Of a DNA stretch of 64,000 nucleotides, positions 1-64,000 are shown piece by piece (the first letter of the stretch is position 1; every line of letters starts with the position of its first letter). Made by a program: the position numbers and the translations under genes. Source of the stretch: Octopus vulgaris (taxonomy: Eukaryota); contig OX597815.1 in NCBI GenBank assembly GCA_951406725.2, forward strand, positions 25,358,001 to 25,422,000, written 5' to 3'. The notes below the pieces were generated by a model. The model was given only the letters and a program-made list of their open reading frames with translations. It did not search any database and was not told the DNA's origin.

Positions 1-399
1 CAGAAATTTACTCTGGCTTTACAAATTCAAAAATTCTTCTTTTTCAATTTTGGTCTTTCTCATGACAAACATTTGATTATACCTGGTTTCAAAACCCACT
101 ATACAACTACAAATCAATTTTTATGCTTACTTTGAATTTTTACTAATTTCTTTCCTTTTTTTTTCTTCTTCTTTCTAATTAACTTAATTACAATGTTATC
201 TTCTAACCCTTTTGATACCAATCTGCCTGAGACTGTCTCTGGTTCTACGATATATACTTCCTTTAAAAGTGATCAAAAATAAAATCATCTATCAAAATTT
301 CTTGCTAGTTTATGTTCCAAACACCAGATTAATAACAACAGAATTATTTTACTAAATTCTTCATTATTTTTGAAGGTAAATGAAATAAAGGTGGTATAT

Positions 400-600
400 A
401 ATAATAATAATGAAATTATTGTATACAGTGCTCAGGTGCACCACAACTTGTCAGAAAGTGCATACACAGTATATGCAGTAATGTACAAATGTCTGGAAAG
501 CGAACAATGCATGAGTCAGATACATGCTTGTGTGTGTATGGAGGGGAGAAAATCAGGTGTAGTGTTGGCGAATCTCAGAAAGCATGGAAGTTTTATCTCA
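400..600 (-). mobile_element. CR1-type LINE 3' end inserted in a piggyBac-like MITE (about 205-627)
   Basis: Reverse complement reads KTSMLSEIRQHYT* plus the gtgcacctgagcactgta tail; flanked by taaccctttt.../aaaagggttaa ends. Confidence 0.75.
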
Positions 601-1032
601 ACTGAAATATGATAACAAAAGGGTTAAAAGGTGAGGGCAAGAAATATTTATTGCCTTTCTCAGGGTTGGCTTCTGTAGATCAAAATCTACAAGAGACTTG
701 CTCTCTTATGTTACTTACCAATTGTTACACAGGTTTAAGGACTCAGTGGAAGCAATATCACAGCACTTGCTATCCTGCCTAAATTGTTCACCTATGTTCT
801 TAACTGGAAGTTTTCTGTAAGATCACAGCATGTGATAATCAAACCCTCTTGCAATTCGGGTGTACTTGATAGTTTGGTAATGTCTCTCAGACTCTTCCTT
901 CTGTACATTAACAACCTATTTGCTGCTACTTCCAGTGTGTCCTTCCTTTTTGAAGGATGTAATTTGAAGGGTATTTAGCTGCTGTTTCTAACTGGGTTAA
1001 CAATCATATAAAGCCCCCACCATCCTTTAAAT

Positions 1033-1201
1033 CAGGGGTCTCCAAAGTGGTTGATGGGACTATTCAAGGGGTCTATAAATGCACATCTACTTAATTATTA
1101 TTATTATTATTTATTTATTTTCTTGTACATGCCTATGAGGTTGATGAGGGGTCAAGGATTCCATGAAGGGGTCAATGGTCTAAAAGGTTTTGGGACTCCT
1201 G
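1033..1201. mobile_element. hAT/Charlie-like MITE
   Basis: TIRs caggggtctccaaa / tttgggactcctg; 8-bp TSD ctttaaat/ctttagat. Confidence 0.8.
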
Positions 1202-2294
1202 CTTTAGATCTTTGCAACCCTGGTATCATCCATATTGAATCTAAATACTACATGGACTTTTATTTTCTTGCAATGAGTAAATGTTGGTTTGTAGTGTGTG
1301 TGTGTGTGTGTGCATGTGCATGTGTGTGTGTGCATGTGTGCATGAATGTGTGCGTGCATGCGTCAATGTCCATTTTCCATTTTTTATTGTTCTCTTCATA
1401 TGTTTCTTTAGCACCTGTAATTTACACAATTCTTGTCAATTGTTTTTTCTCATTGTGACGTGTTTATTGTTTATTATTACGGTCAATGGTTGTCATGATT
1501 AATTGTTTGTATCGACAGAGTTATTACTTTCAACCGGTGACAATGGAAACGAAATACTGCAGCTGCAAGCTGTTACCTTTATCTGAAGTCATTGAGTCAG
1601 TTCACGAGAGATATTCTCCAGGTAAATAACACGGCAGTTAAGTTGGAGATCAAGGTTACTTTTTTGGTATTAATATTGCTGTTGTCACTATTATTTTCAT
1701 ATCATCTGTTGTACATAACAAGTATTATTTGTTAGGTTAAAAGCATCATCAAGTGTTATCACCGGGGGTGGGGGGAGTCACAATAAACGTAGTAAAGTTT
1801 TTAAAAAAAAAGCAAAAAAAAGGAAAATAATTAAAAAACAAAACTTCTTTCTTTATCTCTGTCTACATGCTTATCACCTGTCTATTGTTATACATGCACA
1901 CACACACACACACACATACACACACACGCACACATATATACATATATATTGTTAATCCCAACACATTTTTTCTCTCTCCATTTCCCTGCTCCCGGTTCTC
2001 TCTCTTGAAGAGCATGGGCTTGAAACGTCAAAAACTTTTCCATTCTTCCTCAGCATTAAACTAACACACCTGCTTGTCGTTCTTCACCTGCTTTTCGTTC
2101 TTCACCTGCTTTTGTCTTGTTTTCTGTAAATTTGAACTACGGCATGGCTGTATGGTAAGAAGCTTGCTTCCCAACAACATGGTTCTGGGTTCAGTTCCAC
2201 TGTGTGACACTTTGGACAAGTGTCTTCTACTATAGCCTTGGGCCAACCAAAGCCTTGTAAGTGAATTTGGTAGATGGAAACTGAAAGAAGCCTG

Positions 2295-2328
<34 letters not shown>

Positions 2329-2368
2329 TTGTAAACTAACAACAGTATATAATTTGTAGAATAACAAA

Positions 2369-3044
2369 TTATTATTATTATTATTATTATCTTTTTTTTT
2401 CTTCTTCTTTCAAATTTGCTTCCATTTCTTGCCGAGTGTCTTCCCAACTCCTAGGGCAAAGAAACTCATAGTATACATTGGTAGGCCATTAAACTAAACT
2501 CACTAGTTCGTTAATTTTTTTTTTTTTTAAGTTAAATTAAAATACATGGGTAGTAATAGTTCTCACATCGACAATGCTCTTCTCAATATGTGTGATGTAC
2601 CAGTTAAGACAATCTTTTGCACTTCTTGCAGGGATGGTAAGCCAGGGATCATTCTCATATAATTTTCGGTTCCCTTCTTGATCATTCCTAGTGCTCCTAC
2701 GATCACTGGTATTGTAACCGCCTTGAGATGCCACATTTTCTCAATTTCAATGAGCAGGTCTTTATACTTTCTGAGCTTGTCAAACTCTTTCGCCGAGATA
2801 TTATGATCACAGGGGATGCTAATGTCGATCAATAAGCAAACTTTATTGTTTTGATCTTTCACAACAATATCTGGTTTATTGGCTTTGATGGTTCGATCTG
2901 TATGTACTGGAAAGTCCCACAGAATTGTTACATTTTCTCCTTCAGTTACAGCTTCAGGGTGGTGATTATATCACTTGTCGGCAGTTTTGATATTGTAATG
3001 CCGACTTATTAGCCAGTGTAGATATTGGCCAACTCTGTCATGTC

Positions 3045-3045
<1 letters not shown>
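2369..3045 (-). mobile_element. 5'-truncated Dong/R4-clade non-LTR retrotransposon (restriction-like endonuclease) flanked by (TAA)n
   Basis: [11 protein letters not shown]...ILWDFPVHTDRTIKANKPDIVV...LIDISIP...K..KY..L...PVIVGALG (ORF 2563..2862); TAA repeats on both sides. Confidence 0.9.
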
Positions 3046-3269
<224 letters not shown>

Positions 3270-3272
<3 letters not shown>

Positions 3273-4036
3273 GCTGGGCATAAGTCCATTAACCTGTTAA
3301 TCATTAATTAACGAAGTTAACATTTTCATTAACGATCTAACTTTTAAGTTAACTTTGAAAATCATTATCAGACTAATTAATTTCCATTACATTTAGCTTT
3401 AATTAACCCAAGTCTGTTAAGCTCAAAATTACATAAAAAACTGGTAACCATTTAAAAGTTTCTATTGTTTTCAGATTGTCATAACATATTTAATATTGTA
3501 CACATCATTCTTTCAACCCCCATATAATGCCACTTATTATAAACAACTTGCAGGACCTCATTTGGCCCTACCTGGATTTGAAACCAAATCCACCCACTTG
3601 ATGCTTGCAAAGACAGCAGGAAATTTCTTTGTCCTGTCAAGAGAGAACAATTCCATCCCCCATCCTACATTTCTTTTCTGGAAAAAAAGTGGCTTGTAGC
3701 AGGTTTAGAGGTCAGATATATTGAATACACTTGAAAAATCTGAGGAAAAAAATTATTCAATGCCGAAGTATGAAATATTTACTGAATGAATAAAATCTTG
3801 CATCAATTATACCTTTCTTTTCTTTTTTTCTTTTCTTTTACTTGTTTCAGTCATTTGACTGCGGCCATGCTGGAGCACCACCTTTAGTCGAGCAAATCGA
3901 CCCCAGGACTTATTCTTTGTAAGCCCAGTACTTATTCTATCGGTCTCTTTTTGTCGAACCGCTAAGTGACGGGGACAAAACACACCAGCATCGGTTGTCA
4001 AGCAATGCTAGGGGGACAAACACACACACACATATA

Positions 4037-4088
<52 letters not shown>

Positions 4089-5594
4089 TACGACAGGCTT
4101 CGTTCAGTTTCCGTCTACCAAATCCACTCACAAGGCATTGGTCGGCCCGGGGCTATAGCAGAAGACACTTGCCCAAGTTGCCACGCAGAGGGACTGAACC
4201 CGGAACCATGTGGTTAGTTAGCAAGCTACTTACCACACAGCCACTCCTTAATTCAAATTAATGTACCTCATCTTGAAAAGTGGCAAAATTTTCGTCAGGT
4301 ACCATCCGGGATAATTTTAGTAACAAATCAAATAGGTAAGATGTATTAAGAATTTCAATTTTAGTGTTTATCCTAGATTTTATTGCTTTTACACCTGTTA
4401 ATTATGTTTACCTGCCAATAAAAGTCAAATTTACTCAGCAAGATCATATATTTTACATAACTAGTGACAAAATTACGTAACTAGATAAAATTACATAACT
4501 AGTAGCAAAATTTCAAATTAGTATGTAAAAAATTGACAAAGTTACAAGCGAATATTGTGGACACTCCTTTTGAACCTGAATAATTCAAAATAAGGTGAAC
4601 AAATAAGCATTAAATTTGACAGATTAATATGAACACTAAAGATGTTTTTAGGTATCTTTTTTCTTACTCACACACATAACACAGCCTTGCTCAGTTGGGA
4701 CTACACACGTGTTACTTTGACATCATCAATCCATAAAATTTGTTTATGGGGAAAAAATATTGAAAAGCATTGATAAATGTGTGAGGAAGGAGGTTTTGAG
4801 ATGTACTAGAAACAACAGCCAGATTTCTCTTAAATCACATATTTTCCTCTGAAACTATTAACGATTTTTTAAAAACCAAAAATGTTTCTCTCATGGGTTT
4901 TAAGCGTATAGTGACAAAAAAAAAAATGGCCAAAATCGTTTCGGACTGGGGTGGTTAGGGGGTGGTGGGAGTAAAAAAAATTCAAAACTTTTCTTCTTTT
5001 TTCATGAAAAGATGCCTCTCATTATTCTGAAGACTTTGGTGAAAAACATTGTTAAAAAATCTCTGTCAAAATGAAGAAATTCTAACTTATGTGGACTGTC
5101 TGATCCGAAACTCTGTTTTCCAGAAGCTCCTCCGACCCTGCTCCCAAAAATTTTGCCTACAAATTTCTTTGTAATCGTTATCTACCTGTTTGAAAGATAT
5201 TTGTATTAAATTTCATTAAAAAATATCTATTTTCCAGAAAATTATGAAGGAGAAAATGTCGATTCCTTTGAATTTTCTGAAACTCTTCTCTCCAACCACC
5301 CCCAAAATTTTTCAACAAACCTTTACATACACTCAATCTATAGGATATACGCAATTATTTGGTGAAAGTTTCATTAAAAAGTATCCATTTTTCTGGAAGC
5401 TATGAGGCAACAAAGTCAGTGGGGTATTAAACTATAGTTATGCATTTTTGCAATAAAAGTTAATGTTAACAGATTAATGTTAACTTCTGTTACATTTTCA
5501 AAGAATTAACGGATTAACGATTAACAAAGTTGTCTTTTTGATTAACAGATTAATGATTATCAATGTTAACTTTTGATTAACAGTGCCCACCTCT
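3270..5594. mobile_element. hAT-like DNA element with TTAAC-rich subterminal repeats, carrying nested insertions
   Basis: Ends agagctgggca / tgcccacctct; clusters of ttaac/gttaa at 3285-3420 and 5455-5580. Confidence 0.65.
3833..4248 (-). mobile_element. tRNA-derived SINE family A
   Basis: On its sense strand: A box tggctgtgtgg, B box ggttcagtcc, internal (TA)n, tail ccagcatggccgcagtcaaatgactgaaacaagtaaaaga. Confidence 0.9.
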
Positions 5595-5617
5595 CTCTCT
5601 ATATATATTTAATGGAA

Positions 5618-5835
5618 GAGGCTGGTTTATGGGGTTACCTTGGGTTTCTCGTTCATAAGGGGTTTAGCCTTACAGCACATCTTCAGACTCCTAACAATAC
5701 TAGCCTAAGACCTCTTCAAAACATGGAGGAGGAAAATTCTTCACTATAAAGGTAAACACTGGGTGATTATCTCCCAGCAGTGTTTGGGGTCTGAAGATGC
5801 ACTAGAAACCCAGACTAACCCCATAAACCAGCCTC
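5618..5835. repeat. Palindromic element with degenerate hammerhead cores
   Basis: gaggctggtttatggggtta / taaccccataaaccagcctc ends; CTGAAGA...GAAAC outward in both arms. Confidence 0.7.
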
Positions 5836-7029
5836 CCCAACTGTTCTACATCTTAGTGTGTGCTTGTCTTCCAGAGTTTTGTATTTCTACAAACTATATA
5901 TATATACATACATACATGTATTTATATATATATGCCTAATTGGCACCCATGCCAGTGGCACATTAAAAGCACCATTCAAACGTGATCGTTGCCAGTGCCA
6001 CCTGACTGACTCCCATACTGGTGGCATGTAAAAAGCACCATTCGAGTGTGGTCAGTGCCAGTGCCAGCTAACTGGTCCCATGCCGGTGGCATGTAAAAAG
6101 TACCATTTGAGAATGGTAATTGCGTAAAAAGCACCCACTACACTCTTGGAGTGATTGGCATTAGGAAGGGCATCTAGTTGTAGAAACTTTGCCAGATTGG
6201 AGCCTGGTACAGCTTTCTGGCCTGTGGCCTGCCAGCCTTCAGTCAAACTGTCCAACCCATACTGGCATGGAAAGTGGATCTATGTATATATTTGTGTGGT
6301 GTGTCTGTCTTTTTCTCCCCCACCATCACTTTACAACTAATGCCTGTGTGTTTAAGTCTCTGTAACTTAGCAGTTCAGCAAAAGAAACTGATAGAATAAG
6401 TACTAGGCTTACAAAAGATAAGTCCTGGGGTTGATTTTTTCCATTAAAACCCTTTAAGGTAGTGCTCCAGCATGGGTGCAGGCAAATAACTAAAACAAGT
6501 AAAAGAATAAAAGTAAAGAATATATAGGGCATGGATACAAATAACATAGTAAGTGAACCTATATACACACACAAATGCACATAGAGTAACTTCACATACA
6601 GCTACATCAACAACAACATGACCAACAATGGCAACAACAACAACAACTACTACCATGATGGCAGCAGCTTGGGCGAACACACAAACACAGAGGGATACAT
6701 GAACAATACCAAGAGTCGGAGTCAAGGGCAGCAACAGGGTAGGGGACGGGAGTAAGGGAAGGGTAATAGTGCTGCTAAGAACCACACACACATGCAAACA
6801 CACATAAGTACAGATGCAAACGCATGTGCATATAAGGATTCATATCCTAGAAGAACAAAGTGGATTACGAGGAGCAAGAGTACACACAAGGACAAAAAGT
6901 GTTGCTGAAGAGGTCACAGATGTGTGATAAAAGATTTCCAGAAAATGGAACAGTAATAAATGAGTGAAGAACAAATATATAGTGCATATGTTTATTTGTC
7001 AAAAAAAACAAAAAAAAAATGGCTATCCA

Positions 7030-7191
7030 GGCGCATGAGTGGCTGTGTGGTAAGTAGCTTGCTAACCAACCACATGGTTCGGGGTTCAGTCCTACTACGT
7101 GGCATCTTGAGCAAGTGTCTTCTGCTATAGCCCCGGGCTGACCAATGCCTTGTGAGTGGATTTGGTAGACGGAAACTGAAAGAAGCCTGTC

Positions 7192-7245
<54 letters not shown>

Positions 7246-7467
7246 GTGTTTGTGTGTCTGTGTTTGTCCCCCTAACATTGATTGACAACCGATGCTGGTG
7301 TGTTTATGTCCCCCATTACTTAGCGGTTCGGCAAAAGAGACCGATAGAATAAGTACTGGGCTTACAAAAGAATAAGTCCCGGGGTCGAGTTGCTCGATTA
7401 AAGGCGGTGCTCCAGCATGGCCACAGTCAAATGACTGAAACAAGTAAAAGAGTAAAGAGTAAAGAGT
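7030..7467 (+). mobile_element. tRNA-derived SINE family A
   Basis: Full copy with head, (TA)n and tail. Confidence 0.9.
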
Positions 7468-8067
7468 ATCCCAAAATACGACAATATCAGTTTCAACACA
7501 GCTTCACATCAAGGAATCTTGCAACACAAATTCAAAAAGGTTGGAACAGAAACCATAATTAAGATTTCACTCCAACATTTTTTCTTTGTTTAATGTATAT
7601 CACATCAGAATTTATGAGGTCAGCTGTCATTTGTCTATCTCATTTCCTTAGTTTAAGTAGTTCTGTAGGTCACCTGGAGCTGAAAACTAGATAAGGAATA
7701 GTAATTCCTTTGTCCTGGACAAGACAGCTCTGGAGAATATAAAATAGAACCTTTTTCTTAGCTCCTAGTTCAGTAGTTCCAGATAGCTCGGGAGTAACAG
7801 TCAGATTTTCTTCTTTCACTTCACTTCCACACAACTGCCAACCACGGAGTAAAGATCCACATTCAACTATGTTCAATTACTATTGTCTTATTTATTACTT
7901 GCTGGGTGAATAAACATATAAGTAATATTCTTCGTTCTTCAGTTCTTCTTCACTTGATGTCTCTGTTGTGACAACCTCACATCAATAAATGTCAAATATA
8001 CTAGGTGTAAATATAGGGACGGGGGCAGAATGGCCCAAGTGGGGCAAAATGAGTAATTTCTGATTAC

Positions 8068-8271
8068 TCTTTTTACTTGTTTCAGTCATTTGACTGCGGC
8101 CATGCTGGAGCACCGCCTTTAATCAAGCAACTCGACCCCAGGACTTATTCTTTATAAACCCAGTACTTATTCTATCGCTCTCTTTTTTGCCGAATTGCTA
8201 AGTGACGCGGACATAAAAACACCAGCATCGGTTGTCAAGCAATGCTAGGGGGAAAACAGACACACAAACAT

Positions 8272-8314
<43 letters not shown>

Positions 8315-8478
8315 TCCGACAGGCTTCTTTCAGTTTCCATCTACCAAATCCACTCACAAGGCATTGGTCGGCCCGAGGCTATAGCAGAAGACACTTGCCC
8401 AAGATGCCACGCAGTGGGACTGAACCCGGAACCATGTGGTTGGTTAGCAAGCTACTTACCACACAGCCACTCCTGCAC
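8068..8478 (-). mobile_element. tRNA-derived SINE family A
   Basis: Full copy; short TSD-like ctgatt on both sides. Confidence 0.9.
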
Positions 8479-8665
8479 CTGATTCTTTATTATTTTCTTT
8501 TTTTTTTTGTTTGAAATCAATACATTGCAAGTAATGCATCATCATTTTGTACTGTTGCGTTGTCTTCAGAAGTAAAAGTTGGACTGTATAGTTGTAGTCA
8601 AAAGGGCTTGAAACACAGTCAGGGCCAAGTACTTCCTTTTCAGTAAATTTTTCCTCAACTTTGAC

Positions 8666-9085
8666 CAGGGCCAGATTAAGACCCACAGAGGCCCTAAACA
8701 CTTAAAAGATTTTGGTGCCCCACATATATATACAATTCCAAATATAAACAATAATAAACCATTAAATAAATTCTATTTTCCAGAATAAAACAAAACTAAC
8801 AGAAAGATGGAAAATAATGTTTATTTTTGTATACTTCCACTTTATTTATATTTGAAAAGTTTTCTCTCCCTTTTTTTAATTGCAAAGTCATTGATCAGAT
8901 TCTCACTATGGCATCATGAACATTTGGAATTATACTTCTGATTATATAAACCACTTTGAATATTATTGTAACAATTTTGAAGTGATTTCTTTTGAACCAT
9001 AACCCATTTACCATTTCTGTGATGCCCCCACTCCCTTGATGTCCTAAGTGCATGCTTATTTTGCTTAATGGCTAATTCAGCACTG
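8666..9085. mobile_element. hAT MITE
   Basis: cagggccagatta / taattcagcactg; TSD actttgac/acttggac; related in inverted orientation to 15048-15761. Confidence 0.75.
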
Positions 9086-9146
9086 ACTTGGACCCTATTG
9101 TAATTAAGCTAGTTAATAAAATATTTCGATAATTTTTGGTGTTTAA

Positions 9147-9356
9147 CCCTTTAGTGTTTAAACCAGCCATAATATTCTACCTATTTTATGTTCAAACTAG
9201 TCAGATATGGTCATTCATAGCTACCTTATTGTGTCATTTTAAAAATAAACAATCATATCATTGAAATCTCAAAGCCATGAAATAATGCAAGATTAATTTT
9301 ACATGATGTGAACACATAAGCTTTACATTTTACAGAATAATTTGAATGCTAAAGGG
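9147..9356. mobile_element. piggyBac-like MITE
   Basis: TTAA|CCCTTTAG...CTAAAGGG|TTAA. Confidence 0.75.
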
Positions 9357-9559
9357 TTAACAATCAGTATTCTTTTCTCTGTTGGATTCCAAGTCAATCA
9401 AGACTGTGAACATTGAGTATACTATGCATATTTACCTATACCTGCTTTCAATGACATGTGCAAGGACATGCTACACCCAGTCATGTGCTAGAAAAAGTAC
9501 TCTTCTTTTTCACTGGTGTCAACCACAATACCTTGCATGCCCTCACACTCTGTTGAAGT

Positions 9560-12500
9560 CCACAAACTTAGATCAATGTTAGCACTATGGGAGGTAGGTT
9601 TGGTGAGATTGTTAAAATGCTTGAGTGAAGAAATGTCGCTGTCTGCTGCATGCAAGAAGTATGATGGTGATGGACCTCAGCTAGACTACTTGCGGGCCTA
9701 AAGCATAGATAAAAATTCTTCTAGATAGGGAAAAGTGTAGGTATAAGCAGGTCGGTATACTCATGGCAGAGAAGTGAGTAGATAAGGTGATGGATGTAGT
9801 CAGGGTATGTGATAGGATTATCAAGTTAAGAATAGTCCTGTATAATGTAACAGTGACATTTATCTCTGCATATACTCCACATGCTGGATTAACTGATGAA
9901 CACAAGGGCTGTTTGTATGGGCCTCTTCTGTAGATTACCTCAACAACAAAGGAAAATGGTTTTATCATAGCTGGTGATTTCAATGGTCATTTTGGGCAAC
10001 ACACCAATGGATTTTATGGTGTGCATGGAGGTTTTTGCTTTGACACTAGAAATGAGGAGAGGACAAGGCTCCTCGAGTTCTGTGATGTAAATGATTTGCT
10101 GGTCTGCAGCACTAACTTCAAGAAACCAGTCAAACATCTTATCACTTATCAGTCTGGTGGGCACACAAGCAAAATTGACTACATCCTCACCAGAAATAGA
10201 TATAGACAGACACTTATAAATGCAAAGTCCTTTCCCAGTCAGGAATGTACAACTCAATATAGGTTAGTGGTGAGTGACTTCAGACTTGGGGCTAGATGGA
10301 CACAGAGATGCAAACCAGTCTGGAAAAGGAAGTTATGAAAGCTCAAAGATCCACCAAACAGTCAGAGATATAGAGACATTCTGATTAAAGCATTTGATGG
10401 GAAAGAAGAGAAGGTTGTGATGTATAACATTGAAGACAACTGGTAGTTCCTATGAGACAACCTTCTAAAGACTGCAGACCAAATTTGTAGTTGGTGGCAA
10501 AGTCTTTGCCAGATAGAGAGTGACCTGCCTCTTTGCTTTTATGGCTCCATCTACCTGAGGTAGATAGGGTCATAAAAACAAAGAGACAGGCTTGGGAAGA
10601 CTGGAGAAAAGGAGGCAGCAGAAAGCTATATCAGGTAGCCAAGAGGGAAGCTAGGTGACAGGTTTATCTTACATGTCTTACAGCATGAAAATTAGAGCTG
10701 TGAGGTGTTCAGGATTACTACACAGTGTGTCAGAGAGAAGCAAGACATTGTGGGAGAGAAGTGTGTATGTATCGATAATGGTATACTTGCACTTAGTGAC
10801 TCAGAAAAGAAAGAAGCATGGAAAGACTACAATGAAAAGCTAAATGTGGAGAATGAATGGATGAAAGGGAGCCTACTCTATGTAAACTCAACAGAGGGAC
10901 CAGTTATTTGAGTTGATGGCAGTAAGATGCATAAAGCAATTAAGGATGTAAAGATAGAGAAAGCCCTAACCCATCAAGAGTCACCACTGAGATGCTTAAA
11001 CTATTTAGCAGAATAGGATACAGTCTAGTCACTTGAGTAATTAATCAGGTTATTCAGAATGGTGTCATCCCTAACGAGTGGTCAGCAGCATTTTAGTCAG
11101 CTGCTGCAAGGGTTAAGGAGATGCTTCAGATAGAAGTGATTACAGAGGTATCAAGTTGCTGGATCAGGTCTTGAAAGTGATGGAAAGAGTTATAGCCCAA
11201 TTAATTAGGAGCAGAATCAGATTAGATAAAATACAAATTGACTTTGTGCAGGGGAGAAGCACTATTGATGCTATCTTTATAGTCAAACAGCATGAGGAGA
11301 AGTATTTGGCTAAAAATAAAACATTGTATTTGGTGTTTGTTGACTTGGACAGAGTACCCTGCTGTGAGATATGGTAGGCTCTGAGGAAGCTAGGGGTAGA
11401 TGAGTGGCTTGTGAAAGCCATGTACAGAGGTTCTGTCTGTAAGGTTAACCATGAGTATAATTATGAATTTAGCGCAGAGGTAGGCATTCATCAGGGTTTG
11501 GTTCTCAGTCTCCTCCTATTCATCATCATCCTCCAGGTCATAACAGAGGAATTCAAAACTGGCTGCCCATGACAACTGTTATATGCTGATGATCTTGCTT
11601 TTATAGCAGATTCTGTAACAGAACTAAAAATGAAATTCCAGGTGTAGAAGTAAAACCTGGAATCAAAGGGCCTTAAGATTAACTTGGCAAAGACAAAGGT
11701 TCTATTAAGCAAGAAAATGGACAGGACCCTTCTCCTATCAGGTAAATGACCCTGCTTGCTATATAGAAAAGGTGTAGGCAGAAATTCCATGTTGAATACC
11801 CAGTGCAAGCTATGGACACATAAGAGGTGCTGTGGAATAATAAGAAAGCTTATCAGGTAGTGTTTGTATGTGGAAGATGCACAGGAGCCATAAAAACTAC
11901 AGATACTCGGGAAATCAATTTTCTCAAATGCCCCAGAGGCTCTTTAGAGGTGGTGGATAATTTCAGCTACTTAGGGGACCTAATTAGTGGTGAGGGAGGA
12001 TGCTTAGAAAGTGTAATTGCTAAAAGAATAGGGTGGAGAAAATTCAGAGAGTGTCACCTCTGTTGGCAGTCTGAGTGAAAGGAAGATTATGATGCGTATA
12101 TATGAACAACAATGCTACATGGTAGTGAGATGGGGGCCCTGAATGCAGAAGACATATGAAGGCTAGAGAGGAATGAAGCTAACATGCTCTGCTGAATGAG
12201 CAATGTCAGTGTACATGTGCAACAGAGTGCTAGGGTACTGAGAGAAAAGTTGGGTATAAGAGGAATTAGATGCAGTGTGCAAGAGGGAAGACTGTGCTGA
12301 TATGGTCATGTGATGCGTATGGATGTAGACGGTTTCATACAGAAGTGCCAATCACTTGTGGATGGAACTTGTGGAAAAGGGAGATCTAGGAAGACATGGG
12401 ACAAAGTATTGTACCTTATGTAGGAGAGAATTAAAGACCAAGATATCTGGTGCATTGCTGCACTCAAGAAGACCTGTCTGCCACAGCAGAATTGATACTG

Positions 12501-12722
12501 GTGCTGGTGCCACATAAAAAGCACTGGTGGTTGTATTATGTTAAAAGCACTAATGTTGATATCACATAGAGAGCACCCAGTATACTCTGTAGAGTGGGTG
12601 GCATTAGGAAGGGCATCCAGTCAGAGAAACCATACCAGAACAATGGAGCCCGGTGTGGCCCCTGGCCTTACCAGCTTCGGTTAAACCGCCAAACCCATGA
12701 CGGCATGGAAAACGGACGTTAA

Positions 12723-12757
<35 letters not shown>
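9560..12757 (+). mobile_element. Degenerate near-full-length RTE LINE
   Basis: Fragments VCCMQE, RLLEFCD...TYQSGGHTSKIDYILTR, LDQVLKVMERVI, LYADDL, CGRC, FSYLGD with many stops; 3' UTR ends ggaaaacggacgttaaa(tga)n. Confidence 0.93.
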
Positions 12758-12758
<1 letters not shown>

Positions 12759-13340
12759 AATGTCTAATTTGATAATTTTCAATTTTCATAGATGATTCTA
12801 AAGCGGGGCAAAATGAGTAATGACTAAGAAAAGAAACTATTGAATTTTTTTTCTTCTTTTTAACTACAAAGTGAGCCACTCTAGCAGGTCATGAAGCTAT
12901 CGATAATACTTTGAGTTTTTAGATTTTGTCGAGTTTCGTTAATATCATATCATGTGTTACTTTATCATGAATCTCTTTCATTTGACCAAAACATTTCATT
13001 TTTTATTTTATTTTTGTTGCATACCTTATCTTTCTGATGTCTAAAGATGGATATCGATGTGTACGAATCTTTATTTCAAATGCAATTCTGGAGAACTGAA
13101 GAAACAAACTTATCTTATCGTGTCTTACTCATTCTGCCCCACCTTTTATATGCTCAAAGTGAAAATGGAGATAATTTTCTGAAATATTTGTTCCGAATGT
13201 GTTATAGTTTTTTTTTTCAATGCATTAAGAGAAGGTTGCTGAGCTGATACAGATTTTGTAAGGTAGTGAACGTTTGGAAAAAAACTTCCTTTTTTTTCTC
13301 TTAATCAACGAAAATGCGATAAACATTACTCATTGTACTT

Positions 13341-13560
13341 CCACCACCACCACCGCCACCAAAAACCACCACCACCACCACCACCATAACCACCACCACC
13401 ACTACCACCACCAAAAACCACCACTACCACCACCACCACCACCACCACCATCACCACCACCACTACCACTAACACCACCACCACCACCACCATCACCAAA
13501 AACCACCACCACCACCACCACCACTACCACCACCACCACCGCCACCGCCGCCGCCACCGC
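13341..13560. repeat. (CCA)n/(CCG)n microsatellite directly upstream of the promoter
   Basis: Direct reading; it explains ORF 13274..13624 (poly-H/P/T). Confidence 0.95.
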
Positions 13561-13561
13561 C

Positions 13562-13710
13562 TATATATATTATATGCAGTCAGTCGTCGATCAATCATCA
13601 GTCGTAGTAACACTGCCGGTTTGACAAGAGTGAGCGGCAAGAGGTTGTTGACTAAAATCAGTGATTTTGTTTTCCTTTTTTCCTTCCTTTATTTTTTCTC
13701 AGTGTCGACA
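13562..13710 (+). promoter_or_regulatory. Putative core promoter and 5' UTR of hexosaminidase, with a possible 73-nt 5' UTR intron (13630-13702)
   Basis: TATA-like tatatatattata at 13562, TCAGTC initiator-like motifs at 13580 and 13598, GTGAGC donor at 13630, polypyrimidine tract + AG at 13701-13702 eight nt before the ATG; locally CpG-enriched. Confidence 0.5.
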
Positions 13711-14071
13711 ATGGCGAGCGGTTACGTTTCTCTTTCTCGTCCGTTCTTCTTATTACTACTGTCGACTTTCTGTATTGCACTTAATAGCAATATTCGTGTT
13801 TGGCCTTTACCACGAAAAATAAACAGCTCCTCGAATCCACTGCAAATTCATCCGTACAGCTTCACGTTCACTGCAACATCCGAGTCTTGCGATGTTTTAG
13901 ATTCCAGCTTCAAGAGATGGTGGAAGAGAACTTTTATCAATTTAGAACCCCGTTTGAAAAAAACTTTCCAATATGAAACTAGTCAGTTTGATGTTCTCTC
14001 TAACTTGAATGTGAACGTTCGTCAATCATGCAACGGTGGAATGTACCCTTCACTTCAATCAGACGAGTCTT
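13711..14071 (+). CDS. HEXA/HEXB: Hexosaminidase coding exon 1 (signal peptide + N-terminal domain)
   Basis: [23 protein letters not shown] hydrophobic signal, VWPLP motif, ends YPSLQSDES+T then gtaagt donor (phase 1). Confidence 0.92.
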
Positions 14072-17000
14072 GTAAGTCATTTTTCCTATTTACTTTTTGT
14101 TTTAAACATTTCACTGAGTGCGTACATTTCGTCATACATATATATACATACACACACACACACACATATATATTCACACGCGCGCACACACACATATATA
14201 TATATACACACACATATATATATATACACACACACACACATATATATATATTCACACGCGCGCACACACACACACATATAATGAATGGGTGTTATATGAA
14301 TGGGTTATTGTTGTTTATGCTCTTATTGAGCAAAACTATTGTTTCTCAGCTCTATTTGTGATAATCCCGCCGTTTTTAATTAAATGATATGTACGCAGAC
14401 AGTTCTATACTTAAGAGATGAGGAATTACGTATATTATTTACATTTGACAGATATTTGTTCCGGCTAATATGCCCTCCAAGCCTTCATCCGGAGTCTTGG
14501 GGATTTTTCGAACTCAGGTATTTTTCGATTATTGTTATTATTATCCATGTCACCGTCTGGAATCGAATTTGGAACTTGGGGTTTGTAGCCCACGCTCTTA
14601 ACCTCTACGCCATATGCCCATGCGCAATTTTAGAGTAAATTTTAAAGATTTATAAGCCCTAAAATTCACTCCATAATTGCCCATGGATATATGACGTAGT
14701 GGTTAAGGCTACTAACCCCAAGATTCCAGGCAGTGACTTGAATAATAATAACATCGAAAAATACCTTAGGAATGAGAACCCAGGTTCCAAATTTCCCCAA
14801 GACACCTGACGAAGGCAGCGGGGTATATCAGACGTAACGTTGTGTTAATAACAAACAAAATGAAGACAAATAATATAAATGATATACATTATAGAATGCG
14901 TCCGTTTTTCGGATGATGGGTTAATTTGAAGGAAATTTGGCTGTTAATTGTATAAAATGTCAGAACAGTGCTTTGTATATCTATCAGCTCATTGAGGATA
15001 GCGTAATTAGTTTGATCTGATTTTGTCTGAGTTCAAATCCCGCCAAGCAGCGCCGGATTAACCATTAAGCAAAATAAGCATGTGCTTAGGGCATCAAGGG
15101 AAGGACGGGGCACTACTGAAATGGTAAATGGTTTACGGCACAAAAGAAATCACTTTAAACTTGCTAAAATAATATCCAGGATGCCTTTATCCCTACCAAG
15201 TATAGATGCAGATGTGTTACCCAAGATTAATTTTGAGGAAGCTTTTCAAATATTAAGTGAAAGTATACAAAAACAAACGTCATTTCCCCTCTTATTGTTT
15301 TGTTTTGAAGAATAAAAAGGCGGGCGTAAACAATGTGGACCGTACCGCCCCACTTGTTTTGTTTTTTTCACAGGATCCCCCATTTTCGAGCACGGGGATT
15401 CTGATTTTAAAATTTTAATTCCCTCACGTATTTTTCTACATATTTCATAAAAAATAAATAAAATTTTGAAAAAAGTGAAAATTGAAGAATTTGGTGGGGA
15501 AATTAAAATTTTGAAAAGCCGTTTTTTTGGGGTTTTTTTTTTGCAGAATCAGAATCTCCGTACTCGTAAATGGGAGTTTCTGTAAACAAAAAAAAACAAA
15601 CAACCAAAAACAAAAGAGGGTACAGTACATATACTTTATGTCCACCAAATAAAAATTTATTTTATGGTTTGTTATTGTTTATATTTTGAATTACAATCTT
15701 TTATGGGGGTACCAAAATCTTATAAATGCTTAGGGCCTCAATGGGTCTTAATCCAGCCCTGTCGCCAAGGTCAGTGGCAAGACTTCCTTTTGTACCCCCC
15801 CCCCCCACACTTTATTTTAAAGTTCAGCAAAGAGATTTGATTCAAATTGTCAACCTCTATCAGCAATTATGGTGAGAGGAGCTCCAAAACATGAAATCCA
15901 CCCTTTGCAATTGAGAGAGATGAAATGTCTTTGTTGGGTATGGACTTCAGGCCATCTAGAAAAATGATCTATACAGCTCAACAAATACATATTACCTTGA
16001 ACTAGTGGCAAGGGGTGCACAATATCTAATTGGATATGTTTAAAGCACTCGTCTGGAGTAACAAAAGTGCCCAAAGGTTTCTTGATGTGGCATTGATATT
16101 TTAGTTTTCTGGCACAATATTCAAGTAAATGCCCAATTACAAATGTCTTTTTGCATACAGGCACACACGAAGTGACTTGAAATTAATTTCACTGTTGCTG
16201 AAATACTGGGATGAGGTAAATTATGAAGAACCAAAAAAAAAAAAAGCATTCGCCTATGAATCTTAGGAACATATAGTCTGGAAAAACCTGATAGAAACGT
16301 CACACCAAACAAGAATCTGTAAAATGTAGTGATAGTAGATGGAAGTCTAATGAAGGTGAGTCCAACAATTGAAGAGGCAAAAATTTGTCATGTTGTTGAT
16401 CCAACACAATTTGCTGCAGTCACGCTAATGTGCATACAAGATAAGGTATCAGCTGCAGAATTATCTCTGCCCTTGATGTAATAAATATCAACAATGTATT
16501 GTGAAATGAAATCCAAATGTCATAGGTCTATGGGTGAATATTTATCAGTTTTCGATTGTAGAACAAAAGTCAATGGTTTATGATTGGTGAAAACTATGAA
16601 CTGTTGTTCCTCAAGAAAAAAAAAAAACATGTTTTACAGCTAAATAAGCAGCCAAAAGTTTTCTACTGAAGGTGCTGTACCTTGACTCTGCTGATTTGAG
16701 GTATTTGGAAAAGAAGGAAAGTGGTTGCCAAGCATTTAGAACAAACTGTTGTAAAACTCTGCCAATTCCTACATTAGATGCATCAATTATTAATGATAAG
16801 GCTGCCAAAAGTATAATTCTTGATAACTTGTCCTTAATATTCTCAAAGACTTGTAACTGAGTAGAATTTAATTATATAGGTTTATTTTTCATTTTCCTGT
16901 TATGTAAAAGTTCTGTGAGAAGAAAAATTGTCTCAGTACAATGTAGAATAAATCTTCAATAGAAGTTAAACTAAGAAATTTTCATAACTTCATTTGAGAA

Positions 17001-20000
17001 GAAGGAACTGGAATATCATGAATAGCATCAATCTTATTCTGTACTGAATGTGTTCAATCTTTATCAATTACATGTCCCTGAAAAATGATGGAAGAAACAC
17101 CAAAAACACATTTATTTGCTTTAATTGTCACACCATATTGCAACAGGTAAGTAAAAGTTGTTAAAATTGAAGTACCTGCTCCTCTTCTGTGGAACTGGCT
17201 ATTAATAAGTCATTGATGGAAGTGAAAACAAAATCTTGACCATGTGTGACTTCATCAGTAAATCTCTGAAAAGTATTAGTAGTGTTACATAGACCAAAAG
17301 GCATTCAAATAACTTCAAACAAACCAAAAGGAGTAGTTAAAGCAGTGTTAGGGATGTCCACCAGTTCAGTTGATGCATGCACTAAATCAATCTTTGAAAA
17401 AATTCAGAAGATAGGATGAAATGAAAGGATTATTTTCTGCGCCACATGAAGTTGAGGAAGAGTTATACATTAATTAATAAAATACATATTATTTATCTTG
17501 TGAAGGCACTTGGCTCACTGGTTAAAGTGTTGAGCTTATGATTATGGGGTTGTGAGTTTGATTCCTGGACCAGACTGTGTCGTGTTCTTGAGCAAGACAC
17601 TTTATTTCATGTTGCTCCAGTTCACTCATGTGTAGAAATGACTTGTGATGTTGCTAGTGCCAAGCTATATCAGCCTTTGCCTTTCCCTTGGATAACATCA
17701 ATGGCATGGAGAGGGGAGGCTTGTATGCATGGGCAACTTCTGGTTTTCCTCAAACTTGTGCCTAGGAGGAGAACTTTCTAAGTGCGATCCCATGGTCATT
17801 CATGAAACTTATCAGCATTGAAATGTATGTTATTTTCATCAGCCCATTTGTATATTACATGCAGGTCGTTTGGTAGTTTTACAATGTCATCAGAGAGCAG
17901 TTGCGGAGATGGGTGGAATGTTATTCCAAACTCTATGCCAAGGAGAACATCTTGGACAGTGTGCTAGTCACCATGGATCATCTACCTGTCATGGAAGAGC
18001 TAGACACATTGCTGACTGCTGAAGAACTGAGCAAAGTCATTGATGGGTTACCCACTGGGAAAGCACTCGAGATCATCAGGTGTACAAGAGATCTACTCAG
18101 CCACTTGCTGAAACTACTGTGTAAGTGCTGGGAGGAGGAAACAGCCCCGCAAGACAAGAGAGACTGCAACATTGTCACTCTTTATAAGAACAAAAGGGAC
18201 AGAAGTGACTGCAAAAGCTACTGAGGCATCTCACTGTTAAGTGTTGTCGGGGAAAGTCTTTGTTTGTGCAATCCTGAGTGTGGTTTCAGGCTAGAATGCT
18301 CCACCATTGACATGATCTTCTCTCTTAGACAGCTACAGGAGAAGTGCTGAAAGCAAAGACAACCACTCTACATCACCTTCATTGACCTCACAAAAGCTTC
18401 TGAGCTAGTTCAAAATCCTTGCCAAGACCTGCTGTCCTCCCAGACTTCTCAGAATTGTCCTGTTTCTGGTGGATATGAAAGGTGTTTAATTTGATGACTC
18501 TTCTTTGGAAGTGTTCAACATATGTTGGGGTGTGAAGCAGGGCTGTGTGCTTGCTCCCACCTTTCTTGGCATCTTATATACAGTCATGCTGAAGCATGCA
18601 TTTGAAGCATCAGCTGATGGTGCCTACTTCCAAACCAGGTCAGACGGAAAACTGTTTAGTTTGTTAAGGCTGAAAGTGAAATCCAGGGTTTGTCAGGCAC
18701 TCATCAGAGAAATGCTGTTTGTGGACAACGCAGTATTGACAGCGCACTCAATGAAGCAAATGCAGCACCTTGTGGACAAACTCCCAAGGGCCTGCTAGGA
18801 ATTCAGCCTGATTATTTGTCTGAAGAAAACCAATGTACAGGGCTATGTACTGAATCAAGCACCCCACCCCAAAACCATCAACAATTACAAGCTGGACCTT
18901 GAGATCAGCAGGTGAGTTGGATGTGCATCCTCATGTGCCAGGCTGATGAAGATACTCTGGGAGAACAGAAAACTGACCATAAAGAACCCCAAGATTGTTG
19001 TCTATAAGGCATGTAACTTCAGTACACTACTTTACAGCAGTGAGACATGAAGCCTCTATTCTAGACAGGAGTAGCATCTTGTCTTCCACCTTCATAACCT
19101 GAGTTGCATCTTGGATATCAAGTGAACTGACTGAATTACCAACACTGAAGTCCTCAACCATGCCAAGATACCCAGCATATTCACTCTGCTCCAACAGTGC
19201 TGTCTGTGCTGGCTCTGTCACACATATCATATGCTGAACTGGAGGATTCCCCAAAGAATTCTTGCATGGGGAAATGGCCACTGGTACAAAAGCATGAGGA
19301 TTACCTCTTTGTTTCAAGGATGAATGCAAGAGTTGCCTATAATTTTTAGGATATACTCTGCTTCCTCCTTTGTGGATAAGGCATATTATTCCCCACTTCA
19401 ATTTGCATAGGAGCTTACCATTTGCAAGGAAACTCTGAAAAAGAAGCTGCAGTTGTTTTGCAAGGGCTCATGTTCATGATTTGAGGATTGCTGAGAATCT
19501 ATCTGGGCCAGCAGATGAATTTGTGTCTACCTCATCTGTAGCCAATATTACATCTTGCTCTTTAATGTTGATGTAATCAATTATTATCACCTTGGTTACA
19601 GGTGAAGTGGCAAAGGACTCCACTGGTTTGTTCACTTGCCTGCGTCCCAAAGGGGTATTACAAAAACACTTTTGAACTGTTCGTTCAGTATTTCATTTAT
19701 CCCCATTGGGTTTCCTGTGAAGAAGCCATCATTTTGGAAGAGGAGTCCTACTTTGTAGCATACTGAGGCTGTTTCTTTGATCATGTGAAATTATGGTGGT
19801 TTGCTCATGGTATCTGACTGATTATCAAGCGATTAGGTTTTGAATCACTACTAAAGGAGCATATATTTGGCAATAGTTCCAAATGTAGATATATACCTTC
19901 CAACACGTATAACCACCACCCTTTTCTGTGTGCTATGTTATACTGGTACAGGTAGGTACAGGTAGGTGGGTCTTTTATAATGCTGTGTGTTACCAATGCT

Positions 20001-23000
20001 TTGTGGGAAGTGATCTTCAACATTGTGTGTCACTAATCACAAGATCCATCCACTTTGACTGCCCTGCAAGTCTTTATATAGATGTCATCTTTCATACGTG
20101 TGCCCATATCATTGCTGTCTTATCTCTTCCACTCTACATCCACTCCTGTATATATTCAATTTTTAATTTCTCATAGCTCATTTCTGTATATAACATTACA
20201 TATCCTACAGAACATGCTCACTTATTTCTTTCTAGACTTCATAAATCCTCTTCATTCAAGACCTATATCTTGCTACCAGGTTGCATCACAGTTTGTAATC
20301 ATCATCATCATTTAGCGTCCGTTTTCCATGCTAGCATGGGTTGGACGGTTCAACTGGGGTCTGTGAAGCCGGAAGGCTGCATCAGGCCCAGTCAGATCTG
20401 GCAGTGTTTCTACGGCTGGATGCCCTTCCTAACGTCAACCACTCCGTGAGTGTAGTGGGTGCTTTTTACGTGCCACCGGCACAGGTGCCAGACAGAGCTG
20501 GCAAACGGCCACGAATGGATGGTGCTTTTATGTGTCACCGGCATGGGGGCCAGGCGAGGCTGGCAACAGACGCGAGCGCATGGTGCTTTTACGTGCCACT
20601 GGCACGGGGGCCAGGCGAGGCTGGCAACGGACACGAACGGATGGTGCTTTTACGTGCGTCCTTCCTTGATAGCTTCTGGAAAGCCTTCGACAGCATCGAA
20701 ATCAACATAGTACTACAAGCTCTCAGGAAACAAGATGTGATAATGCAGTATGTCACCCTCCTTCAGGTGGCAAATACCGGGTGCACAACAAATGTAGCCC
20801 TGTTATCCTCACCAGTAAATGTTCTGGTGGAGAAGGGTGTTGAACTTTTCACATCATGTCTTGAGATGGTCATGCAATGTTTTATGCATGTGAGACGTGG
20901 GCCTTGATGAGGAGAGAATAACAGCTGCTTACGGTGCAGGGAGCCATGGATAGGTCAGTGTTGGGAATCTCACTAAGAGATCACATCTGGAATGAGGAGA
21001 TCAGGGATAGAACTGGAGCGAAGGATATCATTACAGAATACACCTATTTCTTTACTACCCACAAGGGGCTAAACACAGAGAATACAAACAAGGCCAGACA
21101 AATGGATTAAGTCGATTATATCGACCCCAGTGCGTAACTGGCACTTATTTAATTGACCCCGAAAGGATGAAAGGCAAAGTCGACCTCGGCGGAATTTGAA
21201 CTCTGAATGTAGTGGCAGACGAAATACGGCTGAACATTTCGCCCGGCGTTCTAACGATTCTGCCAGCTCACCGCCTTCTCACAGAATACCTATTTCTTTA
21301 TTACCCACAAGGGGCTAAACACAGAGGGGACAAACAATGATAGACATAGGTATTAAGTCGATTACATCGACCCCAGTGCATAACTGGTACTTAATTTATC
21401 GACCCCGAAAGGATGAAAGGCAAAGTCGACCTCGGCGGAATTTGAACTCTGAATGTAGTGGCAGACGAAATACGGCTGAACATTTCGCCCAGCGTTCTAA
21501 CGATTCTGCCAGCTCACCACCTTCTCACAGAATACCTATTTCTTTATTACCCACAAGGGGCTAAACACAGAGGGGACAAACAAGGACAGACATAGGTATT
21601 AAGTCGATTACATCGACCCCAGTGCGTAACTGGTACTTAATTTATCGACCCCGAAAGGATGAAAGGCAAAGTCGACCTCGGCAGAATTTGAACTCTGAAT
21701 GTAGCGGCAGACGAAATACCGCTGAGCATTTCGCCTGGCGTTCTAACGATTCTGCCAGCTCGCCGCCTTCTCATAGAATACCATCATGCAAAGCTATGGT
21801 GGATTGGTCATGTCACAAGGTTCACAGACAATCGGTGGACCTATGCAGTTGTTGAGTGGTACCCATGCAAATGGAAGTGACGATTTAGAAGACTTCCAGT
21901 CAGGTAGGAAGATGATTTAAGAAAGATGTTTGGAACAATGTAGGGGAGAATGGTGAGAGCACGAGGGGAATGGAGCAAATGCTTTAGTCTTTTTTTTTTT
22001 ATTTTGAGGCCTCTTAATTTTAGGTTTTGCTTCTTTGGAATTTCTTCTCTAAATCTTGGAATTCTCATGAGCAGTCGAGTTCGAATTCTGCCGAGGTCGA
22101 CTTTGCCTTTCATCCTTTCGGGGTTGATAAATTAAGTACCATTTGCATAGTGGGGTTGATTTAATCAACTAGCTCCTTCCCCAAAAATTTCAGGCCTTGT
22201 GCCTAGAGTAGAAAAGAATCTTAAACTTCTTTATAATCTGAAGGACTATAATGCTGGGTATTTAATCTAGGTGATGTGTTAAGATTACTTCGATGGTTCA
22301 GTGCACATTCACTACTAGGGCAGTTCAGAATTTCAGTCTCATTGGAAGCACATTACAATGGCCCAGTGGTTAGGGCAGCGGACTCGCGGTCGTAGGATTG
22401 CGGTTTCGATTCCCAGACCGGGCATTGTGAGTGTTTATTGAGCGAAAACACCTAAAGCTCTACGAGGCTCCGGCAGGGGATGGTGGTGATCCCTGCTGTA
22501 CTCTTTCACCACAACTTTCTCTCACTCTTACTTCCTGTTTCTGTTGTACCTGTATTTCAAAGGGCCGGCCTTGTCACTCTCTGTGTCACGCTGAATATCC
22601 CCGAGAACTACGTTAAGGGTACACGTGTCTGTGGAGTGCTCAGCCACTTACACGTTAATTTCACGAGCAGGCTGTTCCGTTGATCGGATCAACTGGAACC
22701 CTCATCGTCGCAACCGACAGAGTGCTTCCATCCACAATTTCATGCAGTTAACCTCCTGCTGCATTTTCTGCAATATTTGGTGTGCTGGTGTAAACCAAAT
22801 TTATAGTCTGGGCTGCATAGCTAACACACACTTACACACCTCTATCTGTCTGAATTTCTCTCTCTCACTCACTTACTCTCTCTCTCTCTCTTTTGCTGTT
22901 TATCTTTTTTTATGTATCTGTCTATCTTTGTGACTGTTACTTGAATATTTCACCATCTCATTAGTCACTCATGTAAAAATGTTATCTTTAAAATCATCAT

Positions 23001-23285
23001 CAGTTGTTATATATCTGTCAATCAACAATAAAAATGCTATTGAAAAATAAAAGCAAGTATTTTCGCAATGTGTAGTAAGTAGGATTTTTATTTAAACTTG
23101 ATATTGGTTTGTTTATAAATTTTTATTTCCAATCAAAATAGCAGAGGTATCATTTCAATATAAAGCATAACAAAACAAAACTTCACCTTTGTGTATTCAT
23201 TTTAAATTATGTTATAATTCACTGATTCCAACCAGAACTATAAGCAGCCAATTCAACTACAAATTCTTTGAGATCTTCCTCTCTC

Positions 23286-23379
<94 letters not shown>

Positions 23380-26300
23380 TTTCTCATTGCCTTCTTTTTT
23401 TTCATCTTCCGTACTACACATCCGGACCAATGTAGGAAGATATAATAGTAGTTTAAAAAGCATAAAGAACAAAATATTGAATAATCTTCTGTTTCATAAT
23501 CTAGAAATCTTATTTATTGAAGAATGTTTTGCATTTGAGTTGTTCTTTATCTCTAAATTCAGAACTGTTTTTTGAAGACAAGGTTTAGTATTCTTATCCA
23601 CTATGTTAGTGAAAAGCAGCAAAATAGTGATATTGATAAAGTAGACAAGGCAAGGATCAGAGGGACAGAGAGAAATGGCATGTTGTAGGGTAGGTGGTTA
23701 GAGTGTGGAGGCATAGTGCATGAGGGAGGTGAGAGATGTATGATGTGAAGAAAGAGAGATAATTTGGTGGCTTAGTGGGGTGATCAATGTAAAATGTTGG
23801 TGTAGAGGACAGTAGATGGATAAAAGAAGTGAAGTGATTCTGAAGACTGAGAAAGATTAGAACTTTTATTTTTAACAGAGAGAGAGAGAGATCTCGACAC
23901 CTCCACCACTCATCATCTCTCTAACTGTAGCTTTACCTTGCTACCGCTAATCTTTCTCAATCTTCAGAATCACTTCACTTCTTTCATCCGGCTAGTGTCC
24001 TCTCCACCAACATTTTACATTGATCACCCCACTAAGCCACCAAATTATCTCTCTTTCTTCACATCATACATCTCTCACCTCCCTCATGCACTATTCCTCC
24101 ACACTCTAACCACCTACTCAACAACATGCCATCTCTCTCTGTCACTCTGATCCTTGCCTTGTCTACTTTATCAATATCACTATTTTGCTTGTTTTTACTA
24201 ACACACATTATTGGACTCCTCCCCTCCTGCCCACCATTCACTACATTCACCTGTCAAAACCAGCTCTTCATTCTTTATTTTTTGCCCTATTTCCTCACCT
24301 ATTCCCCATCTCTCTTTCTCCCATATATTCTTGCAATATCTACCACCCACAGTCCCAGTTTCTCTGATCCCACTCACTTTTACTCACCTCTTACCTTGAC
24401 AGTACACCCAGCCCCCATTGCTTTCACCTTTGCCCAACTCCACTCAATCACTCCACACCCTCTCTTCTAAGATGTGAGTAGCTATGTAGCTTCTCTGCTG
24501 CAAAGAGTCTGTTCTGTTCTGGCTTCTTCTTATACTTTAAACCCATATCTAACATAAAGTCATTTCTTTCAGTGTTGTTCATAGTTATACAGATGACACA
24601 CAAAAAGCACCTAGTAACAAAGAAAAACAAAAGTACTAATGCAAAAATGCAATACGTATCAATACTCTAGCTGTCCCAGATATATGTCACAGTTATAATT
24701 TTAACTAGATACTAAATAAACCAGCAAGCCTAGACAGTTCAGTGTTTGTAGTTAACCTGGTGACACACAATAAAAGCACCCAACACACACAAAAAAAAAA
24801 TCACGAATGCGAAAATAACGGAAGTTAGTATCAATACTCTAGCTGTACCAGATATATGTTATAGTTATAATTTTAACTAGTCACTAAATAAACTAGCAAG
24901 CTTTGACAGGAAAACAAGGAAAATATTTAGAAATCTGACATAGAAAGATTATGTATACCTCAAATTCATAGCCTTACACAAATACAAAACTACTATAAAA
25001 ATATCTATGGGAAGACATGTGGTTTAGTGGTTATGGTATTTGGCCCACAACCGTAAGGTCGTGAGTTCAATACCTTGTGGCATGTTGTGTCCTTGAACAA
25101 GACACTTTATTTCATGTTGCTCCAGTTCACTCAGCTGGCAAAAATGAGTAGTACCTGTGTACTAAGGCCAGCCTTGTCACATTCTGTGTCACGCTGAATC
25201 TCCTTGAGAACTACATTAAGTTTACGTATGTCTGCAGAATGCTCAGCCACATGAAAATTAATTTCACAAACCGGTTTTGTTTTATGAATAAATTTGAACA
25301 CTGATCATCATAATTGAAGGAATGCCAAATATAAAAGTATCTGATTCAGAATCAAGAAAAATTTGATATAAATGGCTACAAAACATGAACAAAACAAACG
25401 GAAAATGTATCTGTCTTAAAGGAAGCTGAAAAATACAAAGCAAAGATATGAAAGAACAGGAGTAACAACAAAAATTGAAAGCAACTAACATCTAAACTGA
25501 AACTGTGATGACAAATTGCAATGATAAAATGATAGCAAGTAAAGCCTCTTCATGGCAAATGCTGGAATAAACTGAACAGAAAGGAAATAGATAAAGAAAA
25601 ATCACAACACTGACAGAGAAGCAGAAGACTCAGAGCAGAGACTGAAGGATTTTTCCATGTGGCACAAGACCAAAGCCTCTCCATCAGAAACCACCAGAAG
25701 CATAATGAAGCAGAATACAGTAACAGCATTATATGTGGGGATGAGGATGCAACTATGAACCTTAATATCTCTGGCTGTCCAGTCTTGGCCAAAGAAGAAT
25801 ATATCTGTGGACAGGACAAAGTTGGGACACCAACAAAAGCATAACAGTCACAACTGAAGCCAATGAAAGAAATTTGGGTAATTTAAGAATTGAGGAAGCT
25901 ATACTCATACGCAGACTAGGGCCCCAAATTAACAACGGTCTGGAGGCTGGTAATCAATATATTATTTAGCTACATCTGGATGCATGTAGGTTCATTTTTG
26001 ATAATATGCTCATTGGTAGTTTATAACAAAAAAAGAAAACAAAAAGAGAAGGGGAAAAAAAGGAAACTGCACATATATTACATAACTTAGAAGCAGCGCT
26101 ACGGATGTACCAGCACACATGAGATTGAGGCATGGCCGACCTCACGCAATTCTCATGAGGAATTCCGGAATGAGACCACTGTTGAGATGCTTCAAAAAAA
26201 ATAATAAAGAAGAAAAGCCGTTGGAAAACCGATTATAGCAGCGACTCCATCTAAGAATATCTGAAGAAGGAATTTTATTCCGAAATATCATATCAGACAA

Positions 26301-29300
26301 TGAATGACTAAATTACAACAGGCATATAGTCCATTATTTGTATTATAGTGCATTGTTGTACCATTCAAAACTTTTTATTCTTTACAAACAATACACAATG
26401 CTTCAAGCAAACTACAATGCTCTCCTATATATATATATATATATATATAAAAGTGAAGTTGTGTGAGTGTCTGTCTCCTACGATTTAGATTCCTAACTAC
26501 TCCCACATTTTGCGGTGCAGTTTAACCAAATTCGGCTATCTTATAGTCATGATTCATATCGAGCCCGTCTGGGTATTAGCGCGCGTCTACGATGAGTCTA
26601 CGATTTTAAAAATAATTTAACATCATTGTTTTCCATTTCTTCCAATTTTTTCGTGTGTCGATGGCGGCGGAGTTGGCGTCCATGCTCACACCTGCACCTG
26701 TGTTGCTTCTCCCCCTTCTTACCTCCCTCGTGAAGCTGTGGGGAAGGCAGGGTAGGGAAATCAACATCGTAAAGCGTTGTCAAGGAGACCAGTGTTCTTT
26801 TAGAACGACTTCATGGCTTGAAGTCGCCAAAACAGAAATCGCTAAAAAAGCTGAAACAGATCCAAAAAAACGGCAAAAACCGCCACACAGGGCAGGTTTC
26901 CTGTGTAAACAATTTGCACAACCGAATGTTTTAGTTGTTGCACAAATCTTTATATATAAAAGTGAAGTTGTGTGTCTGTCTTCTACGATTTAGATTCCTA
27001 ACTACTCCCACATTTTGCGGTGCAGTTTAACCAAAACCGGGTATCTTATAGTCGTGATTCATATCGAGCCCTTCTGGGTATTAGCGCGCGTCTACGATGA
27101 GTCTACGATTTAAAAAAAAATTACCATCATTTTTTCCATTTTAATGCATTTTTTCGCCATTATATAAGGGAAGTAACTCTCTAAAAATGTCTACGATGAG
27201 TCAACGATTAAAAAAAAATTACCATCATTTTTTATTCCATTTTTAATGCATTTTTTTGCTATTTTTTTGCTATAACTCACTAAAAATGCTTATATAGTTA
27301 TTTCCCTTACAAACCCGAGCAACGCCAGGCGATACTGCTAGTACATATAAATATCAGTGTGCTTTTGTTCATATCTGATTCATTGTATGTATCTGCATTT
27401 GTTAGAAATTAAGTGCCTCATGGGCAGATATATTTCACAACTGACTATAAATTAAGACATAATGTAGTCTAATCTTAAAATTTACATATCTTTAAATTGT
27501 AACTGTACTAATTTGAGGCTTTCAACAACCTTGTAGTACCCCACTCAACGGAGATAAGTACTGCAAGATTGTTAAAGCATTGTGAAATGCTATCAGAATC
27601 TGTTAGGCAAGTTCTGCTTTGGCATGATTTCTATGACTGAAGGCCCTTCCAAATGCCAACCACTTTACAGAATGTATTGGGTATTTTTTACTTGGCACTG
27701 GTACCAACAAGGCCACCAGCTTGCAAAACCTTTCAAAAACTCTTGTCAAACCATTCACTACATGCCAGCATAGAAAACAGATCTTAAATGATGGTGATGA
27801 TGATGATGCGACATACCCCTTCACATGCATCGAAATATATGCTAAGGGTATATATTTTTTAAAAAATATATCAAAACACTTCTACACTACTTCTAGGCTT
27901 TCCATTTTTATTTTCATCAAATTTTTGCTAAAAAAATTTACAGAGATTTAAACATGACATTTAAACATGACAAATGAAGTGAGTTCATTGCTCGCAGGAT
28001 GGCCTGCTGTGCTAACCTCGGATTGTAGAGTGACCCGCTGTTCTTGAGGAGACCTGTTGAGTCAAGAACGTCAACGTCAAAATAAAAATTCAAATGGAAA
28101 TTGTAGTTAAGACACCCATGCCGGTGACGCGTAAAAAGCACCGTCCAAACGTGGCAGATACTAGCACCGCCTGACTGGCGTCCGTGTCGGTGACACCTAA
28201 AAGCACCAACCAATCATGGTCATTTGCCAGCCTGCTCTGGCCCCTGTGCTGGTGGCACGTAAAAAACACCCACTACACTGATGGAGTTAGAAGGGCATCC
28301 AGCTGTAGAAACACTGCCAAATCAGACCACAGCCTGATGCAGCTTCCATGGCTTGCCAGATCCCGGTCGAACCGTCCAACCCATGCTAGCATGGAAAATG
28401 GACGTTAAATGATGATGATGATTTATTTGTGAGCATGCAATATTGTAATATTCAATACATTTTGACATATCTTTACATGTATGTTCATCCAGTCCAAAAT
28501 GCTTTACTCTGAAAACTTTGTATTCTTAATCTACAGTTGTCATTCTAGCAGTGGTTATTTTCTTTAGGTCATTGTAGTGTATCAGTTTCCTGGCTCTCAT
28601 TAACTCTTCACTTAATTATATCTTACATTGTTTGTATTCATTAGCTATTCAAATCTAAATCAACTCTTTGATTCCTTAGCACTGGCACATTTTCTGATAA
28701 ATCTGAATCGTGTTGGCTAGTTCACTACTGCCTCTGATTAATTCTTAACCACATAGGTTTTCTTCATTCTGAAGTAATCACTTCTAACTCACCAGTATGT
28801 ATGTGCATGCTATAGCAATACATTCTTTACTAAAATAAACAAAGCCTAAATAAATAAATAAATAAATTCAGGGTGAATACTTGATAAATGTAAGCACCTG
28901 TATATACCAGCTAGTAGCATAGGTGAGAGGATATATGTATCAAATGAAATAAAATGAAAAACAGGACACAAAGGATGTTGCGGTACATATGTTTCGAGCT
29001 TTATAGAACAACTTATTCTTACATCAATGCATAATCGACATAACAGATAGTTCAAAAGCCCTCTTCAGCCGCATGCAATTGCTACACCAAAGACTTGTAT
29101 CACATTATGAAAGGTTTGAGAAAGAACATTTGGTATTATTTATAATGGTAGGTAAACCAAGTTACAAACATACTTTCCCAGTGATACTCGGTTTACCTAC
29201 CATTATAAATAATACCAAATGTTCTCTCTCAAACCTTTCATAATGTGATACAAGTCTTTGGTGTAGCAATTGCATGCGGCTGAAGAGGGCTTTTGAACTA

Positions 29301-32300
29301 TCTGTTATGTTGATTATGCATTGATGTAAGAATAAGTTGTTCTATAAAGCTCGAAACATGTGTACCACAACATCCTTTGTGTCCTGTTTTGCATTTTATT
29401 TCATTTGATACATATAAATAAATATGTGAGCCATTTTTTTTTTTTTTTGACAATAAACTATTTGCTGTAATGTATAAATATAAACAAACATTTGTTTTTA
29501 TAAGCATTGAAATGTGTATAGAATGATACAAATAAGATATTTTTCTGAATGCAGATTGCCATTAGAACAGCACTCCCATGGCTGGTCGCTGAAACATTTT
29601 TCTGCCTTGTAAGGGTAATGTACCCAGTATTTCTGCTGTTCTAATGGCAATTTTGCATTCGAAAAAAATCATCTTATTCGTATCATTCTATTTGCTGTAG
29701 ATTTTTAAATTTTATATACTTATGTATTTTAATTATTTTTATGTTCTATGATGAGTTGTTATTAAATTAAAAGAACAAAAACTTTTTAAAAATAAACAAA
29801 ATAGTTTTATGACTTAGCTTTTTAGTACATTGGTGAATATGATTTCTCACATTGTAGAAAGTCAAATTATAGGACATCAAGCAATTATTTCAGTTTTCAT
29901 TAGGTCATATGATGTTATGTAATTTACGAGTTAATTACATAAAAGGCAAATTAGCAGAGTGATTAGTACATTTATTAGAATGTCTTGTGATACTTGTTCC
30001 ATCCTATATTCATTCTGAATTTAAATGCCACCAAGTTCAACTTTGCCTTTCATCTTTTCAGAATCAATAAAAAGTACCAATCGAAGATAGTGGATTGGTG
30101 GAACTATAAGAAAATGAGAATAGATGCCTTGTGGTGTTTGTTCTGGTGCTTTATGTTTCTGAGTTGCGATTGTATCATGGCCTACATGGATGGTAGACTT
30201 TATTCATCACCTTGTCTAACACCACCATCTGGTAACTTCGATGTCTTTAGCAGTCTCATCTCTGTTGCAAACTTTCTTACCAGATCTCTGATTTGAGAAC
30301 TTCCTCCCTCCTTTCCACCAAGCTTGGAGGCCTTGTAAAGGGTCATGGCTGCTACATTCTTCCCAATAATAATAATAAAATTGAAAAAATGCATCAGTGG
30401 ATGTTTCACCACAATATTTCACACCCTTCATCAGTTATTTGTTGGAGATAATCACAATGTCAGAACTTTCTCACAGCATCATCCCTACAAGTGGTACTTA
30501 TTAGCATTGATGCTATCAGATGATGTGTGGGTTATTTTAGCCCATTCTGTAGTTTGCTTTTCCCTCTGTCATCCATGCATCCACCACAACAATCTAGGTA
30601 AATCACTCCAGCTATACAGGAATTACTTCATTAACAGAAAATATGTTATTTGCTCTCAATTTTGATCCCTCTTTCACATGTCTCAGCCACATCTATGATA
30701 GAACATTTTCTGCTTCTCTCTTCAGTTCATGAATTGTTTCTCTGTTCATAAGTTCACTACCGGCCAGGTAAGACATTATAGGTCTAGCCACAAGCCCATG
30801 ATAAACCACGTCTACTGGAAGTATCATACACTGCCATCCCAGTGCCTCACATGATTCTCTAATCTCTCTATGTATAAAGCTGAAGTTGTCTGTGTATGGC
30901 AGGTTTGGTAGCCTTCAACTAACACTATCTCCTCCGAGACCCTATGCCGCAAGTTGACCAAAATTGAGAGTATGATAGAAGAAGGCTTGCTCTTCTTTCT
31001 GTAGAAGAAAAAATTCAAATTGGACCATGTTAACACCAAAAATTATTTACATAAAAATGGGGCTTTTTTTCTATGAAAATCCCTATTTTTTACTATTTTT
31101 AAACTGCAGTGTCGCCATTTTTTGGTGTATTTCAACCCGAAAAATGTTCACTTAAAGAGAATAACAAGCTACATAATGCAACATTTTTACTTTTCAAAAA
31201 TTCCAATTCTAAAGGGTTGAAACGAACCTGAGGCAATGCCAGGCGATACTGCTAGTTCTTTTATATTTTCAGGCTCCTCCTTACCTGTGCTCTCTTCATA
31301 TTGCTTTTCCAATTCACCATTAACTCAGCAATTAGAACTTTTTTGTAAAGTTAGACTATACCAGAATGTCAAGATGATCCTTTATTATTGCAGTATGGTT
31401 TAGGAGCATGAATGCTTCCTTCAAATTTACCTGCACCGTTCACTCATAAGCAACCTTTCCTTGTTTATTCTCCTGCATTGTCCTTTCCGTGCTTCCATCT
31501 GAAAAAACAAGATGCAACTTTGTGTTTGATTCTTACAGCATTGCTGTTTAGTGTTATGGCTATAGGCATACACTGCAAAGAACGATTTGCATGTTACCAA
31601 AACATTTTCCAGTGATGCACAGCCATCATATTGGTGACAATCAGTAGTGTCAATTCAGCCTTTCCATCAAATAATGGTTGAATATAGAAACACATCATAC
31701 ATCACTCTCAGGTAGACTCATAGCCTAGTTGATTCCATCTTCCATAACATGAACTATTTAGTTTCTTTCATTCGCAGGAGTGGCTGTGTGGTAAGTAGCT
31801 TGCTAACCAACCACATGGTTCCGGGTTCAGTCCCACTACATGGCATCTTGGGCAAGTGTCTTCTGCTATAGCCCCGGGCCGACCAATGCCTTGTGAGTGG
31901 ATTTGGTAGACGGAAACTGAAAGAAGCCTGTCGTTTATATGTATATATATATATGTATGTGTGTATGTGTTTGTATGTTTGTCTCCCTAGCATTGCTTGA
32001 CAGCCGATGCTGGTGTGTTTACGTCCCCGTCACTTAGCGGTTCGGCAAAAGAGACCGATACAATAAGTAATTTCAGTAAGAGTGTTTTTATTGATCTATT
32101 TTCAAATCTTACTGAAAAGATTATATAAGCAAATGAAAAATTTATATTGCACAAAGAAATCGGGGTCGATTTGCTCGACTAAAGGTGGTGCTCCAGCATG
32201 GCTGCAGTCAAATGACTGAAACAAGTAAAAGAGTATACTATTCATGTACATTGGCTTTATTTCCTTATTGCACTCCTCATCCATGTGACAAATATTTTGC

Positions 32301-33414
32301 CAGCCTTTGTTATTCTAGCAGAGATATTGCAGTCACATCATCATACACAGATTAAGTGGTGTCATTGATAACACTTCCACAGCAAGCAACAAGGAACACT
32401 TTCTACTTCATGTGACTGACATGCACTAACAACATGTGGTAAAATTAACAACATGGCTGTATAGTAAGAAGTTTGCTTCCCAAGCACTTTGCTCCAGGTT
32501 CAGTCCTACTGCGTGGCACCTTGAGCAAGTATCTCTTACTGTAACCCTGAACTGACCAAAGCCTTGTGATAGGATTTGGTAGGCTGAAATTGAAAGAATC
32601 ATATTGTTAGTGTGTGTGTGTGTATGTGTGTGTAAAATACACACACACATATATGTATGTAAGGCAGCGAGCTGGCAGAAACGTTAGCACGCCGGGTGAA
32701 ATGCATTGCCGTATTTCATCTGCCGTTACGTTCCGAGTTCGAATTCCGCCGAGGTCGACTTTGCCTTTCATCCTTCCGGGGTCGATAAATTAAGTACCAG
32801 TTACGCACTGGGGTCGATGTAATCGACTTAATCCATTTGTCTGTCCTTGTTTGTCTCCTCTGTGTTTAGCCCCTTGTGGGTAGTAAAGAAATATATATAT
32901 GTATGTATGTATATATCTTTGTGTGTGTCATTGCATTTGTGTTTGTCATCCACCACCACCACTTGACAAGTATTGGGTTTAAAATATACTCTTAGAATGA
33001 TCGAATTCAAACAAGATAAAATACATATTAAAAAAGTGTTCAAGTTCTTGTGGGTTTGGTGATTACCCACAAACACACATACACATGCAAGACACAAAAA
33101 CACACGCATAAACATATACAGACATATCTAATGAAGGATAAAATTTTTTTCAAAAAAAAAAATATATATTATTTTTCAAAAAAATTTTATTAATGGCCAG
33201 CATATCAAAAAATACCTTTAAAGGTTAAATCTATAAACAATTCATAATTAAGGGCAAACGAAAAAATTTCTAATGCCAGATATGCCGAAAAATTGGACAT
33301 ATTGTCCATTAACCATATAATTTTTTCACAATATGCACGCTACTCGAAAAAAGGTCGACAGAAATTTCTAAAACATTCCATTATTACCATATCGGACCGA
33401 TTTCATATACAGAC

Positions 33415-33452
<38 letters not shown>

Positions 33453-33508
33453 CATCATCATCATCATCATCATCGTTTAACGTCCGCTTTCCATGTTAAA
33501 CGATGATA

Positions 33509-33541
<33 letters not shown>

Positions 33542-35825
33542 TGGCACATAAAAAGCACCCACAACACTCACGGAGTGGTTGGCGTTAGGAAGGGCATCCA
33601 GCTGTAGAAACACTACTAAATCAGACTGGAACCTGGCACAGCCTCCTGGCTTCCCAGACTCCGGTTGAACCGTCCAACCCATGCTAGCATGGAAAACAGA
33701 CGTTAAACGATGATGATGATGATTGATATATATATATGCACACATTTCAAAGTTTAAAATATTTGTTGAAAATCTATTTTTATTATTTAGATCTGCTTGT
33801 GATCAAAGCTGATGGTGCATCAACATTAGTTGCTACTACAGTTTGGGGTGCACTCCATGGCTTGGAAACATTTAGCCAACTTGTATATGAAACTGAAAGT
33901 GGAACGGTAAGTGCAGTAATAATTTATTTCTGAATTATTCCTTGAAGTACTTTTATCATGAACAAATGATGAATGATAGTATTTTAATCCAAGGATTTGT
34001 TAAATAACTTTGCTAGTTATATCATCCTTCTCCAGGTATCCAGTCACTTGGTGTGATTCAGATTAACCCTTTCGTTACCAACCTGGCTGAAACTTTTTCT
34101 CTCAGATTTTGTAAATATCCCAATTCAATTGAATGAATTTCTTGTTTAACCCTTTCGTTACCAACCCAGCTGAAACCAACTCAGGCTCTGTAGTACAAAT
34201 GTCTTGTTTTCATAAGTTTTGAATTAAAATCTTCCACCAAACCTTAGTCACAATTTATGTTCCTAACACTAGCTTAATGATAACTTAGTTATTTTACTAA
34301 ATTCTTTGTTATATTTAAAGTAATTGAAAGAAACACAGAGCATCTCAAAATAAATACAGTAATGAAAGGGTTAAGGTTAGAGATATGATAGGCCTACTGG
34401 TCCTGATTCGTAATGTCATATATTGTAATATTCTGTATTTGATATTTTTTTTTACAGTTGAAACATCTTACTGAAATACTTTCTCCAAATCTACAAAATG
34501 TTGACTACAGCATTTGTTTGAGAGATTATGAATATCGGGAGATTTTTTTTTTTTTTACATATTTCCATTTTTGTTTTTTTATTTCACTTGTTGAGACTTG
34601 AGGAAGGATCTGTGACCATGGCATCTGCAGGCTTCTAAGGTTTGTGGGATCAATGTAGATGACATTTTGTTTAAACTGTTGCGAGTCAATACCTGCAGGA
34701 AAGATGTAGAGGTTCTGGAAGATGATAATTTGTTGGGAGAAAAGACTTGGGACACTGATTAATGTTAAGTTTGATGGGGCAGGACACAGAGTAAGTGATG
34801 AAAAGAGGTGGGACAAGTGAGTCAACAGTGCCTGAGACCAATCATCTCTGAGGAATAGAGGCTATTTTAGCTATGGAGAAAAAGTAGAAGAGACAACCAG
34901 TCTGTGGGGCAATGGCTGGAGCATGTCTGTGAGTCACTTTATGCCAGTTATTTGAATGGTCTTTCTTTGTGTGTGCAACAGCTGTACCATCCTAAATATG
35001 AGTAATATTCCATAGTAGGCCTCACATGAGCTTTGTTGAGTGTCTCTAATTGTTGAGACTAAACTATTTTCTAGCCCTAAAGAGAAAGGCCAATCTTTGA
35101 GATGTGGTCCTAGTTATGTTAAGGACATACTTTTACCAAAGGATAAATACTTTACTTGCTACAAAGAAAATGGGTGTGTAAAATTCAAAATCATGAAGAG
35201 GACAAAGGAAGAAAAATGATTAAGTAAAAATGAAGAATGAAATCCATTCATCTTCTTTGCTCACTATTCCTTGGATGGTTGTTGGGGTAGCTGTCCTCAA
35301 GCTACAATTCCATAGGGTCTTATTGAAAGCAACTTTCATTAGACATTCCAGTATGTCCCCAAGCCTGACCAACTGAGATTATGGATGTTATCCAATCATT
35401 TCATTCTTGGCCTACTCCCAGGTCTCCTGCTGATTGGTTTGGCTTGAAGAATCCATCTTGCAATACTTTCCTGCAGCATTCTAATCGCATGTCTATAGTA
35501 CCAGAGCTGTGATTTCTCAAAGTGGAAAAGTAGCGGCTCAACCTGCTACGTCTCCACAACCTGAGCTATGCATCTTGTCAAGTAATGTTACTCTAGAGAT
35601 CCTTCAGAGGAACCCCATTACAGCTCTTTTACTTGTTTCAGTCATTTGACTGTGACCATGCTGGAGCACCGCCTTAGTCGAGTAAATCGACCCCAGGACT
35701 TATTCTTTGTAAGCCTAGTACTTATTCTATCAGTCTCTTTTGCCGAACCGCTAAATTACGGGGACGTAAACACACCAGCACCAGTTGTCAAGCGATGTTG
35801 GGGTGACAAACACATACACAAACAG

Positions 35826-35870
<45 letters not shown>

Positions 35871-38800
35871 CGACAGGCTTCTTTCAGTTTCCGTCTACAA
35901 AATCCACTCACAAGGCTTGGGTCGGCCTGAGGCTATAGTGGAAGACACTTGCCCAAGGTGCCACACAGTGGGACTGAACCCGGAACCATGTGGTTGGTAA
36001 GCAAGCTACTTACCACACAGCCACTCCTACGCCTATGTATGTATTTACAATCATACTCTTGGTTTATTATCCAACACTCACAACCATATGTAAAGATAAG
36101 CTTGAAAACCAAATTGAAGAACAAAAAAATATGATTTAAAAATTAAAAGAAAGAAAGAATTTAAAAAATGAATGCAAAAACAAGAAAGAACCAAAGTTCA
36201 AGAATGTTGGCCTAAATGATGCTAAGGTTCTCCAGTTACTTACTGAAGTTCCTACATGTGATTCATATACACTTGAAATATTTTTAACTTGTGAAGCCTG
36301 TTTCAATGATAAATCATCAACACATTTTATTGCTGAATGATCAGTTTTGTTATGTGCATATTCAAAAATTTTACACATTTTATATTTATCATCTATTTCT
36401 TACTTATTGATACTACTCCAAAAAATTTATCCTTTCCAATTCCTGGATATATTTTTGAAATATTGAAGTTTTGATTAAAAACATATTGGGACATAATACT
36501 TGCTACACTAACCAACACATTTTGAAGGCATTTTTATTCTATCAAGTGTGTAAAGTGTCTAAGCCACACAGGTAGGCAACACAATAGAGAAAATTAACAT
36601 ATTCAAAGCCTTGGATTTCGTACAAAGGTACCAACCCAGACAGTATTTCAAACCAATTCCAATTGTCTTCCTAATTTGCTTTTATATTCTTGATCTTTGC
36701 TCATTTTGGATCCCAGAAATATAGAGCTGTCATTGATATCTACACTCAAATATTGCCAATGACTGGTAAGAGGGCGTTAAAAATGCAAGTTTGATGGAAT
36801 GATAACACTAAACTTGGTTTGTCATCAATGACAGGATGTGATTAAAAGCTGGTAAAACATTGGTCATTATTTAGCTAACAGTTTTTGCTGTTTAGCCCTA
36901 GATCAATCCAAAGAGAACAGATACACCTGTGATCAAAATCCATTCTAGCCATGACTACACTGTCTTTTCTTCCAGAAGTTTGTTTGAAGAAAATTTGGAC
37001 ATTATTTCTATCAGGGCTGAACACTACATAGAAGCTCTACATTGATTGTATTTTCTGTTGCAGCCCCAGATTGAGCAGTTCCATGGCACACAAGTAATCA
37101 GTTGGTTAGATGTGACCCATGAATCCATCTTATATGATACTATGTCTCTGCCTGGCCATGGACCATATTACATTATTCCTGCATGCAATGATGAATTATA
37201 TGGGCTGAGACATAACTTTCTAGATATTCTCTTGCACTCTCTTCACTGTTTGGTTTATTCTCATACGTCTGTAAGAGCTGGGGATAGGTGCTGCAGAATG
37301 GGGTCGATTAAATGATCATTCATTGCTGCTATTTGCATTTATTGTTTCAGTGATATTTTTTCCTTTTTTATTTTTCTCTGTAGTTTCTCATTAACGAGAC
37401 CGTAGTAGAAGATAAACCCAGATTTAAGCACAGAGGTATTCTGCTTGATACATCAAGACATTTTCTTAGTAAAGAAAAAATCCTTGAAAACCTGGTAAGA
37501 AAACTGACATTTTGTTAAGTAGTATGTGTTACTTTCCTTTCAGTATTAATTCCAATATTATCTTTTATCAATCTAATATATCTTGTTTATTATTTAGTTT
37601 TGAAACTTTTCATAACAGGTAGGTGAAGGAAATCTGTTACAGTTTGATCATAGTTTATTTCTATAACATATATATTATAAATTATATATATGTTGTAAAT
37701 AGTTTATAAATTGTGAAGCATATTTGCCACTTAAATGTGGCTAACCCTTAAGGGTGGATGCTTGTAGCCCCAGGAGGACACCTCCTTCAACTGGCTATTG
37801 ACACACTTTCTGTGCCCTATCAATATTTGCGAAGAGAAGCCATCCTTCCCATCTTCTACAGTAGCATCCACCCTTAAGGATTAGCCACATTTAAGTGGCA
37901 AATATACTTCACGATGTCGTGCAACTACTGTCTATACCTCGCTCAGAGATTTATTATTGCTAGTTTATAAATTTTTAAGATTATCATTATCATCATCATC
38001 TTCCCTCATATCATCATATCTATCGACTCTTATTTGCGTTTGCCTCAGATGCAATGACAGATATGTCATGTAGTATCATTCCATCATTATATCTTGCAAG
38101 GCTGTGGTCACTGTTCCTCTTAGGAATACCATGGCTGTTATAGTTTACACCCCTATCCACCTATAAAGCACATGTAAAATACTGAGGAAGTGCATTTGCT
38201 CTTTTCAGATGTAATCTCTTGTTGGAAGAAACCAGGATGATACCAGTATCAGTCACTTAAATTAACCCCCGTACTTGACTAGTACTCAATGGTATCAATA
38301 AGAGTTAAAGGCGGCGAGCTGGCAGAATCGTTAGCACGCCGGGCGAGATGCTTAGCAGTATTTCGTCTGCTGCTATGTACTGAGTTCAAATTCCGCCGAG
38401 GTTGAATTTGCCTTTCATCCTTTTGGGGTCGATTAAATAAGTACCAGTTACACACTGGGGTCGATGTAATCGACTTAATACCTATGTCTGTCCTTGTTTG
38501 TCCCCTCTATGTTTAGCCCCTTGTGGGTAATAAAGAAATAGGTATCAACTCTGGAACGATGAAAGGCAAAGTGAACTTAGAATGTAGTATAGTGATAAGG
38601 GATTGATTTCTTTTGATGGGATACAGACACAAGGGCAGGTTTTTGTAGTGCAGGAATGCTGTCATGTGGATCAACCCAGTTACAAAATGCCTCTATGCTT
38701 TAAAATTGTTATACAATGTTAACTATCATTGATATAACTATTGCTCTTTAATATCTTAAGAGTAGTTGATATTGTGTCATGATTTTGTCATGTCTACTAA

Positions 38801-41800
38801 CTTCGGTAAAACCATTTCTTTTGCCATTACAACTATCTTTTCTGTCACATTGACATCTTTCTCAACCCTAGCCTATTGTGTTCTTCAGAATGCTCTCTTA
38901 GTTGAGCTGATTGTCATTATCAGAAGAATCATATGAAAATATGGATGATGATGATGATGATCATCATCATCATCATTTAATGTCTGCTTTCCATGCTAGC
39001 ATGGGTTGGACGATTTAACTGAGGGCTGGCAAACCAGATGGCTGCACCAGGCTTCAATCTTGATCTGGCAGAGTTTCTACAGTTGGATGCCCTTCCTAAC
39101 GCCAACCACTCCGAGAGTGTAGTGGGTGTATATATATATATATATTCGCCAGCCCCATCTGGCAACTGTGCCGGTGGCACGTAAAAAGCACCCACTACAC
39201 TCACGGAGTGGTTGGCGTTAGGAAGGGCATCCAGCCGTAGAAACATTGCCAGATCAGACTGGGCCTGGTGCAGCCTTCTGGCTTCCCAGACCCTAGTTGA
39301 ACTGTCCAACCCATGCTAGCATGGAAAGCGGACGCTAAATGAAATGATGATATATAGACACACATGCATGCACACACACAGCGTATACTCTTCTATAATA
39401 TGAATAATTATTTTATAGCCAAATTCATTTATATACAAACATACTTATATATGTAAACTCCCTTCGCAACATGGTTGCCAGACTGGACTACAAATAGCAG
39501 ATTAACACTTTGATAAATAATTGGATGATAATAGCAATGATGATTACTCATAGCATTGTGCTGCTGAAAATGATGATGCTAATGATAGGAGTTTGTTGGG
39601 GTAGTGTTAACAATAATGATGATGACTTTGGTAAAGAAAATAATTTTTTTTTTTCTCTTTTATTTACAATTTTAGGAAATCATGTCACAGAACAAATTCA
39701 ATGTGTTCCATTGGCACATTGTTGATGATCAGTCATTTCCATACCAGAGTTTTTACTTCCCAGAACTCAGCAATAAAGTAAATATGTAAAAAATCTTTTT
39801 CATTATTTATACTTTTTCTAAACGTTGGAATGTTGTCTTTGGCTCATAGTAATTTAATACTTTTACCATAACTCACTGGATCATTTCCAAGCACTACTGC
39901 TGATTTCATCTTCATGAAGTTTATCTTAGACAAATCAATCTGACTGGGTCAAGATATTCCAAAGAAGGACTTCAACTCAATACTTCAGTATGTCAATTTT
40001 ACAACCACTACACTTCAGAACAGTGGGTTGCTCCTATTTTGCTATTAGTGGATAGATTATCTGAGAGTTCAATGTTTTGGCAACATGTGTTGTTGTTGTG
40101 TACACCCAACTAAGCTCTATGCAGAGCTATGACATGCTTTTGTGTGTTTCTGTGTGTGTCTGTGTAATAGAATATTTATTTTTTTGGAAGCAACCTACAT
40201 TTTGGCCTTCATATTATATTACTTTCTATCACAATATTTCTCTCCATTTGATATATAAGCATGTGAATCCCTGTATGCAACATCAAGATTATTCATTTGC
40301 AAATGCATGCATATATCTACATTTGTCTAATGCCTTTTCAAGCTTATATCTGTTTACATCTGATTTGTCACAAACATACTACAATTCTACTACATAGTGT
40401 TTTATCACCACTTTCATTACTATAAGGTTGTCCCAAAAGTTCGTAGAAAGTCTTGGAAAATAATGGTCTTTATTTTGAGGAATAATTTTTGTTGTTTTTG
40501 TTAGTGCTTGGCGAGTAAAAATTCACTTTTCACAAGTGTTTACGAACTTTTGGGACAACCTAATATTACACTGTTATATTCTGACTAATCATAGCTTTTG
40601 CATTAATAATTAATATCATATATACAACATATTACATTGTATTATATTATTTTATGGCCTACTATGCTTTTTCATGTCATTATGACATATTATGCCATAC
40701 TTTCAAATTTTGTATTTCTGTACAATAGGAGCTCCTACATGGTCAATCGACTTGCTACAAATTGCTGATAAACATCCCTCAAAATTCATAACTATAGCTA
40801 CAACCTATACTGTCTTTTATTAATAATTACCTCTTACTTATAACCTACTTACATAGAGTAACTTTGAATCCAAAATTTATTAAACAACATACATTGTATA
40901 CAAATATTTACACATAAACATCACATGACCAACCATACTGTCAAATATTGTTAAACATCACTGGTCACTATGTACTTTTGTATTGCTTTAACCTTCAAAT
41001 GATGCCACCCTGCTGGTTAGGCAAGCAGGCCAACATTCCCCACTGATCGAAAGGAAGATTGGAGCAACTTGAAACAAAGTGTTTTGCTCAAGAACACAAT
41101 ACGTTGTCCAATCAGGAAATTGAACCCATGATCCAACAATCATGAGTGCAACAACCTAATCACTAGGTCACACACCTACAGAAACATACATAATTTAAAA
41201 TAAAATTTAAATTCGACCTTAAAGTCAATGCCAATATCATCTTTAACTTCATTCAAAATTTACTGTTTTGGAACCAGAAGAGCAATCAATATAACTATCA
41301 GTTTTGTTAGCTTAACTACAAAAATGTATAGCTCTAAACATTCAAATGGTGATGCTCATCATCATCATTATTTTAGCATAACACTTTTCCATGCCTGCAT
41401 GGCTCAAACAGAGTTTATTGAAGCAGATTTTCTACAGCTGTATGTCTTTCTTGTCATCAATCTTCACTTGTTTCTAAGCAAAGTGATGTTTAGTTTCCCC
41501 ATGGCCAGACATGTTTTTGCAGTATATTGGAAATAAGTGACACTGCTTGTATGACAGTGACAGTCATTTACAACTATCATGTGATGCCAAGGCAAGGATA
41601 CACAAACACACACTAAGACACTCATATACATATATACACATGTGCATGCACACACACACACACAAACACACGCATGCACACACATACACACATGCACACA
41701 CACGCATGCACATATATATGACGGTCTTCTTTCAACTTCCATCCACCAAACCCACTCACAAAGCTTGTTTAGTCAAACCAGGACTACAGTAGAAGACACT

Positions 41801-44704
41801 TGCCCAAGGTGCTACACACTGAGACTGAACCCTGGACCTTGTTATTGGAAAGCAATCTTATCACACAGCCATGCCTATGCTTATACTAGTATACTATGAT
41901 AGAATTCAATAATAAGCCTTCATTATTATTCTGATAGTCCCACTATGCACTCAAGTAATTCTAGTATGGGCTGTACTACAACAGATCTAGAATAGTGTCA
42001 ATCCAGTTCAAATTTAGATTGATAACCTAATGACCTTGATCTTAAGCAACAATTTATACCTCAAATTATGAATTCACTATCCTGTTAATGTCATATCTCT
42101 CTCTCTCTCTCTCTCTCTCCTTTGTTTCATGTTTGCCCTTTTATCTGTCTCTCTATTTGTCTTCTCCTCTCTTATTTTATTGTTTGAAATTTTCACTCTT
42201 TGTCATTTTTTTAAATTTTTAACTTTCACATGCCCTTCTATCAACTCCACTTGTTTTCAACAACTCACCACCGGATCTTTTCAATGAAATTGTCACCCAT
42301 AATTATGACCTAGTATCAATCTGTTTTAGGGTTAGGGTTAGGGGTGGGGGAAAGGGTATCTTTTTTTCTTTACAAATGTAAATAAACCCAATCTGTTTCT
42401 TAAATGAAGGACATATTCATATGGCACAGAATGTTTTTTTACCTCAATGGACATCATTGATTGGTTGAAATTGCAGAAATTGAAGGAAAAAAAACAACAA
42501 ATATGTTACAAACTATAGAATTTTCTCAATAAAGCCAAGAGAAAAAGATGTTTTATAAACGCATTCTACCAGTATACGAAGTTTAAAAGTTTTTAGTTAC
42601 CTAGAAATTATGTTAAAAACTGCCGTTCAAACCGAAAAGATCCTCACCATCTCCCTCCAAATATCTTAATTTCACTTTAAATTCTTTTCACTTGCGTTGA
42701 TACACAAGGATACACAAACACACACTAAGACACTCATATACATATATACACATGTGCATGCACACACACACACACAAACACACGCATACACACACATACA
42801 CACATGCACACACACGCATGCACATATATATGACGGTCTTCTTTCAACTTCCATCCACCAAACCCACTCACAAAGCTTGTTTAGTCAAACCAGGACTACA
42901 GTAGAAGACACTTGCCCAAGGTGCTACACACTGAGACTGAACCCTGGACCTTGTTATTGGAAAGCAATCTTATCACACAGCCATGCCTATGCTTATACTA
43001 GTATACTATGATAGAATTCAATAATAAGCCTTCATTATTATTCTGATAGTCCCACTATGCACTCAAGTAATTCTAGTATGGGCTGTACTACAACAGACCT
43101 AGAATAGTGTCAATCCAGTTCAAATTTAGATTGATAACCTAATGACCTTGATCTTAAGCAACAATTTATACCTCAAATTATGAATTCACTGTCCTGTTAA
43201 TGTCATATCTCTCTCTCTCTCTCTCTCTCCTTTGTTTCATGTTTGCCCTTTTATCTGTCTCTCTATTTGTCTTCTCCTCTCTTATTTTATTGTTTGAAAT
43301 TTTCACTCTTTGTCATTTTTTTAAATTTTTAACTTTCACATGCCCTTCTATCAACTCCACTTGTTTTCAACAACTCACCACCGGATCTTTTCAATGAAAT
43401 TGTCACCCATAATTATGACCTAGTATCAATCTGTTTTAGGGTTAGGGTTAGGGGTGGGGGAAAGGGTATCTTTTTTTCTTCACAAATGTAAATAAACCCA
43501 ATCTGTTTCTTAAATGAAGGACATATTCATACGGCACAGAATGTTTTTTTACCTCAATGGACATCATTGATTGGTTGAAATTGCAGAAATTGAAGGAAAA
43601 AAAACAACAAATATGTTACAAACTATAGAATTTTCTCAATAAAGCCAAGAGAAAAAGATGTTTTATAAACGCATTCTACCAGTATACGAAGTTTAAAAGT
43701 TTTTAGTTACCTAGAAATTATGTTAAAAACTGCCGTTCAAACCGAAAAGATCCTCACCATCTCCCTCCAAATATCTTAATTTCACTTTAAATTCTTTTCA
43801 CTTGCGTTCCATTACTATTGCTACATCTACTGCAACACCTACCTTTGTCCCACATGTAATGTTAAGTACTTTAATAAAAAATATATAGAACAACGTACTC
43901 TACATATTTAATATTTGATAAGCCTTACACCATGAATCTTTGAAACATAGGCAACTCTATACACACACACACAAATAGACAAATGATAAATGGAATTAAT
44001 GACATTCTCTATTTAAAATCGCTACAATTGTTTCGACATGTTCTTACACCTTTTAGTAATATAATGGAAGGAAGGATTTTATGATACTTTTGGGGGTATA
44101 TTCTTCTTCCATTATAATTATTCTGTTGATTCAAGGAGCTGGAAATACAAAGAATAAAGTTCTCGAGCTGAGTAAATTCAATAACCGTTTATTCATAGAT
44201 GCTTTGTGCAAGGAGCTTGCTTTTAGTAACCATCTTCACAGCAGACAAAATGCTAAGGATTTTGCCTGATATACTCTTTTACTCTCTTTTACTTGTTTCA
44301 GTCATTTGACTGCGGCCATGCTGGAGCACCACCTTTTTAGTCGAGCAAATCGACCCCGGGACTTATTCTTTGTAAGCCCAGTACTTATTCTCTCGGTCTC
44401 TTTTGCCAAACCGCTAAGTGATGGGGACACACCAGCATCGGTTGTCAAGCAATGCTAGGGGGACAAACACAGACACGCATACATATATATATACGATGGG
44501 CTTCTTTCAGTTTCCGTCTACCAAATCCACTCACAGGGCATTGGTTGGCCCGGAGCTATAGCAGAAGACACTTGCCCAAGATGCCACACAGTGGGACTGA
44601 ACCCGGAACCATGTGGCTGGTTAGCAAGCTACTTACCACACAGCCACTCCTGCGCCTAATAATTCTTTCTAAAAATATGCTAATAATTCTTCCAGTTCAT
44701 CACC

Positions 44705-44764
<60 letters not shown>

Positions 44765-46096
44765 TTTTGTATTTATGTTCTGACTTCGTTAACAGGGAGC
44801 ATTCAACCCATTGACACATATTTACACCCAGTCTGATGTAAAGGAGATCGTTGAATATGCTCGTTTGCGAGGCATTAGAGTGGTGCCAGAATTCGATACA
44901 CCAGGTACGTGTCTTTAAATAAGTCATAAATCACAAATGGTGTCTGTAAGAATGTACATGTGCTTATTGTTGTATGTACATGAATTCATGAGTCTGCTTG
45001 AAACAGTGGTTGTGTATACACATGCATGTTGTGTGTATTGTTGTTACTGTTTTGCTCTCAGCTCTAACTCATCATCTACACTAGCATGGGTTGGACAGTT
45101 CGACCGGGATCTAGGAAGCCAGAAGAGCTGCACCAGGCTCCATTCTGATCTGGCAGTGTTTCTACAGCTGGATGCCAGATCAGACTGGAGCCTGGTACAG
45201 CCTTCTGGCTTCCCAGATCCCGGTCGAATCATCCAACCCATACCTATGATTAAACACATCCCAATGATGATGATCATGACCTCAAGAGCATTGTCCACCT
45301 AGGGTTGCTTATTCATGTGTTGTATCCACTTTCAAAATAACAGCATGTAATCAGTGAGAGATTTGGCTGCTATTTCTAGTAGATTGGCTGACTACATAGG
45401 GACACACTCGCTGACTCACGTGTTTATTTTATGTACCTGCTATTGATTAATTTGATATTTCTTTATGAGTGTCATTGTCATGTCTATGTTCTTGTGTTTG
45501 TTCATGAAATTGTTATTGAATGTGTGACGGTTCAACTAGCTGGAGATTGCTAACATGTGCACCAAATAGTCCCTGTGTATGTGAGGAGTGTGTTTGCATG
45601 TTTGCCAATGGTTAATTGGAATTCGCATCATCAGTTTGGAACCCCTATCTTGCTCAGAACATTGACCTCCTAGAATCTGTCCAGAGACGTGCAACCAAAC
45701 GCATACCCTCCATCAGACACCTACCATATTCTGAGCGCCTTGTTTCCCTGGGCATGGATTTACTGAAGCTCCGGCGTCTGGCGACGGACTTGGTAAACAC
45801 CCACAAAGTTATCAATCACCTCACCAACAACAACACTGAACACCTTTTTGATCTTCATGTGTCTAACACACGTGGACATGCCTACAAAGTCAGAAAACAA
45901 CACAGCTCCCATGACTTTCGGAAACATTTTTTCACGCTCAGAGTTGCTGAAGCATGGAATAAACTGCCTGCGTCAGTTGTTGACTGCCATGACACTGCAT
46001 CCTTTAAGGCCCTCATGCTTTCTGAAATCCGCCGAACCTACACCTGATTATATATACACTTTAGATGAGTTGTAGTGCACCTGAGCACTGTACACA

Positions 46097-46132
<36 letters not shown>

Positions 46133-46699
46133 AACTATATTGTATGTCTATTCTTTATATTGTTTTAGATGTCATAGCTAAAACCATGCCAAGGCACTGC
46201 CTTCATGTTAGAATATCTCATTTATAAGAACACTCATTCAACTACAACACAGATATGTGGTCTAGCAGAAGTAAATACTTATTGCAAAGATAGGACCAAG
46301 AACATTTCAAATGGAAGTGTTATTTCAAATATTTGCCAACCAGGATTCACAGATGAGTTGACATACAGGAATGTGTTGTAGTGCAGATGCCATTTGTTTT
46401 ACTGAAATAAATTATTCCTATATGCATTCCCAAACATTCATATAAGTATACACACATACATTTACAAGCTTAAACTCATACGTATAAGCATATATAGGGG
46501 AATTCAGTATATCTAGTGGGATATTTTTTTATACACCAAGCACCTGAAGCAACACAGCCTGCACTGATAGATGCAATGCAACCAGATGCACAATATACTA
46601 CCCCCATGGGACAGATGCAGGGTGGGTCAAAATGATGGTCATGCTGAATAAAGATTCACACTAAATCCATCTTATGTTTCCTTTATCAATTACATACAT

Positions 46700-46753
<54 letters not shown>

Positions 46754-49700
46754 ATGTGTAAAGTAACAGTTTAGATTTTAAAAAACCATTGCTTTCATAT
46801 CTAGCATGAACTAGACATATCTTCAGTTCCTCTAAACGATAACTGTTCTCTGCAAGGAATGATTTTTTTTTAAACACAAGAACATCAGTAACAGTTCAAG
46901 AAATATTCCTCTTAAAAAATTATGGCCAGGCAACCTAACTATCAATAGTTAGGTTTTCCAATATATAAAAGACAGACAAAATGTTGCTAAGCATTTTGCC
47001 TTATATGCTAATAATTCTACCAGTTCATCACAGTAATAATGATAATGATAATAATAATAATTTTTTGTATTTTTGTTCTGACTTCATTAACAGGGAGCAT
47101 GTAAAAGTCAACCCCCTATTTTTGGCCAAAAATTTAAGAATTTTCCATTGACCCTGCATAAAAGTCAACCCTAGTTTTTCACAAACAACAGGATAACATT
47201 TGTGGGTCAAGGTACTGTATTATCCTGTACATAGAAATAACACTGTTACAAAATTGTGTGGCTACTTTACTGTAGCCTGCACTATAGATGTAATACATGG
47301 TACTTATAATGGAATGCTCAATGCTTATAGTAAAATGCCATTTAATAGCGAGCACTACATATCTATTGATGGGTGCTACATTACTATTACTAAAATGTAT
47401 GCACAGGATATGCTGCAAGCCTGCATACATCTTGCAGCACAATAAACACATGCACCATACACTCATTTACATGACGAGAAATGTGTTTTACAGACAGCAC
47501 TATTGGTGAACACTGGCAAATGCCACTGTCTGAATTCTTACAAAGGCATGACTTTGGTAAGCCTAAAAACATTCAATTAGTCACTAGATCAGTGGTTCCT
47601 ATGCGACCTTTATATTTTCCTCATTTCCAAATACAATAAATACATGCATTATATGCTTGTCTGTTTACATGGTGAGAACATGTTTCACAGACAGCACTAT
47701 TCATAAGTTCAATACCCCAGTTGTCACATCCTAGATGTTCTGCTGGATTAAAGATATTTCTCTACTATGAAACATCACACTTCTCACTCTGCCTTTCATA
47801 TGGTGAGGAACTCTTTGTTAGCAACAAAGACTACAACTCCCAAAACTGATTAATTTCTTATAACTCTGTATTGTAGCTTCTGTACTTTCGGCAAGTCATC
47901 TAGCTTGTAGAGACTATTTACTACATCTTATGAGTTATTTGAGCAATTTGTAGACTTCATTTCATAGATGAGCCTTCCACTAACTACTTCTATACAGCTG
48001 TAGCAGAAGCATGATCACTCTTTACCTTTGGCTACCCACATTGTGGCTCTTGACTTTTGGTTACCTATTTTTGGGTCATCACATAATGGTCAAGTCCATT
48101 TACCTTTACTCAGACTGTCCATCCCTTAGCATGATAGACTAGCCAAGTGTCTCGACATCAGTTATTTAAGGGACGATTTTCCTCCTTAATTCCTTAGGGA
48201 GGAGAGTTTACTATGAGCAAGTTTTGGATCTTCAACAATGAGAGCAGTGTATTCCACTTTGTAGTTTCAGCAAAAACAGAATTGTAACCAGAATCCTTGA
48301 TGTTATGCTTTGTGTCTTTCCAACATTTCATCTTCAACTTCTAGAAACCTTTGACAATTATTCAAGTTCTATCAGTTTGCTTTTATTCACTTTAGCAACA
48401 GTAATAAATGTTGCAGTGTGGTCAACTTCAATTTGCCTTTGTATTTTCTTATTGATATCCATCCTGACTTATATTAACCAAAAGACTTAACATTAACAGG
48501 CCTTAAACCACATTGCATTGCATTTCATACAACAACCCAACATTTGCTAAATTCTATCAATTCTGAAGTCTTTTGTTACCTGTTAGTGCCAGGGACCCAC
48601 TGCATCTTTCTTGTACTCATTGCTTGCATTTTGCACACAACATCAAATTCTTGATTATGTCCTTCCTAAATATCAATTAAAACGTATCAAAATTACAATG
48701 CTAACTTCCCAGTTAACATTTACATTTTGTCTTCTCCCCTATTTGTTTGTGATTTTGTCTTTGCCATGTTGATCTTTCTGAAATAAAAGCCAGATATTAT
48801 CGTGAATTAAAATTTTGATTATTTTTGGGGTGGCATAGTCTTGCAAGATGCATGACAACCTCACTATTGTCAGTGGCATGGAAAAGCACCCAATACTCGC
48901 TGTAAAGTGATTGGTGTTAGGAAGGGTACCCAATCGTAAAAACCATGACAAAGCAGACACTGGCACATGATGCAGCCCTTAGACTCATTGGATCCTATCA
49001 AACGACCCAACCCATGCCAGCATGGAACATAGACATTAAATGATGATGATGGCGGGTGCTACTGCTAGATAAATAGATTCTAATTACCTAAATCTGTTTT
49101 TGTCATATCAATTTGATTTTAAAATTTATTGGTAGAATTCATAAATTCATGCATTTTCTGTTTATATGTAATCATTTCTTTTAGGCCATACTTTATCCTG
49201 GGGTAAATCTCACAAAGAACTTCTTACTCCATGTTACCAATATGCATCTGAGAATGGTAAATATGGTCCTGTCAATCCAATTTTGAATTCTACATATGCC
49301 TTTATGAAGAAGTTTATTTATGAAATTAGTATGATGTTTCCTGATAAATATTTCCATGCTGGGGGAGATGAGGTTAACTTTGATTGTTGGTAAGTATTGT
49401 TGTTCAATTTGTCATAATCATACTTGATAGTTTTATATTTTAATTCAAGTTTGGGTCTTTAATAATTTTGGTATGTCTCATTTGAATTGCTGTCTTTTTG
49501 CAACATTTTTTTCAACAGTGATTTGGAAAACTATGGTAAAGCAGTTGAGAATAAATTAAACCAAAATAAGAGGAAAAGAAGAAAATTTTACTTTATATAG
49601 CCATCTATTTTCACTGCCCAGTATTCTTGGAGATGGGATCATAGGAGTAGAGTCCTCAGGCATTGCTTCCTTAGGGTCCTATCAGAAAAAAAAACACTAA

Positions 49701-50422
49701 AGCATTAAATTTTCCAGCTGGATTTCCAAATGTAACCAACTAAGTGTTTGGATATTATCCAACCCCCTTTAATACCTAGGTTTTCTGCTGGTTGGATTGG
49801 ATTTAAGAATCTATTTTGTGATTCTTTCTTGTAACATTCTAATCACAAGTATTGAAGCTTTGACCTCACAATGCAGTGAAGTAGCAGCTCGACCTAGAGA
49901 GACACTCCCTGATCTCCAGGTTGCATGCTTTGTCAAGTAACATAACTCCAGAGATCCTTCAGAGGGACCCCATTTTACTATATATCATTTCATAATTCTA
50001 ATTGTTCAGCTATAAAGCTCTAATCATAGATGAAGAGAGAGAGAGTAAGAGAGACAAAAGAGGAAGAAACTGCTAAGGCAGTTATGAAAGGCTACCAAGA
50101 TCAACCCCCACTCCACTCTCAGGAAAACTGACAAAGGGGTCTTGATTCATCAGGATAATGCTCCAGCATACAAGTCCTTTTCTTCCAAAGGCTGCTGTGT
50201 GTGACTGGCTCTGAACTGGTTGATCACCCACCCTATTCTCCTGATTTGGTTCCATCTTACATAGGAGTGGCTGTGTGGTAAGTAGCTTGCTTACAAACCA
50301 CATGGTTCTGGGTTCAGTCCCACTGCGTGGCACCTTGGGCAAGTGTCTTCTACTATAGCCTTGGGCTGACCAAAGCCTTGTGAGTGGATTTGGTAGACGG
50401 AAACTGAAAGAAGCCTGTCGTA

Positions 50423-50464
<42 letters not shown>

Positions 50465-51128
50465 CATATATATATGTATATGTGTGTGTATATGTTTGCG
50501 TGTCTGTGTTTGTCCCCCCCAACATCGCTTGACAACCGATGCTGGTGTGTTTACGTCCCTGTAACTTAGCGGTTCGGCAAAAGAGACTGATAGAATAAGT
50601 ACTAGGCTTACAAAGAATACGTCCTGGGATCGATTTGCTCGACTAAAAGGTGGTGCTCAAGCATGGCCACAGTCAAATGACTGAAACAAGTAAAAGAGTA
50701 AAAGAGACAATCATCTATTCCCCAACGTTGAACGACACTTGGCTGGGAAGTAGTATTGCAGTGATGATGACATCATATTTGCTGTTGATAGCTATTTTGT
50801 TGAAAGCTACTTCACTAATGGGATCCAAGCACTGCAACACTGATGGAAGAAGTGTGTGGACTACACGGGGGAACCATGTTGAAAAATAAGCCTCATTTGA
50901 TCACATTCCATGAGATTATCTTGGTCAGCCTGTGAACTTTTCAACCAATCCTCACATATGCAGGAGTGGCTGTGTGGTAAGTAGCTTGTCTACCAACCAC
51001 ATGGTTCCAGGTTCAGTCCCACTGCGTGGCACCTTGGGCAAGTGTCTTCTACTATAGCCTCGGGCCAACCAAAGCCTTGTGAGTGGATTTGGTAGATGGA
51101 AACTGAAAGAAGCCCGTCGTATATATGT

Positions 51129-51163
<35 letters not shown>

Positions 51164-54100
51164 TGTCTGTGTTTGTCCCCTAGCATTGCTTGACAACCGA
51201 TGCTGGTGTGTTTATGTCCCCGTTACTTAGCGGTTCAGCAAAAGAGACCAATAGAATAAGTACTGGGCTTACAAAAGAATAAGTCCCGGGGTCAAGTTGC
51301 TCGATTAAAGGCGGTGCTCCAGCATGGCCACAGTCAAATGACTGAAACAAGTAAAAGAGAAAAAGAGAGAGTATATGCAGTGACAAGTGTGGAGCAAGTT
51401 AAATAAGATTGGTTACATCATAATGAATCAGCTAACACACTAGAATACAGAACGCATACAAAGCAGACGTTGTGTTAGTATCTTAGTGATTTTCTTTGTG
51501 CAATATAAATTTTTCATTTGCTTATATAATCTTTTCAGTAAGATTTGAAAATAGATCAATAAAAACACTCTTACTGAAATTACTTATTCTATCGGTCTCT
51601 TTTGTCGAACCGCTAAGTGACGGGGACATAAAAACACCAGCATTAGTTGTCAAGCAATGCTAGGGGGACAAACACAGACACACAAACACACACACGCATA
51701 CATATATATATACATATATACGACAGGCTTCTTTCAGTTTCTGTCTACCAAATCCACTCACAAGGCATTGGTTGGCCCAGGGCTATAGCAGAAGACACTT
51801 GCCCAAGATGCCACGCAGTGGGACTGAACCCGGAACCATATGGTTGGTTAGCAAGCTACTTACTACACAGCCACTCCTGCACCTTACTGAAATTTCTTAT
51901 AAGTTATAAATATTTGTTCTCTAATGAATCATACTACATCCTTTACATTCAATATTAGCTTTCTTTTTTGATAATTTAATATTGGAATCTACTTAGGATG
52001 CTTCTTACAAAATGTTTTGAATATTAATAAATTTATATTACAAAAGACTGTTTGACAAAGCTGTTAAAGGCTCTCACCTGTTTGTTAATAGTTGATGACA
52101 GGTCCTATCTAAATCATCGTTTACTACAATATATTCTGAACTTTGTTTTTATCTTTTTATAGGAAAAGCAATCCTAATATTACTAAATTCATGGAAAAAA
52201 TGAAATTTGGAACATCTTATTATAAGTTAGAACAATACTATATGGAGAAGTAAGTACTTTGTATGTTGCGTAATGTTGTTTTATAAACTTTAGTTCTTCT
52301 TGTATTTATATTATTAGTTCTTGATAATGAATAATTTTTGGTCAGCTCAACTTGTGCAGAGCAAAAGCAAGAAAGTTACTAATAAAACATTTTAAAGTAA
52401 TCTCTTGATCCAGCACTCTGGATATGATCTGCTTCAGGAGGATCTTGGGTTACATGAACAATGTTCTGTGGGGGTTGGTTGTGTATGGAAGTCAAGCATG
52501 CTGAATTTGTTTTGTCTGATTTTTTTTTATATATGATTGAAGAATATGATGATGATGATGATGATGAATAAGATGAATATAATAGTTGGTACACATTCTG
52601 CAGTGTTTTGAATAATTCATGTTAGATGAAAACTGCCTTTAAAAAAAGGTAATCTACAAAGCAATATGACTGCAAGGACAAATAAAAATTACACTGAAGT
52701 AATAAGCAGACTGTTCAAGGCTACATATACACTACACTATTTATTTCACAGCATAGATAGAAGAAATGCAGTGTCTCTATCAAAACACATTTGGGACTTA
52801 AAAGAGGGAAGCATAAAAATGAATATAACAAACTTTGCAATAATAGATGGCATTGTCCCTTACATAATGCTTCTAGGATGTGCCTACTATGCACCACAGA
52901 AAAATATAATATAATTATGCAACAAGTATGTTTCCTAAACAGAACTGAGAAGATGTCACAACGCAGATACAAGAATAAATTCATCATAAAAAATTGTCGA
53001 AGATGCAACAGCAGGAAGCACAACAATGACAACAGTAATAGATTAACAAACTAACAAAAACAAACTACAGAAAAAGATTAATTATTCAGAATGCAAACAA
53101 TCCAATCTGTGTCAAATCATTAATTATGGATTCAATGAGTCTTAAATATTAAGTAACAGCTGTAAAAGAACTACACACAAACACATACACATGTACAAGC
53201 ACATGTACAGACCAATGATGGAAATGATTTTCAGGAACTAGGTATACAGTAAAACTTTGTCCATTAGAGTTAAGTGAAGTGAGTACATGCAGTTGTAAGT
53301 GTATAAGAGTAATTTTTTTTTAAATATTGCTAAAATTGGAGGCATTTTGAAACTGTATAACCTACACTGGGTATGATAATTATGCACACGCACATACACA
53401 CACGAGCAAACAACATTCACATGACTATCACCTCTTCCAATATATCTTTTCTGAAATTTAATTTTTTCACTAGTATAAAACTAAAAGGACTCAATATTTT
53501 GTCTTAAAGTGATGAGGTTTGCATATAGGGTTCATGAAATTCTTATTATAGTTCACAATATAGTGGTCAGTATATGTGATAAAACTTATGTCTATTATAT
53601 AAATGCAAGTGTATATGGTTATGTATGTGTGTTTAGCTCCAAAAGGCTCTCATACAGGGCATCCTCAAGAAAAATGAATTCAGTTTTTGAAATCTATGTC
53701 CAAAAGACAGTGTCAGCGTCATCATCATCATCGTTTAACGTCTGCTTTCCATGCTAGCATGGGTTGCACAATTTTGACTGAGGGCTAGCGAACCAGATGG
53801 CTGCACCAGGCTTCGATCTTGATCTGGCAGAGTTTCTACAGCTGGATGCCCTTCCTAATGCCAACCACTCCAAGAGTGTAGTGGATGCTTTTACGTGCCA
53901 CTGGCAAGGAGCCAGTCAGGCGGCACTGGCAACGACCTCACTCAAATCTTTTGCACATGCCACCGGCACAGGTGCCAGTAAGGCAATGCTGGTAACGATC
54001 ACACTTAAATGGCATCTTTTACGTGCCACCGGCACGGAGACCAGATAGCCGCTCTGGCAATGATCACTCTCGAATGGTGCTCATAATATCCTACTATCAC

Positions 54101-56908
54101 GAGGCTCAAGTGCCAGTAATGCGACGCTGGTAACGATCACGCCTGAATGGTGCCTTTTAAGTGCCACTGGCACGGAAGCCGGTTATCCGCTCTGTCAATG
54201 ATCACACTCATATGGTGCTCTTTGCACCTCGCTAGCATGGACACCAGTCATCGAATTTGATTTTGATTTTGAAGAAAAAATCCCACTCTTTACTTATCAT
54301 GATCAGTCGATATCTCTCTATATTTACCTTAGTCTTGACACTTACTCTGTCTATATGTATTAATTCTCATGCATTTCTTTCATTTTGTTTAAAACCTTGT
54401 GTTCTAATATTTACTTTCATTTTATCAAATGAGTACAAATCCTGTTTTCTGATTAGGTAAAAATGATCAAACGTTAAAGCTTTGTAATGTTTTGATTGAA
54501 ACTTGACAAACAATAGCTGATCATAAGTAGACATTTTGCTGTATTGATTTTTCAATCAATTGATGTTATTCACGAGGGAAAATTTTATGAGGTGTATCAC
54601 AAGTCACCCCACCCCAAAACAATTGAATTGCAAAATAGATATTTGTCATACTTACCCATATGCTTCAATTTTTATAGGTGGCATAAACATATATGAACAC
54701 AAATGCATCATCATCATCATCGTTTAACGTCCGTTTTCAGTGCTAGCATGGGTTGGACGGTTCGACCGGGGATCTGGGAAGCCAGGAGGCTGCACCAGGC
54801 TCCAGTCTGATCTGGCAGTGTTTCTACAGCTGGATGCCCTTCCTAACGCCAACCACTCCACGAGTGTAGTGGGTGCTTTTTACATGCCAGGGGAGGCTGG
54901 CAATGGCCACAATCAGTAGGTGCTTTTTACGTGCCACCAGCACGGATATAAGCATATATATGTGTGTGCATGTATTTATAGATACATGTTTAAATAAGTG
55001 CATGTACAGCTGTATATTATTTCCATTCAGTAGATAAACATATTTCTCTATAAGTAATGTAAGTTGTTTATCACTATTGTTTTCTGTTATACATGCTTGA
55101 CCAAATGTTTTTATCTTTATATTACAGATTATTAGACATTGTTGCATATTACCATAAACACTATCTGATCTGGCAAGAAGTCATTGATAACAAAGCTACA
55201 GTTTGTATAAGTTCCTCTTTTTCTCCCTCTCTCTCTTTCCTTCCCTCTTTTTTCCCCTCCCTTCTCTCTCCTGCTCCCCACTCTCTTTCAAGAGAAGAGG
55301 ATAGGCAGCACTTCATGATCTTTTACAGAACTTCTGTGACTGGTTGATGAAGGGAGGAAGTAATCCCCAGATCAGAGATATACTTTTCCAACTAAACGCT
55401 TGCATGCTTAAGACAGAGCACCCCACCTCATTTCTTTTATGTAATATGTGTTCTCATATCGTATCAGTTGATAGTGGGTTGATCAACTGAGGGATGACTG
55501 GCTCATTTCCTGGTAATAAGTCATGTCCATGTCCAATACATCATCATCATCATCATTTAGCGTCCGCTTTCCATGCTAGCATGGGTTGGATGGTTGAACT
55601 GGGGTCTGGGAAGCCAGAAGGCTGCACCAAGTCCAGTCTGATCTGGCAATGTTTCTACGGCTGGATGCCCTTCCTAACGCCAACCACTCCGTGAGTGTAG
55701 TGGGTGCTTTTTACGTGCCAGACGGGGCTGGCAAACGGCCATGGTCGGATGGTGCTTTTTACGTCCCACTGGCACGGGGGCCAGGCGAGGCTGGCAACAG
55801 CCACGATCGGATGGTGCTTTTTATGTGCCACCAGCACGGGGGCCCGGCGAGGCTGGCAACGGCCACAATCGGATGGTGCTTTTTATGTGCCACTGGCACG
55901 GAGGCCCGTCTGGGTGGCGTTGGCAGCGGCCATGTTCGGATGGTTCGCTTACATGCCACCGGCACTGGTATCACAGCTACACTTAACTATTAATATACCA
56001 ATGATGTAACACTGTGAATATGGCAAATAAAATCTGAGTAAATCTATCACTCCTTATCAGCTAAATCTTCCAGAAAAAAAGGGAGAAGCACTGGGCATGC
56101 ACACCCTTGTGACATCCTTTAACACTTTAGAACAGTGTTCTCCAACCTTTTTTATACCACAGACCGGCTTCATGCAGGACAATCTTTCTGCAGACTGGTA
56201 GTGCATTTAATTTAAGTGCATTTTGAGAAAGAGAACAGTGATAATAAGAGCAATTTATTAAAGAAGAAAAAATGTATAATCTTTTGATTCTCATGTACTG
56301 AAATCCTTAAAAATCTGAAAATTAGTTAGGATTTGAAAATTAGCTGAAAATTATTACAAATAATTAAAAATTACATTGATTGTAAAATGTCTTTACAGTT
56401 ATGATAGATTGTCAAGATAGAAGTAAAATATGTATTAATTATAAAAATATACATTAATTATAAAATGTACTTACAGATATGATCGATTATCAAGATAGAC
56501 ATAAAACATGCATTAATTATTAAAATATACATTAATTATAAAATGTACTTACAGATATTGATAGATTGTCAAGATAGACGTAAAATATGCATTAATTATA
56601 AAAATATACATTAATTATAAAATGTCCTTACAGGTATGATAGATAGTATTGAGTAGATGAATATTCCATATTTAAATAAATCTTTCAAGATTAAAGTCCA
56701 ATATTCACTTCATCTATTGTATAATTTTAGACAGGTTCATTATTTCTTTGCTGCCCAGTAGCAAATGATCCACAGACTAGTACTGGTCTATAGCCCAGCG
56801 GTTGGGGACCTCTGTTTTAGAAGACATCTCATACAAATGTACACATACGAACTCTAACTCTTTCTCCCTTTTTCTCTCATTCTTTCTCTCCTCTATACTT
56901 GTTTCTCA

Positions 56909-56956
<48 letters not shown>

Positions 56957-59900
56957 TCATCATCATCATCATAGTTTAACGTCCGCTGTCCGCGCTAGCA
57001 CGGGTTGGACGGTTCGACCGGGTCTGGGAAGCCAGGGGCCGCTCCAGGCTCCAGTCTGAATCTGGCAGAGTTTCTACGGCTGGATGCCCTTCCTAACGCC
57101 AACCACTCCGTGAGTGGATTGGGTGCTTTTTACGTGCCACCTGCACAGGGGCCGGAGGGTCCGGCATCGGTCACGATCGGTTCGAGCTTTTAACGTGTCA
57201 GCGGCACGGGGGCAACGAGGTCCGGGGTACTTTGGGGATCGGGGTACTTTGGGGATCCAGGGTACTTTGGGGATCCGGGGTACTTAGAATGGGTAGGGGG
57301 TAAGTGGAATTGCTGCAGAAAGCAGCCCGGGTCTTTGTAGTCACAGCATATCTCCAGAGATCTCTGTCCTTCCCCATTGCCTCAGTGAGGCCCAATGCTC
57401 TGAGGTCATGCTTGACTACCTCATCCCATGTCTTCCTGGGTCTACCTCTCCCCCTGATACCTTCAACTGTTTGGGAGTGGCACTTCTTCACACATCTCTC
57501 TTCATCCATCCGCAGCACATGACCATACCATCGCAAGCGTCGCTCTTGCACACCACATCTGATGCTTCTTATATCCAGCATTTCTCTCAGGATGCTTACA
57601 CTCTGTCTTGCATGCACACTGACACTACACATCCAACGGATCATGCTAGCTTCATTTCTTTCAAGTCTACGCATGTCTTCTGCAGTCACAGCCCATGTTT
57701 CATTACCGTGGAGCATGGCAGTTCGCACACATGCATCATACAATCTACCTTTCGCTCTGAGGGAGAGACCTTTTGTTGCCAGTAGGGGTAGGAGCTTTCT
57801 GAACTTTGCCCAGGCTATTCGTATTCTAGTGGTGATACTCTCTGTGCATCCACTTCCGCTACTAACTTGGTCACCCAGGTAGCGGAAACTATCAACTACT
57901 TCTAGTTTCTCTCCCTGGAGTGTGATGGAATCTGTTTTCTGAGTGTCTGTTGTGTCTATTGTCCCTGTGCATCTGCCGCATATGAAAGCTATCTTATCTG
58001 TTAATTTCCCTTTAATGTTGCTGCACCTCTTATGTGTCCATAACTTACATTGGGTGCATCTTATGGAGTTTCTACCTGTACCTTTCCTACAGGTTGAGCA
58101 GGGCCACCTACCCGAGGGGGTGTGTGCTGAGTACCTCTTGCTGCTTACTAATACTTTGGTCTTTGCTACATTTATTCTAAGGCCCTTTGATTCCAACCCT
58201 TGCTTCCACACCCGAAATTTCTCTTCTAGTTCCGGTAGTGATTCTGCTATGAGAGCTAGGTCGTCGGCATAGAGGAGCTCCCAGGGGCATCCCGTTTTGA
58301 ATTCCTCTGTTATTGCCTGAAGGACTATGATGAATAAAAGGGGACTGAGGGCTGAGCCCTGGTGCACACCTACTTCTACCCGGAATTCTTCACTATATTC
58401 GTTGCCAATCCTAACCTTGCTGACAGCCTCTCTGTATAGAGCCTGTACAGCCCTTATTAGCCATTCTTCAATCTCCAGTTTCCGCATCGACCACCAGATA
58501 AGGGAACGGGGAACCCTGTCAAAGGCTTTCTCCAAGTCTACAAAAGCTATGTAGAGGGGTTTATCTTTAGCTAGGTACTTCTCCTGCAGTTGTCGGACCA
58601 GGAATATAGCATCAGTGGTGCTTCTACCTGGTACAAAACCGAACTGCATTTCATCTAAACAAATTCTCTCCCTAATGAGATTGGTTATGACCTTCTCTGA
58701 GACCTTCATCACCTGGTCCAACAGTTTGATACCTCTGTAGTTATTTCTATCAAGAGCATCACCCTTACCCTTGTAGCAGTTGACTATGGTGCTGCTGCAC
58801 CAGTCATTGGGTATGACTCCATTGTGAACTACCTGGTTTACAATGCGGGTGACTATGGCATAGCCCACATAGCCAGCTGTTTTAAGCATCTCAGCAGTGA
58901 TTCCTGATAGGCCAGGGCTTTGCCTGGTTTCATATCCTTAATTGCCTTATCTACAAGGGAGCTGTCTATTCGGGTAGCTGGTCCCTCTACTGGGTCAACA
59001 TTTGGCAGGCTCTCCTCCTCCCATTCATTGTCCTCATTCAGCAGTCTTTCATAATGGCTTCTCCAAGCCTCTTTCTTTTCACTAGTAGTAAAAGCAAGTG
59101 CCCCATCATCCATGCGGACACATTTCTCTCCTATAACATCGCTATTTTCTCTGACACACTGTCTGGCAATCCGAAATACTTCAGCTCTTTGATCCTCGCG
59201 ACACTGGACATTGGCAAACTTCTTCTTTTCTGCTACATCTTTGGCAATGTATACCTGCCGCCCAGCCTCCCTTTTGGCTATCTGGTACAGTTCCCTGCTG
59301 CCCCCATCCTTCCAGGCTTTCCAGGCCCGTCTCTTTTCACAGATGGCTTTATCTACTGCACTATTCCACCACCACGTAATTCTAGGTCTGGAAGGGACTT
59401 TGCACCATCCACAGACTTGGTCTGTGGCACTCAGCAAGCTGTCCCGTAGGAATTCCCAGCTACCTTCTATGTCTGACGTCTGAAGCTCCTCCTCCCTCTC
59501 ATCAAATTTCTTGATGAGTATGTCCCTAAATTTCTGACCATGCGAAGGGTTCTTTAGCCTCCAAATCCTTCTTTTCTGGATTGGTTTGTTTCTTGGAGTC
59601 CTTCTGGCCTCAAGCTTAAAGTCACTGATGATTAGTCTATGCTGAGGGATACATTCTTCACCCGGGAGGGTCTTTGTATTCAAGAGCAACCCTGCATCCC
59701 GTTGTCTGGTGAGGATGAAGTCTATTTGGCTAGCGGAGTCTCCTGACTGATAAGTTATAAGGTGGCAGACTGGCTTCTTGAAGTTAGTGTTGCAGATTGA
59801 AAGGTTACATGCATCACAGAATTCCAGCAGTCTAGTTCCCTCATCATTTCTGGTGCCAATACCATAGCCACCATGTACCCCAGTGAAGATACCCGATTCC

Positions 59901-61760
59901 CGCCCAACATGCCCATTAAAATCTCCACCTACAAAGATGAGGTCCTTGTTACTAGTCTTTGAAGTAGCCTGCAGAAGGGTATCATAAAAGTTGTCCTTCT
60001 GATCATTTGGTAGTCCCGCTTGTGGGGCATAGGCTGAGATAATCATAGCTGTGCCACTCTGTAGGACCAACCTGAGCTTAAGCACTCTATCACAAACCCT
60101 GACAACCTCTATGACCTTATCCACCCATTCCTCCGCAAGGAGAATGCCTACACCCCTTACACCTTCCGCGTTACCTTGCCAGTAGAGTTTGTACCTAAGT
60201 GCCTTGCCCGTGAGGACCCTAGCCGAAGCATCTCTCCATCTTACCTCTTGTATGCAGCATACATCAACCTGTCTTCTCTCTAGCATCTCTACAATCTAAC
60301 TAGACTTGCCTGTCAATGTACCAACATTGATAGTGCCAACTCTGAAAACTGGGAAGGAGATGTGGGGGGGACGGGGGGATTCGGCGCCTGAGAAGAGGAG
60401 GGTTGTTGTGGTGGTGATAGTTTTCGTGGTATTTTTCTTTTGATAAAAAGTACTATTTTCTCAATTTTACCTGTGATTTTCAATGTTAGCTTGTTTAAGA
60501 CCCCCCTCTCTCTCTCTTTCAGAGAGGCACTGAGCACCTACACGCACATATGCACACACGGCAGTAACTTCCGCCTACCGAATTCAATCACAAAGCTTCG
60601 GTCGACTCGGGGCTATAGTGGAAAACACCTGCCCAAAGTGCCACGCAGTGGGACTGAACCCAAAACCATGTAGCTAGGAAGCAAGCTCCCTAACCACACA
60701 GCAATGCCCACGCCTACAAAAAAAAATGTATGCACATATATGCAGTGCTACGCACGTGGCAGGTTTTCTACGGCCGGATGCCCTTCCTGACGCCAACCCC
60801 CACTGAAAATGCATACAGTTGTATATGTTGTTTAACCCCTGCTCAGTTCTGATTGAAAACAGGCATATGATCAAAGACATTCCAACTTTAAGATGATGTG
60901 AGATTTAAGGAAAAATTGGCTAGTATTTCTAGCAGTTTGAACAACCATCTAGTGGCACACTTGTTGGCTCATGCATTCACTTAATGTTGGAGTAAATATC
61001 CTGCAGCCTGAATGTCTTCCTGCTTCTAACCAGTGGTTCATGTTAACAGTAAAATTGACTAAGACAAGTACAACCACATGGCTTGAACCATGAGCATAAA
61101 GAATATCTATAACAATGTTTATACTTATCATCATACAGACACTATACTTTTTATATGGCAGAAACGTTAGCACACCGGGCGAAAAGCGTAGCCGTATTTC
61201 GTCTGGCATTACGTTCTGAGTTCAAATTCCGCCGAGGTCGACTTTACTTTTCATCCTTTCGGGGTCGATAAATTAAGTACCAGTTACGCACTGGGGTCGA
61301 TATAACTGACTTAATCCGTTTGTCTGTCCTTGTTTGCCTCCTCTATGTTTAGCCCCTTGTGGGTAGTAAACAAATAACTATACTTTTTATTATTGTTAAC
61401 ATTAGATATTCATACACTATACCCTATATTTTGTAAACTTGCAGGCAAAGAAAAATCAGTGGCTCCTGATTAATAAACAACTCCTTTATTTTCATTTAAT
61501 TTCATTTCATCTTATGTAAAATAAAAACATTTTACTTTGATTTAAATATCTAATCTTAATCATTGATGCATGAATAATTTCTATTCAGGTTCAAAATGAT
61601 ACTGTGGTACATGTCTGGAAAAGTGGCTACAAGAACGAATTAGCAAAAGTTACAAGCCTGGGTTATCAAGCACTACTTTCCTCATGCTGGTATCTTAACT
61701 ATATTTCTTATGGATCTGACTGGCAACGATATTATACTTGTGATCCTCAAGATTTTTCTG
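13711..61760 (+). CDS. HEXA/HEXB: Beta-hexosaminidase (GH20, lysosomal HEXA/HEXB-like), spliced gene; 9 coding exons in window, 3' end beyond window
   Basis: Exons 13711-14071, 33791-33906, 37384-37494, 39676-39777, 44796-44904, 49185-49389, 52163-52249, 55128-55200 and 61589-61760 join in frame through GT-AG introns (1336 nt). Motifs: [65 protein letters not shown], catalytic Hx[17 protein letters not shown]. Confidence 0.96.
14455..14848. repeat. Head-to-head inverted pair of tRNA-head + degenerate hammerhead elements
   Basis: Arms about 14455-14646 and 14660-14848; each reads tg(g/a)cgtag(a/t)ggttaag...ccccaagac.c(t/g)ga.gaaggc...ag(c/a)cg..ac outward. Confidence 0.8.
15048..15761. mobile_element. 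hAT MITE with a nested second MITE (about 15318-15646)
   Basis: cagcgccggatta / taatccagccctg; TSD ccgccaag/tcgccaag; internal inverted ends cattttcgagcacggggattctgatt / aatcagaatctccgtactcgtaaatg. Confidence 0.8.
15850..17410 (-). mobile_element. Degenerate Gypsy/Ty3 pol fragment (RT-RNaseH-integrase order)
   Basis: FSKIDL and MPFGL-like RT remnants, [26 protein letters not shown] RNase [26 protein letters not shown] integrase. Confidence 0.88.
17890..19330 (+). mobile_element. Degenerate RTE/BovB-like LINE RT fragment
   Basis: [43 protein letters not shown], with frameshifts. Confidence 0.85.
20665..21985 (+). mobile_element. Degenerate RTE LINE RT fragment interrupted by a SINE trimer
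   Basis: [18 protein letters not shown] before the SINEs; [25 protein letters not shown] resumes after 21780. Confidence 0.75.
21043..21767 (-). mobile_element. Tandem trimer of tRNA-derived SINE family C (246-bp period)
   Basis: Three copies of ggcg.gagctggcagaatcgttag...gagttcaaattccgccgaggtcgactttgcctttcatcctttcggggtc...aaagaaatagg, each junction carrying acagaatac. Confidence 0.92.
22350..22725 (+). mobile_element. tRNA-derived SINE family D (head resembles tRNA-Arg)
   Basis: A box tggcccagtgg, gactcgcgg anticodon-like arm, B box gtttcgattcc; tail shared with 25010-25275. Confidence 0.75.
23278..23376. repeat. (CT)n microsatellite
   Basis: Direct reading. Confidence 0.95.
23604..24203. 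repeat. Inverted duplication (about 255-bp arms, about 87-nt spacer)
   Basis: 23604-23860 is the approximate reverse complement of 23948-24203. Confidence 0.92.
25010..25275 (+). mobile_element. tRNA-SINE with CORE-like centre
   Basis: tggtttagtggtta...gagttcaatacc...tgtccttgaacaagacactttatttcatgttgctccagttcactca; same centre at 17505-17640 (+) and about 41055-41175 (-). Confidence 0.7.
25290..25920 (+). mobile_element. Degenerate Dong/R4-like non-LTR fragment (zinc-knuckle region)
   Basis: [18 protein letters not shown]...C...[12 protein letters not shown] matches the R4/Dong pattern upstream of RHD. Confidence 0.7.
26425..27341 (+). mobile_element. Non-autonomous Helitron with a duplicated 5' segment
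   Basis: Start tatatataaaagtgaagttg repeated at about 26948; 3' hairpin cccgagcaacgccagg followed by CTAG|T at 27338-27342. Confidence 0.8.
28979..29073 (-). ncRNA. Minimal type-I hammerhead ribozyme (Penelope type), intact core
   Basis: Minus strand: UGCGG-CUGAAGA-GGGCUUU...AAAGCUC-GAAA-C-AUAU-GUA^CCGCA. Confidence 0.8.
29275..29369 (+). ncRNA. Minimal type-I hammerhead ribozyme, mirror copy with two substitutions
   Basis: UGCGG-CUGAAGA(29280)-GGGCUUU...AAAGCUC-GAAA(29353)-C-AUGU-GUA^CCACA. Confidence 0.7.
29519..29690. mobile_element. MITE with about 50-bp TIRs
   Basis: tagaatgatacaaataagat..gaatgcagattgccattagaacagca / tgctgttctaatggcaattttgcattc..atcttattcgtatcattcta. Confidence 0.75.
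30863..31255 (+). mobile_element. Non-autonomous Helitron (same termini, different interior)
   Basis: 5' TC..tataaagctgaagttg; 3' gcaatgccaggcgatactgCTAG|T. Confidence 0.75.
31772..32232 (+). mobile_element. tRNA-derived SINE family A with a 90-bp foreign patch
   Basis: Family A head and tail; 32069-32161 is foreign to the other copies. Confidence 0.9.
32663..32892 (+). mobile_element. SINE family C
   Basis: Full copy; further copies at about 38309-38542, 61157-61375, 61923-62151 and a partial one at 22070-22215. Confidence 0.88.
33791..33906 (+). CDS. HEXA/HEXB: Hexosaminidase coding exon 2
   Basis: tttag| (Y)[38 protein letters not shown] |gtaagt. Confidence 0.96.
34150..34370. mobile_element. 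piggyBac-like MITE (extra left end at about 34067)
   Basis: TTAA|CCCTTTCGTTAC...GTAATGAAAGGG|TTAA. Confidence 0.8.
35625..36032 (-). mobile_element. tRNA-derived SINE family A
   Basis: Full copy. Confidence 0.9.
37384..37494 (+). CDS. HEXA/HEXB: Hexosaminidase coding exon 3
   Basis: ctgtag| [37 protein letters not shown] |gtaaga; 111 nt. Confidence 0.97.
37712..37913. mobile_element. MITE with about 42-bp TIRs
   Basis: gtgaagcatatttgccacttaaatgtggctaacccttaagggtggatgct / agcatccacccttaaggattagccacatttaagtggcaaatatacttcac. Confidence 0.8.
39676..39777 (+). CDS. HEXA/HEXB: Hexosaminidase coding exon 4
   Basis: tttag| [34 protein letters not shown] |gtaaat; 102 nt. Confidence 0.97.
40423..40563. 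mobile_element. Tc1/mariner-type MITE
   Basis: aggttgtcccaaaagttcgta / tacgaacttttgggacaacct with TA flanks. Confidence 0.8.
41593..43808. repeat. Tandem duplication, two units of about 1.11 kb
   Basis: 41593-42698 matches 42705-43808 with about 5 substitutions and a 2-nt (TC)n difference. Confidence 0.97.
42273..42643. mobile_element. hAT-like MITE (second copy at 43383-43753 created by the tandem duplication)
   Basis: TIR ggatcttttc / gaaaagatcc; 8-bp TSD tcaccacc/tcaccatc. Confidence 0.75.
44274..44656 (-). mobile_element. tRNA-derived SINE family A
   Basis: Full copy about 140 nt upstream of exon 5. Confidence 0.9.
44796..44904 (+). CDS. HEXA/HEXB: Hexosaminidase coding exon 5
   Basis: aacag| [37 protein letters not shown] |gtacgt; 109 nt. 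Confidence 0.97.
45616..46130 (+). mobile_element. CR1-type LINE 3' fragment with (ATT)n tail
   Basis: [32 protein letters not shown]...D..TRGH..FFTLRV..WNKLP; tail gtgcacctgagcactgtacac(att)n. Confidence 0.9.
46973..47100 (+). repeat. Diverged duplicate of the intron 4 3' end and first 7 nt of exon 5
   Basis: Matches 44242-44273 plus 44675-44802, including tgttctgacttc.ttaacagGGAGCAT. Confidence 0.85.
49185..49389 (+). CDS. HEXA/HEXB: Hexosaminidase coding exon 6 (catalytic HAGGDE)
   Basis: tttag| [17 protein letters not shown]...[42 protein letters not shown] |gtaagt; 205 nt. Confidence 0.97.
50125..50953 (+). mobile_element. Mariner transposase C-terminal fossil split by a SINE
   Basis: [13 protein letters not shown]...[11 protein letters not shown] |SINE 50262-50706| LFP...LAG...WKKCV...EK*, then a TIR-like end gaacttttcaaccaatcctc. 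Confidence 0.85.
50262..50706 (+). mobile_element. tRNA-derived SINE family A
   Basis: Full copy inside the mariner fossil. Confidence 0.9.
50960..51365 (+). mobile_element. tRNA-derived SINE family A
   Basis: Full copy. Confidence 0.9.
51582..51882 (-). mobile_element. 3'-truncated SINE family A with 12-bp TSD
   Basis: TSD cttactgaaatt at 51570-51581 and 51883-51894. Confidence 0.88.
52163..52249 (+). CDS. HEXA/HEXB: Hexosaminidase coding exon 7
   Basis: tatag| [28 protein letters not shown] |gtaagt; 87 nt. Confidence 0.95.
52690..53000 (+). mobile_element. Degenerate Penelope-like element GIY-YIG endonuclease C-terminal remnant
   Basis: FKATY..H...[15 protein letters not shown] and [14 protein letters not shown]...[14 protein letters not shown] across ORFs 52666 and 52791; matches the recalled PLE pattern LSKYIW.LK...C.LC..EK...LN.R.E...CRH. 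Confidence 0.75.
55128..55200 (+). CDS. HEXA/HEXB: Hexosaminidase coding exon 8
   Basis: tacag| [24 protein letters not shown] |gtttgt (weak donor); 73 nt, phase fits both neighbours. Confidence 0.92.
55539..55975 (-). mobile_element. 5'-truncated RTE 3' UTR copy (family B) with ~62-bp tandem subrepeats
   Basis: Matches the 3' UTRs of the RTEs at 12490-12757 and 56953-57200. Other copies at about 5945-6280, 20300-20655, 27985-28420, 33540-33722, 38960-39350, 48870-49050, 53719-54255, 54707-54945 and 62205-62345. Confidence 0.85.
56133..56814. mobile_element. hAT/Charlie-like MITE with an internal ~82-bp tandem repeat (about 3 copies)
   Basis: cagtgttctccaacc / ggttggggacctctg; TSD ctttagaa/ttttagaa; repeat unit aaaatgt..ttacag.tatgat.gatt.tcaagatag at about 56383-56640. 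Confidence 0.8.
56953..60714 (-). mobile_element. Near-intact RTE-clade LINE (APE endonuclease + RT with PHD-like Cys/His finger), 3' UTR ending in (GAT)n
   Basis: ORF 58853..60286 has APE motifs (IQEVRW, SAYAPQ, GDFNGH, IDFIL, QHRL). ORF 57198..58889 has RT motifs ([42 protein letters not shown]). One 1-nt frameshift near 58915 and one stop near 60297. Confidence 0.95.
57198..60345 (-). pseudogene. RTE endonuclease-reverse transcriptase ORF, split by one frameshift and one stop
   Basis: Reading KPGKA(P)[11 protein letters not shown] needs one more C at about 58915; [19 protein letters not shown] upstream. Confidence 0.9.
61589..61760 (+). CDS. HEXA/HEXB: Hexosaminidase coding exon 9
   Basis: ttcag| [58 protein letters not shown] |gtaagg; 172 nt. 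Confidence 0.96.
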
Positions 61761-61922
61761 GTAAGGAATTAAATTAACGCCAGTTTTTAATTGCATCCAT
61801 TTACATTCTGTGTTCAAATTGTTTTGGCTTCAACCTTGCTTTTCCTTTTATTTCCTTGACATAGATAAAATAAATACCAGTTATAAACTGGAGTTGATCC
61901 AACCATGCTATATAACAATAAA

Positions 61923-62151
61923 GGCGGCGAGCTGGCAGAAACGTTAGCGCACCGGGCGAAATGCTTATCGGTATTTCATCTCTTGTTACGTTCTGAGTTC
62001 AAATTCCGCCGAGGTCGACTTTGCCTTTCATCCTTTCGGGGTCGATAAATAAAGTACCAGTTTCGCACTGGGGTCTATGTAATCGACTTAATCCCTTTGT
62101 CTGTCCTTGTTTGTCCCCTCTATGTTTAGCCCCTTGTGGGTAATAAAGAAA
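61923..62151 (+). mobile_element. SINE family C with TSD
   Basis: Flanked by atataacaataaa at about 61910-61922 and 62154-62167. Confidence 0.88.
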
Positions 62152-62439
62152 CATATATAACAATAAACGTGTAATCTTGCTACATTGATAGAAACCAATT
62201 AATTACATTTGGTGCCATGTAAAAAGCACACATACTGGTGCCATAAAAGTACCTAGTATACTCTGTAAAGTGGTTGGCATCAGGAAGGGCATCCAGCCAT
62301 AAAAACCATGCCAGATGGAAAACGGAAGTTAAATGATGATGATGATTTACTATCATAAATTGATCACTGACAGTTTTTATCAATGATTGGAAATGAATGA
62401 CTGATTTAGCTATAGATTCAGAAAGAATGATTTTCTATC

Positions 62440-62925
62440 ATTCCTTAGAGCATAGGCGAGAAAGATATGCCATAATATACATCTGGAAGATCCTAGAAGG
62501 ACTTGTCCCAAACTTTGGCATCGAGAGTTACACAAATGCTAGAACTGGGCGCCACTGCATAGTGCCAAGGACTCCAAATTTGCCATCAAGATGTAGGACA
62601 AGATACTGTGATAGCCTGGGCTTCAGAGGCCCACAGCTCTTCAATATTCTCATGAAGAACCTGAGAGACATGCATAGGGTCGATGCAGATGTCTTTAAAA
62701 TAAAACTGGATCTCTTTTTGCCAGGTGTCCCAGATGAACCAACTTCATGGCAGGTGGTGCAGATGAGGGCAGCTGCATTGAACTCTCTCATGCACCAAAT
62801 GGCAATTGCTAAACAGCATTTGTGAACTAAAATCATGTAGCAACACCAAATGGCGGTGCCCCAGCATGGCCACATCTCCTGAGCTGAAACTAGATAAAAT
62901 AAATAAAAAAATAAATAAATAAAAT
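62440..62925 (+). mobile_element. CR1/L2-group LINE 3' fragment, probable partner LINE of SINE family A
   Basis: SLEHRRERYAIIYIWKILEGLVPN...GPQLFNIL...FKIKLDLFL..VPDEP; tail ggcggtgccccagcatggccaca...ctgaaac(taaa)n. Confidence 0.8.
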
Positions 62926-63219
62926 ATTGTTTTATTGCAAGGACAAGTGTTTCTCAAAAAACTAGGAGTGTGTGTGCATGCATATTTTTGAAGTTTTGAG
63001 AGAAGAGAGGATCCCTCTATTTCTTATGTTATTTTTTCCATTATACCTTACAACCTAATAAATAACAAGACTTTGTGAATAAAAAGAAAAAGAAGTTGAG
63101 CCTGTTTTAATTTAAACATCAATTCTTATTTTCTAAAATGATTTGTCTGTTGTACTCTTACACAAACAATATGTTCAATGTGACATAAGGATCTTGATTA
63201 GAAAATACAAGTAGATCTC

Positions 63220-63486
63220 CATGTGTCTAACACACGGGGACATGCCTACAAAGTCAGAAAACAACACAGCTCCCATGACTTTCGGAAACATTTTTTCACG
63301 CTCAGAGTTGCTGAAGCATGGAATAAACTGCCTGCGTCAGTTGTTGACTGCCATGACACTGCATCCTTTAAGGCCCTCATGCTTTCCGAAATCCGCCAAA
63401 ACTACACCTGATTATATATACACTTTAGATGAGTTGTAGTGCACCTGAGCACTGTACACAATGTTTTATTATATTATTATTATTAT
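63220..63486 (+). mobile_element. CR1-type LINE 3' fragment (same family as 45616)
   Basis: Near-identical to 45857-46130. Confidence 0.9.
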
Positions 63487-64000
63487 GTTGCTATCTTGAT
63501 CCAGTTGGCATATGATCAAGCATGCAACATCTGTGGCCCTCGTGTTCTTTCTTTTTTTATATGGCAGGTGTGTTTTGAAGAAGATTTGGCAACTATTTCT
63601 GGCAGGACAAACTTTTAGCAGTAGATGCCATAATTTGACTGCGAAATTTGTGCCTTAATAAGGAGCAAAGAACTTGATTTATGGACCACTTTAATTCATT
63701 GAAATATTTAACATTTACAACTACATGGCCCATTCTTTTATTAACAAAAAAAATATTGTTTTAAGAGTGTTATAGTTTGCTTGAAGCATTGTAATGTAGA
63801 AGTAGAAAAATGAATGAATTGAGAAATCAAGAAAGCTTCTAACGATGCAGAAAGTTTAAAAAGAACCTTTATAGTTCAGGTGCAAAGGCCTATCTTTAGA
63901 AGAATACCGTCAAAGAAATGTGTATTTACATAGATCCTGCCATTTTGGAGAGTCTGGTGCTTTGGCTTGTAGTTGCAGTGCCCCAAATACTGGTGTAGTT

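Follow-up and report, generated by a model that had tools for sequence, protein, structure and literature searches.

Head-to-head Penelope-like element ends as the probable source of a two-hammerhead palindrome in an Octopus vulgaris intron

Introduction

Head-to-head inverted ends of Penelope-like elements (PLEs) are already in print (PMC8557442, PMC3846280, PMC4209133), and dual hammerhead motifs on opposite strands, 100–700 bp apart, were noted in PMC4209133. Here we describe a palindrome with a hammerhead motif in each arm from a 64,000-nucleotide stretch of Octopus vulgaris contig OX597815.1 (positions 25,358,001 to 25,422,000, forward strand; hereafter the window, whose own numbering is used below). 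The locus shares the head-to-head inversion, the tail at one end only, the (TA)n-type target and the microhomology junction with inverted 5′-truncated pLTR insertions of endonuclease-bearing PLEs (PMC8557442, PMC3846280). It differs from them in that its tail is about 70 nt long, compared with 30–40 nt, and in that both copies are so truncated that the intervening ORF is absent. Its motifs have the 5-bp helix I, 7-bp helix II and palindromic loop 3 of the minimal type-I hammerheads of metazoan PLEs (PMC4209133), but helix II of these predicted ribozymes contains a 52-nt insert holding its own hairpin.

Among PLEs, the closest counterpart of the family in the window is the Hydra clade, including Hydra-1_Obim of Octopus bimaculoides (PMC8557442), with which it shares a C-terminal endonuclease with a CxCx5C linker, RW and DK(T) motifs, CxxC and CxH, a canonical hammerhead and (TA)n targets. 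By contrast, its hammerhead sequence differs from that of Hydra-1_Obim, and it is longer than the Hydra-clade elements (<3 kb), the copy L137 spanning about 6–7 kb including secondary insertions; it also has an Asn-rich ORF insert, a low-complexity 3′ region and DKI in place of DKT. Non-LTR retrozymes (10.64898/2026.07.22.740005) likewise combine a type-I hammerhead with PLE pLTR ancestry and resemble this locus in being ORF-less; however, their units are arranged in tandem on one strand, each with a hammerhead, whereas the copies in the window are inverted, single and variable in length.

Results and discussion

Structure of the palindrome

The arms (28932–29162 and 29186–29416) are 231 nt each, are 97% complementary (97.4% in a second comparison) and are separated by a 23-nt spacer. 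The initial annotation had described a 485-bp palindrome with near-perfect 231-bp arms; the arms were as described, but the extent was not, because the left copy runs 70 nt further, to 28861. This left copy (28861–29162, minus strand) is a 5′-truncated pLTR covering −179 to +122 relative to the hammerhead cleavage site, and the right copy (29162–29416, plus strand) is a 5′-truncated pLTR covering −203 to +51, with a 3′ terminus equal to the short 3′ end of the family. The 70-nt tail (28861–28931, minus strand) occurs on the left arm only and is common to many family copies; in two of them, L137 and L257, the same sequence is continuous with the ORF start. At the head-to-head junction (29160–29185), 1–3 nt are shared at 29160–29162, followed by the 23 unpaired nucleotides, and this apparent loop is ordinary upstream family sequence, the extra 5′ part of the right copy. 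The insertion carries no ORF and lies next to a (TAAA)n target tract (28847–28860, plus strand), the final 10 bases of which are found again at 29415–29424, a possible target duplication of a kind that is not fixable within a microsatellite.

The palindrome is very probably two 5′-truncated pLTR copies from a Penelope-like family that has Hydra-clade motifs; the copies meet head to head within the (TAAA)n tract and were likely inserted in a single event. Misassembly is a familiar problem with palindromes, and the locus could in principle be a fold-back chimera of the assembly; the chance of this is negligible, given that the arms differ at 6 of 231 positions, that their 3′ ends are unlike and their flanks unrelated, and that dozens of loci follow the same rule.

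Hammerhead motifs and folding of the long RNA

Each arm contains the 5′ strand of stem I, the CUGAAGA core, stem II with a GAAC/GUUC extension, GAAAC, a 4-nt loop and GUA. The left motif (28979–29073, minus strand) has all stems intact, an AUAU loop 3 and a predicted cut after 28984, whereas the right motif (29275–29369, plus strand) has an AUGU loop 3, one stem I mismatch and a predicted cut after 29364. A complete hammerhead had been proposed for each arm, with these same cleavage positions; we obtained the same predicted sites, and the left motif matched the description exactly, but the right one departed from it in its loop and in the CCACA of stem I, which creates a C–A mismatch. The right loop can nevertheless self-pair through G–U (−6.0 versus −7.0 kcal/mol in an 8-nt duplex), and the earlier identification as Penelope-type minimal type-I hammerheads is supported. 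Both arms have a hammerhead only because the motif sits 50–120 nt from the 3′ ends of the element.

At E ≤ 1, an Rfam scan of 27000–31500 did not report a hammerhead; its matches were limited to miRNA hairpin models below threshold. The isolated hammerheads folded no better than shuffled sequences (z = −0.23 and +0.99). Assignment as a predicted ribozyme rests on the exact core and on pairing kept in related motifs. In an alignment of 17 motifs, the core columns were invariant, 93.6% of cells were paired and 12 of 14 pairs showed two-sided change; most rows had been chosen for stem I/II pairing, and the sole unselected test is loop-3 self-complementarity, found in 33 of 34 cells.

The full RNA is predicted to form a 231-bp hairpin, the folding energy of the 571-nt region being about −398 kcal/mol, in which the hammerhead fold has a pair probability of 0.0 and a penalty of 139–152 kcal/mol relative to the hairpin. 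In this folding model, the long hairpin would block the ribozyme instead of being trimmed. This disagrees with the initial suggestion that a transcript is trimmed at its 3′ arm to free a hairpin RNA: since the antisense arm is transcribed first, the sense hammerhead would be sequestered, leaving trimming unsupported.

The parent Penelope-like family

Sequence linkage to an ORF identifies the arm as the pLTR that forms the 3′ end of a Penelope-like family with dispersed copies. The family has a 3′ bias: first-look candidates numbered 1285 for the arm but 200 for the middle and 37 for a part about 900 nt upstream, these being candidate counts and not copy numbers. A Hydra-type RT/GIY-YIG ORF lies upstream of the arm on the same strand at no fewer than seven loci (L248, L255, L137, L258, L249, L252 and L259), and the linked arm is 91% identical to the left arm in L248, 92% in L255 and 87% in L258. 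In L137 and L257, a pLTR is present at both ends, the 5′ one entering the ORF and represented by the tail part only, and a copy of a sister family (L205) runs uninterrupted from a whole hammerhead to the ATG. The earlier view that a PLE enzyme lies behind the structure is borne out.

The ORFs contain RRIRW, PADK(I/T)G, YRDDA, CxCx5C, YIG, CxxC and CxH motifs and fit the Hydra definition (PMC8557442), with RWA in place of RWK, and with DKI in the window's family and DKT in the sister family. No CCHH motif was seen by eye in the endonuclease part of the ORF translations, and both the canonical hammerhead and the (TA)n target bias of the Hydra clade are present. These motifs and comparison by eye are the basis of a provisional placement in the Hydra clade. 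The linked RT/GIY-YIG ORF, the pLTRs at both ends, the 5′ truncation, the inverted 5′ copies and the tail at one end group the family with endonuclease-bearing PLEs. A Pfam search gave a sub-threshold RVT_1 match for the family ORF and no match for the sister ORF. Every ORF of the window's exact family among the copies examined was broken, with a longest open stretch of 384 aa, and ORF-linked arms are 81–92% identical to the window arm, compared with 95–97% for the best arm matches, which counts against our reading. The sister family has intact 836-aa ORFs, and 7 of its 16 long copies carry an inverted 5′ pLTR piece; this Hydra-type family of the same genome is apparently young.

In L091, two arm pieces flank a 755-aa Neptune-type ORF, which was considered as the parent and rejected: the ORF is part of a different repeat that has 900-bp inverted ends of its own (2434 candidates) and has apparently entered the TA tract of a copy of the window's family. 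What looked like a fixed 5′ end for a 1-kb unit was likewise discarded, being the edge of a low-complexity stretch beyond which the element continues to the ORF.

Inverted pairs among family loci

We anchored 90 family loci on the 3′ half of the hammerhead (L014 was excluded by hand). An adjacent head-to-head inverted piece was found at 47 of them, and two whole hammerhead spans at 13, the window's included; head-to-head pLTR ends are an ordinary and common footprint of the family. Among 100 exact matches there were 10 outward-pointing pairs, with spacings of 50–1323 bp, and no inward-pointing or tandem same-strand pairs within 1.5 kb. Of 30 pairs that span the cut site, 28 had one long and one short 3′ end, with the tail on a single arm (binomial p ≤ 4e-7). 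The 3′ flank was microsatellite at 81 of 90 loci, against 17% of control 25-mers. The 5′ ends of the pieces ranged from −21 to −947. The locus itself matters little, as one of at least 13 two-hammerhead palindromes from one retrotransposon family, and is rather a caution for sequence scans, in which PLE ends mimic designed RNA switches.

The initial annotation had suggested a non-autonomous fold-back class resembling retrozymes and mobilised by a PLE enzyme. In such a model, the entire palindrome would be transcribed, its hammerhead would cut the RNA, and the PLE enzyme would copy the product in one piece. Pieces without an ORF do far outnumber ORF copies in a family whose intact ORF was not found, PLE-derived non-autonomous retrozymes exist (10.64898/2026.07.22.740005), and among 28 pairs there are two cases of a nearly repeated junction (L318/L334 and L266/L325, with arms 88–89% identical and unrelated flanks). 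The palindromic layout also recurs, but the ends and junction are not fixed: the 28 pairs have about 26 different layouts, and the only exact match to the window junction is itself. Allowing two mismatches gave six matches, equal to the six of a reversed control, and the only family sequence among them, L397, is a single same-strand copy. Because breakpoints vary and the window junction is found once, this appears not to be a self-copying fold-back element; the tandem, same-strand order of retrozymes and the predicted masking of the sense hammerhead argue in the same direction. On sequence evidence, the single-copy junction largely refutes the fold-back class, which we regard as extremely unlikely; the arm is instead the pLTR of an ORF-bearing Hydra-type family.

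Origin of the inversion

For the two truncated pLTR copies, the RT-endonuclease of the element would cut both target strands, and reverse transcription would be primed by one end at the tail end (+122) and by the other at an internal ATATA-containing end (+51). Both cDNAs would then stop prematurely, at −179 and −203, and be joined through the 1–3 shared bases. The 5′ ends of the arms are coupled: of 28 pairs, 15 have them within 25 nt, where 5.1 would be expected (0 of 20,000 permutations as high). We tentatively propose that the palindromes may record PLE integration by a two-headed RT-endonuclease complex that primes both cut ends at two fixed sites, the tail end and the internal ATATA end, with synthesis of the two cDNAs coupled so that, in half of the pairs, their stops lie no more than about 25 nt apart.

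The same coupling would also follow from inversion through self-priming (fold-back) of one strand, proposed in PMC3846280, or from trimming of the hairpin centre after insertion, in place of two primings. We consider this rather unlikely. Here and in 17 of the 28 pairs, the arm without a tail extends further 5′ than the one arm that carries it, so that neither can be a plain copy of the other, and the long/short rule holds in 5 of 6 resolvable cases among long ORF-bearing sister copies. A hybrid of fold-back and a second priming at the tail is possible. The long/short rule and the coupled breakpoints bear on how PLE inverted repeats form, and if coupled priming is correct, the young sister family with intact ORFs would permit its rebuilding in vitro. 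A further idea, that a site at +52 blocks cDNA started at the tail, was dropped, as 11 of 28 5′ ends in the tail-anchored set lie at +5 to +49. Ribozyme-cleaved RNA was also considered as the template: family 5′ ends at −9 to +6 of the cut site numbered 8 of 66, against 3–4 expected (p = 0.014–0.04), a weak excess that is confounded, as TA microhomology sits there and a larger cluster lies near −280.

Host gene context

The insertion lies in intron 1 of a beta-hexosaminidase (GH20) gene (14072–33790, plus strand, 3′ limit approximate), where it would be a passenger whose RNA is predicted to form a 231-bp hairpin masking the ribozyme. It is plausible that this intronic hairpin may provide dsRNA for ADAR or small RNAs. 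A stronger version, that the host has since retained debris of this origin as a dsRNA element (an ADAR substrate, small-RNA source or splicing modulator), would fit the position inside a plus-strand gene, the stability of the predicted hairpin and the somewhat greater likeness of arms within a palindrome than between loci (93.7% versus 90.4%; n = 10, p = 0.006). We judge it highly unlikely, as the same hairpin and within-pair likeness are expected from any young inverted insertion, and at least 12 further such loci were found.

Structure of the palindrome and its hammerhead motifs

An inverted-repeat search confirmed the palindrome described in the initial annotation, with 231-nt arms of 97% complementarity spaced 23 nt apart. 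Flank comparison at 30 loci showed that the left copy extends 70 nt further, to 28861 (hereafter the tail), and that the 23 nt between the arms belong to the upstream part of the family sequence; the left copy spans −179 to +122 and the right copy −203 to +51 relative to the hammerhead cleavage site. The annotation had also placed a complete, outward-pointing hammerhead in each arm. Both type-I motifs were present and outward-pointing, and the left one (−; predicted cut after 28984) was intact, but the right one (+; predicted cut after 29364) has an AUGU loop, and its stem I contains a C-A mismatch. The covariance-model check gave no support, as an Rfam scan detected neither motif, and each hammerhead folded alone was no better than shuffled sequences. 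An invariant core was shared by 17 related motifs from retrieved loci, 93.6% of their stem cells were paired, and 12 of 14 pairs showed two-sided changes; because most rows had been selected by a stem I and II filter, only loop 3 is a fair test of pairing, and it was self-complementary in 33 of 34 cells, across several sequences. Another hammerhead-like motif in the window (about 46770–46832, −) is close to the Hydra-1_Obim motif in the supplement of PMC8557442.

Recurrence of the palindrome in the genome

The arm belongs to a dispersed repeat, with 1285 candidates at first look; among the 40 scored, the best other copies were 95 to 97% identical. The 22-nt hammerhead pattern gave at least 100 exact matches, at 90 loci, all of which were mapped. 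The matches listed included 10 outward-pointing pairs, with a spacing of 50 to 1323 bp, and no tandem or inward-pointing pairs within 1.5 kb. An inverted piece adjoined the copy in 47 of the 90 loci and spanned the cut site in 30, and 13 loci, counting the present one, carried two whole hammerhead spans; L014, with discontinuous inverted pieces, was removed by hand from the script counts of 31 and 14. A layout recurring with fixed ends was not borne out: 5′ ends were scattered from −21 to −947 over the 90 loci, and the palindrome junction had a single exact match in the genome. With two mismatches, it had six matches, equal to the control count (six), and only one of these, L397, a same-strand copy, was family sequence. 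Two near-recurring junctions were found among 28 pairs, with arms 88 to 89% identical and unrelated flanks. The 3′ flanks were microsatellite in 81 of 90 loci, compared with 17% of control 25-mers, and the palindrome itself is inserted in a (TAAA)n tract, with a possible 10-bp target duplication whose limits cannot be fixed. The palindrome is real, ordinary debris of a Hydra-type Penelope-like element (PLE) family. About one-quarter of 66 family 5′ ends cluster at −273 to −302, beside a TATAT stretch, which likely reflects microhomology with (TA)n targets. At L325 (G000:C24:40584569–40587590), two copies of a short family palindrome lie side by side.

Parent element and sister family

In an upstream walk from the arm, the middle had 200 candidates and the part ~900 nt upstream had 37; still further upstream lie a low-complexity stretch and then the ORF end. 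The ORF precedes the arm in the same orientation at L248 (91% identity to the left arm), L255 (92%), L137, L258, L249, L252, and L259. L137 (G000:C27) retains the whole order of tail piece, ORF start, RT, endonuclease, 3′ region, and hammerhead end, and in both L137 and L257 the ORF start follows directly on the tail. All ORFs were broken among the copies examined. Their motifs (RRIRW, PADKIG, YRDDA, CxCx5C, YIG, CxxC, and CxH) agree with the definition of the Hydra clade in section 11 of PMC8557442, a putative placement by motifs. That paper also describes Hydra-1_Obim, from which the source family seems distinct.

A sister Hydra-type family (L198–L213; e.g., G000:C4:50166200–50176100) matches this one at 72 to 77% across the tail and the 3′ half of the hammerhead and shares the hammerhead, tail, and inversion pattern. 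It appears young, and its intact 836-aa ORFs are nearly identical; 7 of 16 long copies carry an inverted 5′ pLTR piece. Among named database entries, the closest relatives of this family come from molluscs, including Argonauta. A third family, in L216 and L217, has Asn-rich ORFs of about 1090 aa. L091 (1690–6960) holds a Neptune-type ORF between 900-bp inverted ends that show, by eye, a hammerhead-like core with a U3-A8 variant; head-to-head pairs are common among the top matches of this repeat.

Formation of inverted pairs

In 28 of 30 pairs, an arm with a short 3′ end, near +52, was joined to one that reached about +121 or further (p ≤ 4e-7); the rule held for 10 of 11 pairs in a tail-anchored set. 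Frangieh et al. showed in vitro cleavage of AT-rich DNA on both strands by a Poseidon protein, which began reverse transcription at two sites bounding the tail, and they predicted a dimer (PMC11167929). We infer two priming events, one at each target end, whose cDNAs would both stop early and could then join by microhomology; an overlap was present at 16 of 28 junctions. Head-to-head pLTRs have been described with self-priming as the proposed origin (PMC3846280). A plain one-strand fold-back cannot explain the present locus, as each arm extends past the other at a different end (one at 5′, the other at 3′), an arrangement seen in 17 of 28 pairs. Arm breakpoints were coupled, lying ≤25 nt apart in 15 of 28 pairs versus 5.1 expected, which may reflect coupled synthesis, a hybrid fold-back, or a hairpin centre that was trimmed later. 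Literature searches on Penelope twin priming and inverted pLTRs or tails, with subscription papers on PLE structure outside their coverage, gave listings in which no paper stated this coupling. PMC4209133 reports PLE fragments with dual minimal hammerheads on opposite strands, 100 to 700 bp apart, and PMC8557442 describes inverted 5′-truncated copies with a tail at one end.

Host gene and predicted RNA

The palindrome lies between exons 1 (about 13714–14071; a weak match alone, E 0.05) and 2 (about 33790–33905) of a + strand beta-hexosaminidase (GH20) gene (13714–61700), with further exons near 37400, 39690, 44808, 49184, and 61676; its GH20 exons pass the Pfam cut-off. Read-through RNA carries only one sense hammerhead, transcribed after its complement. 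Folding predicted a hairpin of about −398 kcal/mol in which stems I and II had a pair probability of 0.0. ADAR editing of this putative intronic hairpin RNA is plausible. Forming the hammerhead would cost 139 to 152 kcal/mol, also when the transcript stops shortly after the cut site, compared with 2.7 (left) and 10.2 kcal/mol (right) in single arms. In published in vitro assays, minimal PLE hammerheads did not cleave as monomers and did so at a low level as dimers (PMC4209133). The trimming of the transcript at its 3′ arm, as initially proposed, is therefore unlikely on these predictions. The same intron has a second long inverted repeat (23604–24203; 257-nt arms, 95%, 86 nt apart), in which a motif scan found no hammerhead. 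Elsewhere in the window are three tandem 246-bp SINE-like units (21042–21782) and a long LINE-like endonuclease/RT remnant (57200–60300, −).
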